Of a stretch of DNA of 64,000 bases, positions 1 through 64,000 are shown one piece after another; position 1 is the stretch's first letter, and the number at the start of each line of letters is the position of its first letter. Made by a program: the position numbers and the translations under genes. This DNA is from an uncultured virus (IMG/VR IMGVR_UViG_3300042894_003697). Its lineage: Duplodnaviria > Heunggongvirae > Uroviricota > Caudoviricetes. Location: IMG/VR virus record IMGVR_UViG_3300042894_003697. One strand, written 5' to 3'. The notes beneath the pieces are model-generated. The model had not been told where the DNA came from. It made no database searches and was given only the letters and a program-made list of their open reading frames with translations.

Positions 1-1
1 C

Positions 2-862
2 GGCGCCTATACCAATTTGGTGTCCGATGGCCGCAATCACTTTACTCACACTCACGACGGCAGTCAACTATACCGTTTTGGTGAAATCAATCCATACGTT
101 GAAGCATTTTTTAAGTGGTGGGAAACTGATCTTCACAAAACTCTTCAAGAGCTCAGAATAACCGGCGGTGAACCGTTGATGAGTGCAGAGACATGGAAAC
201 TGATTGAATGGTTTAAAGCCAACAAAGGACGTAGCAAAACACGTCTGGCCATCAACAGCAATCTAGGCACTGATGTTGACATAGATCGTTTGCTTGAGGC
301 CATTGATGGAGTCGAAGTTGATTTATATACCAGTAACGAGTCAACAAGCCTACAGTCTGAATATATTCGTGATGGACTTGTGTGGGATGATTGGGTCAAC
401 AATGTAGAACGGTTACTTGATTCTGGAAAATTCCGCAGTATTCATGTCATGTGCACAATCAATGCGCTGTGTTTAGATAGCTTGGATAGTTTGCTTTCTT
501 GCATACACAATTGGAAAATTGAATATGGAAGAGATGCAATTAGTTTTACTTTAAATATATTACGTTTTCCCAGCTTTCAATCGCCATTGGTGTTGCCAAA
601 CAACATGCGTGAACAATATAAAACCTGTCTTGAACAGTGGTTGTATCAAAATGACGGAGAGTTTTTACATGAACACGAGCATAATCATATACAACGATTA
701 ATTGACTATCTTGATGTAGTTAAAACTCCGCATGCCGAATCGGCCAAATTAACTGTGCTTCAACAAGATTTTAAACAATTTTACACACAATACGATCAGC
801 GTCGTGAAAAAGACTTCGGTTCCACGTTCCCCGAATTAAAAGATTGGTACGACTCATTGTGA
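2..862 (+). CDS. Radical SAM-family protein, C-terminal part (5' end lies outside the window)
   Basis: Frame is open from base 2. ITGGEPLM and NSNL motifs, and similarity to the three downstream paralogs. The CxxxCxxC motif is not in the window. Confidence 0.8.
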   Translation, partial: GAYTNLVSDGRNHFTHTHDGSQLYRFGEINPYVEAFFKWWETDLHKTLQELRITGGEPLMSAETWKLIEWFKANKGRSKTRLAINSNLGTDVDIDRLLEAIDGVEVDLYTSNESTSLQSEYIRDGLVWDDWVNNVERLLDSGKFRSIHVMCTINALCLDSLDSLLSCIHNWKIEYGRDAISFTLNILRFPSFQSPLVLPNNMREQYKTCLEQWLYQNDGEFLHEHEHNHIQRLIDYLDVVKTPHAESAKLTVLQQDFKQFYTQYDQRREKDFGSTFPELKDWYDSL

Positions 863-1734
863 AAATACTAGGTACATTATTTGTACTACTGTTAAATACT
901 GCGGCATTAGCAGATGTAGTCAAGATATATTCTCCATATGCTCCGTCGCATTCGGCCACTCCTGCTATGTTTAAAATCATTAATCAGGCCAACAAATCGC
1001 AACACACTTATTCTTTTGTGCTGGAATTCAAGCCCGGCGGCAACCAAATGATTGCTCTACAAGCATTGGATGCAACCAGCCTGGCCGTTATTGCTCCGGC
1101 CTTTGTAGAAAATGTAGCCGCAGGTAAGATCTTAGAGTCGGACTATGTGCCTGTTCATGCTCTGGGCGATGCTTGCTGGACAGTGATCACAAATGGTAGC
1201 ATTACGGATCAAAAAGAAATGACTGTGGGCGGAGTGGGTATTGGTAATGCCACACATTTAACAGCCCTGGCACTAGGCGAGAAATATGGCTTTAGCGTTA
1301 GATATATAGTGTTCAAAAGCAACAACGATGCCTTGGTAAACATGGCCGGCAACAATGGAATTTTTATGGTAATTGATCGTTACGAATCATATCAAACACT
1401 AAAAACCAAAAATGCCAAGTTGCAAGCATTTGCGGCATCCTGTCCCACTAGACTGCCGCAGGCACCCAGTGTTCAAACTCTGCATGAAATAGGTATTGAT
1501 GCGCCGTATGTGTTCAACATCATTGTGGCACATAGATCAATGACGGCCACACAGCGTCAAGCAATAGCAACTGTGTTAAATGATGCACAACGAGCTGTTG
1601 GATACAGTGAAATTTTTAACTTGTCTGGGGTAAAAATCCCCGACATCTCGGCAGAAGAATTCTATGCTAAATCTGTTGCACAAGTTAAAAGATTGCAAGA
1701 AAAATATAGAAAAGAAATTAATCAATCACGATGA
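859..1734 (+). CDS. Bug/TctC-like tripartite tricarboxylate transporter substrate-binding protein
   Basis: Signal peptide (…TAALA|D). VLEFKPGG and RLPQAPSVQTLHEIGI resemble the TctC motifs VVENRPGA and RSPALPDVPTLAE. Probable GTG start overlaps the upstream stop. Confidence 0.7.
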   Translation: MKILGTLFVLLLNTAALADVVKIYSPYAPSHSATPAMFKIINQANKSQHTYSFVLEFKPGGNQMIALQALDATSLAVIAPAFVENVAAGKILESDYVPVHALGDACWTVITNGSITDQKEMTVGGVGIGNATHLTALALGEKYGFSVRYIVFKSNNDALVNMAGNNGIFMVIDRYESYQTLKTKNAKLQAFAASCPTRLPQAPSVQTLHEIGIDAPYVFNIIVAHRSMTATQRQAIATVLNDAQRAVGYSEIFNLSGVKIPDISAEEFYAKSVAQVKRLQEKYRKEINQSR

Positions 1735-2990
1735 CATACCGATATAATTCAACAGATCTAGTCCGAACCACCGAACTCACTGTTCGCGAACAGTTTCTTT
1801 TACAGGACTCAAAAACCTTCTGCATGTATCCTTGGATTCATTTACATGCTTATCCCACAGGCGAAGCATATCCTTGCTGTCATGCTGAAATGAAGCCAGG
1901 TGTTATGGGCAACTGTAGAACAAATACGCTAGAAGAAATATGGCGCGGAGAGCCCATGCAGAAGTTACGTGCGCACATGTTAAGCGAAACTCCTCATGCT
2001 GCCTGCACACGCTGTTATGAACAGGAAGAATCAGGTTTCTTTTCGGGCCGCAAGAGTGCAAACAAGCATCATGGGCATCACATAAAGAAGCTGGCGGAGA
2101 ATCCATTTGAAATGACTTATTGGGACATACGTTTCTCAAACTTATGTAATCTTAAATGTCGTAGCTGTGGGCATATTTTCAGCAGTCAATGGTATCAAGA
2201 TCAAGCAAAACTTGCTGGCTCAGAGTGGAAAGAACGCAATACTGTTCTTAACTATGCTGGCCGTACAGAAACAGACATGTGGGAACAACTGGAACCACAT
2301 TTGGATTATGTGGAACAGATATATTTTGCCGGTGGCGAACCGTTGCTGATGGATGAACATTATCGTATCTTAGATGAATTGGTACGGCGAGGCCGGTTTG
2401 AGGTGCGTTTAATATACAACACAAACTTCACACATACTGACTTAAAAGGGCGCTCGGTGTTTGAATATTGGAAAAAGTTTAAATCAGTGGCAGTGGGCGC
2501 AAGTTTAGATGACATGGGTGCCCGTGCAGAATACATACGCAAAGGCACAGACTGGGCAGTGGTGCGCCAGAATCGTCAAGACATGCTGGCCGTATGTCCA
2601 GATGTGGATTTTTACATCTCGCCTACACTAAGCATCATGAATGCATGGCATCTGACAGAGTTTCATCGTGCCTGGGTAGAACAAGGTCTAATCCGCGCAC
2701 AAGACCTCAATGTAAACATACTACAAGATCCGCTACACTACAGGATTGATATTGCACCGTCTGACTACAAAGCACAGTTACAAGCAAAATGGACACAACA
2801 TATTGAATGGCTTCGTCCACAAGATCACTTGGGTCGCGCAACGCAGGGATTTGAAAGTGCAATTACTTTTATGAATGCCACAGATAACACACAGCTAATA
2901 GATACATTCTGGCGCAAAACACATGAACTAGATGAGATCAGAAAAGAAAACATTCTGGACGTGATACCAGAATTGAAGGCTCTGAAATGA
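1731..2990 (+). CDS. Radical SAM protein with N-terminal SPASM/twitch-like Cys domain
   Basis: CMYPW…PCC…CxxC at the N-terminus; CNLKCRSC; FAGGEPL. Confidence 0.9.
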   Translation: MTYRYNSTDLVRTTELTVREQFLLQDSKTFCMYPWIHLHAYPTGEAYPCCHAEMKPGVMGNCRTNTLEEIWRGEPMQKLRAHMLSETPHAACTRCYEQEESGFFSGRKSANKHHGHHIKKLAENPFEMTYWDIRFSNLCNLKCRSCGHIFSSQWYQDQAKLAGSEWKERNTVLNYAGRTETDMWEQLEPHLDYVEQIYFAGGEPLLMDEHYRILDELVRRGRFEVRLIYNTNFTHTDLKGRSVFEYWKKFKSVAVGASLDDMGARAEYIRKGTDWAVVRQNRQDMLAVCPDVDFYISPTLSIMNAWHLTEFHRAWVEQGLIRAQDLNVNILQDPLHYRIDIAPSDYKAQLQAKWTQHIEWLRPQDHLGRATQGFESAITFMNATDNTQLIDTFWRKTHELDEIRKENILDVIPELKALK

Positions 2991-4198
2991 ATATTCCACA
3001 CGATAAATTCTGTGTATTGCCCTGGATCAGCTTAGAAGCCAGTCCTGTTGGTACAGTGCGTCCTTGTTGCTTGGCCGACGACGAAATTGTTGACAACAAC
3101 AATGAAAAGTTCAGTTTAATGACTGCTGACTTTGCTGACATACAAAACAGCACACACATGCGCACATTGCGTGAACAATTTCTAGCAGGTGAAAAACCAC
3201 AGACATGCCGCAAGTGCTGGAATGAAGAACGTGCAGGACGCACTAGCAAGCGTATGCACACCTTGGACAGAATGAAACACATGGGCATCACGTCAGACTG
3301 GACTGCCGATTCCAAGCCCGTGATGTTCCTGGATCTTAAACTGGGCAACATCTGCAACCTAAAATGTCGTATATGCGGATCATGGAGTTCAAGCCAATTT
3401 GCCACAGAAGAACTGGCACAATTGCCCACGGAAGAAAAAAAGTCCAGTTTTGCATATCAAATGTTACAAGCAGGTGCTTGGCCTAGAGATAATACTCAGT
3501 TTTGGGGAGAAATTGATCAGCATTTAAATGATATACGCTATATTGAATTCACTGGCGGCGAGCCATTTATGATTCGAGAGCATTTCCAAATGCTACAGGG
3601 CATCGTGGATCGTGGTATTGCACATCAAGTTGAAATACATTATAATACAAATGGCACACACTACCCTGAAGAAGCCGTTGAAATTTGGAAACATTTTAAA
3701 ACTGTGGAAATAGCATTTTCAATTGATGACCTAGGCGCAAGATTTGAATATCAGCGCACCAACGCGGTATGGTCAGACGTGGTGTTCAATATTGATCGTT
3801 TCCGTTTACTAAGAGAAGACTATCCTAACATTCAGTTACAATGCTGTGCCACTGTGAATGTGTTTAATGTGCGCTATATTGATCAACTGGCACAATGGAT
3901 CAACCAGCAGGCCTTTGATTTTGTGTACTGGAACATGATGCACGATGCATGGTATTTCTCAATTGCTACACTGCCCGCGATGGCCAAAGCAGCCATTGCA
4001 GATCATTTACGCACATGTGATGTTCCTGTCAAGTGGCGCGGGGAATTTGACAACATAATTGAATTTATGAATGGTGGTGCTGACTCTGATGGATTTATAT
4101 TGCGTATGAAAGTGCGTGATCTAGATCGCAAACGGAATCAGAACTTGGCCACAGTGGCTCCAGAATTGGCAGAATTAATTGAATACACCAAAACCTGA
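2987..4198 (+). CDS. Radical SAM protein with N-terminal SPASM/twitch-like domain
   Basis: CVLPW…PCC…CRKC; CNLKCRIC; FTGGEPF. Confidence 0.9.
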   Translation: MNIPHDKFCVLPWISLEASPVGTVRPCCLADDEIVDNNNEKFSLMTADFADIQNSTHMRTLREQFLAGEKPQTCRKCWNEERAGRTSKRMHTLDRMKHMGITSDWTADSKPVMFLDLKLGNICNLKCRICGSWSSSQFATEELAQLPTEEKKSSFAYQMLQAGAWPRDNTQFWGEIDQHLNDIRYIEFTGGEPFMIREHFQMLQGIVDRGIAHQVEIHYNTNGTHYPEEAVEIWKHFKTVEIAFSIDDLGARFEYQRTNAVWSDVVFNIDRFRLLREDYPNIQLQCCATVNVFNVRYIDQLAQWINQQAFDFVYWNMMHDAWYFSIATLPAMAKAAIADHLRTCDVPVKWRGEFDNIIEFMNGGADSDGFILRMKVRDLDRKRNQNLATVAPELAELIEYTKT

Positions 4199-5477
4199 CA
4201 CCTTGTGCATGGCACCGTGGACGCACACATATCTCAGTCCGCAGACTGAACGACGCATGTGTTGTGCCTCACGAGAAAATGCACAAAGTTTCACACAGTA
4301 TATAGATACTGGTCCGGGTACCGGTAATTATACTCCTAGTACTTTAGAAGAACATTGGAATAGTGAACACATGAAGTCAGTTCGTCGTCGTATGATGGCC
4401 GGGGAAACATTGCCCGAATGTGATGTATGCAACAACAAGCTATTAAATACAAATGTCTATCGCAGTTATTTTAATCAACTCTTTGGCCACAAATATGTAG
4501 ATGTCATGTCTGCTACTCTTCCTGACGGATCAACATCAGTAAAACCAGTCAGCTGGGATTATAGATTTAGTAATCTTTGCAACTTTAAATGTCGCATGTG
4601 CGGAGATATGTTAAGCAGTTCATGGGAAAGCGAACAACGTCAGCATGACATGATTGACTGGACCAATACAAAAAATAATTGGATGATTCCTGATGTAAGA
4701 AATAAAATAAGTAAATTTCAAGATAGCCAAATTGAGTTAGAATTTAGTCAAGCAGTAGAAGAACATCGTGTAGAAGAAGTGTATTGGGTTGGTGGCGAAC
4801 CGTTGATGTATGAACAACATTGGCGGTATATGAAACGCATTATAGAACTGGGTGATGGAAAAAATGTCTACGCTAGATACAACACAAATCTCAGCCGCAT
4901 TGATTATCGCGGGATTAATTTGTTCAGTGACATATTGGCCAATTTGCGAGATTGGCAAGTATGTGCAAGTCTTGATGGCACCGGAGTAGTAGGAGAATAC
5001 ATACGAACAGGACTTGATTATCAACAGTTCTTGCAAAATTTCAACAAAGGACTTGCGTACAAGCACAACAGTAGGAACATGCGTCTTGATTTTACTCTTA
5101 CTTTACCAGGAATGTTTGAAGTCAACAACATGCAAACATTATCACAACAATTAGAAGTAGAGCTACTGACCAAAGTGGTGTTTAGTTTTAGCCCTGATAT
5201 TGTGATGAGTCCATTGGCATTGCCCAGAAAGTTGTTGGATCCGTGGATAGATGAACTAGTAGACCATTCAACTGGTACAATGCGCAGTATGCTACTACAG
5301 TTAAAAACAAGACCCACATTTGAAGAACAATGGCCCGAAGAATATCAATCTGCTATTGCACAAGGTAAAGCTCGTGTGTTAAAATTAGAACAGATTAGAA
5401 CCCAATCAACAACAATGACAGACATACTCAGTGCCCGGTCTGATGTACTTAAATGGTGGATGCAAATTGAAAGTTAA
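4179..5477 (+). CDS. Radical SAM protein with N-terminal SPASM/twitch-like domain
   Basis: CMAPW…MCC…CDVC; CNFKCRMC; WVGGEPL. Confidence 0.9.
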   Translation: MNTPKPDTLCMAPWTHTYLSPQTERRMCCASRENAQSFTQYIDTGPGTGNYTPSTLEEHWNSEHMKSVRRRMMAGETLPECDVCNNKLLNTNVYRSYFNQLFGHKYVDVMSATLPDGSTSVKPVSWDYRFSNLCNFKCRMCGDMLSSSWESEQRQHDMIDWTNTKNNWMIPDVRNKISKFQDSQIELEFSQAVEEHRVEEVYWVGGEPLMYEQHWRYMKRIIELGDGKNVYARYNTNLSRIDYRGINLFSDILANLRDWQVCASLDGTGVVGEYIRTGLDYQQFLQNFNKGLAYKHNSRNMRLDFTLTLPGMFEVNNMQTLSQQLEVELLTKVVFSFSPDIVMSPLALPRKLLDPWIDELVDHSTGTMRSMLLQLKTRPTFEEQWPEEYQSAIAQGKARVLKLEQIRTQSTTMTDILSARSDVLKWWMQIES

Positions 5478-6531
5478 AGTAGTATTAAGAAACCCGTTAG
5501 ATAAAACAGACACAGTTGACTACACTATTGTAGTCAACGATTCACCAATGGGTCTGCGTTGGTATCATGCATTGCAAGATTTACTAAAACGAAACAAATA
5601 TTTAGAAAAGAATTTTTGTTTTTTAGGATTTCCAGATAGCTCACGAGATTTAGATTATATTTGCAAAGAACTGACCTGGGCTAAAAATACCATTAATTGT
5701 TTTTTTGCAGGCAAATACACTATCAAAGAAATTTTTTCTCCTGACTCATTACGCACAGGTCTTGATCCTAATCAAGACCTAATGAATCAACTGCACAATC
5801 ATTTTGAACATTTACAAGGTACAGTTTGGGAACTAAGTGATTGGTATAAACGTGCAGATTACACTACAAAATTTGCTATTAGACAATTAAATCTTCTATG
5901 CCACGAAGCAGAAAGTTTGATATTATCACAACGTAAAAAAGTAACAAATCCAGACTGGGTACGCTCTAGTCAAATCACTACATTTTTGAATGCTGCTCGA
6001 ATTAATTTTCCAAATGAATATAAAACAACCTTTGATGAAACTAGATACGATAGAAAATTTGGCGAAGTATATTTGCACTGGACACAGATCGGCAAAACTC
6101 TTTATGAGGTTTACAGAGACGAACAAGGTGTAGACATTGATCAATCTGTGTGTGATGCTATAACGCATCTACGTTATTATTCTGGAGAATTTGACATTGA
6201 ATGGGGCCAGGATGTTGTTTACGGTACGCATTATTGGCACAAAAAAGAAATAGACAAGTTTAAAGAGTGGCTAGTAAAACAAGGATTTGATCCAGAAGAC
6301 TCACAATACAATTATGGATATCATCCAGTGGGGCAAGTTGATTTACAAAATAGTTTTGGAACTACTGATTTCAAACAAATTTTGTCAATGTTAAGTAAAC
6401 ATTTAGATATATACAAGATAGAAGCCAATGGAGTGTCTGCAACTTATGATTATACATGGAGTGACCCTGACTATTATCAAAAACAAATTGCATGTTTGAC
6501 ACCTGGTTACAATCATAGTTCAAAAATATAA
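5431..6531 (+). CDS. Hypothetical protein (true start may be TTG at about 5467)
   Basis: Long ORF continuing the operon; no recognised motif. Confidence 0.75.
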   Translation: MPGLMYLNGGCKLKVKVVLRNPLDKTDTVDYTIVVNDSPMGLRWYHALQDLLKRNKYLEKNFCFLGFPDSSRDLDYICKELTWAKNTINCFFAGKYTIKEIFSPDSLRTGLDPNQDLMNQLHNHFEHLQGTVWELSDWYKRADYTTKFAIRQLNLLCHEAESLILSQRKKVTNPDWVRSSQITTFLNAARINFPNEYKTTFDETRYDRKFGEVYLHWTQIGKTLYEVYRDEQGVDIDQSVCDAITHLRYYSGEFDIEWGQDVVYGTHYWHKKEIDKFKEWLVKQGFDPEDSQYNYGYHPVGQVDLQNSFGTTDFKQILSMLSKHLDIYKIEANGVSATYDYTWSDPDYYQKQIACLTPGYNHSSKI

Positions 6532-6541
6532 AGGAATTACA

Positions 6542-6643
6542 ATGAATTGGTTAAAAAATTTAATAGCCCGTGTGCGTCTTGAAATACGGTATCGTAAAAA
6601 ATTAAAAGAATTGCGCAAAAGAGATCCGTTTATTTACAAATGA
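6542..6643 (+). CDS. 33-aa basic peptide MNWLKNLIARVRLEIRYRKKLKELRKRDPFIYK, coupled to the carbamoyltransferase
   Basis: AAGGA SD; its TGA stop overlaps the next ATG (ATGA); missed by the ORF track. Confidence 0.75.
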   Translation: MNWLKNLIARVRLEIRYRKKLKELRKRDPFIYK

Positions 6644-8139
6644 AAGTATTAGGTATAAGTGCTGGGTTTCATGATGCGTCAGTGTCGCTGATTGATAATG
6701 GGACCATTTTATTTGCTGGACATGCAGAACGCTACAGTAAGATTAAAAATGATGCCCATATAAATGATTCACTTGTTGCAGATGCACTAAGTCACGGCAA
6801 TCCTGATCTGATTGCCTATTATGAACGCCCTTGGATCAAAAAATTACAACAACTATATTCAGGACAGTATGAAGAAGCATTTGATTTTGGCAACTTTACT
6901 TTGGATCAGTATTTGCGTAAACATCTATCTGACACTGTTCATCGGCAGCAACTATTACAATGCCCTAGAAAATATATGTCCCATCATCATAGTCACGCCG
7001 CCGCAGGATTCCAATCCAGTCCCTATAACAGGGCCACAGTGGTTGTAATTGATGCAATTGGCGAACTAGATACCATATCAATTTGGGGTGCGGAATATAA
7101 TAAGCATGGTCACGCAACATATAAGAGGCTCTGGACACAACGTTATCCACATTCAATTGGACTGTTCTATTCGGCGGCCACCGCCAGTGTTGGGTTGCGA
7201 CCACTGGATGAAGAATACATTTTGATGGGCATGGCTGCGTATGGAGATGCCACAAAAGCTGTTGGCATGCATGCTTTAGTAAAAGATTCAGATCAGATAC
7301 TCTTCCGTGACAATCTACACACAGGCATTGACAGTAAATATCTGCAGGATCTAGAAGAATTTGATATTGCTGCCGGAGCACAGGCCATTGCAGAGCGACT
7401 AATCAACAGTGTCATGCGTAGAGCCAGTGACTTTAACTGGTCTAACAATTTGGTCTATATGGGAGGAGTTGCTCTTAACTGTAGTGCTAATCGTAATTTG
7501 GGGAAGTTTTTTGACAATATTTGGATTATGCCTAATCCTGGCGACGCTGGCAGTAGTCTGGGTGCAGCGGCACTGGCATACAGGAAACAGATACATTGGC
7601 CCAATGCCTATCTGGGCACAGATATTCCTGGTGATTATCCTGTCAACAACATTGTGGATTGTCTTCTACGTGATAAAATTGTGGGTGTGGCCAGTGGACG
7701 TGCTGAATTTGGGCCCAGGGCTCTGGGTAATAGATCATTATTGGCAGACCCTCGTGGACCAGACATAAAAGAACGTGTGAATGATATTAAAAGACGACAG
7801 CAATTTAGACCGTTTGCGCCTGTAATTCTAGAGGAACATGTTGATATGTATTTTGATATGCCACGCGGATTTCTAGACAGTAGATACATGCAGGTGATTG
7901 CTCGTTGTAGGCATCCTCACATATTTCCTGCTATTGTTCATAGGGACGGCACTAGTAGGGTGCAAACAGTACCTGCAGACGGGTCTGGAATTAGACAACT
8001 ACTAGAAGCCTGGTACAAGGCAACAGGCTGTCCTATGTTGTTAAACACAAGTCTAAACATACGTGGAGAACCCATGGTAAATGATCGTGCAGATGCAGAT
8101 CGATTTGAACAACTATACGGCGTTAAGGTTTGCAGTTAA
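6640..8139 (+). CDS. Carbamoyltransferase, NodU/CmcH family
   Basis: GISAGFHDAS, HHHSHAA, GGVALNC, EFGPRALGNRS, FRPFAP, LLNTSLN. Confidence 0.95.
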   Translation: MKVLGISAGFHDASVSLIDNGTILFAGHAERYSKIKNDAHINDSLVADALSHGNPDLIAYYERPWIKKLQQLYSGQYEEAFDFGNFTLDQYLRKHLSDTVHRQQLLQCPRKYMSHHHSHAAAGFQSSPYNRATVVVIDAIGELDTISIWGAEYNKHGHATYKRLWTQRYPHSIGLFYSAATASVGLRPLDEEYILMGMAAYGDATKAVGMHALVKDSDQILFRDNLHTGIDSKYLQDLEEFDIAAGAQAIAERLINSVMRRASDFNWSNNLVYMGGVALNCSANRNLGKFFDNIWIMPNPGDAGSSLGAAALAYRKQIHWPNAYLGTDIPGDYPVNNIVDCLLRDKIVGVASGRAEFGPRALGNRSLLADPRGPDIKERVNDIKRRQQFRPFAPVILEEHVDMYFDMPRGFLDSRYMQVIARCRHPHIFPAIVHRDGTSRVQTVPADGSGIRQLLEAWYKATGCPMLLNTSLNIRGEPMVNDRADADRFEQLYGVKVCS

Positions 8140-8827
8140 CTTGTAGCCAGGCAACTACTTGATCTGCAAAAGCCTGGTGAGCCGCTAAAAAATAATGACC
8201 CCAGTCTGTGTGCGGATACTTATTAGTCTCACACCAAGCACAAAAATCTGTATCAATTGCCCAATTAACTCTATCAGTATACTCAACAGGATGAAAGCTG
8301 TTGATATTGATCACTCGTATTCCGTGTTGTGTTGCTAGTGCATTTAGTGCCAGGATATTTTTTAATTTATTCTGGTTGCTTGCTTGCTGGTTGAGATGGA
8401 ATTTATTCCATTCATCAGCATACGCCAAATATTCCTCTTCAAAAGATATTTTACCGCCGTCATTATCTCCTGACAACGCATAGGTACTAGATTTATATCG
8501 AGTCCAATGCTGCCTGCCCATAGACATTGGTAACCAACATTTATCAATATCGTGCCATAGTTCAGTTCGAGAACAGCCAGTCCAGCAGGCTATAACTACA
8601 TCATTGGTGGTTAAATTTTTTAATTGTTCAATAAAAATTCTGAACATTGCATCATTGCTGCCTCCAGATATGGCATAGTTCATTGGCTCATAACCTAATC
8701 GTCGAGCTACTGAAACAGGATAACTGTTTAACCAACCAAATGATCCAGGATTGTCTATGGTAATGCTAGTGTCCTGGTACATCTCTGCACCAGCAGCATG
8801 GCTGCAACCTAAAATCAGTGCCTTCAT
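8123..8827 (-). CDS. SGNH/GDSL-like hydrolase-fold protein
   Basis: LGCSHAAG, NYAISGGSND and a C-terminal His; ATGA overlap with the upstream gene. Confidence 0.6.
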   Translation of the reverse strand: MKALILGCSHAAGAEMYQDTSITIDNPGSFGWLNSYPVSVARRLGYEPMNYAISGGSNDAMFRIFIEQLKNLTTNDVVIACWTGCSRTELWHDIDKCWLPMSMGRQHWTRYKSSTYALSGDNDGGKISFEEEYLAYADEWNKFHLNQQASNQNKLKNILALNALATQHGIRVININSFHPVEYTDRVNWAIDTDFCAWCETNKYPHTDWGHYFLAAHQAFADQVVAWLQVNCKP

Positions 8828-9852
8828 AGGTATGTTTCTAATCCACCGCGTCGACGCAGATCCTGTGTGCAACAACTTATTCCGCCATCCCAAAAATAAC
8901 TGTGTCTTAATTCGCAAATGATAGGTTCAATATGATGGCGATGGCAAAAATCAAAAACATTTTTATTGTACGCACTGAATATGACATGACTTTCATCTAG
9001 CACCAGACAGTTGACATCAAACACAGTTTCGGCAACAAAGCCAGTCCATTTATTAAGATAAGTGTCTACAAACTGAGTAAATTCAGGTGTAGGAGTTTGT
9101 CCTTGCACATACCAAGCACCCGGATTTGCATCATATTTAAACTTTCCAACTTCCATGGCAGCCCATATACTAGAGTCCCAAATTTTTAAGACTTCCCAAC
9201 CCGGAAAGTCTTCAGCCAGATGCAAATGCATATCGTGTTTGCTTGATAATATAACACCAGGTTTAAGAATAGCAAACACAGCATCGCCATGTCCGTCGGT
9301 TACAGCTTCGTGAATGCGATAGCCTTCACCCAGCATGTTGTCCACAATCCAACGAGTCTGATCAGGCCGCAAGAAATCTGAGTTGTCAAAGAACACATCG
9401 CGCCCCACACGCACAATACAACTGGCACTGGCACCATTTAGGATACAGTCTTTGTCCCAACGACTCTTGTGTGGATTAACAACTTGATCGCCAAATTCAG
9501 CACAGATGTTATCTAGTTCTTCTACGTTGATCACACGCAACAGTTTATCACCCAGGGTGATTTGCCAATCTCGTGGCGTCAGTGGCGGCAGCGGAACACC
9601 TCCTCCTCCTTCAGTTTGACGCCAAACAAATGCGTCTTTCCAGGGCAAGCTGGGGCGATGTACTTGAGCCCCATACTTCTCAATGGTTTTTTGCAGGCCG
9701 TCGAGATCCTCTTCAGTTTCGTGGAGAATCTGTTGCAGTTGATTACGCACTTGCGGATTGTCAATAAAATCAAAGTAATCGGGTGGGTAGGCGCGACCTA
9801 CAATGACCTCTTCAAGAGGTTGCCAGCTGGTGTAGGAGTTAATTTTGTTCAT
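8824..9852 (-). CDS. Amidinotransferase (glycine amidinotransferase-like)
   Basis: SWQPLEEVIVG, PRD, GHGD, FDVN, WDGGISCCTQDLRR with the catalytic Cys region. Confidence 0.85.
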   Translation of the reverse strand: MNKINSYTSWQPLEEVIVGRAYPPDYFDFIDNPQVRNQLQQILHETEEDLDGLQKTIEKYGAQVHRPSLPWKDAFVWRQTEGGGGVPLPPLTPRDWQITLGDKLLRVINVEELDNICAEFGDQVVNPHKSRWDKDCILNGASASCIVRVGRDVFFDNSDFLRPDQTRWIVDNMLGEGYRIHEAVTDGHGDAVFAILKPGVILSSKHDMHLHLAEDFPGWEVLKIWDSSIWAAMEVGKFKYDANPGAWYVQGQTPTPEFTQFVDTYLNKWTGFVAETVFDVNCLVLDESHVIFSAYNKNVFDFCHRHHIEPIICELRHSYFWDGGISCCTQDLRRRGGLETYL

Positions 9853-10036
9853 GTAAGTTCCGTAGTAAAGTATTTAATCTGTCCAGTTTTGTGGATTGAT
9901 ATAACTGCCAGGTGTGCAGTATGTCATCACAGCAGCGCAGAAACACGCCGTGTGGATCTTGTTGTATTTGTTGTAATGTGTGTTTTATTTTGTCGTTAAG
10001 AATACGATCAGCTACAAAATTAAACTGTAAACTCAT
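9839..10036 (-). CDS. Small hypothetical protein
   Basis: Fills the gap between two coupled genes. Confidence 0.5.
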   Translation of the reverse strand: MSLQFNFVADRILNDKIKHTLQQIQQDPHGVFLRCCDDILHTWQLYQSTKLDRLNTLLRNLHEQN

Positions 10037-11111
10037 TAAACATCTCCATTAACTCTTTCCATAATATGTTTTCAAATCCTGTGCCATAAAAATGTTCAAA
10101 GTTATGTTCCACTATTGGCACACAAGCACGATGTATTTGTTGTCGTTCTTTAATAGATAGACTGTTTAAATCTTTAAGTAATTGTGTAACTTTTTCAATT
10201 CTCTTAATATCGTTGGTTTCTTCATCATAGCTTTCGTCAAAAATTCCTTGAAAAGTTTGAAACCCGTAACTTCTCATATAGCGTAAACTATGTGCAGGTG
10301 CTACTAACACAAACGGCATTTCTAGTGCAATAGCCTTGAATGTTTTTTCTGTTATATGCAATCGTTGACCAAAATACACTGTTTCTGTTGGTACATACAC
10401 CAAACTATCTGCTGCCTCATCAAAGTTAGTCAACCAACAACTGGTCATTTGTTGGGTTTCTTCCCCCGGAAATAGTTTAGGTAAGTCTGCTGTCCGAAAC
10501 ATTTGCTCTATGTCAGGATATATGTTATTATACTTTTTAGCTACTACTGAAATATCTATATTTTCGTATACACATGTGCGTGGCGCAGATATCCAGTTGT
10601 TTTCTAAATTATATTTGAATACATTATACAAAAACAACACACGATGATCACGTTTTCCGGCAATAATGCGATTGGGACTTATAAAAGTTTTTGTTGGTGC
10701 ACGATCACGAGCACGTGGTATTAGGAATGTTTTATCATACCCCCTGAACCAATCTTTACAAGCCCACCCATGATAAAAATAATAATGACTACTCCATCCA
10801 TAAGTTGCACACAGTTTCTCGACAAATTCACCTTGTTCACTGACAATTATGTGTCCAATTGGTTCTGGAGTTATATCACGATTTCGAATCAAAACTTTTT
10901 GAAATAAAGAGTTGTGTAAATCTAAATGCACAGGTTCTTGATCATGCAAAAATACATAGTCATTTTCTACAATGCTAACAACCCCAAGATTAAATAGACT
11001 GTCTGGATTGGCACTACCAGGAGGGTCACAAAAAAATAATCTAGTACCAGGCTTATTTTTCTTTAGCCAAGGCCAAATTGTATTGTTGTAAATTTCATCT
11101 ATTCTAATCAT
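10020..11111 (-). CDS. Putative glycosyltransferase-like protein (ET…TEKT family)
   Basis: TETVY…ITEKTFKAI…PFVL…GFQTF…DESYD motif, shared with 35735-37701. Confidence 0.55.
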   Translation of the reverse strand: MIRIDEIYNNTIWPWLKKNKPGTRLFFCDPPGSANPDSLFNLGVVSIVENDYVFLHDQEPVHLDLHNSLFQKVLIRNRDITPEPIGHIIVSEQGEFVEKLCATYGWSSHYYFYHGWACKDWFRGYDKTFLIPRARDRAPTKTFISPNRIIAGKRDHRVLFLYNVFKYNLENNWISAPRTCVYENIDISVVAKKYNNIYPDIEQMFRTADLPKLFPGEETQQMTSCWLTNFDEAADSLVYVPTETVYFGQRLHITEKTFKAIALEMPFVLVAPAHSLRYMRSYGFQTFQGIFDESYDEETNDIKRIEKVTQLLKDLNSLSIKERQQIHRACVPIVEHNFEHFYGTGFENILWKELMEMFNEFTV

Positions 11112-11112
11112 T

Positions 11113-12717
11113 ATGTTTGACGTATTTTATTCCGGAATCAAGCCCAATTTATTTCCTCATGAGCAGTCAGCCACTGATATCGAGCATGCAATAACTCTGA
11201 GTGGTACAAGATATTTTTGGTGGATAAATTACTTATCGGACTACTCAGGCTTTGATTTTCTTTGGGAGCCAGTATCATGGGAAAAAGATCAAACACATGT
11301 ATGGCCCAGTCAACATCAAGAAAATGGCGGTACTTATCTTGTGCCTAAACAACACAGCAGTGAAGTCAACAGAAAACATAATAAAATACCTCGTGTAAAA
11401 AGTGTACCTATCATAGGAATTGACCACGGCAATGGATTAAACTGTACTGTTGATAGATCTAGTAGATTTATAAATGACTATCTAGGAACTCTTAAGCGTG
11501 TGTTGTCAACAGTGAAAGATGAGTATGTTTGGATAGTTAGCAGTGTATGTGATTATTCTGATTTTGATTTTACCTGGCATCCCAGTGAATGGCAGGCCGC
11601 AATGTTGCATGTATTTCACAGCAACGAACAAAAATTTGGAGACACGTTTTACATACATGTGCCTAGCTTTCTTAAAGGAACTGAGAATTTAGTGTTGTTA
11701 GAATGGTTCAATACCATTCACTTTGTAGAAGATATTCAAGTTCCACGCCGCCCTGTACCTGTGGTACAACACACGCATGACACTCATGTACAAGCAGTTT
11801 GGGAATATGACTTTCAAGATCCAGTGGTGGAATTTACTGTTGATAATTATCGTGGGGGTGTTCCTACAGTTAATCTTTGGCGGCAGTCTGTGCGTGATGT
11901 AACACCGTTGACTCCAGGAGCATCTCGAGTGCTGGTGCCAAGAGATGCTAAAAATCATTTAAAAACACAATTGTACGATTATCCAGTCATAAACAAAACA
12001 CATCGAACTGTTGGAAAAGACAATCCGTTAGATATTGTGTTTATCAGCAACGGTGAGCCCATGGCTGAAGATAACTGGCTTCATCTCTTTGACACATGCA
12101 GCCAACTCAACAGAATTACTCGTATAAATGGTGTCAACGGCCGTGTGGCAGCTTATCATGCAGCAGCCGCAGCCAGTAACACACCTTGGTTTTTTGCAGT
12201 GTTTGCTAAACTACAGGTAGAATCTATCTTTGACTGGTCCTGGCAACCAGATAGATTACAAGAACCCAAGCACTATATTTTTTATGCAGCCAATCCTGTG
12301 AATGGCCTGGTGTACGGACATCAAGCAATGATTGCTTATAATAAAAAACTAGTGTTAAACAACTCTGGTGTCGGATTGGACTTCACGCTAGACTCAGCAC
12401 ATGAAGTTGTGCCTGTTATGTCTGGCACTGCTTATTATTGTGAAAGTGCATGGGTGTGTTGGAGAACTGCATTTCGTGAAGCACTTAAACTTCGACACAG
12501 TTTGCCCAACGTAGAAAATGAATATAGACTTAAATGTTGGTTAAAAGAAGACTCTGGTACTATTGCCAATGGACATTGGAGCCATAAAGGTGCACAAGAT
12601 GCAGTGGAGTTTTATGAATTAGTAAACGGGGATTTTGCCGAGCTCAAAAAAAGCTATGACTGGGCTTGGCTGGCCAGCTATGCGTTTGTTAAACGGAATC
12701 TAACAACTGATCAATGA
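11113..12717 (+). CDS. Putative glycosyltransferase-like multidomain protein
   Basis: 534 aa; DIVFISNGE…GVNGRVAAYHAAA GT-A-like C-terminal region with an internally repeated FDFxWxP motif. Confidence 0.55.
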   Translation: MFDVFYSGIKPNLFPHEQSATDIEHAITLSGTRYFWWINYLSDYSGFDFLWEPVSWEKDQTHVWPSQHQENGGTYLVPKQHSSEVNRKHNKIPRVKSVPIIGIDHGNGLNCTVDRSSRFINDYLGTLKRVLSTVKDEYVWIVSSVCDYSDFDFTWHPSEWQAAMLHVFHSNEQKFGDTFYIHVPSFLKGTENLVLLEWFNTIHFVEDIQVPRRPVPVVQHTHDTHVQAVWEYDFQDPVVEFTVDNYRGGVPTVNLWRQSVRDVTPLTPGASRVLVPRDAKNHLKTQLYDYPVINKTHRTVGKDNPLDIVFISNGEPMAEDNWLHLFDTCSQLNRITRINGVNGRVAAYHAAAAASNTPWFFAVFAKLQVESIFDWSWQPDRLQEPKHYIFYAANPVNGLVYGHQAMIAYNKKLVLNNSGVGLDFTLDSAHEVVPVMSGTAYYCESAWVCWRTAFREALKLRHSLPNVENEYRLKCWLKEDSGTIANGHWSHKGAQDAVEFYELVNGDFAELKKSYDWAWLASYAFVKRNLTTDQ

Positions 12718-13801
12718 TGTATTCTATTTCTAAATCTGTAAGCTCAGGATACAGTGGAAGAGAAAGCACACGCCGACTGAGCATGGTTGCTACACTTGTC
12801 ATATCGGGCCCAACAAACTGTTGATACGCAGGCAGTTCGTGCAATGGGTTACGATAGTGTATTTTAGTTTCTATATTTTTTAAGGCAATTTTACGTTGCA
12901 CTATATCTGCGTTGTCTACTTCTATAACAAACTTGTGAAAGCAATGTCCTGAGCGAGTTTGATCATTGACTAAACATCTAATATGATTGTGATCTTTTAG
13001 TCGATCGCACCAATGATCGACTATCTTTTCTCGTTGATGTTGCCACTGGTCAATGTACTTTGTTTTAACCAGCATGGTAGCACAGTCTATTTCACTCATG
13101 CGGCTATTAGTTCCTGTTTCAACATTTCCGGGTTTACCATTGTCTCTCCAAGCCCGAGCAAATTCTGCCAGTTTGAGATCTGGAGTAAGCACTGCACCGC
13201 CATTGCCATAGTTAGACAAATTTTTCATTGGATCAAAACTAATGGCCATAGCATTGGCAATTGACATTTTTCTTGTAGATAGCCAATGTTGAGCACCATC
13301 TTCCAACAACAGTCCTGTGGATACTTTATTGGTCAATGTATAATGAGGAATTGCACCGTATAGTCCTACTAGTACTGTGGCATCATACACCTTGTTTTTG
13401 GAGATGTTTGAATAGTTAGCTAACCCATTACGGTCAACGTCTGAGAATTCTATATTCCAACCAGCCCGTAGAAAAGCATTGGCAGTGGCCTGATAGGTAA
13501 GAGTAGGTAACAGTACTGTAGCCGAGTTATTACTAGACAAGTAATTTTTGATGCAATACTCGGCTATGATTTCCAAAGCCTGAGTGCCACTGTGACAAGT
13601 TATAGCATACTTGGTATTATTTTTTTTTGCCAACCAAGATTCAAATTCAACCGTGTAGTTGCCATTCATCAACTGTCCAGACCTCAGAACAGTATCTATA
13701 GCATTGAGGATTTCAGATCTGAGATTGTTGTATTGCTTTTGGAGCCCAGTAAAGGGAATTTTTAATCCAGGTGTAGTAATTTTCAAATCCTTCTTTGACA
13801 T
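12689..13801 (-). CDS. DegT/DnrJ/EryC1/StrS PLP-dependent sugar aminotransferase (start uncertain)
   Basis: SGTQAL, EDGAQ, SFDPMKNL…GNGG, LSLPLYPEL. Confidence 0.9.
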   Translation of the reverse strand: MSKKDLKITTPGLKIPFTGLQKQYNNLRSEILNAIDTVLRSGQLMNGNYTVEFESWLAKKNNTKYAITCHSGTQALEIIAEYCIKNYLSSNNSATVLLPTLTYQATANAFLRAGWNIEFSDVDRNGLANYSNISKNKVYDATVLVGLYGAIPHYTLTNKVSTGLLLEDGAQHWLSTRKMSIANAMAISFDPMKNLSNYGNGGAVLTPDLKLAEFARAWRDNGKPGNVETGTNSRMSEIDCATMLVKTKYIDQWQHQREKIVDHWCDRLKDHNHIRCLVNDQTRSGHCFHKFVIEVDNADIVQRKIALKNIETKIHYRNPLHELPAYQQFVGPDMTSVATMLSRRVLSLPLYPELTDLEIEYIIDQLLDSV

Positions 13802-14693
13802 CTACTTTGGGGTCAAATCCAAAGTCATTGCGTGCCGCATCAATATTTAATGCACCACGACTTGGAAAATCTGCATCCTTGTCTCTTAGTTCAATGGTGC
13901 CAGACCCTACAATATCAACAATCATTTTGGCAGCTTGGCTCAAACTAACACTATGACTCTTGGTAATATTATATATTTTATTATCAGTATTATTACTCAC
14001 GGCTGCTTCAACAATGCCTGCGGCTGCATCATCTACGTAGGTAAAGTCCAAGGTTTCGTTGGAGCCGTTTACATAAAGAGTTTCTCCGCGCATAGCTCTG
14101 AGCATAAATTTTGCAACCACTCGGTCTTCAACGTCAAGTGGTCCGTATACAGCGCTAGGGCGAATAATAGTATAATTAAAACTGCCACGACGGGCGTAAT
14201 CTTTGACAAGGTGTTCTCCTGATAGTTTCATAATTCCATATTGACCAATTGGATTGCATACAGCGTTTTCTGTTACATCATCCAAGAAGTCCCCGTAGAC
14301 CATTGAGCTAGAAATGTACAATACTTTACGCACATGGTGTTTTCGAGCACTTTCAAGTATGTTAATAAGTCCTTCCATCATGACTCGGCTGCCCCATGCA
14401 GGATCAGCATTGACAACTTTTTGTCGCGGAAAACTGGCCATGTGTATAACAATTTCCGGTCTGTGTTTACCTATTACGTAATCCACAGTTTCTGCAGATT
14501 CAATGGATGCACTGTAAATCGGGCTATTAACTTTTTTTAGCCTTTCGCCCATAAGATAATCTAACTCATCTTGCGGAACAAGCCCGTAGTTTGTTTTATT
14601 GTCAATTATTGATACTGAATGATCTAATTTTTCTAGTAGATTTACTACATTATGACCAATAAGACCACACCCACCTGTCACTAATATATTCAT
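13713..14693 (-). CDS. NAD-dependent nucleotide-sugar epimerase/dehydratase
   Basis: TGGCGLIG, SSSMVYG, YGIMK. Confidence 0.9.
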   Translation of the reverse strand: MNILVTGGCGLIGHNVVNLLEKLDHSVSIIDNKTNYGLVPQDELDYLMGERLKKVNSPIYSASIESAETVDYVIGKHRPEIVIHMASFPRQKVVNADPAWGSRVMMEGLINILESARKHHVRKVLYISSSMVYGDFLDDVTENAVCNPIGQYGIMKLSGEHLVKDYARRGSFNYTIIRPSAVYGPLDVEDRVVAKFMLRAMRGETLYVNGSNETLDFTYVDDAAAGIVEAAVSNNTDNKIYNITKSHSVSLSQAAKMIVDIVGSGTIELRDKDADFPSRGALNIDAARNDFGFDPKVDVKEGFENYYTWIKNSLYWAPKAIQQSQI

Positions 14694-15685
14694 TTGGTTA
14701 TTTCTCCGTATAGGTAATTGCTCCACCATTCATGCCCTTGTTCCAATGGATGCTTGGTAGCATGCGGACTATTAAATGGGGAATTTGTCAACCAGTTAAC
14801 CGCTTCGAGTGATTGTTCTATTAGCTCGAGCAACTGTAGTTTACTATTTTGAATTTGTAGATGCTTGATAAATTTAGTAACTGGATCTATAGCTATGCCA
14901 CTCATTAAGTATAATGGATCTGGATATTTAGTTAAATTTCCGTGATCTGCAATAACGTCAACCCAGCGTTGAGTAACATAATTACCAGACTGTAACTGTT
15001 TGTTATTGTTAAAAAAACTAGTAAAATTCCTACCTACATAACAGTTTAAATTTAGTTTACTAAATTTGTTGAGAACAGAATTTAGTGCAGTGACGGAGTA
15101 TTGTTCAACCAGTTCTAGTAGTTCCAACACACTGGTGGCAAATTTTATTTTTAAATACAATTGTAATATATGAGTAAATTCTAAATTTTCCGTAGATAAT
15201 TCATTTATTGCAAAAGACATGTCAGACTCATTATATGTGCCATTGACAATGTCATTGAACCTTGGCCAGGTGTCGCCGGCTAATACATCAGTGTATAAAG
15301 ATTCATAATCTAAAAAAGTGTTAGTTAATTCTCTGCCAGACTCAGTCAGCGTAACTACCAAATAAATTTGTTTGTATGTTTTAGTTAACTCAGAAAGAAC
15401 TTTATGCAGATGATTAATTACCGATATATTATCAAGTCCTGGTAGCCCAATATTAATAAAATCAGCTGAAAGTTTTTTTGCTAGTAGATGCCCATAAATG
15501 TGATTGGTTCTGTGTTCAACGTTGTCATAATATCTATTGGTACCGCCAAGGCTATCGCCCCATGTCCAACTATCACCTGCAGTTATCAATAATATATCTT
15601 TATTGTAATCTTTTTCAAAATACCAGTGACGATCCGGTTCATGCGGTAACATAAGTGAGTCAATGGATAATTGAGTTAACTGCAT
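14690..15685 (-). CDS. SGNH-like hypothetical protein
   Basis: AGDSWTWG, NIGLPG, C-terminal HP. Confidence 0.6.
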   Translation of the reverse strand: MQLTQLSIDSLMLPHEPDRHWYFEKDYNKDILLITAGDSWTWGDSLGGTNRYYDNVEHRTNHIYGHLLAKKLSADFINIGLPGLDNISVINHLHKVLSELTKTYKQIYLVVTLTESGRELTNTFLDYESLYTDVLAGDTWPRFNDIVNGTYNESDMSFAINELSTENLEFTHILQLYLKIKFATSVLELLELVEQYSVTALNSVLNKFSKLNLNCYVGRNFTSFFNNNKQLQSGNYVTQRWVDVIADHGNLTKYPDPLYLMSGIAIDPVTKFIKHLQIQNSKLQLLELIEQSLEAVNWLTNSPFNSPHATKHPLEQGHEWWSNYLYGEITK

Positions 15686-16011
15686 TTATTGCCCCATCGT
15701 AATTGCCAATATACCTGATCAGACTCTGTTAATCTTGCAAATATATAATATTTAAATCCATAGTTGTAAAGATCTGGTCGTCTGACCCAGTAAGGTTTAT
15801 CTTCTGCATGCGCCATGACCCAGGCTCCTGCTTCACTTTCTTGCCACTCTATCAATGGTTGTCCAGCATATAAATCTGGATCCTCTACATCGCCCATTGT
15901 AAATGAATGTACCTGGACATCACTAAATTTTACAGGTTTGTCGTTGACAATCTTTGTGTATGGTTCTTGAAATAGTTCAGACCATTTTCCGTCTGCAGAT
16001 GTTAGTGCCAT
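15676..16011 (-). CDS. Small hypothetical protein (…WQLRWG family)
   Basis: In operon; C-terminal motif shared with the genes at 22100-23559. Confidence 0.7.
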   Translation of the reverse strand: MALTSADGKWSELFQEPYTKIVNDKPVKFSDVQVHSFTMGDVEDPDLYAGQPLIEWQESEAGAWVMAHAEDKPYWVRRPDLYNYGFKYYIFARLTESDQVYWQLRWGNKCS

Positions 16012-16032
16012 AATTACATTTTAGCACACTTG

Positions 16033-16704
16033 TCAAATGTGCGCAACTAATTCGGTAGCCATTGGAAATATTTCTGCTATGACTTTGGCACAGGCAATTG
16101 CAACTTCTTGATGCTCTTGTTGCGTTCCGTTGGCACTGCGTAATTCTATAAAGTGTATCCAACTACGCAATGTACCATTCATGTACAGTCTACTTTCGAT
16201 CAGACCTTCGGGTAACACGGCCCGAGCTTGTTCTTTGGCTATGCCATTGGCAATGGCCCATTCGTATTCGCGTGTTGCAGCATAGATAACTCGTTGTTGA
16301 GCTCTGTACCATTCATTTTGTAACAGTTGATCATCCACAGCAACACTGTTCTGTCTGTTCTTAGGATCCTGCAGTCTTGCTTCTCTTGTAACAAAATTGA
16401 GATCTTTTGTTGGATCAGCATAGCGTTGGCTGAACTCTTGGAAGCTGAAACTTCTATGTCGAAGAATTTGTCGAGCAATATCTCTTGTGGTTGTAATTTC
16501 AATACAAGCCGAAACCATTTCAAGTGGTGACCAATGTTGGTGTTTGACTAGATACTTAATTAGTTTTTCACTGGTTTCTGTATTGAGTTGATTGCTAGGA
16601 TTGCTGACACGGGCACAGTACGCAATGAGTTCTTGTGCATCTTGTAGGCCCATATTTCTAAATTTGTCTGTAGGCTGGCTGTAAGACAGTAGTTTTACAT
16701 TCAT
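16033..16704 (-). CDS. thyX: Flavin-dependent thymidylate synthase
   Basis: HWSPLE and the RHRSFSFQEFSQRY signature. Confidence 0.97.
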   Translation of the reverse strand: MNVKLLSYSQPTDKFRNMGLQDAQELIAYCARVSNPSNQLNTETSEKLIKYLVKHQHWSPLEMVSACIEITTTRDIARQILRHRSFSFQEFSQRYADPTKDLNFVTREARLQDPKNRQNSVAVDDQLLQNEWYRAQQRVIYAATREYEWAIANGIAKEQARAVLPEGLIESRLYMNGTLRSWIHFIELRSANGTQQEHQEVAIACAKVIAEIFPMATELVAHI

Positions 16705-17480
16705 AATTCTAAGTTCTCTTTTATATAATTAAATAAAATTTTGTGTCCTTCTCTATTAGGATGTGCTTTATCTGGTTGAAATACAGGATGATTTTCAATT
16801 ATTAATCTATTAGAGTCTAATTTTAATAATTGATTAATAATTTTTTCAGATAACTCCATGCTAAATGGCAAAGCTCGAGACAAATTTAACCAATCATTGA
16901 TTAATATATCATCTATTGTCCACTGCCCCCAAGAACCAAAATGATCAAAATCCATCTCTTTGTACTGCTTGTATATTTCTTCTTTATTTGTCCACATTGG
17001 CCAAGTTGCATTGCCGACAAGTAACTTTGGCCAAGACTTTACCAAATTATTAAGATTATTAAACTGTTTGATAGAATCTGGAATTGGTGCAAGACCTCCT
17101 ATCAAGTGAATGGTAGCATTGTATTGTTCAGCTAATCGATTTAAACTTTCTAAATCTTTGTTTAATACATGCAATTGTAATTCAAACAATCCATTATGTT
17201 TGTTGAGCTCATCTTTAAGATGTTTAAAATTCTTGCCAAAACTTCTAGTTGCTTCAGTTAATATTAAAAATATATAATCTCCTGCTTTATACATTGTTTG
17301 AAATATGTTTTCTAATATTAGAATAGAGTCGTTATTTGATCCTGCTGGCTTTGATTTATTAATCACGGTATATCCATCGTCATTAAAAAATTGTTCTAGG
17401 CCAAGATGTTCAATGCTATGATTAATAGTCCATTCTCCGCACCCCCAACTATCACCTAATATAAAAATAGTAGGTTTCAT
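16701..17480 (-). CDS. SGNH-like hypothetical protein
   Basis: LGDSWGCG, N.S.PAGSN, DKAHPN. Confidence 0.6.
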   Translation of the reverse strand: MKPTIFILGDSWGCGEWTINHSIEHLGLEQFFNDDGYTVINKSKPAGSNNDSILILENIFQTMYKAGDYIFLILTEATRSFGKNFKHLKDELNKHNGLFELQLHVLNKDLESLNRLAEQYNATIHLIGGLAPIPDSIKQFNNLNNLVKSWPKLLVGNATWPMWTNKEEIYKQYKEMDFDHFGSWGQWTIDDILINDWLNLSRALPFSMELSEKIINQLLKLDSNRLIIENHPVFQPDKAHPNREGHKILFNYIKENLEL

Positions 17481-17782
17481 AATTTCTTTAGTAGTTTATC
17501 TGTTTCTGGTTGCACCATGGCTGCTACTGCAGATATGTCAACCACAAAGTCAATGTCTCGTATTTTGTCGTCAAGCTCGTTGATAGTTTTAGTCAACAGA
17601 CTTTCGATATCATCATAGTCTAGCCCTTGCTTTCTAAGAGTGTGTAAATTGATAGTTTGTTGCTGGCGCCCGTGGAATTTAATAATGATTTTTTTAATAC
17701 ATTCCAAAGGAACATCAGTTTTATTAACACCAGCAACTATGTGTTCCCACTGACTTAAAAAGTCATCATTGAGCTGTGGCAT
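17477..17782 (-). CDS. Hypothetical protein
   Basis: Coupled ORF in operon. Confidence 0.7.
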   Translation of the reverse strand: MPQLNDDFLSQWEHIVAGVNKTDVPLECIKKIIIKFHGRQQQTINLHTLRKQGLDYDDIESLLTKTINELDDKIRDIDFVVDISAVAAMVQPETDKLLKKL

Positions 17783-18515
17783 CTGCAACTTTGGCCTTAG
17801 AACGTCGGGCTTTGGGAACAGGTGCAGTTTCTGCAACCACTACTGGCGGTGCTTTTCTAGCATTTTTTGCATTCACAGTGGGATCCATGCGTTCAGCATC
17901 TTTCTTCATACGGGCAGCTTCGGCAACCATCTGCTTGGCATTGATCTCCATGGCCTTGGCCTGTGCCAACATGTTGGCTGCAATGTCACGATCAGTTAAC
18001 GCACCCTCCTGCCCGGCCTTGAGCACAGGTGGCGCAACATAGTTGGGATCTGCTTTTTCTGCGCGATCTTTTTTGTAGGCTGCTTCGGCGGCACGTTTGA
18101 CACCGGGTTCGACCATGCCGCGGCTAGCATCATTTTGTGCCATGCGTTTGATGGCATCATCACCTTGTTTCATCTCGTTCAACATCTTATTGAGCTCATC
18201 CAATCTGATACTTGAATTGGTTGTAGGTGTCATAATAACATCCGAGGTACGTACTTTTTTAATCATGCGTTCATTGTGCAATGTTTCTAAAATAGGGCGA
18301 CCGTCTGGCAACAGGCTACGATGCATGGCATTGGCCAACTCATCAGCAGTTTGACCAATGTCACTTTCTATAACCTTTTGAATGGCATCTTGCCAGTGTG
18401 CTGGTAATACTTCGGGATGAATAATCAAGCACATGTGATCCTCACCGGGCACTTGTCTAAATAATACGCATAACTTGCGATCGCCCATTCTACCTACGTG
18501 TTTTATAAATGCCAT
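17766..18515 (-). CDS. Hypothetical phage protein with coiled-coil C-terminus
   Basis: AGGAG SD; 249 aa. Confidence 0.8.
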   Translation of the reverse strand: MAFIKHVGRMGDRKLCVLFRQVPGEDHMCLIIHPEVLPAHWQDAIQKVIESDIGQTADELANAMHRSLLPDGRPILETLHNERMIKKVRTSDVIMTPTTNSSIRLDELNKMLNEMKQGDDAIKRMAQNDASRGMVEPGVKRAAEAAYKKDRAEKADPNYVAPPVLKAGQEGALTDRDIAANMLAQAKAMEINAKQMVAEAARMKKDAERMDPTVNAKNARKAPPVVVAETAPVPKARRSKAKVADATAQ

Positions 18516-18516
18516 G

Positions 18517-18723
18517 TTATTCTCCTGGATTGATTATGCCGGCTTCTGCTTTGGCTTGTTCTACTACTACTTCTAAAAATTGTGTGAGTTTGTTATAAAC
18601 TGCTCCAACTTCTGCAAGTTCGGCCCCGCGAAATGCTCCGCGTGATGATGCGAGATCTACAATGTTTTTTAGTACATCAAGATCTGCAATTGTGATTGTG
18701 ACGGGTTGTGTTGTGTCTTCCAT
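18517..18723 (-). CDS. Small hypothetical phage protein
   Basis: TAAATA late-promoter-like motif just upstream; abuts the next gene. Confidence 0.7.
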   Translation of the reverse strand: MEDTTQPVTITIADLDVLKNIVDLASSRGAFRGAELAEVGAVYNKLTQFLEVVVEQAKAEAGIINPGE

Positions 18724-18770
18724 GTAGATATTTACTTGTTAGTGTGTAGTGCAAAATATTTTTGTCATAG

Positions 18771-18795
18771 AAAAAGCCCTGTAAGCGGGCTTTTT
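18771..18795. terminator. Intrinsic terminator
   Basis: AAAAGCCC-loop-GGGCTTTTT. Confidence 0.75.
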
Positions 18796-18802
18796 GGATA
18801 AA

Positions 18803-19330
18803 TCAATCTAGGAAGTTGGCAGTTGGCACAGTTGATTCAACAATTTCTTCTTTCTTATGCCGGTTAATGACTTCTGAGAGAATTTTAACTACAAACTCAT
18901 TCAGTGTCATGTCAGCTTCGTGTGCCATGATCATAATTTTGTACAACACATCATCAGGCAAGTCAAGTGTGACAATCACACGAGTATCGTAGTCTTTGCC
19001 GGTAATGATTGCTGATGCTTTTTCTATAAAATCATCTTCAACTTCAAGATCCGTCCATTCAGTGTCATCCCAAGCAGTTTTATCATATTTAATATCTGCA
19101 TAGTCCAGATTGTTCAATCTGTATGCACGATTGCGTTGATAGTCGCAGGCTTCAACACTGTACACTGCCTGTGTCTTTTGGTCAAACACAATTTGCATAC
19201 TATAACCACCATCAGCCTGTTGACCATTCCATGATGTCAGGCAAAAAAGATTTTGACCATTGAGATAGTACTCACTGCCTTCGGTGATTCGGTAATCAAT
19301 CAGTTGCATCCATTGTTTAAGTGTGATCAT
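18803..19330 (-). CDS. Hypothetical phage protein
   Basis: AGGA SD; 175 aa. Confidence 0.75.
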   Translation of the reverse strand: MITLKQWMQLIDYRITEGSEYYLNGQNLFCLTSWNGQQADGGYSMQIVFDQKTQAVYSVEACDYQRNRAYRLNNLDYADIKYDKTAWDDTEWTDLEVEDDFIEKASAIITGKDYDTRVIVTLDLPDDVLYKIMIMAHEADMTLNEFVVKILSEVINRHKKEEIVESTVPTANFLD

Positions 19331-19376
19331 AATTTGTTCCTATAAAATAAGTAATTTCCTGTTGTAATTAAACGTT

Positions 19377-19574
19377 TCATCTTTTTTTAATTTCAAAATG
19401 AGTACGTATTTGTTCTGCCAGATGATTATAGCGCATGTGAGCACCTTGATTCTCTACTATGTCAACACATTCTCGCACAATCAACTCGGCAAACTTTTCT
19501 AACTGCATTGCGTTAACTTCTGGATAATGACTGCCACCGGCTTGCAGAGCCAGTTGTTTAATTCGTTCGTTCAT
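19377..19574 (-). CDS. Small hypothetical phage protein (MNERIKQLA…FAELIVREC)
   Basis: ATGA-coupled to the upstream gene. Confidence 0.7.
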   Translation of the reverse strand: MNERIKQLALQAGGSHYPEVNAMQLEKFAELIVRECVDIVENQGAHMRYNHLAEQIRTHFEIKKR

Positions 19575-20851
19575 TTTTCTTCATCATAGTAAGCATATTG
19601 ACCCCATGGTGGAACAATTGTGGTTGTTCCATGCAACACCCAGACAGTGTCAGCATAGTTCTCATCGCCCCAGCTGCCAAATGGATAGCCATCTGTAAAT
19701 ACCACCAGACGCTTGGGTTGAATATCTGCTTCTTTAAGATATTCGTACATACAATCAAAGTCTGTACCGCCGCCACCGTCTACTTCGTAGTCGGCAATAC
19801 TGTCCAAATTCTCACTGTCAAATTGTTGAGGATTGTACACTCGGGTATCAAACGTTGCCACGTGTATCTTATAGCTGTTGAACTGTTCCATAATGCCAGC
19901 AGTCTCACTCAAAAAGTCTTTGAGCATTTGGCCATCAATTGAACCAGAAGCATCAATCATGATAGCAATGTCAATGAGCTCGTCAGGCTTGCGGCCCGGC
20001 ATGACAGCATCCATGTGCCAGCCTTTGCGACTGGCTCGCATCCAAGTGTAGTCGGATTTGATAGTGCTTTCTAATTGCATACGCAACAGTTCGCGCCAGT
20101 TCATTTTGGGTGCAGTAAGATTTTCAATAATCTTGCGCACACCTAAAGGAATGTTGCCAGCACCATTGGCTTCGGCACTGGCCGCTGCCAACACTGCTTC
20201 TTTGATCTCGTCACGGATGGCCTGTTTTTCTTCTTCGGTAAGTCGAGGACGGCCTTTGCCCGGAACCTTGTCTCCGTTGCTGTCACTGTCACCATCGTCA
20301 TCACTGTCACCATCCATGTGATCATCTAGCAATTTGTCGATTAATTTGCCAATGTCAATCTTTTCTGCATTCTCATACAAGGCATCGTAGACTTCTTCTG
20401 AGCTCATGCCTTCATACTTTTCATCATACAAGCAGGGCACCGAAGTGATGAATTCTCCTACTTTGTGTTTTTTTAAGTCTGCGTTGACACAATAGTCACT
20501 GGCAATGTTGTACAATTGAGGGTCTCGATCACCTCGACGTCCAAAGTGGTCATAAACACAATGCAATACCTCATGCCCAAACAAGAACTCAACTTCTTTG
20601 GGTTTAAGCAATCGGATAAAACGACTGTTGTAATAGAAGTTTCTGCCATCAGTGGCAGCAGTACCGCACCATTCATCAGCATTGACCAGTTTTAGGCGAG
20701 TGGACAAGTTGCCAAAAAACGAAGCTTTGAGCAAAAGACCCACACGAGCAGTGATAAGTTTTTCTCTGGCATCTCTGTCTTCTGAACTAACAGTGGGTCC
20801 TAGCAAATTGCCAAATTTACTAGCGCCTTTGTTTTCTGTGGTAGTGCTCAT
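19571..20851 (-). CDS. Metallopeptidase-like/vWA domain protein (partner of MoxR-like ATPase)
   Basis: TAATDG, HEVLH (HExxH), acidic linker, DASGS MIDAS, GGGTDF, FTDG. Confidence 0.9.
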   Translation of the reverse strand: MSTTTENKGASKFGNLLGPTVSSEDRDAREKLITARVGLLLKASFFGNLSTRLKLVNADEWCGTAATDGRNFYYNSRFIRLLKPKEVEFLFGHEVLHCVYDHFGRRGDRDPQLYNIASDYCVNADLKKHKVGEFITSVPCLYDEKYEGMSSEEVYDALYENAEKIDIGKLIDKLLDDHMDGDSDDDGDSDSNGDKVPGKGRPRLTEEEKQAIRDEIKEAVLAAASAEANGAGNIPLGVRKIIENLTAPKMNWRELLRMQLESTIKSDYTWMRASRKGWHMDAVMPGRKPDELIDIAIMIDASGSIDGQMLKDFLSETAGIMEQFNSYKIHVATFDTRVYNPQQFDSENLDSIADYEVDGGGGTDFDCMYEYLKEADIQPKRLVVFTDGYPFGSWGDENYADTVWVLHGTTTIVPPWGQYAYYDEEK

Positions 20852-20880
20852 TTTAGTTCCTTTTGCTTTTGTCATAGTGT

Positions 20881-20909
20881 ATTATAACAGACAACTATTT
20901 TTTAGTCAA
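20881..20909 (-). promoter_or_regulatory. Sigma70-type promoter
   Basis: TTGACT-17-TATAAT. Confidence 0.8.
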
Positions 20910-21096
20910 TCTGTATATCGACTAATTTTCCGTTGCGGAAAATAAAATATTTGTTGATTTGACCATGCCACACCCATACACATTCATTGCCGGGTGCCAT
21001 GGTGTAATCTGTCACATCGGGATGATGTTTGGCCATGTACTCTTGTACTATTATAATCTCAAACTCATTGAGTTTTTCACCATCTACTATACGCAT
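20902..21096 (-). CDS. Small hypothetical protein
   Basis: AAGGAG SD; own promoter. Confidence 0.75.
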   Translation of the reverse strand: MRIVDGEKLNEFEIIIVQEYMAKHHPDVTDYTMAPGNECVWVWHGQINKYFIFRNGKLVDIQID

Positions 21097-21116
21097 TTTT
21101 AGCTCCTTTATGCTGT

Positions 21117-21145
21117 ATTATAGCAGAACGGGAATTATTGGTCAA
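21117..21145 (-). promoter_or_regulatory. Sigma70-type promoter
   Basis: TTGACC-17-TATAAT. Confidence 0.8.
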
Positions 21146-21172
21146 ATGCCAGTTGTTGTATAAGAACAACAG

Positions 21173-21811
21173 CTAAAATCCAGTCCACCCGACCTGGTAC
21201 TCCAAAAACATGGGTTTTGCACCCACTTGGTTGGCATATTCTGCTACCAGTCTGCCTTTTCCGCCAACTTGTGGAGTACCAATAACTTGATAATTGGCCG
21301 GCTCAGTTGGTAACAAATTTCCGGAGAGCATGCAATCATCAACCACTACCAGGGTGTCTGATTTCAAAATTGGTTGTATTGCAACCAATTCTTTAAGATG
21401 ATGCGCAGCTGATGGAAACCAATAGTTCCAATCTACATCAAAACTGTCTAGATAAAACAAATGAACATGACTATTTGATCTTGCAAATTTATGTAGATAT
21501 GCAACACTGTCACCAACGTTGACAGATACATTGTCACTGACCAACGTTTTGCAAATTCTCACTGCTTCTGGATCTATATCAACTGAGTGTACTTGAGATC
21601 CATCTTTTCTAGACAACACATATTGATCAAATAGCACTGTACTTTGGCCATCGCCTGCCCAATTACCCGGTTTTCTGGTACATCCAGTTTCCACAATCAC
21701 CACAGGTTCTGGATATTGATCCAGATACTCAAACATTTTTTTAAATGTATTTTTTCTAAACGATAACTGTGGTGCAGCTACAGTATTGAAATATTCCCAA
21801 AAATTTGTCAT
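21173..21811 (-). CDS. Class I SAM-dependent methyltransferase-like protein
   Basis: IVETG, SVDID, GDSV, LFYLDS, VVVDD. Confidence 0.7.
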   Translation of the reverse strand: MTNFWEYFNTVAAPQLSFRKNTFKKMFEYLDQYPEPVVIVETGCTRKPGNWAGDGQSTVLFDQYVLSRKDGSQVHSVDIDPEAVRICKTLVSDNVSVNVGDSVAYLHKFARSNSHVHLFYLDSFDVDWNYWFPSAAHHLKELVAIQPILKSDTLVVVDDCMLSGNLLPTEPANYQVIGTPQVGGKGRLVAEYANQVGAKPMFLEYQVGWTGF

Positions 21812-21824
21812 ATGCTTTATAAGT

Positions 21825-21902
<78 letters not shown>

Positions 21903-21906
21903 TATC

Positions 21907-21984
21907 TGGAAGTGCGGGTCGGATTTGAACCGACGGGTTTACGGATTTGCAATCCGTTGCATTTGACCTCTCTGCCACCGCACT
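21907..21984 (-). tRNA. tRNA-Cys(GCA)
   Basis: Cloverleaf; loop TTGCAAA; U73 and CCA. Confidence 0.93.
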
Positions 21985-21991
21985 GTTAAAT

Positions 21992-22065
21992 TGGCATCCC
22001 GCCAGAGACTCGAACTCCGACCAAGGGTTTTGGAGACCCACGTGCTGCCATTACACCAGCGAGAT
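21992..22065 (-). tRNA. tRNA-Trp(CCA)
   Basis: Cloverleaf; loop CTCCAAA; GCCA end. Confidence 0.93.
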
Positions 22066-22074
22066 AATGTAGCA

Positions 22075-22103
22075 ATTATACTATAAACTTATTTAATAGT
22101 CAA
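22075..22103 (-). promoter_or_regulatory. Sigma70-type promoter for the Trp-Cys-Ile2 tRNA unit
   Basis: TTGACT-17-TATAAT. Confidence 0.8.
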
Positions 22104-22372
22104 CTATATTTTAATAAAAATACAGTGTATTTTTGTGCATCAACAATTTCAAAATTGTTTTCTATTCTTTGGTCCAATGTCATGGTCAACTGTATGCCAT
22201 ATGTCCATACTAACCATGATATAAAATCTTTATCTTCCATGTCTGGAATGTGTTCATATTCTTTATCAAATTCTTCTCGTGCTCGGCGAACTCTTGTCCA
22301 GTCTTGAGCAGTGGCGCCTAACACGGTATCTAATCTTTTTTCGTGAGTATTGTAGTGTTGGTTGTTACTCAT
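22100..22372 (-). CDS. Small hypothetical protein (…FLLKYS)
   Basis: ATGA-coupled; paralog motif. Confidence 0.7.
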   Translation of the reverse strand: MSNNQHYNTHEKRLDTVLGATAQDWTRVRRAREEFDKEYEHIPDMEDKDFISWLVWTYGIQLTMTLDQRIENNFEIVDAQKYTVFLLKYS

Positions 22373-22644
22373 GACCATCTTAGTAAGAAAAAAGTTCTAT
22401 CTGCTTCTTCACGGAACCAATACTTACGATCACTGCTTACCCAACGAGCATTTTCTTCGAGCCAATTACTGGTACCCATGGTTTCTTTCATCCACTCTTC
22501 TATATCTATCCACTCTGCTCTAGAGTAATGGTATGGACAAACCCAATAGGGCCATTTGGGTTGATTGTCAGCACGGCCAGTTTCAAGTCTTTTTAACTGT
22601 TCATCTGCCCTTCTTGAGTCAGACATAGCACGTTTTGTTTTCAT
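22369..22644 (-). CDS. Small hypothetical protein (…FFLLRWS)
   Basis: ATGA-coupled; paralog motif. Confidence 0.7.
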   Translation of the reverse strand: MKTKRAMSDSRRADEQLKRLETGRADNQPKWPYWVCPYHYSRAEWIDIEEWMKETMGTSNWLEENARWVSSDRKYWFREEADRTFFLLRWS

Positions 22645-22970
22645 GACCACCTCAACACAAACCAATCACGGTCTTTGGCATCACGGAACCAAAACTTCCA
22701 ATTGTTCACATGCCAGCGTTGATCAGGCATCCATATGCTGTCAAAAGGTGTAGGGCCAAATGTCTCGCCCATCCATGCCATCATATCATGCCACTGCCCG
22801 TCTGCGTTCATAGGAGCCACTGAGAGATACTCCTGTCCGCAGATTGTGCCTCGACCGTGCTCTAAATAGTAATCAAATACTAAACCCGAACCTGCTAGCA
22901 CCATACGATCAATGTGTTCACTGAGTTGTTTACTCGCCCCGTCAATGATGTGTTGTGCTACACTATTCAT
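22641..22970 (-). CDS. Small hypothetical protein (…WFVLRWS)
   Basis: ATGA-coupled; paralog motif. Confidence 0.7.
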   Translation of the reverse strand: MNSVAQHIIDGASKQLSEHIDRMVLAGSGLVFDYYLEHGRGTICGQEYLSVAPMNADGQWHDMMAWMGETFGPTPFDSIWMPDQRWHVNNWKFWFRDAKDRDWFVLRWS

Positions 22971-23182
22971 GACCACTTCAATAAAAACATAGTAATTTCT
23001 TCTGGAGTTTTGAACCGCCACATGTCAAAACTCATACGAATTCCACACTTGTTGTTTTTGCTCCATGTATGGATGGGATCCATGTCGGATTCTTTTAACC
23101 CCATCATTCTTGGTCCTGGCTCCCAGGTGGCCTTGAGTTTAAAGCCCGGTAACCTATGCCATTTTATTTTTGCTCGAGACAT
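22967..23182 (-). CDS. Small hypothetical protein (…MFLLKWS)
   Basis: GGAGG SD; paralog motif. Confidence 0.7.
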   Translation of the reverse strand: MSRAKIKWHRLPGFKLKATWEPGPRMMGLKESDMDPIHTWSKNNKCGIRMSFDMWRFKTPEEITMFLLKWS

Positions 23183-23238
23183 GCACTGACCTCCATTGAA
23201 CTTACTTAACCAGTCAGTTAAATCATATTTAAAATTTG

Positions 23239-23559
23239 TTATGCCCATTTTAATTGGAACATGGTTAACATCTGATCGTTGGCAATATAAATTCTATAAT
23301 CGTTATATTTTATATTGTATGCCCACTGTTCATTGACCACTACATCAGGATGCTCGTCAATCTGTTTGATTTGGGCTTGAATCATTGGATACTGCATTTC
23401 CACATCTTGACTCCAGCCATAGGTATCGTTGAACCATCTACGACAACGATCAAAGTCCAATATGGCTGATTGTCCAGGTGCCTTGGTAAATGTGATCATG
23501 TATTTGAATCGATTGCGATGATTGTGCCTACCATCAAGCTTGACTATATTGTACTTCAT
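23239..23559 (-). CDS. Small hypothetical protein (…MFQLKWA)
   Basis: Paralog motif. Confidence 0.7.
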   Translation of the reverse strand: MKYNIVKLDGRHNHRNRFKYMITFTKAPGQSAILDFDRCRRWFNDTYGWSQDVEMQYPMIQAQIKQIDEHPDVVVNEQWAYNIKYNDYRIYIANDQMLTMFQLKWA

Positions 23560-23580
23560 ATAATTATTTTGTACAGAGAA

Positions 23581-23629
23581 AGGAGGGCAGTGCGAACACA
23601 GCCCTGTGTTTTTGAAACACCACCCTCCT
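23581..23629 (-). terminator. Structured 3' element or terminator after the AAA ATPase
   Basis: AGGAGGG…CCCUCCU closing helix; UUCG-capped hairpin; pyrimidine tail. Confidence 0.55.
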
Positions 23630-23636
23630 AAACTAC

Positions 23637-24725
23637 TTAGGCAGATGCCTGCAAAATGTACTTGCCGTACTTCTGATGGAACTTGTCAAAGTTCTTGAGC
23701 TTGGTAGGCTGGAACGGCAGGTTGTATGTGGTAAGTGCAATACGAGCACCCATAACAACCAACTCTGTTTCAAAGTTACTCATCATGTAGCCAAAGAAGT
23801 TATCTGCCATTTCGTGGAACTTCTTGTCGTCTACTTTCTTTTCATTGATGGCATCTTTGAGCTCATAGCACATGGAGATCACCAAACTGTACATGGCACT
23901 GACTTCTTTGACATCCAAGGTAGTGACCTTGCCTGACAGGATTTCCTCGGGCTTGGGCATACGGCTGGCTACCTTGCGGTGTGCCATGAACTTGACTGCA
24001 AGTCCTTCTCCTACAGTACCTGCAATCAGATTCATTGTGGTGTCGTCATCACTGTCACTGTCGTCCAGAATTTGGCTCACAAAACTCCATGAGCGTGGCG
24101 TAGCAAAGGCACGGCTTGCGCTCTTGGCATCAAAGTCGTACAGATCATTTTTGGCAAAGCCAATGTAACCTACCACATCCTTGTGGATCTTGTGGTTAAC
24201 TGCCCACTCTTGCCAACTGGTAAAGTCTACTTTCATCTCTTGGTGAATGAAACGATTTGCCAGTGGAGTTGGCATGCGATAGGTAACGCCTTTGTCGCTT
24301 TCACGGTTACCTGCGGCAACCATAACAACATTGTCAGGCAGTCGATACTTGCCCACACGACGATTCAAAATTAGCTGATAAGCGGCACTCTGTACACTTG
24401 GAGCGGCACTGTTCATTTCATCCAAGAAAAGAACTACCACAGGATATTGGCTGGCCAATTCCTCAGTGGGCAAATCTACTGGCTCAGCCCAGTCCATCTT
24501 GCCGGAGTCTTTGTTGTAAAACGGAATGCCACGAATGTCTGTGGGCTCCATTTGTCCTAAACGCAAGTCAATCATGTGACCACCAAGTTCCTCAGTGATA
24601 TCTGCTACCAACTCTGACTTGCCAATACCGGGAGGACCCCAGAGAAACAAAGGGCGTTGATGTTTAAATGCTTTCAGTAAACTACGACGAGCTTGAACTG
24701 ATGTTATTGTACGGGTATCTGACAT
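23637..24725 (-). CDS. MoxR-like AAA+ ATPase
   Basis: Walker A GPPGIGKS, Walker B LFLDE, AAGN, LANRF, TPRSW. Confidence 0.92.
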   Translation of the reverse strand: MSDTRTITSVQARRSLLKAFKHQRPLFLWGPPGIGKSELVADITEELGGHMIDLRLGQMEPTDIRGIPFYNKDSGKMDWAEPVDLPTEELASQYPVVVLFLDEMNSAAPSVQSAAYQLILNRRVGKYRLPDNVVMVAAGNRESDKGVTYRMPTPLANRFIHQEMKVDFTSWQEWAVNHKIHKDVVGYIGFAKNDLYDFDAKSASRAFATPRSWSFVSQILDDSDSDDDTTMNLIAGTVGEGLAVKFMAHRKVASRMPKPEEILSGKVTTLDVKEVSAMYSLVISMCYELKDAINEKKVDDKKFHEMADNFFGYMMSNFETELVVMGARIALTTYNLPFQPTKLKNFDKFHQKYGKYILQASA

Positions 24726-24770
24726 GGGCTGTGTCCTTTCGGGTTGTGGTTAAAAACTGTTTATGTATGT

Positions 24771-24799
24771 ATTGTAGCAGAAGTGTCTTTATGCGTCAA
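24771..24799 (-). promoter_or_regulatory. Sigma70-type promoter
   Basis: TTGACG-17-TACAAT. Confidence 0.7.
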
Positions 24800-24968
24800 C
24801 CTGGGCGGCAATGGCATAAATTTCCATGTATTTGTGGTATGCTTCTATGGTCTTTTCGCTGTAGACCAAACTTCCATTGATCTGGATGTCTTTGATCAGT
24901 TCAAAAAACCCTATGCCCAAGAACACACACTCTTTTTGTAGTTGGGCCATTGCGGTGGATCTTTGCAT
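24789..24968 (-). CDS. 59-aa hypothetical protein (MQRSTAMAQLQKEC…)
   Basis: AAGGAG SD downstream of its own promoter; below the ORF-track cutoff. Confidence 0.65.
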   Translation of the reverse strand: MQRSTAMAQLQKECVFLGIGFFELIKDIQINGSLVYSEKTIEAYHKYMEIYAIAAQVDA

Positions 24969-24973
24969 TTCTG

Positions 24974-25026
24974 CTCCTTGTTTCTTACTATGCTCTAATT
25001 ATAGCAAAAAGGCAATTACTGGTCAA
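24974..25026 (-). promoter_or_regulatory. Promoter + RBS cassette, copy 1
   Basis: TTGACC-17-TATAAT; 24974-25009 is identical to 26131-26166 (36 bp). Confidence 0.85.
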
Positions 25027-25445
25027 CCTAAAGGAATAATCTTAGGGTTGTTGGCAAGTACTTTTTTGGCACTTGCAAGGAATTTGGTATCACGTTTGAA
25101 ATCCTTGAGACGGCTTTCAGGATAAAACTTGACAGTGAGTTGATCAATGTTAAAGTGAGCTTTCTTGATCTGATCTGCTACCTTGTTATAAGGTTGTGTC
25201 TCTAGCTCTTTGATCTGTGACTGTTCTTTGGCAACAGCCTTTTCAAATCTAGTTTTGTCTCGATGGTAGGTTGCAATGTAGTCTGTTCTAAGTTTAACAT
25301 TGGTGTGACACATGGCAATACCCCATTGTAAATGATGTTGGGCTTCTGCCAGGTTTTTGTACTGCCGCGGCGTCTTACGCTCACACCAGCCTAGATCATT
25401 GACCTGCAGGTATGACCCATTGTCTAATACAATAGTGTGTTTCAT
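25023..25445 (-). CDS. Hypothetical protein
   Basis: AAGGAG SD; promoter at 25476-25504. Confidence 0.75.
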   Translation of the reverse strand: MKHTIVLDNGSYLQVNDLGWCERKTPRQYKNLAEAQHHLQWGIAMCHTNVKLRTDYIATYHRDKTRFEKAVAKEQSQIKELETQPYNKVADQIKKAHFNIDQLTVKFYPESRLKDFKRDTKFLASAKKVLANNPKIIPLG

Positions 25446-25475
25446 TGGCCTCTCCTTGTTCCTTGCTATACTTCT

Positions 25476-25504
25476 ATTATAACAAATTGGGATTTATTGG
25501 TCAA
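25476..25504 (-). promoter_or_regulatory. Sigma70-type promoter (cassette variant)
   Basis: TTGACC-17-TATAAT followed by …AACAAGGAG. Confidence 0.8.
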
Positions 25505-25781
25505 CCGCTAGGGATGTCTCGAACATGGACAAATCTTGTTCATCTGCAAAGCAAACTTTATACTTTTTAGATTTGGTGAGTTTATCATTGATCAGAGTTT
25601 GAGTGTCTTCGTCATGGCCACCCCAGATCATGGTCCAGCGGCCTTCGGGATTTTTAAATGGCTCCCAGGCCCGGCCAAACTGTTTTTGACACCATTTGTG
25701 AACCTGTACTCGTTGTTCCATGTCAATAAGGATTTCGTGTGTTAAGTTGTGATATGATGCTGGATGACCGTAATGTGTCAT
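25494..25781 (-). CDS. Small hypothetical protein
   Basis: AAGGAG SD; promoter at 25809-25837. Confidence 0.7.
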   Translation of the reverse strand: MTHYGHPASYHNLTHEILIDMEQRVQVHKWCQKQFGRAWEPFKNPEGRWTMIWGGHDEDTQTLINDKLTKSKKYKVCFADEQDLSMFETSLAVDQ

Positions 25782-25808
25782 TATCTTCTCCTTGTTGGGT
25801 ATGTGGAT

Positions 25809-25837
25809 ATTATACATTAAAAGGAATTATCGGTCAA
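25809..25837 (-). promoter_or_regulatory. Sigma70-type promoter (cassette variant)
   Basis: TTGACC-17-TATAAT followed by …AACAAGGAG. Confidence 0.8.
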
Positions 25838-26121
25838 TCAATATATTTTGGATACTTGGGACGCTGGGGGCAGAACGGGCACCGGGCGTCATTGCATGTA
25901 CCTTCCAACCAAGTGTTGCAATGGTCACAATAGTTGCTGTCAAATTCAAAATTATAGCTACGAAATTCTCCGCAGACAAAACAACCAATTTCGTCTTTGG
26001 GGTCAAACTGTAACTCTCTTCCGGGCAGTGGTGCCTTGCGACGGCTGGTGTTGGCCACACGGTCATGCGGTCCTACCAGCATTTCCGTTACCCCTCTATT
26101 TGTAAGTGGGTCATAACGCAT
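25834..26121 (-). CDS. Small Cys-rich, putative Zn-binding protein
   Basis: CxxC x3; AAGGAG SD. Confidence 0.7.
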   Translation of the reverse strand: MRYDPLTNRGVTEMLVGPHDRVANTSRRKAPLPGRELQFDPKDEIGCFVCGEFRSYNFEFDSNYCDHCNTWLEGTCNDARCPFCPQRPKYPKYID

Positions 26122-26130
26122 AGTTGTTTT

Positions 26131-26183
26131 CTCCTTGTTTCTTACTATGCTCTAATTATAGCAAAACAAGAATTATCGGTCAA
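26131..26183 (-). promoter_or_regulatory. Promoter + RBS cassette, copy 2
   Basis: TTGACC-17-TATAAT; 36-bp identity with 24974-25009. Confidence 0.85.
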
Positions 26184-26229
26184 TCTGGTATTATAGCTCA
26201 TAAATTAGTGTTGTTTTTCAGCAACATTT

Positions 26230-26784
26230 TTAATCAAAATCTAATATTAGAGATCTAGCTACTGCACCAAAATTATTATCTATTATCCAATTATACAACG
26301 GAGTTTGAAATTTTATATCAATCCACCCATTTTTTAAATTGATATAGTTGGCATAATCACCGTGTGTTACATGCGTGAGTTGATTGTTGATAACTTCTAA
26401 TTCATGCAGTTTATTTTGAGGACTTAGATAATTATCAACATATCCTTGATCCTGTATAGGATTATATGCTACAAATTGTTTAAAAAAATATTCAAGATTT
26501 ATACCATTGATTTCTACATATCTGACTTGTATTCCAAAATCACCATTGGTTTTATATTCATCAAATAAATTAAGACCCAGGATTCTAATAAAATGAGTAC
26601 CTGGTATGGCGTCATTGATATCCACGTTGAAATTTAATATTTGCATTGACGCATTAACATCATCAACTTTACCGCAATTTGCCAATAATAACGAGTCAAT
26701 TACTACCGTATTATCTACACTGACAGCAATTATGGGTTTTTGTTCACACTGTGAATTAACTGTAAATCCCAATTTAATCTGCAT
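26230..26784 (-). CDS. Hypothetical protein (AT-rich)
   Basis: 184-aa ORF. Confidence 0.7.
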   Translation of the reverse strand: MQIKLGFTVNSQCEQKPIIAVSVDNTVVIDSLLLANCGKVDDVNASMQILNFNVDINDAIPGTHFIRILGLNLFDEYKTNGDFGIQVRYVEINGINLEYFFKQFVAYNPIQDQGYVDNYLSPQNKLHELEVINNQLTHVTHGDYANYINLKNGWIDIKFQTPLYNWIIDNNFGAVARSLILDFD

Positions 26785-27514
26785 AACAATATTGTTTCAT
26801 ATTAAGTGGCATAATATCCATATATCTATCTACCAGAGTTTTGACTGCGTATATTTGAGTAGTATCCAATGTTGTTTCTAGTATTTTTTCAAGTTCTTCA
26901 ATGTAATAATTTTTCCAAATTGAATCAATGTTAAAAATTTTTAAATCTTTATTTCTGTACAAAATTTCATTGAGATTAGATTCATAGTATCTGAGTTTTT
27001 TAGAATGCGCAGCTAACTCAATATATTTTTCTGGAGCACATACAAAAATATTTTTTTTAAGATCAAATAAAATATCTGTGGCGTTTTTTACTAGTTCTTG
27101 ATTGTATAGATCAAATTTATCTTTGTTTTTGTTAATCCAATTAAAATCGGTTGTGCTAACATGTCCAGATTGATAAACATAATTTACTAAAAACAATTTT
27201 ATTCTACAATGAAATAAGTCATATATTGAATCTCCGTTGTGTCTTACAGAATCTAAAGTTTGTTGTGTGAGTAAATCAGAATCAACTTTGTAATATGATA
27301 TTGGATAAAAAGAATTACATAATACATTTACATTATTTGGGGTTTTTTCGTATTTTCTCCATTGCTTACTATTATTTTTAATTTTTAATGGAAAAACTTT
27401 AAGAGACAATGATAAATCATTTGGAAAAAGACAAACTTGAATTAGCCATGACACAAAAAAACCGCCGGCGCCACTGTTGTACCAAACAACATATTTTTTT
27501 TTGGATGCATTCAT
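26774..27514 (-). CDS. Hypothetical protein (AT-rich; N-terminal GAGG motif like 46225-46878)
   Basis: ATGA-coupled 246-aa ORF. Confidence 0.65.
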   Translation of the reverse strand: MNASKKKYVVWYNSGAGGFFVSWLIQVCLFPNDLSLSLKVFPLKIKNNSKQWRKYEKTPNNVNVLCNSFYPISYYKVDSDLLTQQTLDSVRHNGDSIYDLFHCRIKLFLVNYVYQSGHVSTTDFNWINKNKDKFDLYNQELVKNATDILFDLKKNIFVCAPEKYIELAAHSKKLRYYESNLNEILYRNKDLKIFNIDSIWKNYYIEELEKILETTLDTTQIYAVKTLVDRYMDIMPLNMKQYCYAD

Positions 27515-28062
27515 GACATTATTTTAAAACCCACACTACCACCTTCTGCTTCAATACGTTTGATCACATCTTCAAACAAGATAGGTGTGTAATCTGTTTG
27601 TTCAACGCAAACACAATGATAACGTGGATCAATAACTCCGTCCTTCATGACTCGATTGGCATGCAAGTGACCATGAATATTAACACCAAAACGGCCAAGA
27701 CTTTCTTCATGTATAGGTATATGACTCAAGATCATGCCGTTCATCACATGGTATGCTCGCAACTCACGAAAGTGCTCGCGATACTCAACATCTCGAAAGA
27801 TATCGTGATTACCACGGATCAACACTTTGTCGCCATTTAATCTACGCATGATGCCCAAGGCTTTGCGATTGATAACAACATCACCCAGGTGATACACTTT
27901 GTCATTGGGACGAACTCGATCATTCCAACGACGAACCATTTCTTCATCCATTTCGTCTGCATTGTCCCACGGGCGAAGTTTTGTAACTCCATCGTTACGT
28001 GTGAAGTGACATACGCCAGCATGTCCAAAATGTGTATCACTAACTAAAAATACTGCTGGCAT
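27511..28062 (-). CDS. Calcineurin-like metallophosphoesterase
   Basis: SDTHFGH, HLGD, GNHD, HGHLH. Confidence 0.92.
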   Translation of the reverse strand: MPAVFLVSDTHFGHAGVCHFTRNDGVTKLRPWDNADEMDEEMVRRWNDRVRPNDKVYHLGDVVINRKALGIMRRLNGDKVLIRGNHDIFRDVEYREHFRELRAYHVMNGMILSHIPIHEESLGRFGVNIHGHLHANRVMKDGVIDPRYHCVCVEQTDYTPILFEDVIKRIEAEGGSVGFKIMS

Positions 28063-28074
28063 AATTGCCTCCTT

Positions 28075-28281
28075 TTAACATTCAATATCTATATTCCTGC
28101 CCTTGTCTAAATCCAATCGAAGATTTCTTCTTACTCGATCTGCAATAATTTGATCAAGCCTGCGTTCTTCGATCTTTTTGGCATAGTCCTCAGTTCGTTG
28201 TTTGTCCATACGAGCCTGATCTACTCTATACTGTTCTAGATTGTGTTTTATAACACTTTGCTCTGCTCTTGATATATTCAT
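28075..28281 (-). CDS. Small hypothetical protein, probably from a leaderless mRNA
   Basis: ATG 7 nt below the -10 of a TTGACA-17-TATAAT promoter (28288-28316). Confidence 0.7.
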   Translation of the reverse strand: MNISRAEQSVIKHNLEQYRVDQARMDKQRTEDYAKKIEERRLDQIIADRVRRNLRLDLDKGRNIDIEC

Positions 28282-28344
28282 GCTTATATTATACTATCAA
28301 ATTATATATATGTCAAATGGCATACCAATTCTGTCGCCCGGGCG

Positions 28345-28815
28345 TTATGCTATTTTTAATCCTCTAAAACGATCAGCTGCATAAGTGGCTGCAAAAGCTT
28401 CTGGTTTGACCAATGGTACCACATTACAAGTACCACGGATATAACCAATGGCCTGACTGACCACATTGCTGCTGGCATGCTCGTCTTTGGGATTGATATC
28501 TAAATGAACCTCGACCAATCTATCTTCTAAAACATCTGCTAGTTTCAAATACAACTCACTAACTTTGTAAACTTCGGTCATTAATCGAGTATTTGGCCGG
28601 TTGGCTTTTTGGTCGTAGTCACGCTCTCTTGTGACTTCCCCAAACAGTTTGCATCCATTGTTGCCGCCAATATGAACCACAATAGCGGCAGTATAGTCAG
28701 CGTACCACACTTGACCAACTTTGATTCTTTCTGAATCTACTCCAATATAAATGCGGGTGTCTGGAGATTGGGAGTTTATAAAGTTTTTGATTTCTTTAAT
28801 GTTAAATTTTCTCAT
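28345..28815 (-). CDS. RNase H-like YkuK-family protein
   Basis: IYIGVDS, RLMTEV, EVHLDIN, KPEAFAATYAADR. Confidence 0.8.
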   Translation of the reverse strand: MRKFNIKEIKNFINSQSPDTRIYIGVDSERIKVGQVWYADYTAAIVVHIGGNNGCKLFGEVTRERDYDQKANRPNTRLMTEVYKVSELYLKLADVLEDRLVEVHLDINPKDEHASSNVVSQAIGYIRGTCNVVPLVKPEAFAATYAADRFRGLKIA

Positions 28816-28835
28816 TATGACACTTTTGCTATGTT

Positions 28836-28920
28836 TGGTACGAGTGGCCGGACTCGAACCGGCACGCCATTACGACCTCAGATTTTAAGTCTGATGCGGC
28901 TACCATTACGCCACACTCGC
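28836..28920 (-). tRNA. tRNA-Leu(TAA)
   Basis: Cloverleaf with long variable arm; ACCA. Confidence 0.93.
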
Positions 28921-28926
28921 TATGTT

Positions 28927-29000
28927 TGGTGCCCCTTGACAGAATCGAACTGCCAGCAGATGATTACAAATCAACTGTATTACCATTATACTAAAAGGGC
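28927..29000 (-). tRNA. tRNA-Thr(TGT)
   Basis: Cloverleaf; loop TTTGTAA. Confidence 0.93.
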
Positions 29001-29005
29001 CTGTT

Positions 29006-29095
29006 TGGTGGAAGACCAGGGAGTCGAACCCTGTGACCGTATTACTACGGTCTACGGATTAGCAATCCGCTGCATTACCGTCCTGCCCGTCTTCC
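29006..29095 (-). tRNA. tRNA-Ser(GCT)
   Basis: Cloverleaf with long variable arm; loop TTGCTAA. Confidence 0.92.
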
Positions 29096-29100
29096 GGTAT

Positions 29101-29175
29101 TGGTGGAGGATGGGAGGATCGAACTCCCACTACATGCTTGCAAAGCACATGTGCTCCCATTATCACTAATCCCCC
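29101..29175 (-). tRNA. tRNA-Ala(TGC)
   Basis: Cloverleaf; G3·U70. Confidence 0.93.
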
Positions 29176-29183
29176 GAATATCA

Positions 29184-29260
29184 TGGTCGGAGTACAAGGA
29201 TTCGAACCTTGGACCTCATCGTCCCAAACGATGCGAACTACCGGGCTGTTCTACACTCCG
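29184..29260 (-). tRNA. tRNA-Pro(TGG)
   Basis: Cloverleaf; C1-G72, A73. Confidence 0.93.
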
Positions 29261-29265
29261 AAAAC

Positions 29266-29496
29266 TTACTTAATTTTTCTTGCTGAATCAAGACTGATTT
29301 CGCCTGTTTGAAATTCCAACAAGGCATTAACTATAGGATAGATATGTGCAGGATTTTCACTGGCACGATGCTGACGAGCAATTTCTCTTGCACGAGCCGA
29401 AGCCAGGATAACCAACATATATCTGTCACCGCCAGAATTTTTTACACAGAGTTCTGTGTCTATTTCGGTGCCACGGCTTAATTTCGAGCGATTCAT
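29266..29496 (-). CDS. rpoZ: RNA polymerase omega subunit-like protein
   Basis: GDRYMLVILASARAREI and PIVNALLEFQTGEI match the omega motifs (N)RFxLVxxAxxRARQ and K.xxxALxEIxxG; AAGGA SD. Confidence 0.75.
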   Translation of the reverse strand: MNRSKLSRGTEIDTELCVKNSGGDRYMLVILASARAREIARQHRASENPAHIYPIVNALLEFQTGEISLDSARKIK

Positions 29497-29513
29497 ATCT
29501 ATCCTTTAAAAAA

Positions 29514-29587
29514 TGGAGCGGGGTAACAGAATCGAACTGTCAGCATTAGCTTGGAAGGCTAAGGTATTACCACTATACGAACCCCGC
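29514..29587 (-). tRNA. tRNA-Gly(TCC)
   Basis: Cloverleaf; U73 and CCA. Confidence 0.93.
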
Positions 29588-29595
29588 AATTACAC

Positions 29596-29620
29596 TGGAG
29601 CGAATATGAGTTATATCCGC
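29596..29620 (-). pseudogene. tRNA-Gly remnant / 25-nt microhelix GCGGAUAU-AACUC-AUAUUCGC-UCCA
   Basis: tRNA positions 1-14 joined directly to 66-76. Confidence 0.7.
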
Positions 29621-29629
29621 TTTGATTGT

Positions 29630-29658
29630 ATTATACACTAACTTTGGTTACTTGTCAA
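29630..29658 (-). promoter_or_regulatory. Sigma70 consensus promoter for the second tRNA cluster
   Basis: TTGACA-17-TATAAT. Confidence 0.85.
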
Positions 29659-30438
29659 CTGGTGTCTGTTGCCAGTGGCTAAAACGGCATTTAATTTGCT
29701 CATATCGGCACAGGTGTACTTTTGATATGAATCTTTTAAGTTGTCAGGCATGGGAATGGTTCTGATCGGCACATTAAAACTTTTTGCCACATCCATAAAA
29801 CTCATGGTTTGTCCAGTGCCCAAATTCCATAGACCACTGGTTGTATTACATAAAAAATTCAAGTGTGTGCCAACTACTCTTGACACATGAACAAAGTCTC
29901 TTAGATAGTATTCACTACCTTCAAAAACTTCTATGTGTCCTTGTGTTTCTGCTTGACGTTTAAATTGCATAAATGGACTTGCTTGGTTGCCCTTGTGTTC
30001 TTCACCTTCGGGTCCGTACACATTGAAGTAACGGAAGCCTTGTACAATGCTTCCACTTGGATGATCACGCACATAACGTTCAAACAAGTATTTGCTCAAC
30101 GCATACGGGGTACGTGGATCAACAGGAGCGTCTTCTCTAAATGTACTGGTCAATCCGTAAACACTTGCACTGCTTGCATATTGGAAATTGACTCCATACG
30201 TTTTGCAAGCGTCATATAACTGGCGACTGAAATCAAAATTTTGTCGCATTAATTTATCAATGTCTCTTTCAGTGGTACTGCTGATAGCACCAATGTGAAT
30301 AACCCAATCCTGTTCCATTACACTGGGCAAATTTGTTTCGCCCCATTCATAAGTTGATACCGTGTGCCCAGCAGATTCTAATGCTGTCAACATGTGACTA
30401 CCAATAAAACCTTTGTGGCCGGTTAGTAATATTTTCAT
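29638..30438 (-). CDS. hldD: ADP-L-glycero-D-manno-heptose 6-epimerase-like protein
   Basis: TGHKGFIG, HIGAISSTTE, YASSASVYG, RYFNVYG…EHKG, YQKYTCAD. Confidence 0.85.
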   Translation of the reverse strand: MKILLTGHKGFIGSHMLTALESAGHTVSTYEWGETNLPSVMEQDWVIHIGAISSTTERDIDKLMRQNFDFSRQLYDACKTYGVNFQYASSASVYGLTSTFREDAPVDPRTPYALSKYLFERYVRDHPSGSIVQGFRYFNVYGPEGEEHKGNQASPFMQFKRQAETQGHIEVFEGSEYYLRDFVHVSRVVGTHLNFLCNTTSGLWNLGTGQTMSFMDVAKSFNVPIRTIPMPDNLKDSYQKYTCADMSKLNAVLATGNRHQLTSNQS

Positions 30439-30743
30439 TTAAAATATACTTCGCTATTTACAGCTTTATCATCGATCCAAATATCATAAACAGGTTTATA
30501 AAATATTAGCTTATGATATTTTGCTCCCCATTCTGTCATCTGCTTTTTAGTCAATTCTGATCTATCAACACCAGAAGCAGACCCTCTGGCTGTCCAATAA
30601 GTTATTTCATGTCCTTCATCAAACAACTTATTGATTTTTTCAATCCTATCTTTATGTGGCTGTGTTTTATCATAGTTTGCACTGCCATCATTGTTAAGAA
30701 CAATCGAACAAATTGTTCCATCAATATCTACAATGTATTTCAT
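30435..30743 (-). CDS. Small HAD-family phosphatase
   Basis: DIDGT, WTARG, KP…IDDK. Confidence 0.8.
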   Translation of the reverse strand: MKYIVDIDGTICSIVLNNDGSANYDKTQPHKDRIEKINKLFDEGHEITYWTARGSASGVDRSELTKKQMTEWGAKYHKLIFYKPVYDIWIDDKAVNSEVYFK

Positions 30744-31096
30744 AATTGACTATCGCCCGGCATAACTCTATAATTATCTTCTACTGAATCTGCTGTGCTT
30801 ACTTCAATAATGGTACCTGCTTCTAAACAAACTATTTGATGCGGCTCCAATGGCTGATTGCGCCACACATCACCCGAAGTTAAGATACTAGAGTCTTGAT
30901 GGGCGTCTTTGGTGTCAATGGTAATAACTTTGAATCGCCCATCTAATACATACCAGGTCTCATCTTTCTCTGCATGAAAGTGCATACTAAACTTGGCACC
31001 AGTATTAAACTTTAATAGTTTACCGCAGTACTTGTCATTGGTGGCCCAGATCAATTCAGAACCCCAACCTTTCTCTACAAATCCATCTAATCTCAT
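30740..31096 (-). CDS. Cupin-fold sugar isomerase-like protein
   Basis: KGWG.E, SMHFHAEKDETW, EVST…DNYR. Confidence 0.8.
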   Translation of the reverse strand: MRLDGFVEKGWGSELIWATNDKYCGKLLKFNTGAKFSMHFHAEKDETWYVLDGRFKVITIDTKDAHQDSSILTSGDVWRNQPLEPHQIVCLEAGTIIEVSTADSVEDNYRVMPGDSQL

Positions 31097-31857
31097 TTGA
31101 TTTCCTCTAATGTTGGCGCATAAACCCCAATATGTTGTACAGTGACCGCACTGGCATCAATTGCAAATTTAGTTGACTGTAGCAAATTTTTTGTATTGAC
31201 ATATTGATATGCAAATGCTGCAAGAAATGTATCTCCAGCACCTGTAACATCTGCAACTTCTACACCAGGTGCGGCACAGTCAATGTCATGATGTACTACT
31301 CTGGCACCTTTGCTTCCGCGAGTGACAATTAGTCCGCTGCACTCACTTTTGAGTTTACTATATTCAAGTTCATTGATCTTGACCCAAGCGCCTTGCAATC
31401 GTGCCAGGTCTGTTTTCTTGGTATCAATGAATACTGGACATTTAACTGTGGCAATAATTTGTTCCATTAGTTCGTAACTAATTGTGCCCTTGTCATAGTC
31501 ACTGATGACCACTGCATCATATGCATCAAGCATGTCTGTATCAAACATAACAGGAGTTGACTCAACGTCTTTGTCTATTCGAATAATCTGTTGCTTACTG
31601 CGCTCGTCGATAAGTCTAGTCTTGGTGCTGGTCTCACCAAATTGATAGTGTACATCACATCCTAGTGCTTCTAAGTTATTAAACACATTGCCAGCCATGC
31701 CATTGCGCTCTTCTGTACGAGTGGGAACAAATACAGGCACCGGAGCTTCTGGACTGAGACGATCTACAGTGCCATACTGATAGATATCCTTGCAGTTATC
31801 GCCTATTAGCAATATCTTGAATTGTGTTTGTTGTTGAATAATTGCCGACTCTGTCAT
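31093..31857 (-). CDS. PfkB-family heptose-7-phosphate kinase (RfaE/HldE domain I-like)
   Basis: RLSPEAPVPV, SDYDKG, DVTGAGDTF. Confidence 0.9.
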   Translation of the reverse strand: MTESAIIQQQTQFKILLIGDNCKDIYQYGTVDRLSPEAPVPVFVPTRTEERNGMAGNVFNNLEALGCDVHYQFGETSTKTRLIDERSKQQIIRIDKDVESTPVMFDTDMLDAYDAVVISDYDKGTISYELMEQIIATVKCPVFIDTKKTDLARLQGAWVKINELEYSKLKSECSGLIVTRGSKGARVVHHDIDCAAPGVEVADVTGAGDTFLAAFAYQYVNTKNLLQSTKFAIDASAVTVQHIGVYAPTLEEIK

Positions 31858-32197
31858 AAAATATCACTTGATTTACGTGTTCTTGTCCAACTATGCTTTT
31901 ACCTTGCCAGTCACTGCCTTTGACCATGATGTCTGGTTTGTCCAGTTTAATTAGTTCTATTAACTCTTCTGATGAATTAAAGATTTTAACATAGTCTACA
32001 CATTTTAAACTATTCAGCATAAACATACGATCTATTTGGTTGTTTATGGGTCGAGTAGATCCTTTGAGTTTTCGAACACGTTCGTCAGAGTCAATGCAAA
32101 CTAAAAGATAGTCGCCTTGGTTTTTTGCATACTGTAGCATTTCTAAATGTCCACGATGCAATATATCAAATGTTCCGTTTACTATTATTTTGGTCAT
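31796..32197 (-). CDS. Nucleotidyltransferase (RfaE/HldE domain II-like)
   Basis: NGTFDILHRGH, LKGSTRPIN, VKGSDW, YSTT. Confidence 0.9.
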   Translation of the reverse strand: MTKIIVNGTFDILHRGHLEMLQYAKNQGDYLLVCIDSDERVRKLKGSTRPINNQIDRMFMLNSLKCVDYVKIFNSSEELIELIKLDKPDIMVKGSDWQGKSIVGQEHVNQVIFYDRVGNYSTTNTIQDIANRR

Positions 32198-32203
32198 ACT
32201 ATT

Positions 32204-32280
32204 TGGCCTGACTGGAGGGATTTGAACCCCCGACCGACGGATTAGAAATCCGTTGCTCTATCCTACTGAGCTACAGTCAG
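32204..32280 (-). tRNA. tRNA-Arg(TCT)
   Basis: Cloverleaf; loop TTTCTAA. Confidence 0.93.
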
Positions 32281-32284
32281 AAAT

Positions 32285-32382
32285 TACCATATAAAAACAC
32301 ACTATAAAACACCCTGGTTGTTAAGTGTCACTACCGTCCCGGTACCACCCGGGGTAAGCGTGTAATGTGTTTTTATATGGTA
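32285..32382 (-). ncRNA. Hairpin RNA family, copy A (core CACAUUA/UAGUGUG)
   Basis: 20-bp inverted repeat 32285-32304/32363-32382; one G·U pair on the minus strand. Confidence 0.6.
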
Positions 32383-32453
32383 GGACGTATTGGATTTGAA
32401 CCAATGACCAATAGATTAAAAGTCTACTGCTCTACCAACTGAGCTAACGTCCC
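32378..32453 (-). tRNA. tRNA-Lys(TTT)
   Basis: Cloverleaf; loop CTTTTAA. Confidence 0.93.
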
Positions 32454-32494
32454 ACTGCTCTTTTCACTGTCCATTTGGACTCTCCTTACTTTAA

Positions 32495-32581
32495 AGCATA
32501 TTGAAACACACTAACTACCTTGGTATGTACTCAAGTTCATGGAACCGCTACGACCCTATCTTTAATGTGCTTCAATATGCT
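32495..32581 (-). ncRNA. Hairpin RNA family, copy B
   Basis: 20-bp inverted repeat 32495-32514/32562-32581; two G·U pairs on the minus strand. Confidence 0.6.
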
Positions 32582-32830
32582 CTGCATCCCCCGGCGGTAA
32601 TTATAGAGTATCAAGATATGACGCTATCATACCCATCACACACTCCTTCCACCCGCTTCCCGACAGGGACCGTTCTCGTATTGCTAACGCCGGTTAGGTT
32701 AGACCGCCGGTTACCCGGAAGCAGATTCACCATCCCCATTACTGGGGGCAGGCTCTTGCTCGAACCACCCGTACTTGTCACGTACTTCATCCTGTGGGTC
32801 ACAGTAGCCGACGACACTCGGCATGTTCTT
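32582..32830 (-). ncRNA. Unnamed GC-rich structured RNA
   Basis: Multiple hairpins, including two GUAA tetraloops on the minus strand; 8-bp long-range helix; lies inside the tRNA operon. Confidence 0.6.
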
Positions 32831-32906
32831 TGGCTCCTCGACCTGGGTTCGAACCAGGGACAACTTGATTAACAGTCAAGTGCTCTACCAACTGAGCTAT
32901 CAAGGA
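32831..32906 (-). tRNA. tRNA-Asn(GTT)
   Basis: Cloverleaf; U1-A72, G73. Confidence 0.93.
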
Positions 32907-32911
32907 ATAAA

Positions 32912-33110
32912 TTAGTTGTCTAGCTACTCTCACCACAAGAGCCCTAGACCGAGCAGTTACTCTGTCCACCTTTTTTTTTATTTAGACGGACAAGGTCCGC
33001 CTTTGTGATTTCTCAAGTCGCTTTCAATCAAGCCTTAGCGGTAGATCCAATGCACCGAGCTATTAAGGTGTTGCAATTACCTAACTCTTTTACGTTTAGT
33101 TAACACGGGA
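32912..33110 (-). ncRNA. Unnamed structured RNA
   Basis: Hairpins GGCGGAC/GUCCGUC, GUCUAG/CUAGAC and CUCU/AGAG; no credible ORF. Confidence 0.5.
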
Positions 33111-33112
33111 TT

Positions 33113-33188
33113 TGGTTGCAGAGGAGGGATTCGAACCCCCGACCTCCAGGTTATGAGCCTGGCCAGATACCACTTCTAACACTCTGCG
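33113..33188 (-). tRNA. Initiator-type tRNA-fMet(CAT)
   Basis: C1·A72 mismatch; loop CTCATAA. Confidence 0.9.
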
Positions 33189-33197
33189 ATAACTTAT

Positions 33198-33272
33198 TGG
33201 CAGGGGGTATAGGGATCGAACCTATGCATGACGGAATCAAAATCCGTTGTCTTACCTCTTGACGAACCCCCA
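33198..33272 (-). tRNA. tRNA-Gln(TTG)
   Basis: Cloverleaf; loop TTTTGAT; G73. Confidence 0.92.
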
Positions 33273-33278
33273 ACAACA

Positions 33279-33354
33279 TGGTACTCGGTACCAGATTCGA
33301 ACTGGTGTACTCACCGTGAAAGGGTGATGTCCTGGGCCTCTAGACGAACCGAGC
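33279..33354 (-). tRNA. tRNA-Glu(TTC)
   Basis: Cloverleaf; loop CTTTCAC. Confidence 0.92.
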
Positions 33355-33363
33355 AAACTATCT

Positions 33364-33438
33364 TGGCGGTCTCAAGGGGTAACGATCCCCTTCTTCAAGC
33401 GTGACAGGCTTGTGTGCGTCCGTGAACACTTTGAGACC
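33364..33438 (-). tRNA. tRNA-Asp(GTC) with atypical T-loop (ATCGTTA)
   Basis: Cloverleaf; loop CTGTCAC; GCCA. Confidence 0.88.
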
Positions 33439-33439
33439 A

Positions 33440-33593
33440 GTATCATTGTAAAGTGCTATCGTGCATAAATTTAGACGTAGGGTGCTTCCCTGTCAAAGCC
33501 GATGCAGTTATTTCAGGATCCGTTCCCGGCCAGTTGGACCCGAATAGTGTAAGCGTCCCTACACGATACCCTAATAGCACTTTACAATGATAC
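33440..33593 (-). ncRNA. Rod-like 154-nt structured RNA
   Basis: Perfect 20-bp terminal inverted repeat 33440-33459/33574-33593 plus nested helices. Confidence 0.6.
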
Positions 33594-33653
33594 CATTTGA
33601 TGGCATCAGATTTAAATTTTTAAAGAACACAGTTAATTTCTTAACATGTGTGT

Positions 33654-33682
33654 ATTATAGCAAACTATTGATTTTAAGTCAA
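33654..33682 (-). promoter_or_regulatory. Sigma70-type promoter for the third tRNA/ncRNA cluster
   Basis: TTGACT-17-TATAAT. Confidence 0.85.
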
Positions 33683-33727
33683 CTAATACCCGTGCTAGTT
33701 GTAAGGTTATTGGTGTCCTTACATCTA

Positions 33728-34168
33728 TTAGAGTACACTATACTCGTAATTTACAGTTTCGGTGTTTTCTCTAAAAACTACTGCACCATTTTTTAAATGA
33801 AATCGCCGGGCCATTTCTGTAGGCGGGCTCAGTGTAACGAATCTATTGATAGACTGATTAGTTTGACGTATGTGATTTACTGCATCAAAAATCAAACGAC
33901 GGCCAGCACCAGGTTCATAACTCCATATAGTGTAAAATATTGCAATAACTGGATCATGAGCAACTCGGAACAATTCGTTTTCAGAAATTGGTATACTGTC
34001 CTGATAGCTTACGCATGTGATTGCAGTAACTTTATCATTGCTATCTCTACCGACAAAAATATCGCGATTGACCCCTACTCTTTCATTGTGAGGAATAGAT
34101 GGACGTACTGGATCATGAGACAACAACTCAAAAAATTTGTCAGTAGTGGATTTAATTAGGTGTAGCAT
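33728..34168 (-). CDS. Hypothetical protein, possible GNAT-like fold
   Basis: FYTIWSY…GAGRRLI…TLSP…ARRFHLKNGA. Confidence 0.6.
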   Translation of the reverse strand: MLHLIKSTTDKFFELLSHDPVRPSIPHNERVGVNRDIFVGRDSNDKVTAITCVSYQDSIPISENELFRVAHDPVIAIFYTIWSYEPGAGRRLIFDAVNHIRQTNQSINRFVTLSPPTEMARRFHLKNGAVVFRENTETVNYEYSVL

Positions 34169-34231
34169 GGATTCTCTCTATTTACACAAGATTGCAAAAG
34201 TTATAAAAATTTCTAGTAGATCATTAAGACA

Positions 34232-34323
34232 TGGTAGCCCCGGCGGGAATCGAACCCACATGAACCAATTATCTGTTGCTTACGGGATATAAATCCGCCG
34301 TTTTACCATTAAACTACAGGGCC
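34232..34323 (-). tRNA. Atypical 92-nt tRNA-Ile(TAT)-like RNA with an extra arm
   Basis: Acceptor, D and T arms and ACCA are intact; the anticodon region is expanded. Confidence 0.7.
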
Positions 34324-34327
34324 AATG

Positions 34328-35098
34328 TTATAAATTTTTAAACGCTTTCTTTATAATTGCACTGCGATCCAGTTTAGAATTGGCACCCAGCACAATCACT
34401 GCATACTGTTGCGTGTTGTGTTCCACCAACATGGCTACACACCACCCGGCGGCCGTAGTAAATCCAGTCTTACTCACAGTCACACGGTCAAACTCTGCCA
34501 ACAGTTGTTGAGAAGTGTGGCTAAGATTCACAGTGTTGCTACGGGTTTGGTTTGACTTTTTTAGCAATACCGTGGGCTGACTGCTGACTTCTTGTATAAA
34601 CCAATAACCGGCAGCAATCTGCACCATCTCTGCCAGATCCTGTGCAGTGGTCACATTGAACACGCCTAACCCTGATGGATCTATGAATTTAGTATTTCGA
34701 AGATCCCACATTCTAGCATGCTGATTCATTTTGGCTATAAATGCAGATCGGCCCCCAGGATAGTCCTGTGAAATGGCTTCGGCTGCACCGTTGTCACTGC
34801 TGATCAACATGGCCTGCAACAACTGCTCTCTGGTATACTGGCCTGGCGGCAATCGACTACTGGTGTTTCTCCCCAGTGTTATCGGCTGTTGTAAATCTCT
34901 ATTGTAATCCAATGTCACCATGGCAGTCATCAGCTTGGTCACACTGGCCATGGATCGCACCTGATCCACATGACGACTCAGTTCCGTGCGTTGTGCATTG
35001 ATGTTGTAGACCAACACTGTGGGCTCACTGGTGCGAGCTGTGGCATTGGTCAACACTGCACAAAAAAACACAGTAGCAAATAATTTCATATTCTTCAA
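34328..35098 (-). CDS. D-alanyl-D-alanine peptidase, family S11 (PBP7/DacA-like)
   Basis: Signal peptide; SVTK (SxxK), SDN, KTG. Confidence 0.9.
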   Translation of the reverse strand: MKNMKLFATVFFCAVLTNATARTSEPTVLVYNINAQRTELSRHVDQVRSMASVTKLMTAMVTLDYNRDLQQPITLGRNTSSRLPPGQYTREQLLQAMLISSDNGAAEAISQDYPGGRSAFIAKMNQHARMWDLRNTKFIDPSGLGVFNVTTAQDLAEMVQIAAGYWFIQEVSSQPTVLLKKSNQTRSNTVNLSHTSQQLLAEFDRVTVSKTGFTTAAGWCVAMLVEHNTQQYAVIVLGANSKLDRSAIIKKAFKNL

Positions 35099-35155
35099 TT
35101 TGTAAAAATTGTAGCAGGTGATTTACCCACACGTAACACATTGTTTCCAATGTGT

Positions 35156-35232
35156 GTATCGAAGCACACTAGCCACTCTGTTTCTTCTGTATGCCTACAG
35201 ATTGTATTCATTTGTCTAATGTGCTTCGATAC
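35156..35232 (-). ncRNA. Hairpin RNA family, copy C
   Basis: 17-bp inverted repeat 35156-35172/35216-35232 with the same U·G pair. Confidence 0.6.
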
Positions 35233-35340
35233 GATCTAATTTTTAGTCTCACACAAGAGATTCCATCCTAGTCGCCGCCCGTTTGTGCTTGTTTATAGTG
35301 TAGCACAGGACCTCGTTTCCTGTCAACACTTTAAGAAGAT

Positions 35341-35502
35341 CTATGCTAAAAGCTGATTCTTGACTCGTCTGCGATTTTCGGATTCTATCCGAGCACGTTC
35401 CAATTTGTCTTGTATCAACTGATTCAGCTGATCCGCAGTCAGAGTATGCTCTGTGGTAAACCTTACTTCGCGCATTCTTTGTTTTAAATCTGATTTCTTC
35501 AT
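35341..35502 (-). CDS. 53-aa basic/helical hypothetical protein (MKKSDLKQRM…)
   Basis: AAGGA SD directly after the terminator U-tract. Confidence 0.65.
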   Translation of the reverse strand: MKKSDLKQRMREVRFTTEHTLTADQLNQLIQDKLERARIESENRRRVKNQLLA

Positions 35503-35514
35503 TTTTTCCTTGCT

Positions 35515-35600
35515 AAAAACAAAAACCCTAGGGTTTTTAATCCTAGGGTCCTTGGAGTTTGTGAACACTGTGGTATTACACTGTGTCTTCCTGGACCCTA
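35515..35600 (-). promoter_or_regulatory. Putative attenuator (terminator/antiterminator)
   Basis: Terminator GACCCUAGG/CCUAGGGUU + UUUGUUUUU; competing 8-bp helix UAGGGUCC (35593-35600)/GGACCCUA (35544-35551). Confidence 0.7.
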
Positions 35601-35704
35601 TCAATCTCTAATGTATCACTATTCGCACCAAACAGTGACCAGCAGGCTATTGACCCTGTTTCAGGCTGAACATTGATTGTGTGATAATAGTGATGAGTAT
35701 TCAT
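35576..35704 (-). CDS. Putative 42-aa leader peptide MNTHHYYHTINVQPETGSIACWSLFGANSDTLEIDRVQEDTV
   Basis: Starts just below TTGACT-17-TGCAAT (35715-35743); its 3' codons overlap the antiterminator strand. Confidence 0.65.
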   Translation of the reverse strand: MNTHHYYHTINVQPETGSIACWSLFGANSDTLEIDRVQEDTV

Positions 35705-35734
35705 TGCAGTTGTTATTGCACGTTATTTATGATT

Positions 35735-36751
35735 TTAAGTCAACCACTTTAACTTTACTTCTAGTTCTGTTTTTACCTTTGTGGATTGCTGGTTCAAAAT
35801 TTGTTGAGTATTTTTAAAAAAAATATTAGTGGTCAACAGATCTAAATTTGCTTGGAGTCTATGTTTGTTATTGTATACAAATCGTTGAACTGTGTCAAAG
35901 TCTTTGAGTAAGTTGAGATTTTTTTCTATGGCATAATAGCAACGATCCCATGGATCCGGCATATCCTGATAGCTGTGATCCACAATGTCATCAAACACAT
36001 CAAATCCTTGACCACGCAGATAATCTGCTATGCGCCATCCGCCTACCCAGATAGGAACTGTGCCGCCATAGATAGCCATGATAGTTTTTTCTGTTATGAT
36101 AGTTTCGCGTTCAAAAAATGCCGGCTCTGTGATTAAACTAACACATGTGGGTTCAAATACAGCTTGTTGTAAGAATCTTTGATAAACTTCTGGATTAGTT
36201 ATTGAACCATACTGTAGTCCTTGATCGAGTAATTTTTCAGTTCCAAACAGGTACTGCCTTGGTGTAGTGGTAATCTTACTAGATAAAATAATTTTTTGAT
36301 AGGCAATGTTATTAGTTTCACGCATCATTGCATTTTTATCAATATCAGTATGCTTCCAGCAGAGTGTATATTCACAATCATGAAGATCAAACATGTCTAC
36401 CAGCATTAACATAAAAGTTCTATGAAGCCGTATCTTATTAATTATAAAATTAAATGTTTGGTATTTGTGACTCCAATCTGGAATAATTTGTTGTTGTATA
36501 AATTGGTTAGTGTATTTTGCCATCAGCACAGGCAAACATACTAAATTATAATCTTTTAGCATGTCATCGTGTTGTAGCACATGATCAAATACTATGGTAT
36601 GTGCATGTGGATTTGTGCTATTTTCTAACAATCTTTTCACAGGAAATTCATGCAGTTCTTCATTGTAATGATGATCCTCTACAAAAATTGTTTCTGGCTC
36701 AGTGAGCTGTTCTCCGGTATACCTATACTCGGGTCCTGACAATTCAATCAT
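35735..36751 (-). CDS. Putative glycosyltransferase-like protein (TEKT family)
   Basis: SLITEP…ITEKT…GFDVFDDIVDHSY. Confidence 0.55.
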   Translation of the reverse strand: MIELSGPEYRYTGEQLTEPETIFVEDHHYNEELHEFPVKRLLENSTNPHAHTIVFDHVLQHDDMLKDYNLVCLPVLMAKYTNQFIQQQIIPDWSHKYQTFNFIINKIRLHRTFMLMLVDMFDLHDCEYTLCWKHTDIDKNAMMRETNNIAYQKIILSSKITTTPRQYLFGTEKLLDQGLQYGSITNPEVYQRFLQQAVFEPTCVSLITEPAFFERETIITEKTIMAIYGGTVPIWVGGWRIADYLRGQGFDVFDDIVDHSYQDMPDPWDRCYYAIEKNLNLLKDFDTVQRFVYNNKHRLQANLDLLTTNIFFKNTQQILNQQSTKVKTELEVKLKWLT

Positions 36752-37701
36752 AATTGTTTGATTTTTTCTAAAACCGCATTGAACTTTTCAGGCCATGTTG
36801 ATGCAAAATGTTTTAACAGTTGTTGATTGTGGCTAGCTGCCTGATCAAATCTTGCATAGTCTTGTTCTGTGTAAACTTTATCAATAAAAGTTTCCAGTTG
36901 ATTTAAAATAACCAAATGACGACTTTTATTTTCTGTAATTTCATCATAACCGTGATCCACATAATCGGATAGTACATCAAATCCATACTGTTTTAAACAA
37001 CCCACTGCTCCGGGACTACAGTACAGCAACCACGGTCTAGGCAATTGCAATGCACGAAATATTTTTTCACTGAACGCAATATGACTCTGACTAATGAATG
37101 TTTCTAATATCAAACTTACGTTTGAATCAATAATACATTGTTCAAGAGCACCGTGAGATTCTACAGTATTATAAGGCACAAGTTCTAGTCCCTGGTCATG
37201 TTCGCGCCAATAATCATAAAACTCAGCCTGTTCGTATTGGTCCATATATTCGGATTGACTACAATTAAAACTAACAAGTCCGTCGTTTAAGATATTTCTT
37301 CGTATCAATTCGTAAAATGTTATGGACCTATCGCCGCGAATACGATTCATAAAACAATTAAATCCACGGGTAGTTGGCCGATTTAGATACACAGGATTAA
37401 ATTGCCAAATTGACCAAAATTCTGGCAACACACTAACAACATCTCCCGGAAGTGATTGCAAAAATATATTGTCAGTGATAATTATATCCGATTCCATTTG
37501 ATCTATAATATCAACCAATCTGCAATTCAGTGTCAAATCCTGTCGATTGTAGATGTATGGATAGCCGTAATTATTTGTGTATGGATCGAGTGGTGCTTTG
37601 GTAGGAGTAAATCCTTGTGCTTGTATTGTTTGACTCAATACTTTGACAATTTCATTTTCTCTGGGAGATGATATCCAAATTTGATCTTGATGAGTTTTCA
37701 T
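36748..37701 (-). CDS. Putative glycosyltransferase-like protein (TEKT family)
   Basis: LILET…FSEKIFRAL…GFDVL…VDHGYD. Confidence 0.55.
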   Translation of the reverse strand: MKTHQDQIWISSPRENEIVKVLSQTIQAQGFTPTKAPLDPYTNNYGYPYIYNRQDLTLNCRLVDIIDQMESDIIITDNIFLQSLPGDVVSVLPEFWSIWQFNPVYLNRPTTRGFNCFMNRIRGDRSITFYELIRRNILNDGLVSFNCSQSEYMDQYEQAEFYDYWREHDQGLELVPYNTVESHGALEQCIIDSNVSLILETFISQSHIAFSEKIFRALQLPRPWLLYCSPGAVGCLKQYGFDVLSDYVDHGYDEITENKSRHLVILNQLETFIDKVYTEQDYARFDQAASHNQQLLKHFASTWPEKFNAVLEKIKQL

Positions 37702-38413
37702 GCTAATTACTTATATGTACTGGAATTACCCTACTATAGAAATTGTCTACCCATCTGATCGTGATCCTGTTCGAGAAAGTTTACATGACAAAACTCACTG
37801 TATATTTTATAATCCAACAGTAGATAAAAATAAAATTAAATCAAACCAGAGTCTTGAAGATTTATGCCAATGGGCAAACCAAAAAATAAATCAACAAAGT
37901 ATATCAGGATTTTTAACAGACACACAAAATCATTATGAAATTGCCAATTTGGTCAAGCTCAACTTATGGGTAGATGATTTGCCACGTCGTGGCAGTATCA
38001 AACCCATGTTATTGCAGTATATAGGAAATGAAAAATACGAATCTGGCACAGGCGAAACTAGACTCAGAGCACTGGAAAGAATTGCCAGTATGTCAACTGT
38101 TCATGCATTTATCTGTACACATCGAAAATACGCAGATCAATTTGATCATTTAGAATCAATCACAACATTTGTAAGATTTGCAGAGTTGTGTCAGGCAGAG
38201 GTAGGACAGAAATTTTTATTTAGACTGACCGATGCAGATGCACTGTATGGACTAATTTGGTATGAATACAACAGCTCACGCACTGTTCATACAACTCCAA
38301 GTGAAGACTATTGTGTGTCTGCGATTACAAATTATTTAAAAGAATACCCCGACACAGTGTTTACACCTGCATGGTTTGATACTTTGGTCAACTGGGACGA
38401 TTATAAAAACTAG
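37700..38413 (+). CDS. Hypothetical protein
   Basis: 237-aa divergent ORF. Confidence 0.7.
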   Translation: MLITYMYWNYPTIEIVYPSDRDPVRESLHDKTHCIFYNPTVDKNKIKSNQSLEDLCQWANQKINQQSISGFLTDTQNHYEIANLVKLNLWVDDLPRRGSIKPMLLQYIGNEKYESGTGETRLRALERIASMSTVHAFICTHRKYADQFDHLESITTFVRFAELCQAEVGQKFLFRLTDADALYGLIWYEYNSSRTVHTTPSEDYCVSAITNYLKEYPDTVFTPAWFDTLVNWDDYKN

Positions 38414-39869
38414 CCTGCACTATTGCTTTCCAATCTTGAGCTCGATTGCCAGTTGGCATAACGTCGACTCCTAGCCAAGGCAAACTGTCATTGCAATGCC
38501 CAGTAAATCCTTTCTTGGGCAAGATTAAATCGTCATTCCATCTTTCTAAGAATAATCTTCTTATTAACGGTTTTGATTCAACTCCAACTTTAAAATCATA
38601 TGGTAAATTCAATGCAAATTGCATCACTGGTTTGGCCAAAAATGGATTACGAGTTTCTATGCCCCATGCACCAGCTATGGCATCAATGCCTTGAGCATCA
38701 CATCCTACTATCTGGTGCCAATAGTCCATTAACAATGTAGCTTGCCCTGTGTGACCTTGATACACGGACCGGCATTGATCCCACAAATCTTGATGGCCAT
38801 TCTGGCTATACGGGCTGTGGGAACAATCGGCATAATGCATGGTTTTATAAATGTCATATCCACCAAACAATTCATCGGCTCCTACCCCGGTGAATAACAC
38901 ACGTTGTTGACAATGTTGACTTATGATCCATTGTCCAACAAAACTCCAACTTTGCACCGGCATCTGTAGCCGATCAATCAAGTTTAAAAAATATTCAGCC
39001 CACTGTGATTCGTCGATTGACAATTCGTGCAATTGACATTGTTCTTTAGGTGTTAAAAACTCTTGTATGCGATCAACAATAAGGTCTTTGCCTGTGTTGT
39101 TAACAGTGTAAAGCTCAAGGCCGGGAATAGAATTCAATATGATACTAGAATCTAACCCGCCTGAGTAAGTCAATGCAGCCGGGCAAGCAGGAATCATTGC
39201 GCTGGTAGAATACTTCCAAATAAATTTAAATTCTTCGTAGGCCTGATCAATGTTGTTGTATTGTTTGGGCTGCACCCAAGACCAAACACTGTCAATTTCT
39301 CTGACTGGGCGCCCGTCTTGATATAACTGACCTGGGATTATTCTACTGATACCACGCCAGGGTGTATCAAACAACATGCACCAATGTTTTGTTTGGTATG
39401 TTTGTGATATTTTTTCTGCTCTTATATAGGTCAATATTGGTGCAACTTCACTGCAAACAATTAAAATGTTGTCATCCTGATACTGGTATAAACAGCGTTC
39501 GCCCTGCGGGTCAGACGCATACAACACAGTCTTGGTGTCAGTCCATGCCCATGCCCATGGTCCCCAGCCTTGAGTCAATTGATCTATATTGTTTTCTACA
39601 CTTTCATGTATGAACTCTATGTCATTTTCGTAACTACCTAACTCTCGGTAATTGTAAATTTCACCGTTGTAGGCCAAAAAATTATCATGGCTGTGTTTAT
39701 AATATTCATCTGTGCCAGTTATATGCAAAACAGTTTGACCAATGAATATATTATTTTCGTATTGGAAGCGATCAAAGTCTGGTCCACGAGACTGTAATAT
39801 CCTGAAGGCAGATAAATGTTTATCTAATGAAATTTCTGTTTGACTTTTTACCAGTAGTATACCACACAT
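38388..39869 (-). CDS. Asparagine synthetase-like glutamine amidotransferase
   Basis: N-terminal MCGI, RGPD, YNGEIYN, SGGLDSS, GVGADELFGGY, E.R.PFL. Confidence 0.9.
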   Translation of the reverse strand: MCGILLVKSQTEISLDKHLSAFRILQSRGPDFDRFQYENNIFIGQTVLHITGTDEYYKHSHDNFLAYNGEIYNYRELGSYENDIEFIHESVENNIDQLTQGWGPWAWAWTDTKTVLYASDPQGERCLYQYQDDNILIVCSEVAPILTYIRAEKISQTYQTKHWCMLFDTPWRGISRIIPGQLYQDGRPVREIDSVWSWVQPKQYNNIDQAYEEFKFIWKYSTSAMIPACPAALTYSGGLDSSIILNSIPGLELYTVNNTGKDLIVDRIQEFLTPKEQCQLHELSIDESQWAEYFLNLIDRLQMPVQSWSFVGQWIISQHCQQRVLFTGVGADELFGGYDIYKTMHYADCSHSPYSQNGHQDLWDQCRSVYQGHTGQATLLMDYWHQIVGCDAQGIDAIAGAWGIETRNPFLAKPVMQFALNLPYDFKVGVESKPLIRRLFLERWNDDLILPKKGFTGHCNDSLPWLGVDVMPTGNRAQDWKAIVQASFYNRPS

Positions 39870-39886
39870 AGGCTAATACTTACCAA

Positions 39887-39912
39887 TAAAAAAAGGCCCT
39901 AGGGCCTTTTTT
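39887..39912. terminator. Bidirectional intrinsic terminator
   Basis: A-run-GGCCC-TA-GGGCC-T-run. Confidence 0.8.
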
Positions 39913-39930
39913 AAATTGTGCTGGTATGTA

Positions 39931-40830
39931 TTATACTACAACTGGGGTATAGTCAATACCTGTTGTTGCCAACCCAACCAACCCAATTGTTGTTTCAAAT
40001 GCTGCCAACTCACTGGCAGCAACCAGTACATCGGCTTGACTCAAATTGCTGGCGGTCATCCATGCTGTGTAGTCAGTGACCTGTGTCAATGTAGCATTGG
40101 TACCGTAAACATTTTTATAAACATTCTTGATGAATGTTTCATTGCTGACACCACCTGCGTCTGCTTTGTAAACATCAGTGGCTAACAATGCTGTTGCTAA
40201 TTCTTTGTTTGTCCAACCTTTATCAGCAAGACTGATACCAATGCCTGTGTAGGCTTTGGTAACATCAGCAACTCCAAGTGCAGCTGCTAACAATGCGTAT
40301 ACATCACCTGCCCGCCCTGCAGCATCATAAGCAATAGCTTTGTCGGTGAACACAACACGCTCGTGACTGGCCAAGTTAAATGCCACATTGGTTGCCAGTG
40401 TGCTACCAGCAGTGATTTTGTCTGCAGTCTTGGTCACTGTGTAATCAGTGCTGGCACCATTGATGCTGAATGTGTCGATACCGGCAGTACCAGTTACATC
40501 AATTTGAATATCCACAACACCGTCGCCAGAAAGACCAGCGCCAACTGCACCAAAGGTAGCAATTTTACCACCTGCGCCAACTGTGGCCACAGTTAAGATT
40601 AAATTGTTGGCAACAGTGCCACCAAGTCCTGTGCCCAGCAGTGTGATGGTATCGCCTGCCACATAGCCAGTGCCTGCACTTGCTACGGCTGCATCTAATA
40701 TAACGGAATAAACTCCGTCGGTTTTGGTTACATCAAATTTAGCTCCAGTGCCTGCACCGCTTGTTGTACCAGTTTTATCTTGGTAAGTGGCATTGATTGC
40801 TTTGTCTTTGATTGTGATTGTAGTTGTCAT
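39931..40830 (-). CDS. Ala/Gly/Thr-rich surface or S-layer-like protein with DUF4214-like C-terminus
   Basis: GTGYVAGDTITL beta-rich N-terminus; ERVVFTDKAIAYD…SNETFIKNVYKNVYG…VGLATTGIDY; AAGGA SD. Confidence 0.6.
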   Translation of the reverse strand: MTTTITIKDKAINATYQDKTGTTSGAGTGAKFDVTKTDGVYSVILDAAVASAGTGYVAGDTITLLGTGLGGTVANNLILTVATVGAGGKIATFGAVGAGLSGDGVVDIQIDVTGTAGIDTFSINGASTDYTVTKTADKITAGSTLATNVAFNLASHERVVFTDKAIAYDAAGRAGDVYALLAAALGVADVTKAYTGIGISLADKGWTNKELATALLATDVYKADAGGVSNETFIKNVYKNVYGTNATLTQVTDYTAWMTASNLSQADVLVAASELAAFETTIGLVGLATTGIDYTPVVV

Positions 40831-40957
40831 ATTGTTCCTTTTAATGTAATATTTAACAAATAATTTGTCTATCCAATAATTATACACAAGATTACCAACA
40901 CTACGTGTGCGTGTACGCACATGTTTTGACACGAAATGTTAGAAATTTGTCCAAAAG

Positions 40958-40980
40958 AAAAGCACCCGAAGGTGCTTTCT
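40958..40980 (-). terminator. Terminator after tmRNA
   Basis: AAAGCACC-UUCG-GGUGCUUUU. Confidence 0.85.
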
Positions 40981-41377
40981 GTTATTTTCTGTTACGAGGT
41001 ATAACTACCCTAAGCAGTGTTTAGACTGCTAAAGATTCCTTGGCTGTACGAGCTGAGAACTTGACGTTCTTACCACTTACAGTTACGGTTGTATTTGCTT
41101 TTGCATTTACTTTTTTTGCTTCTACAACCGGGTTACCCCTGTCCTACGGCTTCTGCATTGCCGAGCTGTCCACTAATTTACTTGTTGCCCTGTCGAATCT
41201 AGGTCAGGCCCATCAAAAAGACTTTTTATAATCCAAAACATATAGTTGACTACAACTAAGATGCCCCACATATAAACCCAATGCCAATTCTCAAACATAA
41301 AAATCCTTTTGGTGGACCTGGGGGGATTCGCACCCCCGTCCAGAACACTTTTCTCTTTGCTTCATACAGCAATAACT
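40981..41377 (-). ncRNA. ssrA: Circularly permuted (two-piece) tmRNA
   Basis: The piece ending CAGGUCCACCA (41310) precedes GGGCCUGACCUAGAUUCGAC (starts 41211); G3·U70; tag frame AKANTTVTVSGKNVKFSARTAKESLAV*. Confidence 0.9.
41173..41298 (-). CDS. 41-aa hydrophobic peptide starting in the tmRNA intervening segment
   Basis: AAAGGA SD 5 nt before ATG; MFENWHWVYMWGILVVVNYMFWIIKSLFDGPDLDSTGQQVN. Confidence 0.5.
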   Translation of the reverse strand: MFENWHWVYMWGILVVVNYMFWIIKSLFDGPDLDSTGQQVN

Positions 41378-41427
41378 TGTATTTAATCAATCTACGCTTT
41401 TGTAAATTCAATTTTTATTTGTAAGAG

Positions 41428-42171
41428 TTATCCTGTTAAAACTTCACACCCATTTTTGGTAACAAGAATAGTATGTTCATATTGAGCACTATATCCACCA
41501 TCACGGGTTATAGCGGTCCAACCATCTTCTAATAGTTTTACTTTGTGTCCTCGCTCATTTATCATTGGTTCTATAGTGAATATCATTCCTTCTTTCATTA
41601 ATGAAGAATCGTTATTTTTGTAGTGTAAGATTTGAGGGACAGTATGGAATTCTTTACCAATACCATGTCCACAAAAATCTCTCACAACACTAAAGCCTGC
41701 ATTAGAAGCCGTTTCTTCTATAACTTTACCTATTTTGTTAAAGGGAACACCGTCCTTTACAATCTTTATCGCATTTTCTAAACAGTCGTATGTTGTTTTA
41801 CACAAGAATTTGTGCCGAGGATGAACTTCACCAATCATAAACATTTTACTAGTATCACCAAAAAAATAAGACCCATCTATCAACTTTTTTACGGTTACAT
41901 CTATGTTTAAGATATCTCCGTTCTTTAATGGTGTATTGTTTGGTATGCCATGGCAGACTACATTATTTACGCTGGCGCAGATTGATTTTGGAAACCCTTC
42001 ATAGTTTAATTGGGCACTTTCTGCATTGAGAACATTTATAGTATAATTCTCACACAAATCATTAAGAGAGTTAGTAGTTACCCCTGCTACAACAAATGCT
42101 GAAATGTAATCCAATAATTGTTTTGCTAGATTACATACCAAACGCATATTGCTTATATCTTGGTTAGTCAA
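41428..42171 (-). CDS. map: Methionine aminopeptidase type I
   Basis: FPKSICASVNNVVCHGIP, NIDVT, GDTS, CGHGIG…FH, FTIEPMIN, SAQYEHT. Confidence 0.97.
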   Translation of the reverse strand: MTNQDISNMRLVCNLAKQLLDYISAFVVAGVTTNSLNDLCENYTINVLNAESAQLNYEGFPKSICASVNNVVCHGIPNNTPLKNGDILNIDVTVKKLIDGSYFFGDTSKMFMIGEVHPRHKFLCKTTYDCLENAIKIVKDGVPFNKIGKVIEETASNAGFSVVRDFCGHGIGKEFHTVPQILHYKNNDSSLMKEGMIFTIEPMINERGHKVKLLEDGWTAITRDGGYSAQYEHTILVTKNGCEVLTG

Positions 42172-42195
42172 TTAGTACCTTTCTTATTTGTGCGA

Positions 42196-42247
42196 AGTCG
42201 AACCCTCGTCCGGAACACTTTTCTCTTTGCTTCATACAGCAATAACT
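42196..42247 (-). repeat. Truncated duplicate of the first tmRNA piece
   Basis: 42207-42247 matches 41337-41377 at 40/41; breaks off at a GUUCGAC T-loop. Confidence 0.85.
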
Positions 42248-42252
42248 CTTAC

Positions 42253-42768
42253 TTATTCATTATCCCATTCTTTTGGAATCCACTCCAGTTGAAATAGGTC
42301 TGCACGTATTTCGTCTGTGACTGTTCCTTCTGGCACATATCCTTTGTCGCCGTTACCCAATCCTTCACCAATGCCACTGCAATACCAATCAATATAGTCA
42401 CCTTGTTCGCGCATGTCAGCCACGATACCCCCTGCATGTCTCCAACTGGCACTCCAGCGTTGATCCTTGATCAATGGCCATACTTTGTTCTTTACAAACT
42501 GCATGTTGCACATGGCCGCATATAGATTCTGTGCGTAGTTGTCATTGGCCTTAACCTTGTCGCAAATCCATTTGGTACTACGGAGATCGTACTCCATGTT
42601 GTCTTTTTGCCACGCTGGATCTACAAGATTCTTTTCATCTTGCTCACGCCAAGATTCGTACATTTTAATATAGTCGGGATTAGGCTCCTCGTCCTTTTCC
42701 TCGCAACGTTTAATATATCCTTCTTTTTGAAAGGTATTGCGCTCTGGACTTGATGATATTTTGCTCAT
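42253..42768 (-). CDS. Hypothetical phage protein (likely leaderless)
   Basis: Promoter TTGACT-17-TATAAT at 42774-42802. Confidence 0.8.
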   Translation of the reverse strand: MSKISSSPERNTFQKEGYIKRCEEKDEEPNPDYIKMYESWREQDEKNLVDPAWQKDNMEYDLRSTKWICDKVKANDNYAQNLYAAMCNMQFVKNKVWPLIKDQRWSASWRHAGGIVADMREQGDYIDWYCSGIGEGLGNGDKGYVPEGTVTDEIRADLFQLEWIPKEWDNE

Positions 42769-42798
42769 AATGTATTATATAGTATTGCTCAACTTGAG

Positions 42799-43164
42799 TC
42801 AACTGTAATTGCTTAAAAACTTATCTAAGTCACCATAAAGATTTATCAGCATAGCTTCTTTACTGCCAAACATCACAAGATCCACTGGTATTTTTTTCTT
42901 TCCTACAATATAGTAAGGCATTTGCAATTTGCGATCCAATGCCAACACATGTGTCATTGTGATGCGAAAAGGTTCAAGAGAATAATGATGATGTTCAAGA
43001 TTCAAATGTTCACAAAATATTTCATAGCCACGATCGGTCAGTCGTAGTCCGCCAGCACTACGGAGATTGGCCCACCATGTGGCATGGGCATCATCTACAG
43101 TGATGCCCAGATGTTTGGGCAGCTCGGCTACCAGTGTTTCAGTGAGTAGACGTTTATCACGCAC
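42799..43164 (-). CDS. Hypothetical protein
   Basis: In operon. Confidence 0.75.
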   Translation of the reverse strand: MRDKRLLTETLVAELPKHLGITVDDAHATWWANLRSAGGLRLTDRGYEIFCEHLNLEHHHYSLEPFRITMTHVLALDRKLQMPYYIVGKKKIPVDLVMFGSKEAMLINLYGDLDKFLSNYS

Positions 43165-43165
43165 A

Positions 43166-43456
43166 TCAAGGATATACCTGGGGGCCTTCTTTTAACAACA
43201 CCACAGTGAACTTGTCAGTTTTAAATTGTGTGTTGAGTTTCTTGGCAAGATTTTTTGCGTGACCCGGATTGGAGAATGATACTTTTTTATATTTGGGGCC
43301 AGGATACTGAACCAAAAGATTAGAAGTTTTGAGATTGATAGGTCGGGTGTCATAGAACACAGCCCACACACCTTCGCTGGCCAACACCTGCTCACTTTTA
43401 TAAGTGGTCCGATTTGTTTGCTCTATGATAACATTGGGCTTGGGTCTGCTCATCAA
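43166..43456 (-). CDS. Hypothetical phage protein
   Basis: AGGAG SD; TAAATA motif upstream. Confidence 0.8.
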   Translation of the reverse strand: MMSRPKPNVIIEQTNRTTYKSEQVLASEGVWAVFYDTRPINLKTSNLLVQYPGPKYKKVSFSNPGHAKNLAKKLNTQFKTDKFTVVLLKEGPQVYP

Positions 43457-43495
43457 TAAACTCCTACATTTATTTATCTCAAAATATATGCAGTT

Positions 43496-43693
43496 TTAGA
43501 ATTTACCACCAGTGATTTGCACTTCAATAACGTCATCCTGAGGCGCATTTGCATGGTCAGTTTGCAAGGCAAGCAGCAACTTTGTTATATCAGCATGCAA
43601 ATCTTTAGCATCTCGCATGCTCATTAAGAAATCTTTACTTCCTCGAGCATCAAACCCTTGCAGTTTTTCAACAAATCGTTGTATATGTATCAT
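43496..43693 (-). CDS. Small hypothetical protein
   Basis: TAATG-coupled. Confidence 0.7.
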   Translation of the reverse strand: MIHIQRFVEKLQGFDARGSKDFLMSMRDAKDLHADITKLLLALQTDHANAPQDDVIEVQITGGKF

Positions 43694-44388
43694 TATTTTC
43701 TATCGCCAAAAAGTTGCAACAGATTGATAAACAAGTTGATAAAGTCCATATAAAGAGTTAGTGCTCCACGAATCTCTGCTGAATTGCTAGTCTCTACACT
43801 AATTTCCTCACGGATCTTCTGTGTGTCGTATGCTGTCAAACCAAGGAAGATAATGATGGCTAGGGCGGAGATCACCATCTGCATCACGGTGCTGCCAATA
43901 AAGATATTAACGATACTGGCAATGCAGATGGCGATCAAACCTACAATCATAAACTTGCCCAGGCTGTCTAGGCTCTGTTTGGTAAAGTAACCATACCCGC
44001 TCATGACACCAAACAAGATGGCCGCACCCATAAAGGCACTGACAATTGATCCCATGGTAAACACCGCAAAGATCATTGCAAAACTCAAGCCCATCAAGGC
44101 CGCAAAACCATGTAGGCAAAGTTGTGCCATTTGTTTAGTAGGGCTTGCGTTTAGTAAAATAGTAACTACAAAAATTGCCACCAATGGAGCAAAGATCACA
44201 ATCCACTTTAGTACGCCTGTAAAAAAGAATTGTAGCAACTCTGGACTAGTGCCCACAAAATAACTTACAAACATCGACACAACCACTGCAAGACTCATGT
44301 GTCCGTAAACACGACCCATTGCTGAATTAATTTCTTCTGCTGAACGATAATTTAAAATACCGTTATTTGTATAATTTGCACCAAACAT
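43693..44388 (-). CDS. Bax inhibitor-1/YccA-family membrane protein
   Basis: About 7 TM helices; TAYDTQKI, ALTLYMDFINLF. Confidence 0.92.
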   Translation of the reverse strand: MFGANYTNNGILNYRSAEEINSAMGRVYGHMSLAVVVSMFVSYFVGTSPELLQFFFTGVLKWIVIFAPLVAIFVVTILLNASPTKQMAQLCLHGFAALMGLSFAMIFAVFTMGSIVSAFMGAAILFGVMSGYGYFTKQSLDSLGKFMIVGLIAICIASIVNIFIGSTVMQMVISALAIIIFLGLTAYDTQKIREEISVETSNSAEIRGALTLYMDFINLFINLLQLFGDRK

Positions 44389-44389
44389 T

Positions 44390-44761
44390 TTATTCTCCTT
44401 TAATAAATGGTTTAAGATCTGGCGGAACCCAACCAGAAGGTTTCAAAACTTTGCCATCTTCACGTCGACGAACCTTGCCTGTGACACGATCAATCTTAGC
44501 AAAGTTAGTGCTCATGACTTCTTTCCATGCACTTTCACCGTCGGCACCCATACTGTGTATAGCACCAATTGTGACAACTAAAATATCAACAAGTGCATCC
44601 AGTTGCTCTACCCGATTGCCTTGTGTGATTGCAGTATTTAATTCGGAAAATTCTTCAGCTATGAGATCGTAATACAGCCGATATTGTTGTTCATTGAGCT
44701 GGTCAACTGTTTGTTCACAGGCCCTCATAAATTTTTCTTGATCTCTAAATAGATTGGTCAT
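44390..44761 (-). CDS. MazG-like/PRA-PH nucleotide pyrophosphohydrolase
   Basis: LIAEEFSEL, LDALVD, EVMSTNFAK, REDGKVLKP. Confidence 0.85.
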   Translation of the reverse strand: MTNLFRDQEKFMRACEQTVDQLNEQQYRLYYDLIAEEFSELNTAITQGNRVEQLDALVDILVVTIGAIHSMGADGESAWKEVMSTNFAKIDRVTGKVRRREDGKVLKPSGWVPPDLKPFIKGE

Positions 44762-45191
44762 CGGCCAAGTCCTTGGTATAAAATGGTCCACGATACGGGT
44801 ATCGTTCCAGTACAATCAGTTTTGGATCTTGTACAGTTTTCCACGCACGGCCTTTCTTGACTGAGTACCACCCGGCAGCAAACCAACTCTTACTTTTGGT
44901 TGTTTTTGTATAAATCGGTAATCGATGGCGAACATCCCATACAGGATTATGCACACGGCCTTGAGCAGGATAACCGTGCACTAAACTTATGTTTTCTTTG
45001 ATTTTTGGCAATGATGATTCAAATTTAATTTTAAAACGATCTTCCACCATGCTGATAGTTTTGTATTGTGCAATCTGATTATTGATACGCACTTGGTACC
45101 CGTCATCGCATGCTTCAACGTTTCCTACTTTGTGGTTGTCTTGTTGCACAATCCAAAATTCATTTTCAATCACTGGTTTTGCTACTAGCAT
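44745..45191 (-). CDS. Hypothetical phage protein
   Basis: In operon. Confidence 0.75.
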   Translation of the reverse strand: MLVAKPVIENEFWIVQQDNHKVGNVEACDDGYQVRINNQIAQYKTISMVEDRFKIKFESSLPKIKENISLVHGYPAQGRVHNPVWDVRHRLPIYTKTTKSKSWFAAGWYSVKKGRAWKTVQDPKLIVLERYPYRGPFYTKDLADDQSI

Positions 45192-46188
45192 GTTCAAGTA
45201 CCCCTTTATAAGTTTCATTTAACCATCGTCCAAATTGATCAGCTGACTCGCTGCATTTGTTCAATTCATATCGGCCGCAAAATTGCATAAATCTAACACC
45301 AACTTGACCTATGTCTCGATGTGATATTTGTTCACAAATAGCAGTATCAACTTCTGCTTTGATAGCATCAGGTTGGGCTGTCAGATCAATCAGTGTGCGA
45401 TTACGCTCATAATCATCTAACACCCGGTGTTCTACACCGTCAGGATCGGCCCAACGTTGCAGCATCATGTTGTTCCACGCATATCCTTGACGATCTCTGT
45501 CCTCAAAGGCATCGCGGAGACCAACTTTATTCTTTGTCCCTTTTTCACGAACTCCAGGATACGCACTGAATACATTGTCTGAGCTATCTCCACGCATGCA
45601 CTTCTCGAACAACAACCAGGCCGGATCTGGACAGGCTTTTGCTTGTTTAGTTTTTTTATCAATGACAGGTCGACCCTTGGCATCAAAGATTCCTTCTAGA
45701 GTGATCAATTCGTCTGTTATTCCGTTGTACTGCTTAACTGTGGGACTAACCAACTGCACAAAATCTGTGTCACTTGAAATGATAATGTGTTCATCAGCAG
45801 GGTGTAGTGCAATCCAACGAGCAATAATATCGTCTGCTTCTGCTTGGGCATGACGAATAACGCTACAATTGGTACGAGTAGACAGGTATTTAGTCAGCTC
45901 ATCATACCCTTCCCAGAACATTTTATCTTCTTCTTGTTCTGCTTCGGTCAGTGCAGCCCTGGCCACTGCACGATTTGCTTTGTAGGGTTTGTACACATCT
46001 TTGCGCCAGCTGCGACCCTCCAGCGCAAAAACCACATGATCTGCTTCAAATCGCCGAGCAACTTTGTTGGCAGCCATAAGTGTTATATGAAGTGCAAAGC
46101 CTAGTTTTTCCCAAGGATCACTGGCACGAAAAGCACCGTGTCTTGCACGAAAAAACATATTGGCCGTATCTATTAGAACATATTTCAT
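45166..46188 (-). CDS. rnh: T4 RNase H-like 5'-3' exonuclease / flap endonuclease
   Basis: LIDTAN, SWRK…YKANR, EADDII, ISSDTDFVQL, GDSSDNV; promoter TTGACT-17-TATAAT at 46195-46223. Confidence 0.9.
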   Translation of the reverse strand: MKYVLIDTANMFFRARHGAFRASDPWEKLGFALHITLMAANKVARRFEADHVVFALEGRSWRKDVYKPYKANRAVARAALTEAEQEEDKMFWEGYDELTKYLSTRTNCSVIRHAQAEADDIIARWIALHPADEHIIISSDTDFVQLVSPTVKQYNGITDELITLEGIFDAKGRPVIDKKTKQAKACPDPAWLLFEKCMRGDSSDNVFSAYPGVREKGTKNKVGLRDAFEDRDRQGYAWNNMMLQRWADPDGVEHRVLDDYERNRTLIDLTAQPDAIKAEVDTAICEQISHRDIGQVGVRFMQFCGRYELNKCSESADQFGRWLNETYKGVLEHASSKTSD

Positions 46189-46224
46189 AGTGCAATTATA
46201 ACAGAAAATTAGTTGAAAGTCAAC

Positions 46225-46878
46225 TTAAATATGGAAATTTACATATTTTTCGATATAATTTTTACACAAATCAAAATCAAAATCACAACCAATTTTATTT
46301 GCCAATTCGGTTATCATACAATGATTTTCAATGATCAATGGATTCCAGTTGTTAAAACAAAAATCAAAATTTGCTGATTTACATTCTGCTTTAAATTTTT
46401 TATGGGTATCTAAATCAAGACAATGATGTTCCTTGGGCCATTTTCTTCTGATAGCTAAATCAATAAATTCTGTAGTGCTATCAACTAAAACAGTAAAAAT
46501 TTCACTGTCAGAAAACAAAGATTTAAATGTAATAAATTGATCTATATCATGCGACACCAATGGCAACCATACATTTCCTAACAGTGTAAGATCGTTAAGT
46601 TTTGTAATATTCTCGCGTGATTTATTTTTTGTAATATCCCATAAGTTGCGTCCAAATAATTGATGACATCCTTGTTCTAACTGTAACCATTGATGAGAAC
46701 TTACTTTGTCTGGTATGGTGGCTAATAAACAATTTTCTAGAAAAACTAAATCGTTATTTGTTAAAATGGTCAATGCCTTTTCATAGTTAGAAAATGCAAC
46801 TTTGTTACTGTAAGACAAACAGTTAGCAATAAATTTACCCCCAGCACCGGCATAATAATGCAATAACAAAATTTTCAT
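46225..46878 (-). CDS. Hypothetical protein (AT-rich)
   Basis: YYAGAGGKFIANCL N-terminus. Confidence 0.65.
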   Translation of the reverse strand: MKILLLHYYAGAGGKFIANCLSYSNKVAFSNYEKALTILTNNDLVFLENCLLATIPDKVSSHQWLQLEQGCHQLFGRNLWDITKNKSRENITKLNDLTLLGNVWLPLVSHDIDQFITFKSLFSDSEIFTVLVDSTTEFIDLAIRRKWPKEHHCLDLDTHKKFKAECKSANFDFCFNNWNPLIIENHCMITELANKIGCDFDFDLCKNYIEKYVNFHI

Positions 46879-47579
46879 ACAATCAATTTATTCTTCATGA
46901 TAAATTGTAGTAGGTAACGATGAAAGAAACTATGGGCATCTCGTCCAAAATGCCATGAATCGACGGCAACAGTTTCAAATCCTTGTTTCCGACAAATATC
47001 ATCAAATGTCATTGTGGTATCGTAGGGTGCAATGTAGCACTGATCCCACACACGTTGATCCGTAATTTTAGAAAAATCACTATTGCCATTGAAAAAAACA
47101 TGCTTAATGTTTTGAGCTTGTAGTTCTTTGTGAAAATTCCAAATGTCAGTGTGTGCTTGCTCTGTACGTTGTTGCCAATCGACATTGGCTATATATTCTT
47201 GATATTGTTGCTGATGACTTTCTGGAACCTGGTCGATACCAGAAGCATTAACTTGATAGTATGTTCCATCAATTAGCCATTCTTCTCGTTCCCAGGTACT
47301 CCATTGTATGATAACTAAAACATCATTATTGCTTGTGTGATTATCAAGCCATTCACGTGTGGTTCTGATTATTCTTGCATTGCTACTTGCACTTTCTGCT
47401 GCACAGTAAAATCCTGCACGTAATGCTAGACTTAATAGTCGACCCCAGCTGACTGCCAAATTATCAGGGTGTGCAACTCGACCCATATAGAAATATCGAG
47501 GGTCATCTTCAGCAAATGCATAAGGATTTACCGCTTCTGCTGCCGCAGTATGACTGTCACCATTTACATATAATATCAT
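46875..47579 (-). CDS. SGNH-like hypothetical protein
   Basis: NGDSHTAA, ASSNARI, WHFGRDAH. Confidence 0.65.
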   Translation of the reverse strand: MILYVNGDSHTAAAEAVNPYAFAEDDPRYFYMGRVAHPDNLAVSWGRLLSLALRAGFYCAAESASSNARIIRTTREWLDNHTSNNDVLVIIQWSTWEREEWLIDGTYYQVNASGIDQVPESHQQQYQEYIANVDWQQRTEQAHTDIWNFHKELQAQNIKHVFFNGNSDFSKITDQRVWDQCYIAPYDTTMTFDDICRKQGFETVAVDSWHFGRDAHSFFHRYLLQFIMKNKLIV

Positions 47580-48052
47580 TTTTGAGCAAGTATTTTTGCT
47601 GTTTCTGCTTCTGCGACTCTCTTGCGCAAACTACTGGAACTAAAACTATGATCACGTCTATTAAATATCACCTGTATACCGCGACCGGCACCTTCGTTGC
47701 GACCGGTAAAGTTCTTGTCCTCATACTCAGTACCCAAAATTCGAACATCCAATGGTAGAATCAACAACAAGTCAATCAAGTCTTGCTCGGTTTGATACAC
47801 AACAACTTCATCAACATAACGACAAGCCGCAAGTTGAATCTGTCGTTCTACAATACTTTGAATAGGTTTGTTCTTGGTATCAGGTCTATCAATAGTAGGG
47901 TCAGTTTGTAACCCGCAAATCAAGTAATCGCAATAATTCCTTGCCTCTGACAACATAGCAACATGGCCAGCATGCAACATGTCAAAGGTTGAGAATGTGA
48001 TGCCAATCTTTTTACCTTGTGCTTTTAGTTCTTTGATGTGATTAAAAATCAT
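47576..48052 (-). CDS. TagD-like cytidylyltransferase
   Basis: FSTFDMLHAGH, RDHSFSSSSLR. Confidence 0.9.
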   Translation of the reverse strand: MIFNHIKELKAQGKKIGITFSTFDMLHAGHVAMLSEARNYCDYLICGLQTDPTIDRPDTKNKPIQSIVERQIQLAACRYVDEVVVYQTEQDLIDLLLILPLDVRILGTEYEDKNFTGRNEGAGRGIQVIFNRRDHSFSSSSLRKRVAEAETAKILAQK

Positions 48053-48450
48053 TAACTTACCTCGGATCTTCCGTCGCCGATATCTTTACTGCGTATAATT
48101 CTGTTGGGGTTCATTGCTTGTTCTTGTTCCCAGGTTTCTAAAACTACATTGCGGCACACTGCCTGGAACCAACGATCCACTATGTCCGAATCTTTGTCGT
48201 CAGGCTTCATTTGATAACCGGCACGAATCAAATTGGCCACAAACTTATCATTCCAATCCAAATCAAACGCACCTTGATGTAGATTTTCTGGATCCACATC
48301 CATGCTCAGTACATCAACCCACGGTTCGCCTTTTTCTGTAGCAATCTCTTTGGCCGTTTTTATTGGGGGCTTGGGTTCAGGTTTAGGCTTGGGTGCTGCA
48401 GGTGCCGCCACTGGCTTTGTTTTTTTAAATAGCTTGTCAAACATTCCCAT
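48052..48450 (-). CDS. Hypothetical phage protein
   Basis: AAGGA SD. Confidence 0.75.
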   Translation of the reverse strand: MGMFDKLFKKTKPVAAPAAPKPKPEPKPPIKTAKEIATEKGEPWVDVLSMDVDPENLHQGAFDLDWNDKFVANLIRAGYQMKPDDKDSDIVDRWFQAVCRNVVLETWEQEQAMNPNRIIRSKDIGDGRSEVS

Positions 48451-48531
48451 TGGGTTTTCCTTTTAGTAAGAACACTACATGTTCTTTTGCGTCATAACAA
48501 CAAAACTCAAACACTGAATATCCTGCGCCTA

Positions 48532-49767
48532 TCAACTTCTTGTGTTACCATAGTGAATAACAGTATAGTCAGTTAATTGACTCATCTTGCGCCAAGGATC
48601 AACAATGATAGACCCTTTGGGAATTTCACAATAAGGTTGTGTATCTTCTTGATTGCCAGTGTACTCGTAAGTGATCTTGCGATTATGCGCCCACAATACT
48701 ACCGACGGTGTATGGATTTCAGATATAACATCTGTCTTATCATCTGCCAATGGGTCTATGTATCTGCAATTAAATCCTAATTGCTTCACATAATGTCCTA
48801 CCAAGGTAGAATAAGATCCAATACAGTATTCAACATCTGGTTTGTATGCCTTGCCGTGAATTACAATGCTCATGACATGAGTTTTTGCTTGATCAACTAA
48901 AAACTGTGCAAGATTTTTTGCCTGCATTTCTCTAGCAGACATCACTGTGTCAAACAAATCATATCCAACTTCATATTCTTTGGCCAGCCAACGCAATGCA
49001 ATGTTATCACGTGGATGGCAAGCACCTGCATCTCCCATACCTGCGGTCATGTATTTTGGTCCCATGATACGCATGGTGCTTCTTGCAAGCGCATTAGTAA
49101 CTACATCAACATCAATATGGCCAATTTTCATTGCAAAATCTTGAATCATATTCACAAGACCGACCTTGGCACTGATAAATGTGTTATAAAAAATCTTGAT
49201 TGATTCACACTCGTCCCATGTACCAACTTCATAACGTGGATCATTTTCCATGATGGTTTTATAGAGATCGATTAATTTGCCTGCAATTCCAGTCAAGCTA
49301 CCGTCTTCTGTGCCAATGATTACCATTTCTGGATTGGTCATATCCCACTTTACTGAGCCCATGGCAATCAAATAGGGATTATAACAAAATTCATGTTTGG
49401 GATCAAGTAATGTTATGAACTTGCGTCTAGTAGTTCCAGGTAGTACTGTGCTAATCAACACAACTTTTTTAGGTGTAGTGGCATTGGCATTGATTTTATT
49501 AATGGCGTCAATTACTGCGTTGTGTCCAAAGTCGCGAGGCTCCATGTGCGAACTGGGTACAGATCCATCATACCCTTCAGCATGCGGAGTAGGAACCGCA
49601 ATAAAAATCCATTCGCTTTCGTCAACAAGTTCTGCAATATCGCAGACTTGAACACTATCACTGGTACGTGGGTAGATATCGTAACCACGTACCTCATGTT
49701 TTTCTGCAAATACTTCGGCACAGTCAAGACCGAGTTTGCCAATTCCAATAAATCCAATTTTTGCCAT
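48532..49767 (-). CDS. UDP-glucose/GDP-mannose 6-dehydrogenase family
   Basis: GIGKLG, AVPTP, STVLPGTT, GDAGACHPRD, GKAYKP. Confidence 0.9.
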   Translation of the reverse strand: MAKIGFIGIGKLGLDCAEVFAEKHEVRGYDIYPRTSDSVQVCDIAELVDESEWIFIAVPTPHAEGYDGSVPSSHMEPRDFGHNAVIDAINKINANATTPKKVVLISTVLPGTTRRKFITLLDPKHEFCYNPYLIAMGSVKWDMTNPEMVIIGTEDGSLTGIAGKLIDLYKTIMENDPRYEVGTWDECESIKIFYNTFISAKVGLVNMIQDFAMKIGHIDVDVVTNALARSTMRIMGPKYMTAGMGDAGACHPRDNIALRWLAKEYEVGYDLFDTVMSAREMQAKNLAQFLVDQAKTHVMSIVIHGKAYKPDVEYCIGSYSTLVGHYVKQLGFNCRYIDPLADDKTDVISEIHTPSVVLWAHNRKITYEYTGNQEDTQPYCEIPKGSIIVDPWRKMSQLTDYTVIHYGNTRS

Positions 49768-49841
49768 TTGTTTTCCTTAATATAACATTTGAGTGCTACA
49801 GACTAATTTATCTGGTTTTAAGTGCTAGTGTGAAATTTTGT

Positions 49842-50864
49842 TCATTGTTGTCGCCAATAAACTCCATTTTTGCCACGTTCTGGAAATAAATCAAATTGAG
49901 TGTCTTCACGGTGTATGTCCAAAGTTAAGCAGTGCCACCCACCATCCCAAAAACTCCTGGTACGCAGATCAAAATGATGTACTGTAATACCTTTATCTTG
50001 TAACCATTTTATCAATGGAGGATATTCTTTCATTGCAACAACATTTTTTTCATCTAATACTAACATGTTAACTTCAAATACTGTTTCTCTAAAATCACCT
50101 ACCCAATCACTAGCAAGAGTTAGCACATGATTAGCAAACGATTTATTGTTGTTAATAGTATCGCTTGATGTGTTCCATTGTTGCATGTCAAAAGTGGCAT
50201 TATTTAAATTTTTAGGAATTTGAAATACCTCCCATCCTGGAAAACTTTGATCATAATTTGTTTTGTAATGACTTGATACTAACACACCGGGCGCCACTGG
50301 ACAAAATACTGCATCACTGTGCCCGTAGGTCTCAGAAATATTAACACGGTAATTTCTAGCGGTATTAACCATCCATTCGCATGAATCCCTCCAGACATCC
50401 GAATGAGTGTGAATGTCTAAGTACAAATCCTGCCCCATACGAACCAACGATGGTGGGTTAATGTAATTTATTGGCTGTTGTTGCGTTGATGGTTGCACAT
50501 CGTATCCTAAATTCTTGTATTCATCCATAATGTGCTGCCATGGATCTTTTTCTAATTTATTATGCAGACTATATAATGTTTTATCAAGCACCAAATAGTG
50601 ATCTCTAGGACATATAGGAGGTTTTACTAAATTATCATTGTTATCAAGATAGCTATCAATTGAATCAAATACCGGACGCTTAACTACTACTCCTTTATCC
50701 TCTAAAAATTTTTGTAATTTTCCAGTGTCTTGTTTGGTCCATTCTGTTATTTGTCTAAATGGATCAGCAATTTCATTTGGCAAATGATCGTACCAGCCAG
50801 CAGGATAGCAATCTCCTAACCATACTTCCTTCAATGGAGTAAAGCCAAAATTTGAATTGATCAT
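49842..50864 (-). CDS. Amidinotransferase (second paralog)
   Basis: PLKEVWLG, PRD, GHSD, FEVN, WDGGWHCLTLDIHR. Confidence 0.85.
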   Translation of the reverse strand: MINSNFGFTPLKEVWLGDCYPAGWYDHLPNEIADPFRQITEWTKQDTGKLQKFLEDKGVVVKRPVFDSIDSYLDNNDNLVKPPICPRDHYLVLDKTLYSLHNKLEKDPWQHIMDEYKNLGYDVQPSTQQQPINYINPPSLVRMGQDLYLDIHTHSDVWRDSCEWMVNTARNYRVNISETYGHSDAVFCPVAPGVLVSSHYKTNYDQSFPGWEVFQIPKNLNNATFDMQQWNTSSDTINNNKSFANHVLTLASDWVGDFRETVFEVNMLVLDEKNVVAMKEYPPLIKWLQDKGITVHHFDLRTRSFWDGGWHCLTLDIHREDTQFDLFPERGKNGVYWRQQ

Positions 50865-51613
50865 TTTTTAAATACAGGAATTGGATTCATCTTGTGTAGA
50901 CTTTTTGCACGTATGGCCTGATAAGTCTGTAAATTGTGTAATTCTGTACTGCCTTTTACCAACACTTCGCCTTGGTCTTGTTGCATTGCAAGTTCTAAAT
51001 CTTTGTAGGTCAATCCGCCCAGTTGATCCTCGTCGGTCCGACCATCGTCCCATAATCCATCTGTGGGCGCTGCGTTGATAATATCTTCAATGATACCCAA
51101 TTCTCGACCCAATGCCCATACTTCAGATTTATATAAATCCCCAATGGGACTGATGTCTACACCACCATCGCCGTATTTGGTATAAAATCCAACACCAAAG
51201 TCTTCAACTTTGTTTCCTGTGCCTACCACCAATCCCTGTGTGCTTTGTGCAATTTGATACAGCGTGACCATGCGCAATCGACTACGACTGTTGGCAAATC
51301 CCAACACATTGTTGTAGGTATTCATACGTGTTTCAAATTCATCAAACACCGCGGTCAAATTGATAATTTCATGACGCACATTATCAAAGTTTTGGGCCAA
51401 CCAAGCACCTTGCCGCATACTTAAATCATGCAGTTCAGGTCGTTGCCTAATGGGCATAGAAACTGCCACTGTATGAATACCAGTGCTAGCACACAACGCA
51501 CTGACCACTGCTGAATCAATACCGCCCGATATGCCTACTACCAAACTTTTCATACCGGCTGTTTCGGCATATTCTTTGATCCAGTGTACAATTTGATTTT
51601 TTACTTGCCCCAT
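50861..51613 (-). CDS. nadE: NH3-dependent NAD+ synthetase
   Basis: SGGIDS, RSRLRM, GTGNKVE, GFYTKYGDGGVD, APTDGLW. Confidence 0.93.
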   Translation of the reverse strand: MGQVKNQIVHWIKEYAETAGMKSLVVGISGGIDSAVVSALCASTGIHTVAVSMPIRQRPELHDLSMRQGAWLAQNFDNVRHEIINLTAVFDEFETRMNTYNNVLGFANSRSRLRMVTLYQIAQSTQGLVVGTGNKVEDFGVGFYTKYGDGGVDISPIGDLYKSEVWALGRELGIIEDIINAAPTDGLWDDGRTDEDQLGGLTYKDLELAMQQDQGEVLVKGSTELHNLQTYQAIRAKSLHKMNPIPVFKK

Positions 51614-52455
51614 CCGTTACCCCATAAGTCTACATGTAATCTAGGGCTGTAGTTCCAGCCCTGTTCACAACAAATATCAGCTATTCGTTGTCGGTTTTTA
51701 TTGTACGGTTCAACAACACCACCTTGGGGCATTAGATAAACCACACCGTTGAAACCAGCTGCTCTGAATTCTTGTGTTGCTTTGACAGCTTCTTCAATGT
51801 GTGTGTCTGTTTCCACAACAAATTTAAGATAAACAGTACCAACTTCTTGATAGTTGGCCACAACATCTGGCTTGATAGCGTCTTCCCAACTCTCGCCGCT
51901 GGCTGAAAGTTTGGCACTGACACTGAATGTAATTTCTTTGTTCTCGGTACGCCAGTGACCAAGATAATCTTTAAATTCTTTTTGTAAAGGTTGGGTGCCA
52001 TTTGTTTCAAAAGTGATGTTCCGAAGATCTGCCATTTTGGGATGATCCAATAATTCGCCATATGCTCGTTGCCATCCTAACAGTGGTTCTCCACCAGTGA
52101 TAACCAGATGAACATCGTTGCCATTTTTCTGTGTCCATTGTTTATTTGGTGTTAGTGCAGTCATTTGATCCACAATTTGATTTGTGGTATAACTTGGGCT
52201 CAGATGTTTAAAATCTGGATGCCATGACGCATAACTATCGCATCCTGTTTCTACCAATGGTAAATCTTCAAAGCGATTGTATAAATGCACCACTTGGGCA
52301 ATTTCATCTGCGCCTGAGGATTTTTTTCCTGGTGCACAACCAAACCCTGCACAGGTAAAGTTACACCCAAATGTTCTCAAAAACACACTTGGAACACCTA
52401 CAAAACGACCTTCGCCTTGTAAACTGTAAAATAGTTCGCTTACTTTTATTTTCAT
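51601..52455 (-). CDS. queE: 7-carboxy-7-deazaguanine synthase-like radical SAM
   Basis: ELFYSLQGEG, FLRTFGCNFTC…CDS, ITGGEP, FETNGT, YSPRLH. Confidence 0.88.
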   Translation of the reverse strand: MKIKVSELFYSLQGEGRFVGVPSVFLRTFGCNFTCAGFGCAPGKKSSGADEIAQVVHLYNRFEDLPLVETGCDSYASWHPDFKHLSPSYTTNQIVDQMTALTPNKQWTQKNGNDVHLVITGGEPLLGWQRAYGELLDHPKMADLRNITFETNGTQPLQKEFKDYLGHWRTENKEITFSVSAKLSASGESWEDAIKPDVVANYQEVGTVYLKFVVETDTHIEEAVKATQEFRAAGFNGVVYLMPQGGVVEPYNKNRQRIADICCEQGWNYSPRLHVDLWGNGWGK

Positions 52456-52532
52456 AATATGACCTTGATTGGAATACTTTTAAAAGAATATTGTGTGTTG
52501 CCATCTTGGCAAGAGTAATAGATTTTCTTCAT
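52452..52532 (-). CDS. 26-aa leaderless uORF coupled to queE
   Basis: Promoter TTGACA-17-TATACT at 52538-52566; stop overlaps the queE ATG. Confidence 0.4.
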   Translation of the reverse strand: MKKIYYSCQDGNTQYSFKSIPIKVIL

Positions 52533-52566
52533 ATGCTAGTATACAATATTAATTGGGTGTTGTCAA

Positions 52567-53505
52567 TTATCGTACAAGCCATTCAGGATTGTTATTATAC
52601 CAATTGACGGTTTCGGTTAATCGTTCTTCATAGGAGTCGGACGCATGCCATCCTAGTTCATATAATTTTCTAGGATCAACACTAAAACACAAGTCATGCC
52701 CGGGGCGATCAACTGGAACTAACCGATAAGATAATTCACAGTCCATTATTTGAGCAATGTGTTGGGCAAACTCAAGATTGTTGATAAACCTATCACCGGC
52801 ACTGTTCCATTTTTCACAACGAGCGGATTGCATCTTTAATATAAATCGAGTATGACCAGCAACATCTCCAGCATAAAACCAACGACGTCCACCAATCAAC
52901 TCATCGGGCCCCACATGTATGTCTAAAGTTTCATTATTGAGTAATTTGCGTATGATGATCACGGGCAAACGATTGCTCTGGCAGCGTGGACCAAAGGTAT
53001 TGTTGATGTGTATGATACTTGCAGGGACATTGAATGAATTGGCATAGGCCATGCACAGTTCTTCACCGGCTGCTTTGCCAGCCGCATAGGGACTATTACT
53101 GTTGTAGGCATCGTTGGGCTGACTGTCTTGACCAATGGGTATAGGTCCAAATACTTCGGCACTGCTGTAATACACAAATCTTTCAACGCCTGTGTGTCTA
53201 GCATGTTCCAACAAGTTCAGTGTGCCCAGCACATTGTCCATGACAGATGCTGTGGGATCACTCAAGCTGTCAGCCGAACTAGGATTGGCGCCAGCATGTA
53301 ATATAATATCTGCCGCTGGCAAGTGTTTACAAGAATTTTTAATGTCGTGCTCGATTACAGTAACACGATCCAGCATGTGATTGATCCGTTCCATATTGGT
53401 TGAGCCAGGTCGTACCACACAGATCACACGGTGATCTTTTAAAAATTCTTCTACCAAGTAGTGACCAATGAATCCATTGGCTCCGGTAATCAGTGCTGTT
53501 TTCAT
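52567..53505 (-). CDS. NAD-dependent epimerase/dehydratase (RmlB-like)
   Basis: TGANGFIG, YAAGK, RPGHD. Confidence 0.88.
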   Translation of the reverse strand: MKTALITGANGFIGHYLVEEFLKDHRVICVVRPGSTNMERINHMLDRVTVIEHDIKNSCKHLPAADIILHAGANPSSADSLSDPTASVMDNVLGTLNLLEHARHTGVERFVYYSSAEVFGPIPIGQDSQPNDAYNSNSPYAAGKAAGEELCMAYANSFNVPASIIHINNTFGPRCQSNRLPVIIIRKLLNNETLDIHVGPDELIGGRRWFYAGDVAGHTRFILKMQSARCEKWNSAGDRFINNLEFAQHIAQIMDCELSYRLVPVDRPGHDLCFSVDPRKLYELGWHASDSYEERLTETVNWYNNNPEWLVR

Positions 53506-54185
53506 GGTTGATATTTGTAAACGATATCAGATTTGTGACTTAAAATTTTACTGTATCCTACACTGTTTAAAAAATTGTCAAGCATGGTTTTATTTGTGCC
53601 GTATCTTTGGGCCCAGGGCTCGTACCATTCTATCATAAGTAGAGGATGATATTTTTCAATAGTACGTTGTGCGCCTTGCAACGCAAAAAGTTCATAGCCT
53701 TCAATGTCTAATTGTATCAAATCACAGGCTGGTAAATTTAGTTCATCAATGATCACTGTGGGTATATTACCCGTACCGCTTACATGAATAGCGCCTGAAT
53801 CGTGCCTTCTGTCTAGATTTACAAATTTTCTTTCATTGCCTACACAGGCCTGTGTTTTTATTACATTGTCACCGCAATTCAAAGTCAAACACAAAAAATT
53901 TATTGGATCTGGTTCAAATGTGTATACAGTATTAAATCGTTGACTGAACTGTCTTACATACTGCCCACAGTTGCCGCCGGCTTGCACTACAATAGCATTG
54001 CCAGTGACATGTGTCATTAGTTGATCAAAAAATTCTGGGAGTATTCGAAACTGATGCATGTAATTCCACATGCCCCGATCGTACCGAGGCCACCACAGAT
54101 TTTTTAATTCGTCGTAGGGCGAATTGTCTCTGAATTCAATTGAGTTTTCTAGACCTGGAATATTTTGGTATAAGGAATTTGGCAT
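53502..54185 (-). CDS. FkbM-family methyltransferase
   Basis: QAGGNCG, FEPD, LDIEGYE. Confidence 0.85.
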   Translation of the reverse strand: MPNSLYQNIPGLENSIEFRDNSPYDELKNLWWPRYDRGMWNYMHQFRILPEFFDQLMTHVTGNAIVVQAGGNCGQYVRQFSQRFNTVYTFEPDPINFLCLTLNCGDNVIKTQACVGNERKFVNLDRRHDSGAIHVSGTGNIPTVIIDELNLPACDLIQLDIEGYELFALQGAQRTIEKYHPLLMIEWYEPWAQRYGTNKTMLDNFLNSVGYSKILSHKSDIVYKYQP

Positions 54186-54191
54186 GGTATT

Positions 54192-54935
54192 TTATATTTT
54201 AACAATCATTTCCTGTGCTAGTTCTTCATCTGGCAGGAATGGTGTTAGATCGTGTAGGCCTGCTTGCTTTCCATTTTTTAATGCTTGGGCTGGTAATATT
54301 TCTTGCTGGCCAAGACATTGGCAGTCTATAATGACTGGACCTTTTTTGTTAAGGGCATTGGGGAAATGAAGACGCAGATCTTCTTTTGTTCTGATATCCA
54401 CACAAGGCATGCCAAATGCTACCGCAATATTTTTAAAGCTAGGAAACCACAGGCCACTTTCAGCACTGGTTCCATGCACCCTTCCTTCAAAGTATTTTGT
54501 CTGTGTATTTTTAATACTTAGGTAACCGTTGTTATTGAGAATAACAAACTTGATATTCAACTCGTGTTGTTTAACTGTGGCTAATTCTTGAATGTTACTC
54601 ATAAAACTACCATCGCCGATGATACTGATGACCTGTTGATTACTGGCCATACTTACACCAATGGCTGCAGGTAACGCCCACCCCATATCTGCTTGTGCAG
54701 GACTAAAAATAAATCTTTGTCCGTGTTTGGCATTTAATGCAACAGGACCTGCATAGCTAATGCTGCCAGCATCGCCCATTAAAATGTCATTGGCTAAACT
54801 GTGCTGATTAATCGCATCAAGTATGGCATAGATGTTTAACTGAAAATCATTTTCAGCTGGACGATATTCTTCCTGCATTACCGGCCATTTGGATTTCCAG
54901 TGATTGCATTTTTCAATCCATTCTTGTCTTGTCAT
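54192..54935 (-). CDS. ThDP-dependent enzyme, C-terminal PP-binding half
   Basis: MGWALPAAIG, GDGSF…NN motif; own AGGAG SD. Confidence 0.88.
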   Translation of the reverse strand: MTRQEWIEKCNHWKSKWPVMQEEYRPAENDFQLNIYAILDAINQHSLANDILMGDAGSISYAGPVALNAKHGQRFIFSPAQADMGWALPAAIGVSMASNQQVISIIGDGSFMSNIQELATVKQHELNIKFVILNNNGYLSIKNTQTKYFEGRVHGTSAESGLWFPSFKNIAVAFGMPCVDIRTKEDLRLHFPNALNKKGPVIIDCQCLGQQEILPAQALKNGKQAGLHDLTPFLPDEELAQEMIVKI

Positions 54936-55960
54936 GCCAAACTCCTAAAAAACTTTTCTAAATCAACATTGTATTTTTCATCAACTTCAACAATGTCTTT
55001 CTTTAACTCGTTGATATCGAGGTCGACAACAATCTTATAACTGTCTGGACTAAACTGTTTAGGGTCATAACCAATAACACTGGCGCCTAAACTACTGCCC
55101 AACACAATAAGTAAATCAGCATTTTGCATAGCAAAGTTTCCAGCGCGACTTCCTTTGATGCCAACTGCTCCAATGCTTAGAGGATGGCTGGCAGTAGTAT
55201 AATCTCTTGCACCATAGGTGCTGACATATGGAATTTGATATTGTTCAATAAATTTAACAAACTGGTCAACAGTATTGCTTTGACGAATACCGTATCCTGC
55301 CAACACAACGGGCCGTTCTGCTTTGGCAATAGCTTGTTTTACACCATCGTAGTCTGACAGTGTATCGACCAAGGCGGTGGCAACATATTCTCTGTAATTC
55401 TCAGGCATCTGTGCCGTTTGAATGTCACCCGGAATATCAATCCATACAGGACCAGGACGTCCTGTTGTTGCCAAGTGTACTGCATATTGTATTGTGTATG
55501 CTACGTCTTGTACATTGTCAACAAAGCAACTCAATTTGGTCATGGTCTTGTAGGTGTCAACAACATGGTGTTCTTGAATGCCATACTTACGAACATTGAT
55601 GTTGTTCTTTTTGTTGATGTATCCGCTACAGGTTGCCAATCTAACATTGCCTGACAGAAACAAAACAGGTACACTGTCTTGCCATGCATTTAAAACCGAT
55701 GTTGCACAGTTGGTACCTGCGCAACCTGTTGTAGGATTGACTACCGCAAGTTTGCCAGAGAACTTGCTTTCGGCTGTGGCTGCATGTCCTGCACCTTGCT
55801 CGTGGTGATAGCAGATGTAGGGCATGCCTTGTTTGATGAATCCGTCATTGAGTCCGCTGGCACCACCACCCATTAATCCGTGCACACGTTCAACGCCAAT
55901 TGACTTCAAGTAGTCGGCGATCCAATCACACACTCTCATTTTGTTTTCTAAGCGGTTCAT
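54932..55960 (-). CDS. ThDP-dependent enzyme (acetolactate synthase/YerE-like), N-terminal half
   Basis: HHEQGAG, GRPGPVWIDIP, NADLLIVLGS. Confidence 0.88.
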   Translation of the reverse strand: MNRLENKMRVCDWIADYLKSIGVERVHGLMGGGASGLNDGFIKQGMPYICYHHEQGAGHAATAESKFSGKLAVVNPTTGCAGTNCATSVLNAWQDSVPVLFLSGNVRLATCSGYINKKNNINVRKYGIQEHHVVDTYKTMTKLSCFVDNVQDVAYTIQYAVHLATTGRPGPVWIDIPGDIQTAQMPENYREYVATALVDTLSDYDGVKQAIAKAERPVVLAGYGIRQSNTVDQFVKFIEQYQIPYVSTYGARDYTTASHPLSIGAVGIKGSRAGNFAMQNADLLIVLGSSLGASVIGYDPKQFSPDSYKIVVDLDINELKKDIVEVDEKYNVDLEKFFRSLA

Positions 55961-57276
55961 TTGAATAAACTCATAAAGCCGTCTACCTGCTCACCAATGT
56001 ACTCAATCTGTTCTGGAGTAATAACCGGACTGCAACCGTGGAAGAATGTGTTCTTCATTGTGAGTGTGGCCACAGGGTAGTTGTCACGTGCATCTGCAGG
56101 ATTCATCAAGTGGCTGTAAGCAGGCTGTAGCATGATGTTGCCAGCAAAGTATGGACGGGTTTGGATTAAACGTTCTTCCAAGTAGTCCACAATGTCGTTG
56201 CGTGTAAACGGTGCGCCTGCTCTAATGGTAAGAGGAAAGGCAAACCAACTCACATCTGCATGTTCTCTAGCACGTGGCAAGTGAAAAAACTCTTCGTACT
56301 TTTCATAGATGGCAAACAACAGATTGTAGTTGCGCTGACGTAGAGCGTGTATCTCGGGCAGTTTTTTAATCTGTTCAAGCCCCATGGCCGCTTGTAGTTC
56401 AATGGGTTTTAGATTGTAACCAATCTCGTCATACACATACTTGTGATCAAATATTTCTCCGGGCATTTCAGGAATCCACTCGTTGAAACGTTTGCCACAG
56501 GTACCACATTTTAACTTGTTGGCATCGGGCCCAACGCAGTAGCATCCTCGACCCCACTCACGCAACGAACGCACAATGACTTCTTGTTGAGAGTCGTTCA
56601 TGGCCACAAAGCCACCTTCGCCCATGGTCATGTGATGTGCTGGATAAAAACTGCATGATGCCATTAGGCCGAAACTGCCCAAAGGTTGACCTTTGTATGT
56701 TGTGCCCAGACCATCGCAACAGTCTTCCAATAGCACAAGATTGTGTCGATTGACCAGTTCCATCACTTGATCCATGTTGGGAGGATTGCCTAACACATGT
56801 GCAAATGTAATGATTCGTATGTCGGGATCGTTGGCAAGTATTTGTTCAGCTGGAGCCAGATCAATGTTCAAGGTGTCAATTTCAATATCGCAAAACACAG
56901 GTGTAAATCCGTTTTGAATAGTTGGATTTAAAGTAGTAGGAAATCCAGCAATGGGCATTAACACCTTGGTGCCTTGCGGAAAGTTATAGCCACGTTTGCT
57001 CTTCATTGCTGTCATCATCAGCAGGTTGGCACTACTACCTGAATTGGTCAGCACTCCGCGAGTCTTGCCAAACTGTTCAGGAAACTGGCGTTCAAATGCT
57101 AGACTTTTATTACCCATTACTAGCCAGCCGTTAAGCAAAGCTTCTGCGGCAGCTACATATTCGTCTGAGTCAAAATACGGACCCGCATAGTTGACAAAGT
57201 CTCGGCCAGCTACCCAGGTCTTGTCTGCATGTTTAGAATCAATGTATTTTTTAATGTCTTCCAATATCTGTTTCAT
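55957..57276 (-). CDS. rfbH: CDP-4-keto-6-deoxyglucose 3-dehydrase (RfbH/DdhC)
   Basis: NSGSSANL, SFYPAHHMTMGEGG (His in place of Lys), WGRGCYC…CG, DHKYVY. Confidence 0.92.
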   Translation of the reverse strand: MKQILEDIKKYIDSKHADKTWVAGRDFVNYAGPYFDSDEYVAAAEALLNGWLVMGNKSLAFERQFPEQFGKTRGVLTNSGSSANLLMMTAMKSKRGYNFPQGTKVLMPIAGFPTTLNPTIQNGFTPVFCDIEIDTLNIDLAPAEQILANDPDIRIITFAHVLGNPPNMDQVMELVNRHNLVLLEDCCDGLGTTYKGQPLGSFGLMASCSFYPAHHMTMGEGGFVAMNDSQQEVIVRSLREWGRGCYCVGPDANKLKCGTCGKRFNEWIPEMPGEIFDHKYVYDEIGYNLKPIELQAAMGLEQIKKLPEIHALRQRNYNLLFAIYEKYEEFFHLPRAREHADVSWFAFPLTIRAGAPFTRNDIVDYLEERLIQTRPYFAGNIMLQPAYSHLMNPADARDNYPVATLTMKNTFFHGCSPVITPEQIEYIGEQVDGFMSLFK

Positions 57277-58001
57277 AATTTAATTCCAAGTTGACTGCAA
57301 ATTTCTTTCATGATGGTTATCACTGATTGACTTCCACGGCTACCATGAAAATGTAGCATGTGTGCTTGATTTATATCTATACCGTTCCACTCATTATGAA
57401 TGTCTATCATAAGTTGGTCAGACAAGGATCTTAATTTTATTGCTTGATAGGCCATCTCTGGATGTAGTCTGTCAGAGTCTAAGATATCTTGACTCCAGAA
57501 CATGGCATTGTGTCTTAGCTGGTCAAACCCCCAATTACGATTTGGGTGAGTTTCTCTTTGAGTCAACCACTCTTCACCCAGTTTCCATACATTGGGTGAC
57601 ATGGTGTGTGGATAATATTGTATGTCGTCATTGAAATGGTGTGCAAAATCTCCATGACTTTTTGGATCAGTATAATTGAACAATCGATATTCAGTAAATC
57701 TATCTGAAAACAATTCTGTAGGTCGAATCATAAGTGTGTCGGCACCAGCCCAGAATACGTTGCAAGGTTCACGCTGCCATAATTCTTTAATGTCAAGCCA
57801 ATTTTGATATGCACAGGTATCGCCGTTGGTAGCCGGATCCGTCCACAATATTGTTTCAAATGGTTCTTTTACAAAGTGTTGAAAGCTGGCCAGTCTTAGA
57901 CGATACATTTCTTGATAGTCTAAATACAATTGTGAACTATCATTGCCCATCCAATTGTCCGATATGGGGCGAACTGCACATACCAAATAATTCTTTACCA
58001 T
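57273..58001 (-). CDS. Hypothetical protein, possible glycosyltransferase
   Basis: GADTL, DQ and LHFHG motifs in a sugar cluster. Confidence 0.55.
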   Translation of the reverse strand: MVKNYLVCAVRPISDNWMGNDSSQLYLDYQEMYRLRLASFQHFVKEPFETILWTDPATNGDTCAYQNWLDIKELWQREPCNVFWAGADTLMIRPTELFSDRFTEYRLFNYTDPKSHGDFAHHFNDDIQYYPHTMSPNVWKLGEEWLTQRETHPNRNWGFDQLRHNAMFWSQDILDSDRLHPEMAYQAIKLRSLSDQLMIDIHNEWNGIDINQAHMLHFHGSRGSQSVITIMKEICSQLGIKL

Positions 58002-58945
58002 ACGAAATTATTTCTGTAGTGGTTGACTACCTGGGCCAATTCTTGATCAAAATCAGCAGTTGCAGTCCAGCCCAGTTGTTTTAGTTTACTATCATCGATA
58101 GCATACCTCACGTCTTGCCCTTGTCTAGAACTGGGAGTAACAAAAGATTCCCAGTCGTGATCATGATTAACTCCATAATAATAAGATAATATTTTTTTTA
58201 TCACTTCTCGATTTGGCATTTCAGTATTGCCACTGATATTAAATATTTCATTAGTACATCCAGCATCAATGGTAGCTATTACAGCACTAGCAGTATCCGT
58301 GGCATGCAACCAGGTCCGTACCGGATTACCGTGATTGTGCAAATCAATTAATTTGCCTAATTCAAGAAATTTAACGCTTTTGGGTATAAGTTTTTCAACG
58401 TATTGACCAATGCCATAGTTGTTGGTAGGACGCACAATTACATATTTAATACCATAAGTTCTTGCCCAGGCCAGTATCAACATGTCGGCGGCAGCCTTGG
58501 ATGCCGAATAAGGATTGCTAGGTTTTAACAAATCAGTTTCGGTGTGGGCTCCTGAATCAATGTCACCATAGACCTCGTCGGTTGAAAAATGCAACAATAT
58601 TGGTTGCTTTTGGACAGGCTGTTGTCGTATCAATTCTAACAGCCGATGTACTCCATTAATGTTGCTACTTAGAAATACCTCTGAGCTCATGATTGAATTA
58701 TCCACATGAGTCTCAGCCGCTGTGTTTATGATATAGTCGCAGTCATACAGTCGATCAAGATCGTTGATATCTTTGTGTATGAATTTAAATGTATCGTATT
58801 TTTGAAACTCAGTTAAAAAATTAAAATTGCTAGCATAGGTACCTTTGTCCACACCAATCACATGCCAGCCACGTGCTAGGCATTGACGGGTGACATTCAC
58901 CCCAATGAATCCCAAACAGCCTGTGACATATACAATTTTTTTCAT
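57995..58945 (-). CDS. rmlB: dTDP-glucose 4,6-dehydratase
   Basis: AAETHVDNS, STDEVYG, PYSASK, NNYG…EKLIP. Confidence 0.9.
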   Translation of the reverse strand: MKKIVYVTGCLGFIGVNVTRQCLARGWHVIGVDKGTYASNFNFLTEFQKYDTFKFIHKDINDLDRLYDCDYIINTAAETHVDNSIMSSEVFLSSNINGVHRLLELIRQQPVQKQPILLHFSTDEVYGDIDSGAHTETDLLKPSNPYSASKAAADMLILAWARTYGIKYVIVRPTNNYGIGQYVEKLIPKSVKFLELGKLIDLHNHGNPVRTWLHATDTASAVIATIDAGCTNEIFNISGNTEMPNREVIKKILSYYYGVNHDHDWESFVTPSSRQGQDVRYAIDDSKLKQLGWTATADFDQELAQVVNHYRNNFVW

Positions 58946-59775
58946 AATCTAATTCCGTTAGACATTTTATATTGCTTCATTTGACCGTTAGGATCATTGT
59001 CACGTAGTTTTTCCCAGGGATCTTGATTGCCCGATTTGACCTTTTCCCACCAAGAAACATCCATGCCTTGTTTGGCCATCCAGATTGATAATCTTTCAGT
59101 TTCACTCATACGAAAATTGGACCAAGTCATATGATGAAAATCTCTGGGATCTTTTGGGTTTCCTTCAAACATCACCCGGTTTTTGTAAGTATCGTCGTGA
59201 TTGTTACCGGTAAGATCGTGTCGGTCATGTACTACATGTACTGGTATGCGCTCCCATATGTCTAGCATAAATGCTTGTTGGCTCAACCAAGCATCATTTA
59301 ACCCATGTGGACTTAGGTACCCTAGCGTATCTAACCACTCTCTGGGAACAATTGGAAATATGCTGTAAGGGTGATCATTATGAGTATGAAACGCTAACAA
59401 TTTAAATTCGCCGGTGTGTTTAGAAATAACTGTGTCCCATCCGGGTGTTTCCATGTACGCATCATCATTCCAAAAAATCATCCAGTCGGAATCAGAGTTT
59501 AATGCAAGAGTATTAACATATTCATTGAGTCTAGTGTATCCCATTGGATCAAACGTCATAGCAATATAATTAATATCTTGTGAGTCTAACCAAGGTTGCA
59601 ATGATTTTTCAAAAGCAGAAATACCGTCGGTATCGTCATTGTCAAAGCCCAACATAAGTTGTATGGCGCCTGGATCGGTGGCCAACTCAAACAAGCTTTT
59701 TACACTTCGTTCTAGTGCATCACCTCTGCCGCGTGTAGGCAATAATATTGAAATTTTATATTCGTGATTGTTCAT
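58942..59775 (-). CDS. GT2-like glycosyltransferase
   Basis: ISILLPTRGR, DNDD, WNDD. Confidence 0.75.
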   Translation of the reverse strand: MNNHEYKISILLPTRGRGDALERSVKSLFELATDPGAIQLMLGFDNDDTDGISAFEKSLQPWLDSQDINYIAMTFDPMGYTRLNEYVNTLALNSDSDWMIFWNDDAYMETPGWDTVISKHTGEFKLLAFHTHNDHPYSIFPIVPREWLDTLGYLSPHGLNDAWLSQQAFMLDIWERIPVHVVHDRHDLTGNNHDDTYKNRVMFEGNPKDPRDFHHMTWSNFRMSETERLSIWMAKQGMDVSWWEKVKSGNQDPWEKLRDNDPNGQMKQYKMSNGIRL

Positions 59776-59781
59776 GTGTAC

Positions 59782-59904
59782 CTATTGATTCCAGTGCTTG
59801 ATTACGCCTGCTATAATAAAACAGTTTGTGATTATATATGACAATATAATGGTTGGGCAAATATTTGCCCAACTGCGCCAAATATTACGCAAAAAGATCC
59901 TCAT
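59782..59904 (-). CDS. 40-aa putative membrane peptide MRIFLRNIWRSWANICPTIILSYIITNCFIIAGVIKHWNQ
   Basis: Fills the gap after queD; one hydrophobic segment. Confidence 0.45.
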   Translation of the reverse strand: MRIFLRNIWRSWANICPTIILSYIITNCFIIAGVIKHWNQ

Positions 59905-60436
59905 TCCATTCACGATGGCCTTCACGATATGCCATATTGCTTTGAGTTTCTCTCACTTCTACACGATAGCACCACAAACGTGCCGCTTCGCCCGGCCCCC
60001 ACATTTCTGGAATGTACACACCATTGACATATTTGTACAGCATGTCGCTAAGTCCTTCGCAACCTAGACGAGGTAACACAACTACTTTGGCCATCTTTTT
60101 CTCTACCAACAGGTTGTATGTGGCCATTTCTGGATCATCTGCGGCCACAATGAGTGTGTGATCAAATTGATCTTCTAATGTTTTCTTTAGTTCTTTTAGT
60201 CCACCATAGTCTGCCGCCCAGTTGCGAACATCTAGGTCGTTGGTGCCAAAGTAAAACTTCATACTAAATGAATAGCCGTGAATTAGATTACAATGACTGT
60301 CTGCCCTCCACTGTCTATACGCACATGGAAATGCGTCGTGGTACTCTTTGGTACTTGTATACTTGTAAACCACTGGTCTAGTGGTTGGCCAGTTATCTTC
60401 CGTGTGGTTGATTAGTTGTTGTGTTGATGATTGCAT
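59885..60436 (-). CDS. queD: 6-carboxy-tetrahydropterin synthase (QueD/PTPS family)
   Basis: HCNLIHGYS, DYGGLKELK…FDH, GCE, VRET. Confidence 0.85.
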   Translation of the reverse strand: MQSSTQQLINHTEDNWPTTRPVVYKYTSTKEYHDAFPCAYRQWRADSHCNLIHGYSFSMKFYFGTNDLDVRNWAADYGGLKELKKTLEDQFDHTLIVAADDPEMATYNLLVEKKMAKVVVLPRLGCEGLSDMLYKYVNGVYIPEMWGPGEAARLWCYRVEVRETQSNMAYREGHREWNEDLFA

Positions 60437-60443
60437 GCTGTTT

Positions 60444-60508
60444 CTCCTATGTTAATTATAGCATAGGCTGGCAGAGTTTGTATAGCGGGATGAAAGCCAA
60501 AGGCCGCT
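60444..60508 (-). promoter_or_regulatory. Riboswitch-like pseudoknot with SD-sequestering hairpin, copy 1
   Basis: AGCGG/CCGCU stem, CAUC loop end, AUACAAACU tail, UGGC/GCCA pairing, CCUAUG/CAUAGG over the queD SD. Confidence 0.65.
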
Positions 60509-60512
60509 TGAA

Positions 60513-61442
60513 TCATAATATCTTCCATTCTTGTCCCCATCTGTTGCCGGTCGGATCAAAATTATTGTAACCAATATTGTATTTGCCAGCAGAGTCTAAA
60601 TTGAATACTGGATTAAATCTCCACGGCATATAGAGTGCATCTTTGAGGAATAGAGTTTGAGACTCAAATGAAATTTTATTAATTATTGCAACAGATGCTG
60701 GTGCATCAACGTCAACGTCAAATAAAATTTTTGGGTCTGTTTTTTTGCCACACCACCAGTCAGGTAAATTGTTCATTGTGTATGTAACTTTATCTGTATA
60801 GATATAGTCAGGCTCGGACTGTATGTGATTTATATTTATCCACCGCATTGGTTTTACATCTGACGGATTCTGACTGATCAATGCTTCGGCAAAATCTTGA
60901 TCCAAACAGGCATCCATTGACAGTTTGGCCGATAAATGTTCAGGTTCTAATGTTGTCAAAAAATCCGCGTCTAATTGTTTTTGCCAAACCCATAAATCGC
61001 AACTGAGAGTATCCGGAATACTGATAGCGTTAGGCGATAGATAAGGTTTTATACATTGCCAGGTAGTCAGCATTCCATGATCAAACAAGCCTGGACCAAC
61101 AGTTTCACTAACAAGTATATCAATCGGATGTTTAATTATATCTAAATCAGATTTCCAAAAATCACAGTTGATTACAGCAAACCTTGACGTATCAAACTTA
61201 CTTTTAAGCACCTTATATGTAAGGTCGGCTGCATTTCCATTCCGTTCTATAGCATAGACAAATTTGGCTCCTGCAGACAATGCATAGAAAGACAAAATAC
61301 CTGTTCCGGATCCTAGGTCTAAAACTATTTTATCTTTGGCGTGTTTGTTCAAAGCATCGTAATAAAACTGATTTCGCCACTTATCGTTGATCATTTTTAA
61401 AAAATTAATCGCTGTTTTATTTGTCAGAGACACGTCATTCAT
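60513..61442 (-). CDS. Class I SAM methyltransferase resembling protein arginine methyltransferases
   Basis: MINDKWRN…VLDLGSGTGILS…AGAKFVYAIE…DILVSETVG. Confidence 0.75.
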   Translation of the reverse strand: MNDVSLTNKTAINFLKMINDKWRNQFYYDALNKHAKDKIVLDLGSGTGILSFYALSAGAKFVYAIERNGNAADLTYKVLKSKFDTSRFAVINCDFWKSDLDIIKHPIDILVSETVGPGLFDHGMLTTWQCIKPYLSPNAISIPDTLSCDLWVWQKQLDADFLTTLEPEHLSAKLSMDACLDQDFAEALISQNPSDVKPMRWININHIQSEPDYIYTDKVTYTMNNLPDWWCGKKTDPKILFDVDVDAPASVAIINKISFESQTLFLKDALYMPWRFNPVFNLDSAGKYNIGYNNFDPTGNRWGQEWKIL

Positions 61443-61466
61443 GTTTTTTCTACTATTTTAAGTTCC

Positions 61467-61518
61467 GCATAGATGGCGAAGTTTGTATACCAGGATGAAA
61501 GCCAAAGGCTGCTGGTAC
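61467..61518 (-). promoter_or_regulatory. Riboswitch-like pseudoknot, copy 2
   Basis: Same core as copy 1 with a compensatory stem ACCAG/CUGGU. Confidence 0.65.
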
Positions 61519-61524
61519 AATTAC

Positions 61525-61920
61525 TTATACCGGATTCTGATAGTCGGCTTTCTTGTAATTTGCCTGGCCAAATATCACACCTCGAACGCCGCCAACTGGG
61601 TCAGCACAGTCACCAACCCGGCGAGGAATTAAATGCACATGTGGATACATCACTGTTTGTCCGGCAGCCTCTCCCATGTTAACACCTATGTTAAATGCAT
61701 CACATTCACCTGCAGTGACCATGCGCTCTCCTTCTTTAAGAGCATCGCCGAATGCCTCAGTGATTACATCAGGTGTGTTATGTGTTGGAACAAACAACAA
61801 ATGGCCAACAGTCACTGGATAACGATCACGAAATACCACAACATGGAAATCTTCTTTTACAACATCATCCCACGGTGCCACACCTGCTTGTTGTGCTTGT
61901 TCTAATGTGTTGTACTTCAT
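61525..61920 (-). CDS. HIT-family hydrolase
   Basis: DRYPVTVGH, AAGQTVMYPHVHLIPR. Confidence 0.9.
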   Translation of the reverse strand: MKYNTLEQAQQAGVAPWDDVVKEDFHVVVFRDRYPVTVGHLLFVPTHNTPDVITEAFGDALKEGERMVTAGECDAFNIGVNMGEAAGQTVMYPHVHLIPRRVGDCADPVGGVRGVIFGQANYKKADYQNPV

Positions 61921-61921
61921 A

Positions 61922-63946
61922 TCAAAACACCCAGGAATAATAAGCTTTTACGTTGCGACTACCATCTGTTGCAACTGCAGATCTAACGCCCACAATTTGA
62001 CCATCTTTAAAATTGTGCTGATATTTTATACCTGCATAGGCAATTGGTGTTTTGCCAGTTAATTTATTTTGAATTTCACTGTAGTTCATATTTCCGTCAG
62101 CATCCACACTGGAAGGAGCAGTCAGAGTAACTTGGCCATGTGCCACTACGGGTTTGACCCCAGCAAACAAATTCCAATCATTCAATTGGTAGCCGGCCAT
62201 GCCATGCACTGCCACAATTGGTGTTATGTTGGTTACCATTGCAGTGTTATAATTGATCACGGTGGTCATGATACCGCCTTGAGCCCACCAACCTTGTGGC
62301 AGTGTATGACGTCCTTCTTTATCACCTGCCCGATATAGTCGACTGTATTCCACAGTGGTTGCCGAATTAGTTTGACCAAACATGCCAGATAAGTTCACAA
62401 AAGGATTGTATTGACTATTTGTCAAGGTCAGTTGATTGGCCCATTTTGCATCAGGTTCAAACATTCGACTGTCCACAGTAACTGTGCTGTCGGTGCCGGA
62501 CTGCGTTGCCAAAATAGGCATTTGCAAATTCTGCCCTGCAGTTAGGCCAGTCCATCTACCACTCCAGTTTGATCCAGGATCAGCATTGATCATTATGGGA
62601 TTTTGCATCATAGTGTTGGCGCTGACTGCTGGTGCCAAATTCACTGTGAAATCACGTTGCATACTGTCTACCACACTGACCGAACTCAATTTGGCAACTG
62701 CGGCAGTTGACACATTGCTCACTGCAATACCACCTGCAAGCGGCATGGTAGTTCCAGTGCGTCCGGTCATTGAAATTGCAAGGTTACCTAGTGGTTTTGT
62801 AGCTCGATCCAGATCCAGCAGGCCTTGCCCCATGATATTTGGATCATAGTTGGGTAAATTTTTGTTGGCAGTTTTTAACAACAACTGCACCTGATTGCTG
62901 GCAGTCATGTAGGGCCATAACTGACTAATAATTGCCACTGCACCTGCCACTGCTGGTGCAGCTTGACTTGAGCCAGACAGGGTTTTATATCCGGTTTTGC
63001 TCACCGAAGTGGGCACCGGGCCATTGACTGCTGAACCTGGTGCAAGAATGTAAAAATCAGATGTTTTGTACAAGTCTTTGCACACATCTGCTACAACATT
63101 TTTACACACAGTTCCGGCAGTGTTTCCTTCGACTTTCTGTAATCCTGAATTCCAATTGCCCACCACCAGCATCTGGCCATTCAGCACTAGACTGCCATTG
63201 GCGTTGGTAGCATTGGCAAATGTGGCCGGGTTTTGTACATAGGGCCGTCCTTGGTTGCCTGCACTGACTGTTAGCACCATTTTAGGACTTAGTACAGATG
63301 CCCATGCTTGCGGTGATTCTAAATTATAATAGGCTGCTCCGCCGTAATTTTTATCACTGCTCTTGTATATTCCGGGTGCTATCTTGGTCACGCTGGCAGT
63401 GTACGCAGAAGAATAACCGGTGTTGGCACTGAAATTGGCCACCACAATATTGGAATTCACAGTGTTGGCCCATTTCAGAGCACGGATGGCATTGCCGCTG
63501 GTTACATTAGCATTGTCACTGAGTTTGGCAATGGCCAAATTGGCATCAAATGCCACTCCCATAACACCAGTGGCAGTCATTGCTCCTGCTGCAATACCTG
63601 CTACATTTGATCCGTGACCATGGCGATCTTGTATGCCTTTGCCAGACAGGTCCAGTGTGGCTACAATTTTTCCAGGCGCACTAAACTGCGGACTTTTGAG
63701 ATCAATACCTGTGTCCATGATCAATATGGTACTGCCCTTGCCAGTCCATCCACGGCTCCAGGCATAGTTGGCACCAACAAGCAAATTGCTATTGTTTTTT
63801 GCCTGTGGCAAAAGAGACCAAGCATTGGGATCAGTGCTGAATACTGTACTAGGTGTGCCTAGATACGGACTGTTGTAAGCGGTGGTTGTTTGAGCCGCGC
63901 ACAGTGCAGAATGTAGCACCACAGTGGCCAATATGAGTTTTTTCAC
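61922..63946 (-). CDS. Secreted subtilisin-like S8 serine protease with beta-rich C-terminal domain
   Basis: Signal peptide; DTG, HGSNVAG, SAGN, GSSQAAP; terminal YYSWVF. Confidence 0.9.
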   Translation of the reverse strand: MKKLILATVVLHSALCAAQTTTAYNSPYLGTPSTVFSTDPNAWSLLPQAKNNSNLLVGANYAWSRGWTGKGSTILIMDTGIDLKSPQFSAPGKIVATLDLSGKGIQDRHGHGSNVAGIAAGAMTATGVMGVAFDANLAIAKLSDNANVTSGNAIRALKWANTVNSNIVVANFSANTGYSSAYTASVTKIAPGIYKSSDKNYGGAAYYNLESPQAWASVLSPKMVLTVSAGNQGRPYVQNPATFANATNANGSLVLNGQMLVVGNWNSGLQKVEGNTAGTVCKNVVADVCKDLYKTSDFYILAPGSAVNGPVPTSVSKTGYKTLSGSSQAAPAVAGAVAIISQLWPYMTASNQVQLLLKTANKNLPNYDPNIMGQGLLDLDRATKPLGNLAISMTGRTGTTMPLAGGIAVSNVSTAAVAKLSSVSVVDSMQRDFTVNLAPAVSANTMMQNPIMINADPGSNWSGRWTGLTAGQNLQMPILATQSGTDSTVTVDSRMFEPDAKWANQLTLTNSQYNPFVNLSGMFGQTNSATTVEYSRLYRAGDKEGRHTLPQGWWAQGGIMTTVINYNTAMVTNITPIVAVHGMAGYQLNDWNLFAGVKPVVAHGQVTLTAPSSVDADGNMNYSEIQNKLTGKTPIAYAGIKYQHNFKDGQIVGVRSAVATDGSRNVKAYYSWVF

Positions 63947-64000
63947 GGAATCTCCCAATTAAAGTTATGATACTCTATTATACAATAGAGTTATTTTTAA

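Follow-up and report, generated by a model that had tools for sequence, protein, structure and literature searches.

RNase III cuts the long helix formed between the leader and trailer sequences of 16S and 23S rRNA, and the RNA lying between them is thereby released from a polycistronic transcript of stable RNAs. Small RNAs are also produced from the spacers of tRNA operons or from tRNA-linked hairpins, as in the case of the 3'ETS-leuZ sponge of Escherichia coli, the tRNA-miRNA units of murid herpesvirus 68 and the species 1 and 2 RNAs of phage T4. To our knowledge, none of these cases has dozens of interchangeable loops on a single, constant stem of the RNase III type.

The determinants of an E. 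coli RNase III site have been described for uR1.1, the minimal substrate of the T7 R1.1 site, which is an 11-bp helix. In the part of PMC1540722 that concerns this substrate, the distal box consists of UA at position 1 and UG at position 2 (stringent); with AU in place of the UG at position 2, cleavage falls by a factor of more than 30, and natural substrates exclude A-U from this position. The same part gives the proximal box as G-C, W, A-U and W, reports a 14-fold lower catalysis in E. coli when proximal position 4 is G-C, and describes both the sequence and the position of the tetraloop as irrelevant. Another type of precursor is the permuted tmRNA, whose intervening sequence is missing from the mature molecule; the cleavage of this sequence is ascribed to tRNA-processing enzymes in the portion of PMC11915505 dealing with it, where a conserved RNase III-type hairpin is not mentioned.

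Three hairpins (A, B and C) lying among the tRNA genes of a lake phage are copies of a large and widespread family of phage RNA hairpins which is so far uncatalogued. They were found in a window of 64,000 nucleotides, which is the whole stretch of DNA analysed here. The stem core, including a single U·G wobble, is the same in A, B and C, and the loops differ. The three inverted repeats of the original prediction are seen in the sequence and are confirmed as hairpins; the stem length of 17-20 bp attributed to them stands for A and C, whereas B has 22 bp instead of 20. Lengths were counted on the minus strand with G·U pairs allowed (Table 1).

Table 1. Coordinates of the hairpins, their predicted cleavage sites and the neighbouring features in the window
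Feature	Coordinates	Strand	Description
Hairpin A	32285..32382	-	20-bp stem, 58-nt loop, 1 G·U
Hairpin B	32493..32583	-	22-bp stem, 47-nt loop, 3 G·U
Hairpin C	35156..35232	-	17-bp stem, 43-nt loop, 1 G·U
Hairpin A, predicted RNase III cuts	between 32374 and 32373 (5' arm); between 32292 and 32291 (3' arm)	-	mapped onto the uR1.1 rules in the part of PMC1540722 on that substrate
Hairpin B, predicted cuts	between 32574 and 32573; between 32501 and 32500	-	uR1.1 rules
Hairpin C, predicted cuts	between 35228 and 35227; between 35159 and 35158	-	uR1.1 rules
tRNA-Lys(UUU)	32378..32453	-	encoded 3' ACCA pairs into the base of hairpin A
tRNA-Arg(UCU)	32204..32280	-	begins 5 nt past the 3' arm of hairpin A
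247-nt structured RNA, 'knotted' phage family	32584..32830	-	continues at its 3' end into the 5' arm of hairpin B
YkuK-like RNase H-fold protein	28345..28815	-	PF04308, E 4.6e-16; phrog_11311
Intervening hairpin of the window's own tmRNA	41214-41311		carries RNase III-type boxes

Several lines of evidence place the structure in RNA transcribed from the minus strand, as had been proposed. On the plus strand the G·U sites become A·C mismatches, in agreement with the earlier observation that every mismatch is a G·U pair on the minus strand only, and the uninterrupted stems are reduced to 18 bp in A, fewer than 14 bp in B and 14 bp in C. Minus-strand folding of A, B and C gave -42.6, -35.7 and -34.3 kcal/mol, with z-scores of -5.0, -7.0 and -8.6 and no equal among 200 shuffles, vs -39.4, -22.8 and -29.5 kcal/mol on the plus strand. 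The window contains three instances of the core pattern CACACTA-N30-60-TAATGTG, vs 0.03 expected, and none of 100 shuffles reached this number. A covariance model of the family found A, B and C as its sole matches in the window, with minus-strand scores of 56.2, 73.8 and 59.3 bits; plus-strand scores were lower by 12-40 bits. The enclosed sequences are unrelated to each other, as noted previously, with local alignment scores reached by 64, 198 and 235 of 500 shuffles.

Hairpin A occupies the entire spacer between tRNA-Lys and tRNA-Arg, and its 5' arm does overlap the last 5 nt (UACCA) of tRNA-Lys. Hairpin B lies directly 3' of the knotted RNA and 39 nt 5' of tRNA-Lys, while hairpin C is located in the leader of a unit composed of a D-Ala-D-Ala carboxypeptidase gene and tRNA-Ile, with a sigma-70-like promoter match (35326-35297) approximately 65 nt upstream of the hairpin. 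In Rfam 15 the hairpins have no family at gathering score, and only tRNAs and tmRNA_permuted pass in the window; at E-values up to 5-10 the hairpins give weak matches to RAGATH-30 (21 bits, where 59.5 are needed) and to miRNA precursors. An Rfam search with the knotted RNA was equally without a match, and its family is uncatalogued too. Bacterial Y RNAs were considered and discarded (no YrlA or Y_RNA match in 32000-35700 at E up to 5), as were intrinsic terminators: all three hairpins were left uncalled by a terminator scan, and their 3' flanks read AUUUC, AAAGUA and ACACAU.

The original description as a three-member family is valid for this window, but elsewhere the family is far larger. The same stem with longer loops is present at no fewer than 121 viral-contig loci and, with loops of 0-29 nt, at 42 further loci; the whole family thus comprises at least 160 viral-contig loci, whereas a control pattern of matching composition gave 3. 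Around the 121 related loci, 536 tRNAs are encoded on the hairpin strand and none on the opposite one. The hairpin starts 6-9 nt past the tRNA end called by ARAGORN in 26 of 122 copies, often at the CCA end, and the upstream neighbour of 16 of these 26 is tRNA-Lys(ttt). Complete genomes carry 1-3 copies, which are confined to the stable-RNA cluster and lie within a few kb of each other, a distribution unlike that of the T7 sites and one that speaks against an RNase III signal.

The conserved core is an 11-bp helix, composed of the core and the pair below it, and is present in 89/89 aligned copies. Its near-invariant order is A-U, A-U and, five pairs on, U·G and U-A, followed by a closing pair. 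In most copies of the tRNA type the helix runs about nine more pairs down to the CCA. In the 89 members, the 10 outer pairs, which were left free by the search pattern, covary: 13 of 20 pairs change on both sides, and 91.5% of cells are paired, vs 77.9% in shuffles and 31-49% when the partners are slid. Further homologs and covariation, including in the outer stem, were thus both found, and the refutation by their absence that was put forward with the original prediction clearly fails.

The near-invariant pairs occupy the same positions, at the same spacing, as the proximal and distal boxes of T7 R1.1. The latter reads AAGGUCAUUC-GCAA-GAGUGGCCUU, and R18.5 reads AAGGCCACUA..UAGUGGUCUU; the family consensus, AAGCACAUUA..UAGUGUGYUU, shares 7 of 10 pairs with R1.1, wobble included. 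The likeness extends to the length of the upper helix (11 bp), the AAG.../...CUU at its base, the U·G and then U-A two pairs below the loop, and the irrelevance of the loop to recognition. Moreover, C, the tmRNA-type copies and the hairpin of Vibrio phage P018-4 have an internal loop or a mismatch immediately beneath the helix, as in T7 R sites. Unlike T7 sites, which stand between mRNAs, family copies are found in arrays of tRNAs, tmRNAs and small RNAs, they accommodate up to ~70 nt of structured cargo in the loop, their helix extends towards the CCA, and proximal positions 1 and 4 are often off the E. coli optimum.

At the distal box, U·G and U-A were each found in 88 of the 89 copies, although the search pattern fixed these pairs in 85 of them. 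A less dependent view is offered by 21 distinct stems which were not picked by the exact pattern and whose remaining positions covary. Among these, AA/UU is present in 21/21 and U-A in 20/21, while distal position 2 is U·G in 17, C-G in 3 (as in R18.5) and A-U in none. Proximal positions 2 and 3 are A-U in all 89 copies and in all 21 stems. The fit is poor for two of the six E. coli determinants, namely proximal positions 1 and 4, where the rule is that of E. coli and may not be that of the hosts: position 1 is G-C in 33 of the 89 copies, G·U in 54 and A-U in 2 (A-U 12, G·U 5, G-C 3 and C-G 1 in the 21 stems), and position 4 is G-C in 40, A-U or U-A in 17 and unpaired in 30. As for the background, the window has 309 stems of 11 bp or more, of which 7 carry boxes at this spacing, i.e. 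A, B, C, the hairpin of the window's own tmRNA and three others; about 1% of unrelated stems match by chance. The family model recovered no T7 RNase III site when searched, so the likeness is one of determinants and not of homology.

A second known system in which the hairpin has a precise place is the permuted tmRNA gene. In 10 of the 11 examined loci where the hairpin follows ...CCACCA, it falls inside a match to tmRNA_permuted, alpha_tmRNA or beta_tmRNA, between the CCA of the acceptor piece and the GGGG of the coding piece; in these loci the hairpin is the intervening sequence, from the CCA to the 5' end of the coding piece. One such sequence carries a hairpin with a 2-nt loop. In the window's own tmRNA, the cleavage rule puts the predicted cut 2 nt inside the CCA, which counts against the rule. 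Unlike the permuted tmRNA intervening sequence, the hairpin also serves between ordinary tRNAs. These placements suggest that RNase III, besides the tRNA-processing enzymes, may mature the two-piece tmRNA of phages.

The best reading of this evidence, which we consider reasonably probable, is that the family represents a portable processing stalk cut by the RNase III of the host. Through it, tRNAs, tmRNA and small 'cargo' RNAs would probably be released from long transcripts. The involvement of the host enzyme is implied by the phages having no RNase III or dsRBD gene of their own, as PF14622, PF00636 and PF00035 were each found in 0/5 phage records, four of which are at least 90% complete. 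The long hairpin would be co-transcribed with the tRNAs and its inner 11 bp would act as the recognition helix, with the invariant pairs as positions 3 and 2 of the proximal box and positions 2 and 1 of the distal box. If the pairs are RNase III boxes, the cut would fall 5' of the pair that follows below the A-U, A-U step, with that in the other arm offset by 2 nt. The upstream RNA would be freed with a short trailer (4 nt after the CCA of a tRNA, 0-1 nt after the tmRNA acceptor piece) to be trimmed by exonucleases, the downstream RNA with a short leader to be removed by RNase P, and the upper stem and loop would come off as a small hairpin RNA whose 3' end overhangs by 2 nt. In hairpin A, tRNA-Lys would retain 4 nt past its CCA after the predicted cuts, and tRNA-Arg would start with a leader of 12 nt. 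The arrangement is consistent with the hairpin filling the spacers from the 3' end of a CCA to the 5' end of the next RNA.

Such a stalk resembles that of rRNA in being a long helix of flanking sequences through which RNase III would release stable RNA. In contrast to it, the family consists of compact local hairpins with a conserved sequence and 2-70 nt enclosed, and its main products are probably the neighbours, i.e. tRNAs and tmRNA pieces, rather than the enclosed RNA. The scheme provides a testable rule for the cutting of the giant tRNA, tmRNA and orphan-RNA arrays of phages, with sites predicted to the nucleotide. Furthermore, a family absent from Rfam marks gene boundaries in otherwise unannotated stretches, and a stem of 11 bp that tolerates inserts could be used as a modular tag to release RNAs from long transcripts.

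The loops range from a bare tetraloop to ~70 nt of unrelated sequence. Empty versions have GAAA, GAAU, GUAA and other tetraloops, which indicates that the stem alone is the core element. As RNase III ignores the sequence beyond the 11-bp helix, the loop may have become a slot for many small structured RNAs. The 95 loops of at least 15 nt form 65 clusters, and a T-loop-like GTTCRANNC occurs in 7 of 112 distinct loops. The A-type loop recurs in L010, L011, L046 and L067 with 6 compensatory pairs, that of B is nearly identical across 12 sequences (window B and 11 contigs) with different flanks, and that of C is also found in L083 and L115 with different outer stems. Both types compared across phages (A and B) are conserved, and some loops may therefore be functional small RNAs. 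Folded alone, the loops of A (z = -0.8) and B (z = +0.6) show no unusual stability, and that of C only a modest one (z = -2.0). It is conceivable, if doubtful, that large freshwater phages use the stalk as an 'expression slot', making dozens of short structured RNAs which act on the host by means of one self-excising element; at least 65 loop types would be involved, some mimicking the tRNA elbow through the T-loop, with roles such as decoys for tRNA-targeting defence nucleases, sponges or partners of the knotted RNA beside B. The loops constitute, in any case, dozens of candidate small RNAs. The hairpin right after a tRNA and the release of non-tRNA RNAs by the tRNA-processing machinery would be shared with 3'ETS-leuZ, herpesvirus 68 and T4.

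An alternative, which we judge unlikely, is that the constant stem is a handle for another protein, either the YkuK-like protein or some other RNA-binding factor, and that the family consists of small RNAs (decoys, sponges or guides) on one scaffold, with functional loops and processing as a secondary matter. The sequence of the whole 10-bp core, with its middle CACA/UGUG pairs, is kept more strictly than the known demands of RNase III would explain, and this could reflect another reader of the helix; the maintenance of loop types across phages, the number of loop clusters and the T-loop-like motif agree with functional loops. However, the tetraloop copies and the tmRNA copy with a 2-nt loop show that no cargo is needed for the stem to work, unusual stability is lacking in the isolated loops of A and B and modest in that of C, and the invariant pairs match the RNase III boxes exactly. 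As regards the YkuK-like protein, which the original prediction had named beside RNase III among possible processing nucleases, its gene lies 1-6 kb from a hairpin in four of the six contigs having it and at 12-21 kb in the other two. Only 6 of 10 large hairpin-bearing contigs carry the gene, which is missing from one of four genomes at least 90% complete, the hairpin-bearing G008 (100% complete), and a requirement for it is not supported. The protein is thus a candidate alternative nuclease only, whose action on the hairpins is hypothetical. The processing option itself is retained with RNase III favoured, given the coincidence with the boxes and the filling of the permuted tmRNA intervening sequence.

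It is very improbable that the hairpins act at the DNA level, as folded single-strand recombination sites or cassette boundaries which, like integron attC, shuffle tRNA and small-RNA genes between phages. The architecture of a conserved stem with a variable centre is alike, and G·T pairs are tolerated in single-stranded DNA too. Orthologous sites carry different loops, as in copy A and the L003 hairpin at 9001-9113, both of which follow tRNA-Lys, and relatives do not share one order of tRNAs (the window has 18 and L003 has 25). Homologous recombination between conserved arms, however, can produce such shuffling without a dedicated site. A Pfam scan of the 72 ORFs of the window revealed no integrase or recombinase, and direct reading of the arms found the RYYYAAC...GTTRRRY cores absent. 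Furthermore, some copies are part of tmRNA precursors and must act there as RNA, the T-loop motifs and covarying loop helices are features of RNA, and the conserved pairs fit the determinants of an RNA enzyme. A selfish, MITE-like palindromic repeat which spread in phage genomes and folds merely when transcribed is hardly credible, since the abundance of copies, the inverted repeats that bound their variable interiors, the up to ~8 copies within 2 kb of contig L079 and the two bacterial-genome matches standing away from tRNAs are opposed by conservation of the inner stem and not of the outer ends, which vary and covary (termini recognised by a transposase would show the reverse), by the strict orientation along the tRNA strand, by the exact placement at CCA ends and in tmRNA intervening sequences, by the low copy number of complete genomes and by the lack of a transposase among the same 72 ORFs in the Pfam scan.

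In the cultured Vibrio phage P018-4, the same core was found in an intercistronic hairpin, with an internal loop alongside as in T7. Among the tetraloop copies, those of L148, L156 and L165 are followed by U runs.

The window forms part of a large lake-water phage, whose sequence is present only in DNA metagenomes from lake water and freshwater; among 50,697 phage records it matched tRNAs only, and no close cultured relative was found. It carries 17 tRNA genes and one permuted tmRNA gene, every one on the minus strand, interspersed with sugar-nucleotide, radical-SAM and further auxiliary genes. Three inverted repeats, hairpins A, B and C, are present where the original prediction had placed them, and all of their non-Watson-Crick pairs are indeed G·U on the minus strand and A·C on the plus strand. 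The minus-strand folds are better than the plus-strand ones by 3-13 kcal/mol, with z-scores of -5.0 (A), -7.0 (B) and -8.6 (C), and the common stem core occurs three times in the window against 0.03 expected. The loops had been described as unrelated, and their mutual likeness is no greater than that of shuffled sequence. The UACCA end of tRNA-Lys, as also reported, is the start of the 5' arm of A, while tRNA-Arg begins 5 nt beyond the end of its 3' arm. The leader of a unit comprising a peptidase and tRNA-Ile contains hairpin C, some 65 nt downstream of a promoter-like site. Directly after C comes a perfect mini-hairpin whose stem has the CACAUU core again but lacks the wobble; in its counterpart on L003, a contig of a related phage, the U·G is kept and the loop is GCGA.

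Hairpins and other features of the window and of further contigs, with cuts predicted from the uR1.1 rule (stems of A, B and C counted with G·U pairs allowed)
Feature	Contig	Position (strand)	Stem	Loop, interior or length	Predicted cut, 5' arm	Predicted cut, 3' arm
Hairpin A	window	32285-32382 (-)	20 bp	58 nt	32374/32373	32292/32291
Hairpin B	window	32493-32583 (-)	22 bp	47 nt	32574/32573	32501/32500
Hairpin C	window	35156-35232 (-)	17 bp	43 nt	35228/35227	35159/35158
Mini-hairpin after C	window	35136-35155 (-)	8 bp	GAAA
Hairpin in tmRNA gene	window	41214-41311 (-)	13 bp
Permuted tmRNA	window	41021-41371
Hairpin D	window	33438-33595 (-)	23 bp, 3 G·U	112 nt
Sigma-70-like promoter match	window	33682-33654
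tRNA-Asp(GUC)	window	33364-33438 (-)
G+C-rich RNA	window	32584-32830 (-)		247 nt
ORF-free gap	window	32907-33112 (-)		206 nt
ORF between tRNA-Gly and tRNA-Pro	window	29266-29496 (-)		76 aa
Hairpin after tRNA-Lys	L003	9001-9113
Hairpin	L003	11857-11951
Hairpin	L003	5832-5887
G+C-rich RNA, same as in window	L003	~8436-8631
Hairpin array	L079	1980-3650
Group I intron match	L015	3615-3808 (-)
Hairpin, Oribacterium MAG	L126	1501-1558
Hairpin, Arthrobacter sp. H20	L127	1501-1557

The family had been taken to have three members. This holds for the window, where the covariance model R1 matches A, B and C only (minus strand 12-40 bits above plus), but not beyond it, as far more loci carry the element. 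At least 121 viral-contig loci match the two core arms with a gap of 30-60 nt and feature 86 distinct loops, and 42 further loci match with a gap of 0-29 nt; a control pattern with the 3' arm written backwards gave 3 loci. The model, proposed as a check with the original prediction, was built from an alignment of 89 copies (A1) and recovers more, diverged copies flanking other loci, up to about eight of them within 2 kb in contig L079. The ten outer pairs of A1 that are not fixed by the search pattern covary strongly. Both sides are changed in 13 of 20 pairs, and 91.5% of cells are paired, against 77.9% in shuffled alignments and 31-49% with partners slid. In the relative represented by L002-L004 (86% identity in the neighbouring peptidase), hairpins stand at matching places; the L003 copy after tRNA-Lys has the core CAUAUUC/GAGUAUG, in which two compensatory changes flank an unchanged U·G, and its loop differs from that at the matching place in the window. 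Four genomes at least 90% complete carry one to three copies each, all inside the stable-RNA cluster. One copy of this core also occurs in the cultured Vibrio phage P018-4, at 102,612-102,641 of its record; it is flanked by two small ORFs, and beneath the helix there is an internal loop, as there is in T7. Bacterial and archaeal genomes (596 Gb), searched with a slightly stricter pattern, yielded just two hairpins, both away from tRNAs. These two, which may be related to the family, are intergenic and have fully paired outer stems and the same U·G, and no tRNA lies within 1.5 kb of either; that of Arthrobacter forms an A+T-rich island beside G+C-rich genes.

The family core, AAGCACAUUA...UAGUGUGYUU, shares seven of ten pairs, including the U·G at the same place, with the upper stem of the T7 R1.1 site, which in the T7 record reads AAGGUCAUUC-GCAA-GAGUGGCCUU; that of R18.5 reads AAGGCCACUA...UAGUGGUCUU. 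According to Pertzev and Nicholson (PMC1540722), the E. coli RNase III site is an 11-bp helix from the cut to the loop, with a proximal box (G-C; A-U or U-A; A-U; A-U or U-A), a middle box of 2 bp and a distal box in which position 1 is U-A and position 2 is U·G. Distal position 2 is stringent: the change from UG to AU reduces cleavage by a factor of over 30, and natural substrates exclude A-U there; tetraloop sequence and position play no part (PMC1540722). In A1, columns 14 and 15 (both A-U) correspond to proximal positions 3 and 2, column 16 to proximal position 1, column 21 (U·G) to distal position 2, column 22 (U-A) to distal position 1 and column 23 to the closing pair, and the boxes are spaced exactly as in R1.1. 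Of 21 distinct stems that the exact pattern had not picked, one of which came from the wrong strand and one of which is misaligned, all have AA/UU, 20 have U-A and 17 have U·G; distal position 2 is C-G in three, as in R18.5, and A-U in none, and the remaining positions vary with compensation. The fit is imperfect at two points: G·U or A-U is common at proximal position 1, and of the 89 copies 40 have G-C and 30 have no pair at proximal position 4. As a measure of background, seven of 309 window stems of at least 11 bp bear these boxes at this spacing, namely A, B, C, the hairpin in the tmRNA gene and three others. R1 found no R site in T7, its sole hit (E 3.4) being unrelated, so shared determinants are claimed, not homology.

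ARAGORN called 536 tRNAs on the hairpin strand and none on the opposite one in 121 oriented loci, 40 of which have flanks of only 300 nt. Twenty-six of 122 hairpins start 6-9 nt past the CCA of a tRNA, most commonly tRNA-Lys(UUU), and the CCA is thus paired into the base of the stem. In a second subtype the hairpin is preceded by ...CCACCA and followed by GGGG; ten of the eleven such loci run against Rfam have it inside a tmRNA_permuted, alpha_tmRNA or beta_tmRNA match, which makes it the intervening sequence between acceptor piece and coding piece. Since the mature two-piece tmRNA, according to PMC11915505, lacks the intervening sequence, the element occupies a place from which RNA has to be excised. 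In the window itself, the tmRNA intervening sequence forms a hairpin unlike the family in sequence that also bears U-A/U·G and AA/UU, spaced as in R1.1.

From these sequence comparisons, we consider the family stem to be probably a processing stalk cut by host RNase III. A host enzyme is implied because no phage gene for RNase III or a dsRBD was detected in five records, including four near-complete genomes (PF14622, PF00636 and PF00035, 0/5 each). By the rule for uR1.1, a minimal substrate based on the R1.1 site, RNase III would cut 5' of the pair beneath AA/UU, with the cut in the opposite arm displaced two bases further. Cutting of A would leave tRNA-Lys with CCA plus 4 nt and tRNA-Arg with a 12-nt leader, and the same CCA plus 4 nt is predicted for the upstream tRNA in 23 of 26 adjacent cases. 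In the 12 tmRNA-type copies read, the predicted cut falls 0 or 1 nt past CCA, and the coding piece would retain a leader of 2-3 nt. For the window's tmRNA hairpin the cuts are predicted exactly at the 5' G of the coding piece and 2 nt inside CCA. Exonucleases and RNase P, whose part in finishing RNA ends is well established, would then complete the ends.

The main rival, which we regard as unlikely, sees in the stem a handle for a dedicated protein and in the loops its payload. A gene for a YkuK-like protein with an RNase H fold is often near the hairpin, but one complete genome has the hairpin without it, and with co-occurrence incomplete this protein, one of the options in the original prediction, is not supported as the dedicated nuclease; the literature on it, in the accessible part of PMC3985635, offers a fold assignment only. 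An attC-like site acting at the DNA level is very improbable, as orientation is strict, conservation is in the inner and not the outer stem, tmRNA genes contain copies and no recombinase was found in the window. On the same four points, a MITE is scarcely credible. A likeness of C to RAGATH-30 (21 bits against a cut-off of 59.5) was judged to be chance. A tRNA-like acceptor stem, an HDV-like or other ribozyme, a promoter or MotA box, a group I P1 helix, a retron ncRNA and a terminator were dropped on the joint grounds that Rfam support, a reverse transcriptase, a downstream catalytic core or a U run was not found.

The loops are diverse: among the 162 pattern matches listed there are 112 distinct loops, seven with a T-loop-like motif, and the 95 of at least 15 nt form 65 clusters. 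Related phages have different loops at orthologous positions, which fits the indifference of RNase III to what lies above the 11-bp helix. The B-type loop is nearly invariant over the 12 sequences compared, with differing flanks, and in the A-type loop two inner hairpins are maintained by six compensatory pairs. Folded in isolation, the loops of A and B are not unusually stable (z of -0.8 and +0.6) and that of C is so only modestly (-2.0). The 0-29 nt scan revealed "empty" copies with tetraloops (GAAA, GAAU, GUAA and others), and one tmRNA intervening sequence has a hairpin loop of only two bases; the core of the element is the stem rather than the loop. Once released, the hairpins may be either by-products or working small RNAs. 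Three tetraloop copies (L148, L156 and L165) have an A run before the core, a U run after it and no tRNA context, and their flanks look like a bidirectional intrinsic terminator.

That phage transcripts contain RNase III sites is textbook knowledge. Scans of the window with Rfam 15 (gathering and E-value thresholds) gave tRNAs and the tmRNA but no hairpin family, and no description of this family was found in the literature outside subscription-only papers. Three features did not turn up in either source: an R1.1-like stalk that is conserved in sequence and restricted to arrays of tRNAs, tmRNA and small RNAs; the use of this stalk as intervening sequence in the two-piece tmRNAs of phages; and dozens of interchangeable loops on one stalk.

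Further features were observed in the window and on other contigs. The L079 array consists of some eight family hairpins interspersed with segments of roughly 100 nt. Most of these segments end in ...CCA, but ARAGORN does not recognise them as tRNAs (one is given as "tRNA-???"); tRNA-like RNAs that escape recognition may thus be arrayed here. On another phage contig, L015, a hairpin-rich tRNA array contains a match to group I introns (RF00028, 53.4 bits). Hairpin D, considered as a fourth member in the window, was rejected by R1; its stem sequence is unlike the family, its end is the exact start of tRNA-Asp, and the best sigma-70-like promoter match (11/12, with TG) lies about 55 nt upstream of its own start. 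This tRNA-Asp, called by ARAGORN and missed by the Rfam tRNA model (gathering threshold and E up to 5), may be an unusual tRNA. The G+C-rich RNA between tRNA-Asn and B has no Rfam match, and in L003 it is followed directly by tRNA-Ala, without a hairpin. The gap from tRNA-Met to tRNA-Asn contains a run of nine A and may be another small RNA or a promoter/terminator region. Finally, the ORF between tRNA-Gly and tRNA-Pro matches RNA polymerase Rpb6/omega (PF01192, E 4.5e-06, just over the cut-off).

Follow-up and report, generated by a model that had tools for sequence, protein, structure and literature searches.

A widespread long-armed phage tRNA-Ile(UAU) whose extra arm resembles the anticodon arm of tRNA-Ile(GAU)

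No sense codon is harder for bacteria to read than AUA, and the known solutions to it are lysidine, agmatidine and an adapted IleRS. A tRNA gene of an uncultured lake jumbo phage raises the question of why one phage RNA carries two hairpins that look like isoleucine anticodon arms, one with UAU at the normal position (arm A) and one with GAU in the variable region (arm B), and what the second hairpin could be doing there. The gene sits in a tRNA cluster within the stretch of 64,000 nucleotides that was analysed, referred to here as the window. An earlier note on this DNA had given the sequence of the RNA and had placed UAU at the normal position with an A31.C39 mismatch, and both are as described, the gene being on the minus strand. 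It had also suggested ARAGORN, which reports tRNA-Ile(tat) of 92 nt, and the locus scores 56.8 bits with the Rfam tRNA model (RF00005), for which the gathering score is 29 bits. The features of a bacterial tRNA in that family are present, that is a 7-bp acceptor stem, the D, anticodon and 5-bp T arms, U8, A14, G18G19, a UUCGA-type T loop, U33 and a purine at 37. Arm A has U33, A37, U38, G29-C41 and the mismatch at 31-39. In the alignment to the Rfam tRNA model the extra arm is a 19-nt insertion in the variable region, which comes to 22 nt with its hairpin. A 3-bp stem closing a 7-nt loop had been proposed for this arm; the loop CAGAUAA stands, and the stem is one of five pairs with a bulged G. 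The linkers, from 5' to 3', are UA after the acceptor strand, G after the D arm, A after arm A and CAU after arm B. The tRNA starts 4 nt past the stop of an upstream ORF similar to peptidase S11 (34328-35098; ORF list and Pfam). The locus is a real phage tRNA gene with a five-arm fold, and its parts are collected in Table 1.

Table 1. Parts of the long-armed tRNA gene and related features. Positions are those of the window unless a contig is named.
Feature	Position	Strand	Support
Whole tRNA gene, CCA encoded	34232..34323	-	ARAGORN, Rfam RF00005, ORF list, Pfam
Acceptor stem, 5' strand GGCCCUG; top pair G1.U72 wobble	34317..34323	-	both-side changes in 7/7 pairs, 91 relatives
D arm GUUU-AAUGGUA-AAAC; 4-bp stem; A14, A15, G18, G19	34300..34314	-	2/4 pairs covary
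Arm A, decoding anticodon arm GCGGA-UUUAUAU-CCCGU	34282..34298	-	ARAGORN, Rfam
Anticodon UAU in arm A	34289-34291	-	ARAGORN
Arm B, extra arm in variable region, AGCAA-CAGAUAA-UUG(G)UU	34263..34280	-	scans, covariation, RNAalifold
Arm B loop CAGAUAA, 7 nt	34269-34275	-	
T arm GUGGG-UUCGAUU-CCCGC	34243..34259	-	4/5 pairs covary
Acceptor 3' strand CGGGGCU, discriminator A73 and encoded CCA	34232..34242	-	
Ile2-like tRNA(CAU); C4-G69, C5-G68, G27.U43	21825..21902	-	ARAGORN
C73 subclade copy	L348 6489-6579		
C73 subclade copy	L349 836-926		
C73 subclade copy	L351 6240-6330		
Bacterial true copy 1, 132-kb phage-like contig of a Bacteroidetes MAG			
Bacterial true copy 2, 722-nt contig			
Bacterial true copy 3, Pleionea sediminis, ends inside T arm; small tRNA array (L360) adjacent	L356		
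Bacterial true copy 4, Kangiellaceae chromosome, intact, in a 10-tRNA array of ~3 kb	L359 8510-11444 (array)		

The extent of the family was followed with scans that leave different parts of the molecule free. An exact 22-mer that runs through arm A into the first four nucleotides of arm B matched at least 119 viral contigs; among the matches listed the arm B loop is CAGAUAA in 118 of 119, and the remaining one ends at a contig edge. A scan with the D stem and a G31-type arm A, arm B being free, gave 40 loci, with the loop CAGAUAA in 33, CAGAUUA in 5 and UAGAUAA in 2. A third scan gave 65 loci, all 65 with CAGAUAA; its pattern was an A31-type arm A and, after it, a base other than A, with the loop of arm B left free. 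The scans share contigs, and the locus counts of different scans are thus not additive. Taken side by side, the three loop-free scans, which overlap in contigs and of which the first has at least 119 matches, show CAGAUAA in 216 of 223 readable loci and the form YAGAU(A/U)A in every one. The earlier note had proposed that the conservation of CAGAUAA be checked in homologues and had counted its absence as a refutation; the loop turns out to be among the most conserved parts of the RNA. All 105 loci retrieved through arm A carry the long arm, so that no short-armed (class I) version was seen among these 40 and 65 loci. Patterns with GAC in place of GAU in the arm B loop matched five times, with no tRNA among the five. 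L324, L333 and L338 of the 40-locus scan are the same apparently decayed copy, with arms A and B intact and the T and acceptor stems unpaired.

BLAST placed the family in 49 phage records, 43 of them of Vibrio phages, and the Aeromonas and Pectobacterium matches cover part of the query. In Vibrio phage Pontus (Demerecviridae) the long-armed gene is annotated 'tRNA-Ile' and comes directly after an ordinary tRNA-Ile(GAU); the Vibrio phages henriette 12B8 and V6Aob also have the family. In bacterial genomes (185,579 species genomes) a longer pattern found seven loci, four of which are true copies (Table 1). A 15-mer scan of bacterial genomes gave at least 120 matches, and among the matches listed one is this tRNA and the rest are chance. 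The nearest virus record has 82% of sampled words in common with the window and an identical tRNA, and the window stretch itself was found in lake-water DNA metagenomes, with no RNA dataset among those listed. The family is large and occurs in viral contigs, in cultured Vibrio phages and in a few bacterial tRNA arrays. The idea that the hairpin is a dispersed repeat was rejected. The window has one exact copy of it and two matches in all, one of them with 2 mismatches, against 1.21 expected by chance, and the 364-kb related genome likewise has one exact copy.

The fold of the RNA was examined in an alignment of 91 distinct family members. The minimum free energy fold of the single sequence does not give the cloverleaf (z = 0.20), which is uninformative for a tRNA, and alignment-based tests were used instead. 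The five-arm cloverleaf pairs 96.7% of cells, as compared to 33.8-55.1% when the partner strand is slid. Changes on both sides of a pair are seen in the acceptor, T and D stems (Table 1). A second set of 44 sequences, enriched for variants of arm B, showed two compensatory pairs in this arm, one with A-U in 34, G-C in 9 and U-A in 1, and the other with A-U in 40 and C-G in 4; a further pair varies between G-C and G.U, the third pair is C-G in 44/44, and the bulged G is invariant. RNAalifold predicts the core of the arm B hairpin by itself. Arm A shows zero double changes, which is in part an ascertainment effect, and its 31-39 pair is A.C, G.U or G-C. The 15-48 pair covaries, being A15/U48 in most copies and G15/C48 in the Vibrio phage copies, and U12-A23 is invariant across the family. 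The acceptor and T stems turn over fully, and both arm loops and the top of arm B stay fixed. It had been held that A73 and C4-G69 fit isoleucine identity. A73 is kept in the window copy and in 91/91 of the aligned members, with C73 in 5 of the 40 loci of the D-stem/G31 scan, and the second part of that claim does not extend to the family: the window copy has C4-G69, and position 4-69 is C-G in 44 of the 91 distinct members (U-A in 32, A-U in 13). As both arms are real helices, the question becomes which of them stacks under the D stem. A pairing between the two loops, of the UAU loop with the AUA of CAGAUAA, was also considered and rejected; the subclade loop CAGAUUA would break it, and it is G-A-U that stays fixed.

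The reading of arm A as the decoding arm is bound up with the meaning of AUA in these phages. Of the 17,054 codons in the window ORFs 309 are AUA, or 18.1 per 1000. A search for related loci with an Asn-synthase-like protein gave three loci, hence all window ORFs were compared with one whole related genome. This genome (G002), 364 kb long with direct terminal repeats, holds orthologues of 40 window ORFs at 23-87% identity, and 32 orthologue pairs entered the codon comparison. In these pairs 149 AUA codons of the window align with Ile in 86 cases (ATT 40, ATC 23, ATA 23), with Val in 29, Leu in 14 and Met in 5. The same profile is given by ATT (Ile in 179 of 286) and ATC (73 of 119), unlike TTA or ATG. 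Since the profile of AUA is that of ATT and ATC, AUA means isoleucine in this lineage. This bears directly on one rival explanation, in which the RNA is a class-II-like tRNA mischarged by LeuRS or by another synthetase blind to the anticodon, and AUA is partly read as another amino acid. The long variable arm, A73, A14 and the 15-48 pair (A15-U48, or G15-C48 in the Vibrio phage copies) do recall the identity elements of E. coli tRNA-Leu. Leu nevertheless stands opposite AUA in no greater share (14/149) than opposite ATT (37/286) or ATC (9/119), the D stem is of the class-I-like 4 bp, and the C73 subclade does without A73. A precedent exists in nematodes, where nev-tRNA-Ile(UAU) was charged with Leu in vitro according to the available part of PMC3333845, and mischarging of this kind is nonetheless very improbable for the phage tRNA.

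The earlier note had brought up a decoder of AUA that is independent of lysidine and TilS, and the present data point the same way. The arm-B-only scan, in which the anticodon was free, gave 35 loci and UAU in 35/35; U33 and A37 are in place, AUA is well used and behaves like an isoleucine codon, and neither an IleRS-type gene (PF00133) nor a TilS gene (PF01171) was found in any of five related phage genomes (0/5 for each). Judged from these sequence features, the tRNA(UAU) likely functions as an AUA decoder. The five genomes, four of them at least 99% complete, have 30-45 tRNAs each, including Ile(GAU), the long-armed UAU and CAU tRNAs. As none of the five has an IleRS-type or TilS gene, the enzymes of the host must handle the tRNA(UAU). 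According to PMC3575796, kcat/Km of E. coli IleRS is 360-fold lower for UAU than for LAU, and Mycoplasma mobile required a change in its IleRS to use UAU.

The separate Ile2-like CAU tRNA that the earlier note had seen in the window is also present (Table 1), and several relatives have one too, so that AUA decoding is redundant in these phages, a point against the explanation favoured below. It is a possible second decoder of AUA and would need the TilS of the host. A further tRNA(CAU) of the window (33113-33188, minus strand) is initiator-like, having C1 mismatched with A72; given these two CAU tRNAs, no elongator tRNA-Met is obvious in the window. Three related phage genomes carry tRNAs with the anticodon CUA, which would read amber and which ARAGORN labels 'Pyl', at L283 260-334 (G006), L285 706-781 (G003) and L348 5381-5456 (G007); these are hints of TAG suppression or recoding in some relatives.

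The loop of arm B is a close likeness of the anticodon loop of tRNA-Ile(GAU). CAGAUAA differs from CUGAUAA at one place, where A stands instead of U33. In a comparison with the anticodon loops of 281 tRNAs in these phage regions, five loops come within 1 mismatch of CAGAUAA, all of them from tRNA-Ile(GAU), and none of the 11 Ile(GAU) loops is more than 2 mismatches away. The likeness was spotted post hoc, and about 40 of 16384 heptamers are within 1 mismatch of CUGAUAA or UUGAUAA. U33 is found in 274 of the 281 loops and A33 in none (0/281). The tRNA-Ile(GAU) of Vibrio phage Pontus (L121 2904-2979) has C33, with the loop CCGAUAA, and in G007 (L348) C33 is found in tRNA-Glu(CUC), tRNA-Glu(UUC) and tRNA-Arg(ACG); seven of the 281 phage tRNAs are without U33.

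A38 is a determinant of isoleucine identity. The isoleucine set of the anticodon loop is G34 or lysidine34, A35, U36, (t6)A37 and A38, and arm A has A35, U36 and A37 but departs from the set with U34 and U38, position 38 being U or C in nearly all members. In arm B the letters GAUAA are complete and in order. At 29-41 arm A has G29-C41 in 44/44, while C-G stands at the corresponding place of arm B, again in 44/44. The decoding features (U33, A37, UAU) are thus found on arm A, and the isoleucine features of an anticodon arm on arm B. PMC9976931 counts A73, the anticodon, t6A37, C4-G69 and C29-G41 among the isoleucine determinants, C29-G41 as a minor one, and has U12-A23 in the E. coli set. G-A-U stays fixed while the A that follows it may become U, which argues for the mimic of an anticodon (GAU) and not of a codon (AUA).

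The explanation that we favour is that this is a phage tRNA for AUA with its decoding and its isoleucine recognition in separate arms, arm A doing the decoding and arm B the recognition, most plausibly by the IleRS of the host; we give it a probability of roughly 40%. Arm A with UAU would read the isoleucine codon AUA. Arm B, with its GAUAA loop and the C-G pair at 29-41, would supply isoleucine-specific recognition to the tRNA, and the A at its U33 position would disable it for decoding. The IleRS of the host, which is poor at charging UAU, would be the most plausible reader of arm B, and another factor specific for isoleucine tRNAs could take its place. We infer from the conserved features that the RNA is aminoacylated with isoleucine and that arm B is bound by one of these two. 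In its narrower form, the proposal would be that a duplicated anticodon arm keeps the GAU signal for IleRS and is disabled by A33, while a second arm with UAU decodes, so that identity is split from decoding; stated so specifically, it is possible but doubtful. Reading by IleRS also has points against it. In the L shape of a class-II-like tRNA the tip of a 5-bp variable arm is not at the anticodon site, so that the reading of arm B would need an unusual mode of binding, or arm B would have to replace arm A under the D stem. In addition, the IleRS determinants account for neither the bulged G nor the A in place of U33, both of which are invariant.

These same two invariant features, which are no isoleucine determinants, favour a rival explanation. 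Here the tRNA is again an AUA-reading tRNA-Ile, and its extra arm would serve a different partner as a handle, be it a modification enzyme, a phage protein or a tertiary contact, or would be a structural arm of the class II type; the GAU likeness would then be a relic of the arm's origin and no working signal for IleRS. In the Vibrio phage copies arm B is followed by GGUC, which is similar to AGGUC, the variable loop in the neighbouring tRNA-Ile(GAU). The resemblance suggests, without proof, that an anticodon arm was duplicated or that two such arms were fused, and such an origin fits the relic as well. A relic, though, would not hold seven loop positions near-fixed amid a complete turnover of the acceptor and T stems. 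Also against this explanation, no partner gene beside the tRNA(UAU) is conserved among the ORFs flanking it in the window and in three cultured phages, where the sole common family is one unknown PHROG, present in two phages. In our assessment a handle or relic is an unlikely, though serious, alternative.

The C73 subclade has to be weighed by both explanations. It accounts for 5 of the 40 loci and combines discriminator C73 with the arm B loop CAGAUUA and a 3' linker UUU (Table 1); its records include phages of 115 kb and 142 kb. The phages concerned keep A73 in their own tRNA-Ile(GAU) and are without the Ile2-like CAU tRNA. With C73 in the subclade, a strong isoleucine determinant is dispensable there. 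The subclade and its loop count against an identity role of arm B, and there must be either another identity mechanism in it or another job for the RNA. The handle or relic gains from the fact that arm B is retained in spite of the altered discriminator.

Long arms are also found on other tRNAs with class I anticodons in such clusters, which again fits a handle or a relic. The tRNA-Gly(UCC) of Vibrio phage Pontus (L121 826-912, 87 nt) has a long arm with a GAAA loop and a D stem of 3 bp, and a tRNA-Glu(UUC) (L359 11358-11444, 87 nt) combines a long variable arm with a class-I anticodon. The arm of the Pontus tRNA-Gly(UCC) mimics nothing, and long arms can therefore arise for other reasons. Phage tRNA clusters may more generally have long arms on tRNAs other than Leu, Ser and Tyr.

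It could also be possible that arm B is a decoy or shield, that is, a mimic of the Ile(GAU) loop made uncleavable by A in place of U33 and directed against a host defence nuclease that targets tRNA, which it would bind or divert, or to which it would make the tRNA resistant. For such a decoy the change of discriminator in the C73 subclade would matter less, and the C33 of the Pontus tRNA-Ile(GAU) beside the long-armed tRNA and the other phage tRNAs that lack U33 (7/281 in all) would fit as well. Phage tRNAs are reported, in the available parts of PMC10264068, PMC11464382 and PMC11555353, to evade or neutralise defences that cleave tRNA. Against this stand the UAU arm, which is perfect with its U33 and A37, the encoded CCA and the covarying acceptor stem, none of which a decoy needs. 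A nuclease specific for the anticodon loop of tRNA-Ile(GAU) was not found in the literature searched, and no linked defence or counter-defence gene is among the flanking ORFs of the window copy or of the copies in three cultured phages. A decoy is therefore improbable, and the separation of decoding and recognition between two arms is still preferred.

Both hairpins have the geometry of an anticodon arm, a 5-bp stem and a 7-nt loop, and one could think of an RNA that switches its fold, decodes with both arms (arm B with GAU reading AUY codons) or loses arm B after transcription. Decoding by arm B is opposed by the absence of A33 from all 281 real anticodon loops and by the ordinary tRNA-Ile(GAU) genes of the complete relatives. 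Of all the explanations this group has the least to recommend it and is hardly probable at all. Splicing of arm B was rejected on the gene itself, which has no features of a bulge-helix-bulge or of a group I intron. We know of no bacterial pathway for such a mini-intron.

The genomic setting is that of a phage rich in RNA genes and in auxiliary metabolism. ARAGORN and Rfam find 17 tRNA genes and a permuted tmRNA within the window, and Pfam finds around them auxiliary metabolic genes such as those for radical-SAM/SPASM proteins, sugar-nucleotide enzymes, ThyX, NAD synthase and methionine aminopeptidase. The tmRNA (40930-41402, minus strand) is called tmRNA* by ARAGORN, with a tag ending in ...KESLAV; the Rfam model tmRNA_permuted scores 102.2 bits at 41021-41371, and the methionine aminopeptidase gene (41428-42168) adjoins. 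On the plus strand, at 17-5474, four ORFs of the radical-SAM/SPASM type stand in a run with an ORF for a TctC-like receptor; a carbamoyltransferase (6640-8136) comes after them, and the block is kept in the 364-kb relative at 40-85% identity. A small ORF amid the tRNA genes (29266-29493, minus strand) has a hit to the RNA polymerase omega/Rpb6 domain at 27.1 bits, the cut-off being 26.

If decoding and isoleucine recognition are indeed divided between the two arms, the phage would bring along a decoder of AUA that could be charged, without TilS, by the IleRS of any ordinary host. It would imply either a new binding mode of IleRS or two arms that swap places under the D stem. A spare identity arm on a widespread phage tRNA would then be a fourth solution for AUA, and it would be a natural uncoupling of synthetase recognition from the anticodon, which is a goal of genetic-code engineers. 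If arm B serves otherwise, there is still a large, conserved and apparently undescribed tRNA architecture, common to T5-like Vibrio phages, to uncultured phages of 115-370 kb and to some bacterial tRNA arrays, and testable in cultured phage-host pairs. A description of a long-armed phage tRNA-Ile(UAU) was not found in full-text searches of the literature open without subscription, and in the available parts of reviews of non-canonical tRNAs allo-tRNA(UAU) and nev-tRNAs alone are mentioned. The RNA is a variant of tRNA-Ile(UAU) that is real and widespread, and apparently undescribed.

Comparison with known systems places the RNA apart from each of them. The class I tRNA-Ile(UAU), known from Mycoplasma mobile (tRNA-Ile2(UAU), PMC3575796) and Lactobacillus plantarum (in PMC9976931), resembles it in the use of UAU for AUA without lysidine and TilS. 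Both kinds of tRNA face the same problems, a weak recognition of U34 by ordinary IleRS and a possible misreading of AUG. In the class I form the variable loop is short and charging relies on an IleRS that has adapted (Arg865 in M. mobile), whereas the extra arm of the window tRNA has 5 bp and a loop of the GAU type; a variable loop of 4-5 nt, by which class I is recognised, is not what this tRNA has. Its own anticodon arm is also without C29-G41 and A38, unlike the class I tRNA-Ile(UAU). Class II tRNAs (Ser, Leu and bacterial Tyr) share with it the five-arm cloverleaf and the hairpin between the anticodon and T arms, and since their variable arm is read by the synthetase they are a precedent for an identity element at this place. 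The long arm is therefore common to both, but the anticodon of the window tRNA is not one of Leu, Ser or Tyr, its D stem has 4 bp where class II has 3 bp, and its fixed 7-nt loop copies the anticodon loop of another tRNA. The nematode nev-tRNA-Ile(UAU) joins a long variable arm to UAU in the same way. According to the available parts of PMC3333845 and PMC4300185, however, nev-tRNAs have eukaryotic class II bodies of the Leu type and are charged with Leu in vitro, whereas the body of the window tRNA is class-I-like and AUA behaves as isoleucine. In the allo-tRNA(UAU) of Mukai et al. (PMC5389517) the acceptor/T branch is 8/4 or 9/3 and the discriminator is G73 or U73, as against 7/5 and A73 in the window tRNA, which for that reason does not belong there. 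The tRNAs of Vibrio phage Pontus (PONTUS_113, 93 nt; Demerecviridae, Thalassavirus) and of henriette 12B8 (VPDG_01001) are of the same family, with UAU and with arm B as AGCAA-CAGAUAA-UUGGCU. These copies differ from that of the window in an ordinary D arm of the GCUC/GAGC type, in G-C at 15-48 and in G.U at 31-39, and they are annotated as 'tRNA-Ile' alone.

Follow-up and report, generated by a model that had tools for sequence, protein, structure and literature searches.

Leader-peptide attenuation in enterobacteria, in amino-acid operons (trp, his, pheA, thr, leu, ilv) as well as in pheST, relies on a short ORF near the promoter and on an intrinsic terminator whose 5' arm is shared with an antiterminator. 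A ribosome at the leader stop codon masks the antiterminator strand. Ribosome-mediated attenuators of the antibiotic-resistance-gene type were reportedly covered by a Term-seq survey. According to the accessible part of one report, vmlR of B. subtilis has a ribosome-mediated attenuator that senses translation inhibition ahead of an antibiotic-resistance gene (PMC9226507). The Sinorhizobium trpL attenuator gives rise to the trans-acting products rnTrpL and peTrpL, as described in the available sections of two papers (PMC6614838, PMC7298713). In Pseudomonas phages, premature termination makes short 5'UTR RNAs, and the screen, as far as the available text of that study describes it, discarded candidates having ORFs behind a Shine-Dalgarno sequence (PMC10914365).

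Here we analysed a 64,000-nucleotide stretch of DNA (the window) from an uncultured virus of the Caudoviricetes (IMGVR_UViG_3300042894_003697), in which a short ORF and a terminator precede a tRNA region. The parts of the module and their geometry, the maintenance of the ORF, the covariation of the competing helix, the predicted folding order and the gene order lead us to consider it probable that the module is a ribosome-dependent transcription attenuator heading the phage tRNA/tmRNA region. No description of such an element was found in open-access papers and preprints.

Organization of the module in the window

The features of the module and its downstream region are listed in Table 1. The promoter, the 42-codon ORF and the terminator were all found on the minus strand where the original prediction had placed them. 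The leader promoter indeed has 14 bases, TTGACTTAAAATCA, in common with the promoter at 33682. The consensus promoter scan did not list the leader promoter because position 2 of its -10 hexamer is G, and this copy, without the key A, may be transcribed weakly from its own promoter. The ATG lies 10 nt past the -10 hexamer, resulting in a near-leaderless mRNA. The terminator hairpin (-19.1 kcal/mol, z -3.3; 0 of 200 shuffles as good) is followed by the U-tract UUUUUGUUUUU, whose last base is 35515.

Table 1 Coordinates of the leader module and the region downstream of it in the window
Feature	Position	Strand	Details
-35 hexamer TTGACT	35738..35743	minus	inside last codons of upstream 338-aa gene
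-10 hexamer TGCAAT	35715..35720	minus	atypical G at position 2; 17-nt spacer from -35
Leader ORF, 42 codons + TAA	35576..35704	minus	ATG at 35704, TAA 35578-35576
Predicted long-range helix within ORF	35615..35695	minus	MFE fold
Antiterminator 5' strand UAGGGUCC-A-GGA	35589..35600	minus	codons 35-39
Antiterminator 3' strand UCC-AA-GGACCCUA	35544..35556	minus	common to terminator 5' arm
Intrinsic terminator	35515..35554	minus	13-bp hairpin 35554-35520, 9-nt loop AUUAAAAAC
53-aa gene	35341..35502	minus	AAGGA ribosome-binding site; start 13 nt past U-tract
Structured RNA	35105..35335	minus	between 53-aa gene and tRNA region
First downstream tRNA genes	32204..34323	minus	Ile(tat), Asp, Glu, Gln, Met, Asn, Lys, Arg

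The terminator 5' arm had been proposed to pair alternatively with the ORF through a perfect 8-bp helix. The complementarity between UAGGGUCC (35600-35593, codons 35-38) and GGACCCUA (35551-35544) is exact, but the helix is longer than 8 bp, as GGA (35591-35589) and UCC (35556-35554) extend it beyond a small internal loop. The 5' strand ends 10-11 nt ahead of the stop codon. The best duplex in the window reaches -18.0 kcal/mol vs -11.9 kcal/mol in shuffles (z -2.2; 2% of 50 shuffles match it). As judged from these sequence comparisons, the window duplex taken alone is only moderately unusual, and its significance comes from conservation in relatives.

The MFE fold also contains a predicted long-range helix within the ORF, in which CAUCACUAUU (35695-35686) pairs with GAAUAGUGAU (35624-35615), joining codons 4-7 with codons 27-30. 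Both strands are kept in the closest relative (L008), and little or no covariation accompanies this predicted helix. The ORF-internal helix of class A modules is formed by UGGU..GCGAUU with GAUCGC..ACCA, and the antiterminator strand is not involved in it.

Between the U-tract and the 53-aa gene the gap holds no promoter. The protein model of the 53-aa product is a two-helix hairpin (pLDDT 93), for which no Pfam family, no usable Atlas match and no Foldseek match to the PDB were obtained; against PDB sequences nothing was better than E = 0.9. The structured RNA carries the motif AAGUG..GGAAACGAGGUCC..AACGGGCGG.. and folds with -71.2 kcal/mol (z -5.4). It appears in 48 matches listed from related downstream flanks, where its stems co-change by eye, and no Rfam family matched it. 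In the window, most of the tRNA genes are separated from the module by an S11 peptidase gene, a 146-aa gene and promoter-like sites (35326 and 33682), and these tRNAs need not depend on read-through.

Conservation of the module in related viruses

Scans with the terminator pattern gave 74 and 94 viral loci, corresponding to 138 distinct stretches. A short ORF was present in 117 of these, which form the comparison set for most counts; removal of one belonging to an unrelated gene family (L201) left 116 modules. The comparative scan therefore comprises 116 distinct module versions, on viral contigs that reach 357 kb, grouped into 38 clusters at 70% nucleotide identity, and the helix-pairing statistics are based on an alignment of 103 rows. 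The terminator, the mutually exclusive antiterminator and the overlapping short ORF are conserved over the 116 versions and the competing helix covaries, in agreement with the predicted attenuator logic. Loss of the upstream ORF or of the helix in relatives, which would have counted against the prediction, was not seen.

Each of the five genomes that are 93-100% complete has one module, which heads the tRNA/tmRNA region. The downstream side was examined in three genomes, and all three carry same-strand tRNA genes there; one of them has 21 tRNAs and a tmRNA inside 9.4 kb. In two modules (L148, L166), a tRNA-Gly gene begins 7-18 nt past the terminator. The downstream unit had been proposed from the window only, and the gene order in relatives agrees with it, as the module is followed there by the 53-aa gene, a structured RNA and tRNA genes.

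Promoter-like sites of the TTGACN type were identified in 112 of the 117 modules, with a 17-nt spacer in 111 of the 112. The criterion for a sigma-70-type promoter was hexamers 17 nt apart and a -10 hexamer whose second base is A and whose sixth is T. The -10 hexamer is TATAAT in 61 and TACAAT in 46 of the 112 sites; TACAAT is also that of L008, and TGCAAT occurs solely in the window. The distance from the -10 hexamer to the ATG is 11 nt or less at 59 of the 112 promoters.

Searches of the phage database with the module region (blastn) and with the neighbouring 338-aa protein (tblastn) gave no match. The closest cultured relatives according to the flap-endonuclease gene are PA5oct (54%) and an Erwinia Eneladusvirus (48%). 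The covariance model R1 did not find the module in PA5oct, where it hit just a plain terminator after a 66-aa gene (E = 0.017), or in an Erwinia jumbo phage, where there were zero matches. Rfam searches returned no family besides tRNA and tmRNA in 28000-42000 (E <= 1), and only chance-level rows, with no leader, riboswitch or T-box family, in 35050-35760 (E <= 10).

Pairing and covariation of the antiterminator helix

Between the ORF and the terminator 5' arm, the strongest duplex has a median energy of -19.7 kcal/mol in class A and -16.1 kcal/mol in class B, vs about -10.9 and -10.0 kcal/mol, respectively, for shuffles. At most 2% of shuffles match the duplex in 99 of the 117 modules, and more than 2% do so in the remaining 18. 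The upstream antiterminator strand ends between -21 and +7 relative to the stop codon in 116/117 modules, which places it within the reach of a terminating ribosome, and several class B versions form helices of 11-12 bp crossing the stop codon.

Over the 103 rows, 85.0% of the cells in the core helix columns are paired vs 79.8 +/- 0.5% in shuffles, a level reached by 0 of 500, and sliding the partner lowers the pairing to 58.6% or less. The 12 counted pairs of the terminator are 97.6% paired over the same rows. Two pairs of the antiterminator vary in a compensatory manner: pair 43-106 is CG in 59 rows, UA in 25, UG in 5, GC in 3, AU in 1 and other in 7, and pair 42-107 is CG in 67, UA in 12, UG in 4 and other in 17. 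A Fisher test (table 59,2 / 5,25) gives p = 3e-15 by rows with kinship ignored; counted by 70% clusters, the pair types are CG in 15, UA in 12, UG in 2, GC in 2, AU in 1 and CA in 1. At the same arm positions the partner within the terminator is U whether the arm carries G or A. The C/U switch on the ORF side is therefore specific to the antiterminator, because the terminator partner U accepts either base.

When the RNA was cut ahead of the terminator 3' arm, the antiterminator was part of the MFE structure in 58/59 class A and 44/54 class B modules (102/113). Consensus folding of truncated class A RNAs recovered the same helix. Consensus folding of full-length leaders gave the terminator only, so that truncation was needed to reveal the antiterminator. 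No helix sequestering the antiterminator strand, equivalent to the 1:2 helix of known attenuators, was found in the leader folds, and for this reason read-through, not termination, is predicted for a leader without translation.

Maintenance and codon content of the leader ORF

An ORF of at least 30 codons that ends 15-40 nt ahead of the terminator is present in 115/117 modules vs 4.9% of shuffles, and the remaining two frames contain 341 and 406 stop codons across the family. In variants whose peptides end in RV, GS, PGS or LGF, the GGGUYC motif and the position of the stop codon are kept while the frames are shifted. The third codon positions are no freer than the first or second, the leader codons evolving like structured RNA, and selection on the leader peptide at the protein level was rejected on this ground. 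Translation of the ORF is thus inferred from ORF maintenance alone. The 42-aa peptide had no match in Pfam or PHROG. A 4-nt Shine-Dalgarno core precedes 5 of 53 leadered ORFs vs 74 of the 81 small-protein genes downstream. Many of the leaders listed end, as judged by eye, in a purine-rich GAGA(A) run.

The peptides diverge widely between lineages and have little in common besides Trp, whose codon is nearly invariant: of 54 cluster representatives, 52 have it at least once and 44 have it exactly once. The Trp codon is single, and none of the leader ORFs has a run of regulatory codons for one amino acid.

The window peptide was described as unusually diverse, and it does use 19 amino-acid types (no Lys) and 31 codon types, including all three Ile codons, AGG and TTA, with NAY codons at 7 of the first 11 positions. 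The idea that this diversity serves to detect the loss of almost any tRNA did not hold up, as the peptide of L008 has Lys and the lineages differ widely. The suggested sensing of queuosine modification fared no better: NAY makes up 23.1% of the first 12 codons in frame vs 20.5% and 20.9% out of frame. The NAY codons track the A-rich, G-poor 5' end, and their reading as a sensor of Q modification was rejected. The His/Tyr codon run of the window is predicted to pair with codons 27-30. A feedback based on the tRNAs encoded in the window was likewise rejected, since the codons they read account for 23 of 41 in the leader vs 55% across 36 large ORFs (p = 0.88, binomial test).

A proposed model of ribosome-dependent attenuation

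We suggest that the module would act as follows. A sigma-70-type promoter would produce an RNA opening with an ORF of 32-50 codons, either leaderless or behind a leader mostly without the 4-nt Shine-Dalgarno core. The last ORF codons would serve as the antiterminator 5' strand, and the terminator 5' arm as its 3' strand. A ribosome keeping pace with RNA polymerase up to the stop codon would mask the 5' strand, so that the terminator folds and the transcript ends at about 190 nt. With a late, stalled or missing ribosome, the antiterminator would form first, and the polymerase would go on to transcribe the 53-aa gene, then the structured RNA and the tRNAs. In this model, translation would be the switch signal, presumably as overall translation capacity and not as one amino acid, and read-through would extend to the tRNA genes.

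More tentatively, and with considerable doubt, the module may be a homeostat of translation capacity. It would gauge how far the ribosome lags behind RNA polymerase on a test ORF at the 5' end, open the tRNA/tmRNA region, the small protein and the structured RNA only when host translation lags, and shut on recovery. The lag could come from a shortage of ribosomes or tRNAs, from starvation or from a tRNA-cleaving defence.

Alternative explanations

A real switch could also be set by a trans-acting factor rather than by the ribosome, with the ORF having another role. Such a factor might come from the host, might be a small ligand or might be an RNA-binding protein, possibly the 53-aa protein exerting feedback. 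The nucleotide-level constraint over the entire leader, third codon positions included, would fit such a factor, as would the missing Shine-Dalgarno core of most leadered ORFs and the conservation of the terminator loop and flanks well past termination needs, with a 30-nt core matching exactly in 74 viral contigs. Moreover, a homologous gene of 45-62 aa starts no more than 35 nt past the terminator in 82 of the 117 modules. However, the 35 modules in which this gene is missing still keep the switch, and Rfam gave no riboswitch or T-box match. A trans-acting factor also leaves unexplained the open frame in nearly all modules, the antiterminator strand within ribosome reach in 116/117 and the ATG at the transcript start in 59/112. 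We regard this explanation as unlikely.

The module might instead be a stand-alone early peptide gene and/or a regulatory small RNA whose terminator is partly leaky, and the alternative helix would act in RNA stability, processing or the peptide's own translation. It has its own near-consensus promoter and terminator, the product would be about 190 nt long, and the Trp residue is nearly invariant. Precedents, as given in the available parts of the sources, are the short abundant premature-termination RNAs from phage 5'UTRs (PMC10914365) and the trans-acting attenuator RNAs and leader peptides of Sinorhizobium (PMC6614838, PMC7298713). Against this stand the otherwise dissimilar peptides and the competing helix, which corresponds exactly to the terminator 5' arm and covaries with it. 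Furthermore, the next gene or RNA begins 7-35 nt past the U-tract and needs read-through, because this gap holds no promoter. A role in trans would also be compatible with attenuation, and as a full account the stand-alone reading seems improbable to us.

A chance arrangement, with an ordinary terminator of the 338-aa gene and then a spurious ORF, could draw on the moderately unusual window duplex and on the promoter that fails the consensus scan, but it is contradicted by the 116 conserved versions with covariation and by modules lying away from the 338-aa gene family (L025-L034, some 2 kb upstream of a family member and in the other orientation), and we consider it extremely improbable.

Implications and comparison with known systems

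The reason for the tRNA sets of large phages and the moment of their use are open questions. If the module is indeed a switch sensing translation, the phage would express its tRNAs on condition of translational stress, and the question of timing would become testable. Leader-ORF attenuation would also be extended to phages, to leaderless mRNAs and to a cargo of RNA genes. Should the homeostat interpretation be true, no attenuator acting on tRNA supply would have been known before it, nor any leader-ORF attenuator in a phage. The 116 natural variants provide a ready mutational series for both helices.

Like the Pseudomonas phage units, as these are portrayed in the available part of the study (PMC10914365), the module has a promoter-adjacent terminator, and its transcript would be short or, after read-through, long; no mechanism is given in that part for the Pseudomonas phage units. 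As with Sinorhizobium trpL in the portions of the papers at hand (PMC6614838, PMC7298713), the terminated leader could have a function of its own, as a small RNA or as a peptide. Its structure is strong, and a strong promoter would make it abundant. Unlike the trpL leader, it has no tandem Trp codons. The module resembles the vmlR type, as far as the accessible text presents it (PMC9226507), in combining a leader ORF with a terminator and antiterminator and, as we infer here, in responding to general ribosome stalling rather than to one amino acid. Those attenuators are bacterial and control resistance factors, whereas the phage module heads a tRNA/tmRNA region.

With the enterobacterial attenuators, the phage module has in common the short ORF, the terminator, the antiterminator sharing an arm with it and the masking geometry at the stop codon. 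It differs from them in that the leader lacks a codon run for one amino acid, no equivalent of the 1:2 helix was detected in it and it matches no Rfam leader family. Furthermore, the module is phage-borne, its leader ORF is often leaderless, and its cargo consists of RNA genes (tRNAs and the structured RNA) together with the 53-aa protein.

Architecture of the proposed attenuator module in the window

The window carries one copy of the module, in which a promoter, a short leader ORF, and an intrinsic terminator follow one another, with tRNA genes downstream on the same strand. The terminator hairpin (-19.1 kcal/mol, z -3.3) was matched in stability by none of 200 shuffles, and it is absent from the terminator scan only because the loop limit of the scan is 8 nt. 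The 3' end of the ORF can pair with the terminator 5' arm to form a competing helix, the antiterminator. The 8-bp exact complementarity proposed for this helix was confirmed, and the helix is in fact longer, as GGA pairs with UCC over a small internal loop. In the fold of the 196-nt leader, the terminator is in the minimum free energy (MFE) structure and the competing helix in the centroid; these and all other structures given here are predicted. The codon statistics described earlier for the ORF were correct, as was the 14-base identity of the module promoter with the promoter at 33682. The latter is a promoter-like TTGACT-17-TATAAT site, and a 4-codon ORF (ATG TTA AGA AAT TAA) lies 6 nt past it, about 200 nt ahead of tRNA-Asp. 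The window promoter is unlisted by the consensus scan because its -10 hexamer carries G at position 2, and judged from this sequence it may be weak.

Features of the module and its surroundings in the window
Feature	Position	Strand	Remarks
Tandem paralogous 317-366 aa genes	35735-37701	minus	two copies
-35 hexamer TTGACT	35743-35738	minus	338-aa gene (upstream neighbor) ends within TTGACT
-10 hexamer TGCAAT	35720-35715	minus	17 nt past -35
Leader ORF, 42 codons	ATG 35704, TAA 35578-35576	minus	ATG 10 nt past -10
Trp codon 22, TGG	35641-35639	minus
Competing helix, 5' strand UAGGGUCC	35600-35593	minus	exact complement of GGACCCUA
Competing helix, 3' strand GGACCCUA	35551-35544	minus
Terminator hairpin, 13 bp, 9-nt loop	35554-35520	minus	from folding; followed by tail UUUUUGUUUUU
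53-aa gene	35341-35502	minus	start 13 nt past U-tract; AAGGA site ahead
Structured RNA	35105-35335	minus	-71.2 kcal/mol, z -5.4; also at L231:640-800 and about 45 further loci
tRNA-Ile(TAT)	34232-34323	minus	92 nt
Promoter-like TTGACT-17-TATAAT	33654-33682	minus	14 bases in common with module promoter
Permuted-type phage tmRNA	40930-41402	minus	RF04321, 102 bits; also at L232:8922-9411

A family of related modules in viral metagenomes

No record matching the module region was found in the cultured-phage collection, and the matches were viral metagenome contigs. Forty-seven related loci were reached via the neighboring 338-aa protein. In L008, where this protein is 80% identical, the module is 79% identical, its ORF also has 42 codons, and the -10 hexamer is TACAAT. 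Three loci (L003, L017, and L037) carry a shorter module of 32-35 codons with TTGACA-17-TATAAT and the ATG 7 nt past the -10. Identity in L025-L034 is 94% over the terminator and the beginning of the 53-aa gene, the 338-aa relatives are just 48-50% identical, and the module lies at another place and on the opposite strand relative to them. In some lineages, paralogous genes of 317-366 aa stand in tandem ahead of the module (three copies in L003:3042-6084); no Pfam or PHROG family matches them.

Searches with two terminator patterns, which define class A and class B modules, yielded 74 and 94 viral loci, from which came 138 distinct stretches having 250 nt or more of upstream sequence. An ATG ORF of 18-61 codons ends shortly ahead of the terminator in 117 of them; the remainder comprise 20 terminators behind unrelated genes of 62-88 aa and one without an ORF. 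The 117 modules form 54 clusters at 80% and 38 at 70% nucleotide identity. As the set was gathered via terminator patterns, variation of the terminator core is under-sampled in it, and the arms of class A hardly vary, by construction. One member (L201, 55 aa, starting MYQVNPAAN) belongs to an unrelated gene family and was counted because it falls below the 61-codon limit; it is the sole outlier in every later test, and without it 116 modules remain. Terminators nearly identical to these also stand at the ends of two unrelated families of small genes, one of 88 aa (starting MLQTLLQT) and one of 62-63 aa (starting MYQVNPAAN), in L130, L134, L138, L141, and 16 further class B matches, so this hairpin type is reused in these genomes.

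Transcript starts

A TTGACN-17-TAnAAT-type site precedes the ORF in 112 of 117 modules, with a 17-nt spacer in 111; its -10 hexamer is TATAAT in 61, TACAAT in 46, and TGCAAT in the window alone. The ATG lies at most 11 nt past the -10 in 59 modules (5-8 nt in 37), whose RNAs are leaderless or nearly so, and 21-66 nt past it in 53 leadered modules. The leadered examples printed show, by eye and uncounted, an apparent 5' hairpin and then an A-rich segment closed by a run of purines. A 4-nt Shine-Dalgarno core precedes 5 of 53 leadered ORFs, compared with 74 of 81 downstream small-protein genes. The 5' hairpin of leadered class A versions (L072 and others) lies between the -10 and the leader ATG and varies in sequence by version. 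The leader ORF of the L072 group comes after two mini-ORFs: ATG CGC TGA, where the transcript starts, and ATG TAA, preceded by AAGGTG.

The leader ORF is retained as a frame

As the original prediction required, the leader ORF is retained in relatives: 115 of 117 stretches have an ORF of at least 30 codons ending 15-40 nt ahead of the terminator, compared with 4.9% of dinucleotide shuffles. The other two frames contain 341 and 406 stop codons across the 117 stretches. The peptide ends vary (RV, GS, PGS, and LGF) while the nucleotides GGGUYC and the stop position stay fixed, indicating compensation of local shifts in frame. One class B group has a 1-nt indel through which a TGA, 4 nt upstream, replaces TAG as the stop; TTCAGGGCATTGAATAG is retained there. 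Codon evolution of the protein-gene type was not seen in the ORF; third codon positions are as fixed as first and second ones, and the codons GAT CGC ACA CCA GAG hardly vary, even at their third positions. With the open frame kept and third positions fixed, the frame matters and most of the sequence constraint is on the RNA.

The leader peptides share little apart from one nearly invariant Trp. At least one Trp codon occurs in 52 of 54 cluster representatives and exactly one in 44, with varying neighbors; in class A it is predicted to pair with CCA, and no covariation is found there. Sensing of tRNA loss or of queuosine loss had been proposed from the codon content of the window ORF, and these codon arguments are not supported. 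The enrichment of queuosine-type NAY codons follows from base composition at the 5' end (39% A, 10% G), and the NAY run in the window also reflects a predicted helix of codons 4-7 with codons 27-30. Neither the lack of Lys nor the codon variety is conserved among the relatives' peptides, and leader codons read by the 17 tRNAs of the window are not enriched.

The competing helix is conserved and covaries

For each module, the best duplex that the terminator 5' arm, extended by 6 nt, forms with the ORF and spacer was compared with 50 shuffles. Median duplex energies are -19.7 kcal/mol in class A and -16.1 kcal/mol in class B, versus -10.9 and -10.0 kcal/mol in shuffles. Equally good shuffles amount to at most 2% in 99 of 117 modules, leaving 18 weaker cases, and to at most 10% in 112. 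Relative to the first stop-codon base, the median span of the upstream strand is -24 to -9 for class A modules and -14 to +2 for those of class B, and its end falls within -21 to +7 in 116 of 117 modules. The class A helix pairs AGGGUCC-N-GGAG with CUYC-AA-GGACCCU. The class B helix often passes through the stop codon, as in L154 (GGGUCUUAGAU with AUCUAAGACCC) and L178 (12 bp).

Conservation and covariation of this helix in relatives agree with the original prediction. In alignment A4 (103 distinct stretches, eight core pairs), 85.0% of core pairs are paired, compared with 79.8 +/- 0.5 in shuffles (0 of 500 as high) and at most 58.6% with the partner slid; 54 cells are changed on both sides, compared with 22.8 +/- 3.3 in shuffles. 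Two arm positions pair with U in the terminator, which can accommodate G or A at both (G-U or A-U), and the ORF base in the competing helix switches together with them. Pair 43-106 is CG in 59, UA in 25, UG in 5, GC in 3, AU in 1, and other in 7; pair 42-107 is CG in 67, UA in 12, UG in 4, and other in 17. Fisher tests of C/U against G/A gave p = 3e-15 and 2e-10, respectively, with shared descent not fully corrected. With one vote per 70% cluster, the pair types are CG 15, UA 12, UG 2, GC 2, AU 1, and CA 1, indicating many independent lineages of each type.

Across 74 viral contigs (L054-L127), there is almost no base change in the terminator stem, in its loop AUUAAAAAC, or in the ACAAACUYCAAGG flank, while the leader ORF falls below 70% identity. 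By sequence comparison, conservation of the terminator region exceeds the need of termination alone, and the region may be a binding site.

Folding order and a model for attenuation

When the RNA is cut just ahead of the terminator 3' arm, the competing helix is in the MFE structure of 58 of 59 class A and 44 of 54 class B leaders. Consensus folding of class A leaders cut in this way also recovered it, together with an intra-ORF helix (UGGU..GCGAUU with GAUCGC..ACCA) showing little covariation. In the MFE of the full leader, the competing helix is retained in 51 of 59 class A and 20 of 54 class B versions, and the terminator wins in 8 and 31, respectively, the window being one of the cases in which it wins. 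The naked RNA is thus predicted to read through, and masking of the last ORF codons to tip the balance towards the terminator.

The predicted anatomy of the module is that of ribosome-dependent attenuation. A ribosome at the stop codon would sit on the antiterminator 5' strand, and the terminator 5' arm, starting about 20 nt farther downstream, would then be free to pair with the 3' arm. With the ribosome late, stalled upstream, or absent, the antiterminator 5' strand would be left free and would pair first, since it is transcribed first. No helix sequestering this strand (a 1:2 equivalent) was found among the predicted folds, and an untranslated leader should therefore read through. We infer that the signal would be translation keeping pace with transcription, rather than one amino acid.

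Downstream genes and genomic setting

A 45-62 aa homolog of the 53-aa product starts at most 35 nt past the terminator in 82 of 117 modules, and tRNA genes lie within about 420 nt in 41. K33 and R36 are invariant in this family; the 53-aa protein is modeled as a two-helix hairpin (pLDDT 93), and nothing matched it in Pfam, in PHROG, among PDB sequences, or by Foldseek. The structured RNA, with no Rfam match, lies between the attenuator or the 53-aa gene and the tRNA genes, usually 3' of the small gene (GGAAACGAGGUCC ... AACGGGCGG ..., present in 48 printed matches). It has conserved single-stranded motifs (GGAAACGAGGUCC, AACGGGCGG, GAUGG, and UAUUAAAGCA), and its stems vary in step by eye. A TTGACA inside it in the window (35326) is not conserved in related flanks. 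In some relatives, the structured RNA or a tRNA gene directly follows the terminator (in L148 and L166, a tRNA-Gly gene 7-18 nt past it). The tRNA-Ile(TAT) of the window is unusually long for its type, and L068 likewise has a long tRNA-Ile (90 nt) behind its module.

A covariance model of the module found exactly one copy in each of five genomes of 320-357 kb (93-100% complete). All three genomes examined downstream of the module have tRNA genes on the same strand, one of them with 21 tRNAs and a tmRNA within 9.4 kb. The tmRNA closes the module-headed tRNA array in a complete 347-kb relative; its position in the window is upstream of the module. The only match among 185,579 species genomes was L231, a 6.2-kb contig with the module, binned with a Polynucleobacter genome, and a match to the betaproteobacterial tmRNA family RF01850 scored 79.8 bits, near the gathering score of 84; this contig and the near-threshold match offer a hint, and only that, of the host.

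Relation to known systems

In Pseudomonas phages, premature termination yields short 5'UTR RNAs, by a mechanism left unstated in the relevant portion of the source (PMC10914365). The module has no match among Rfam leader, T-box, and riboswitch families, and neither a phage leader-ORF attenuator nor an attenuator ahead of tRNA genes was found in full-text searches of open-access papers and preprints. The leaders of amino-acid operons are among the closest known kinds. Stalling-sensing attenuators of resistance genes are also among the closest (PMC9226507).
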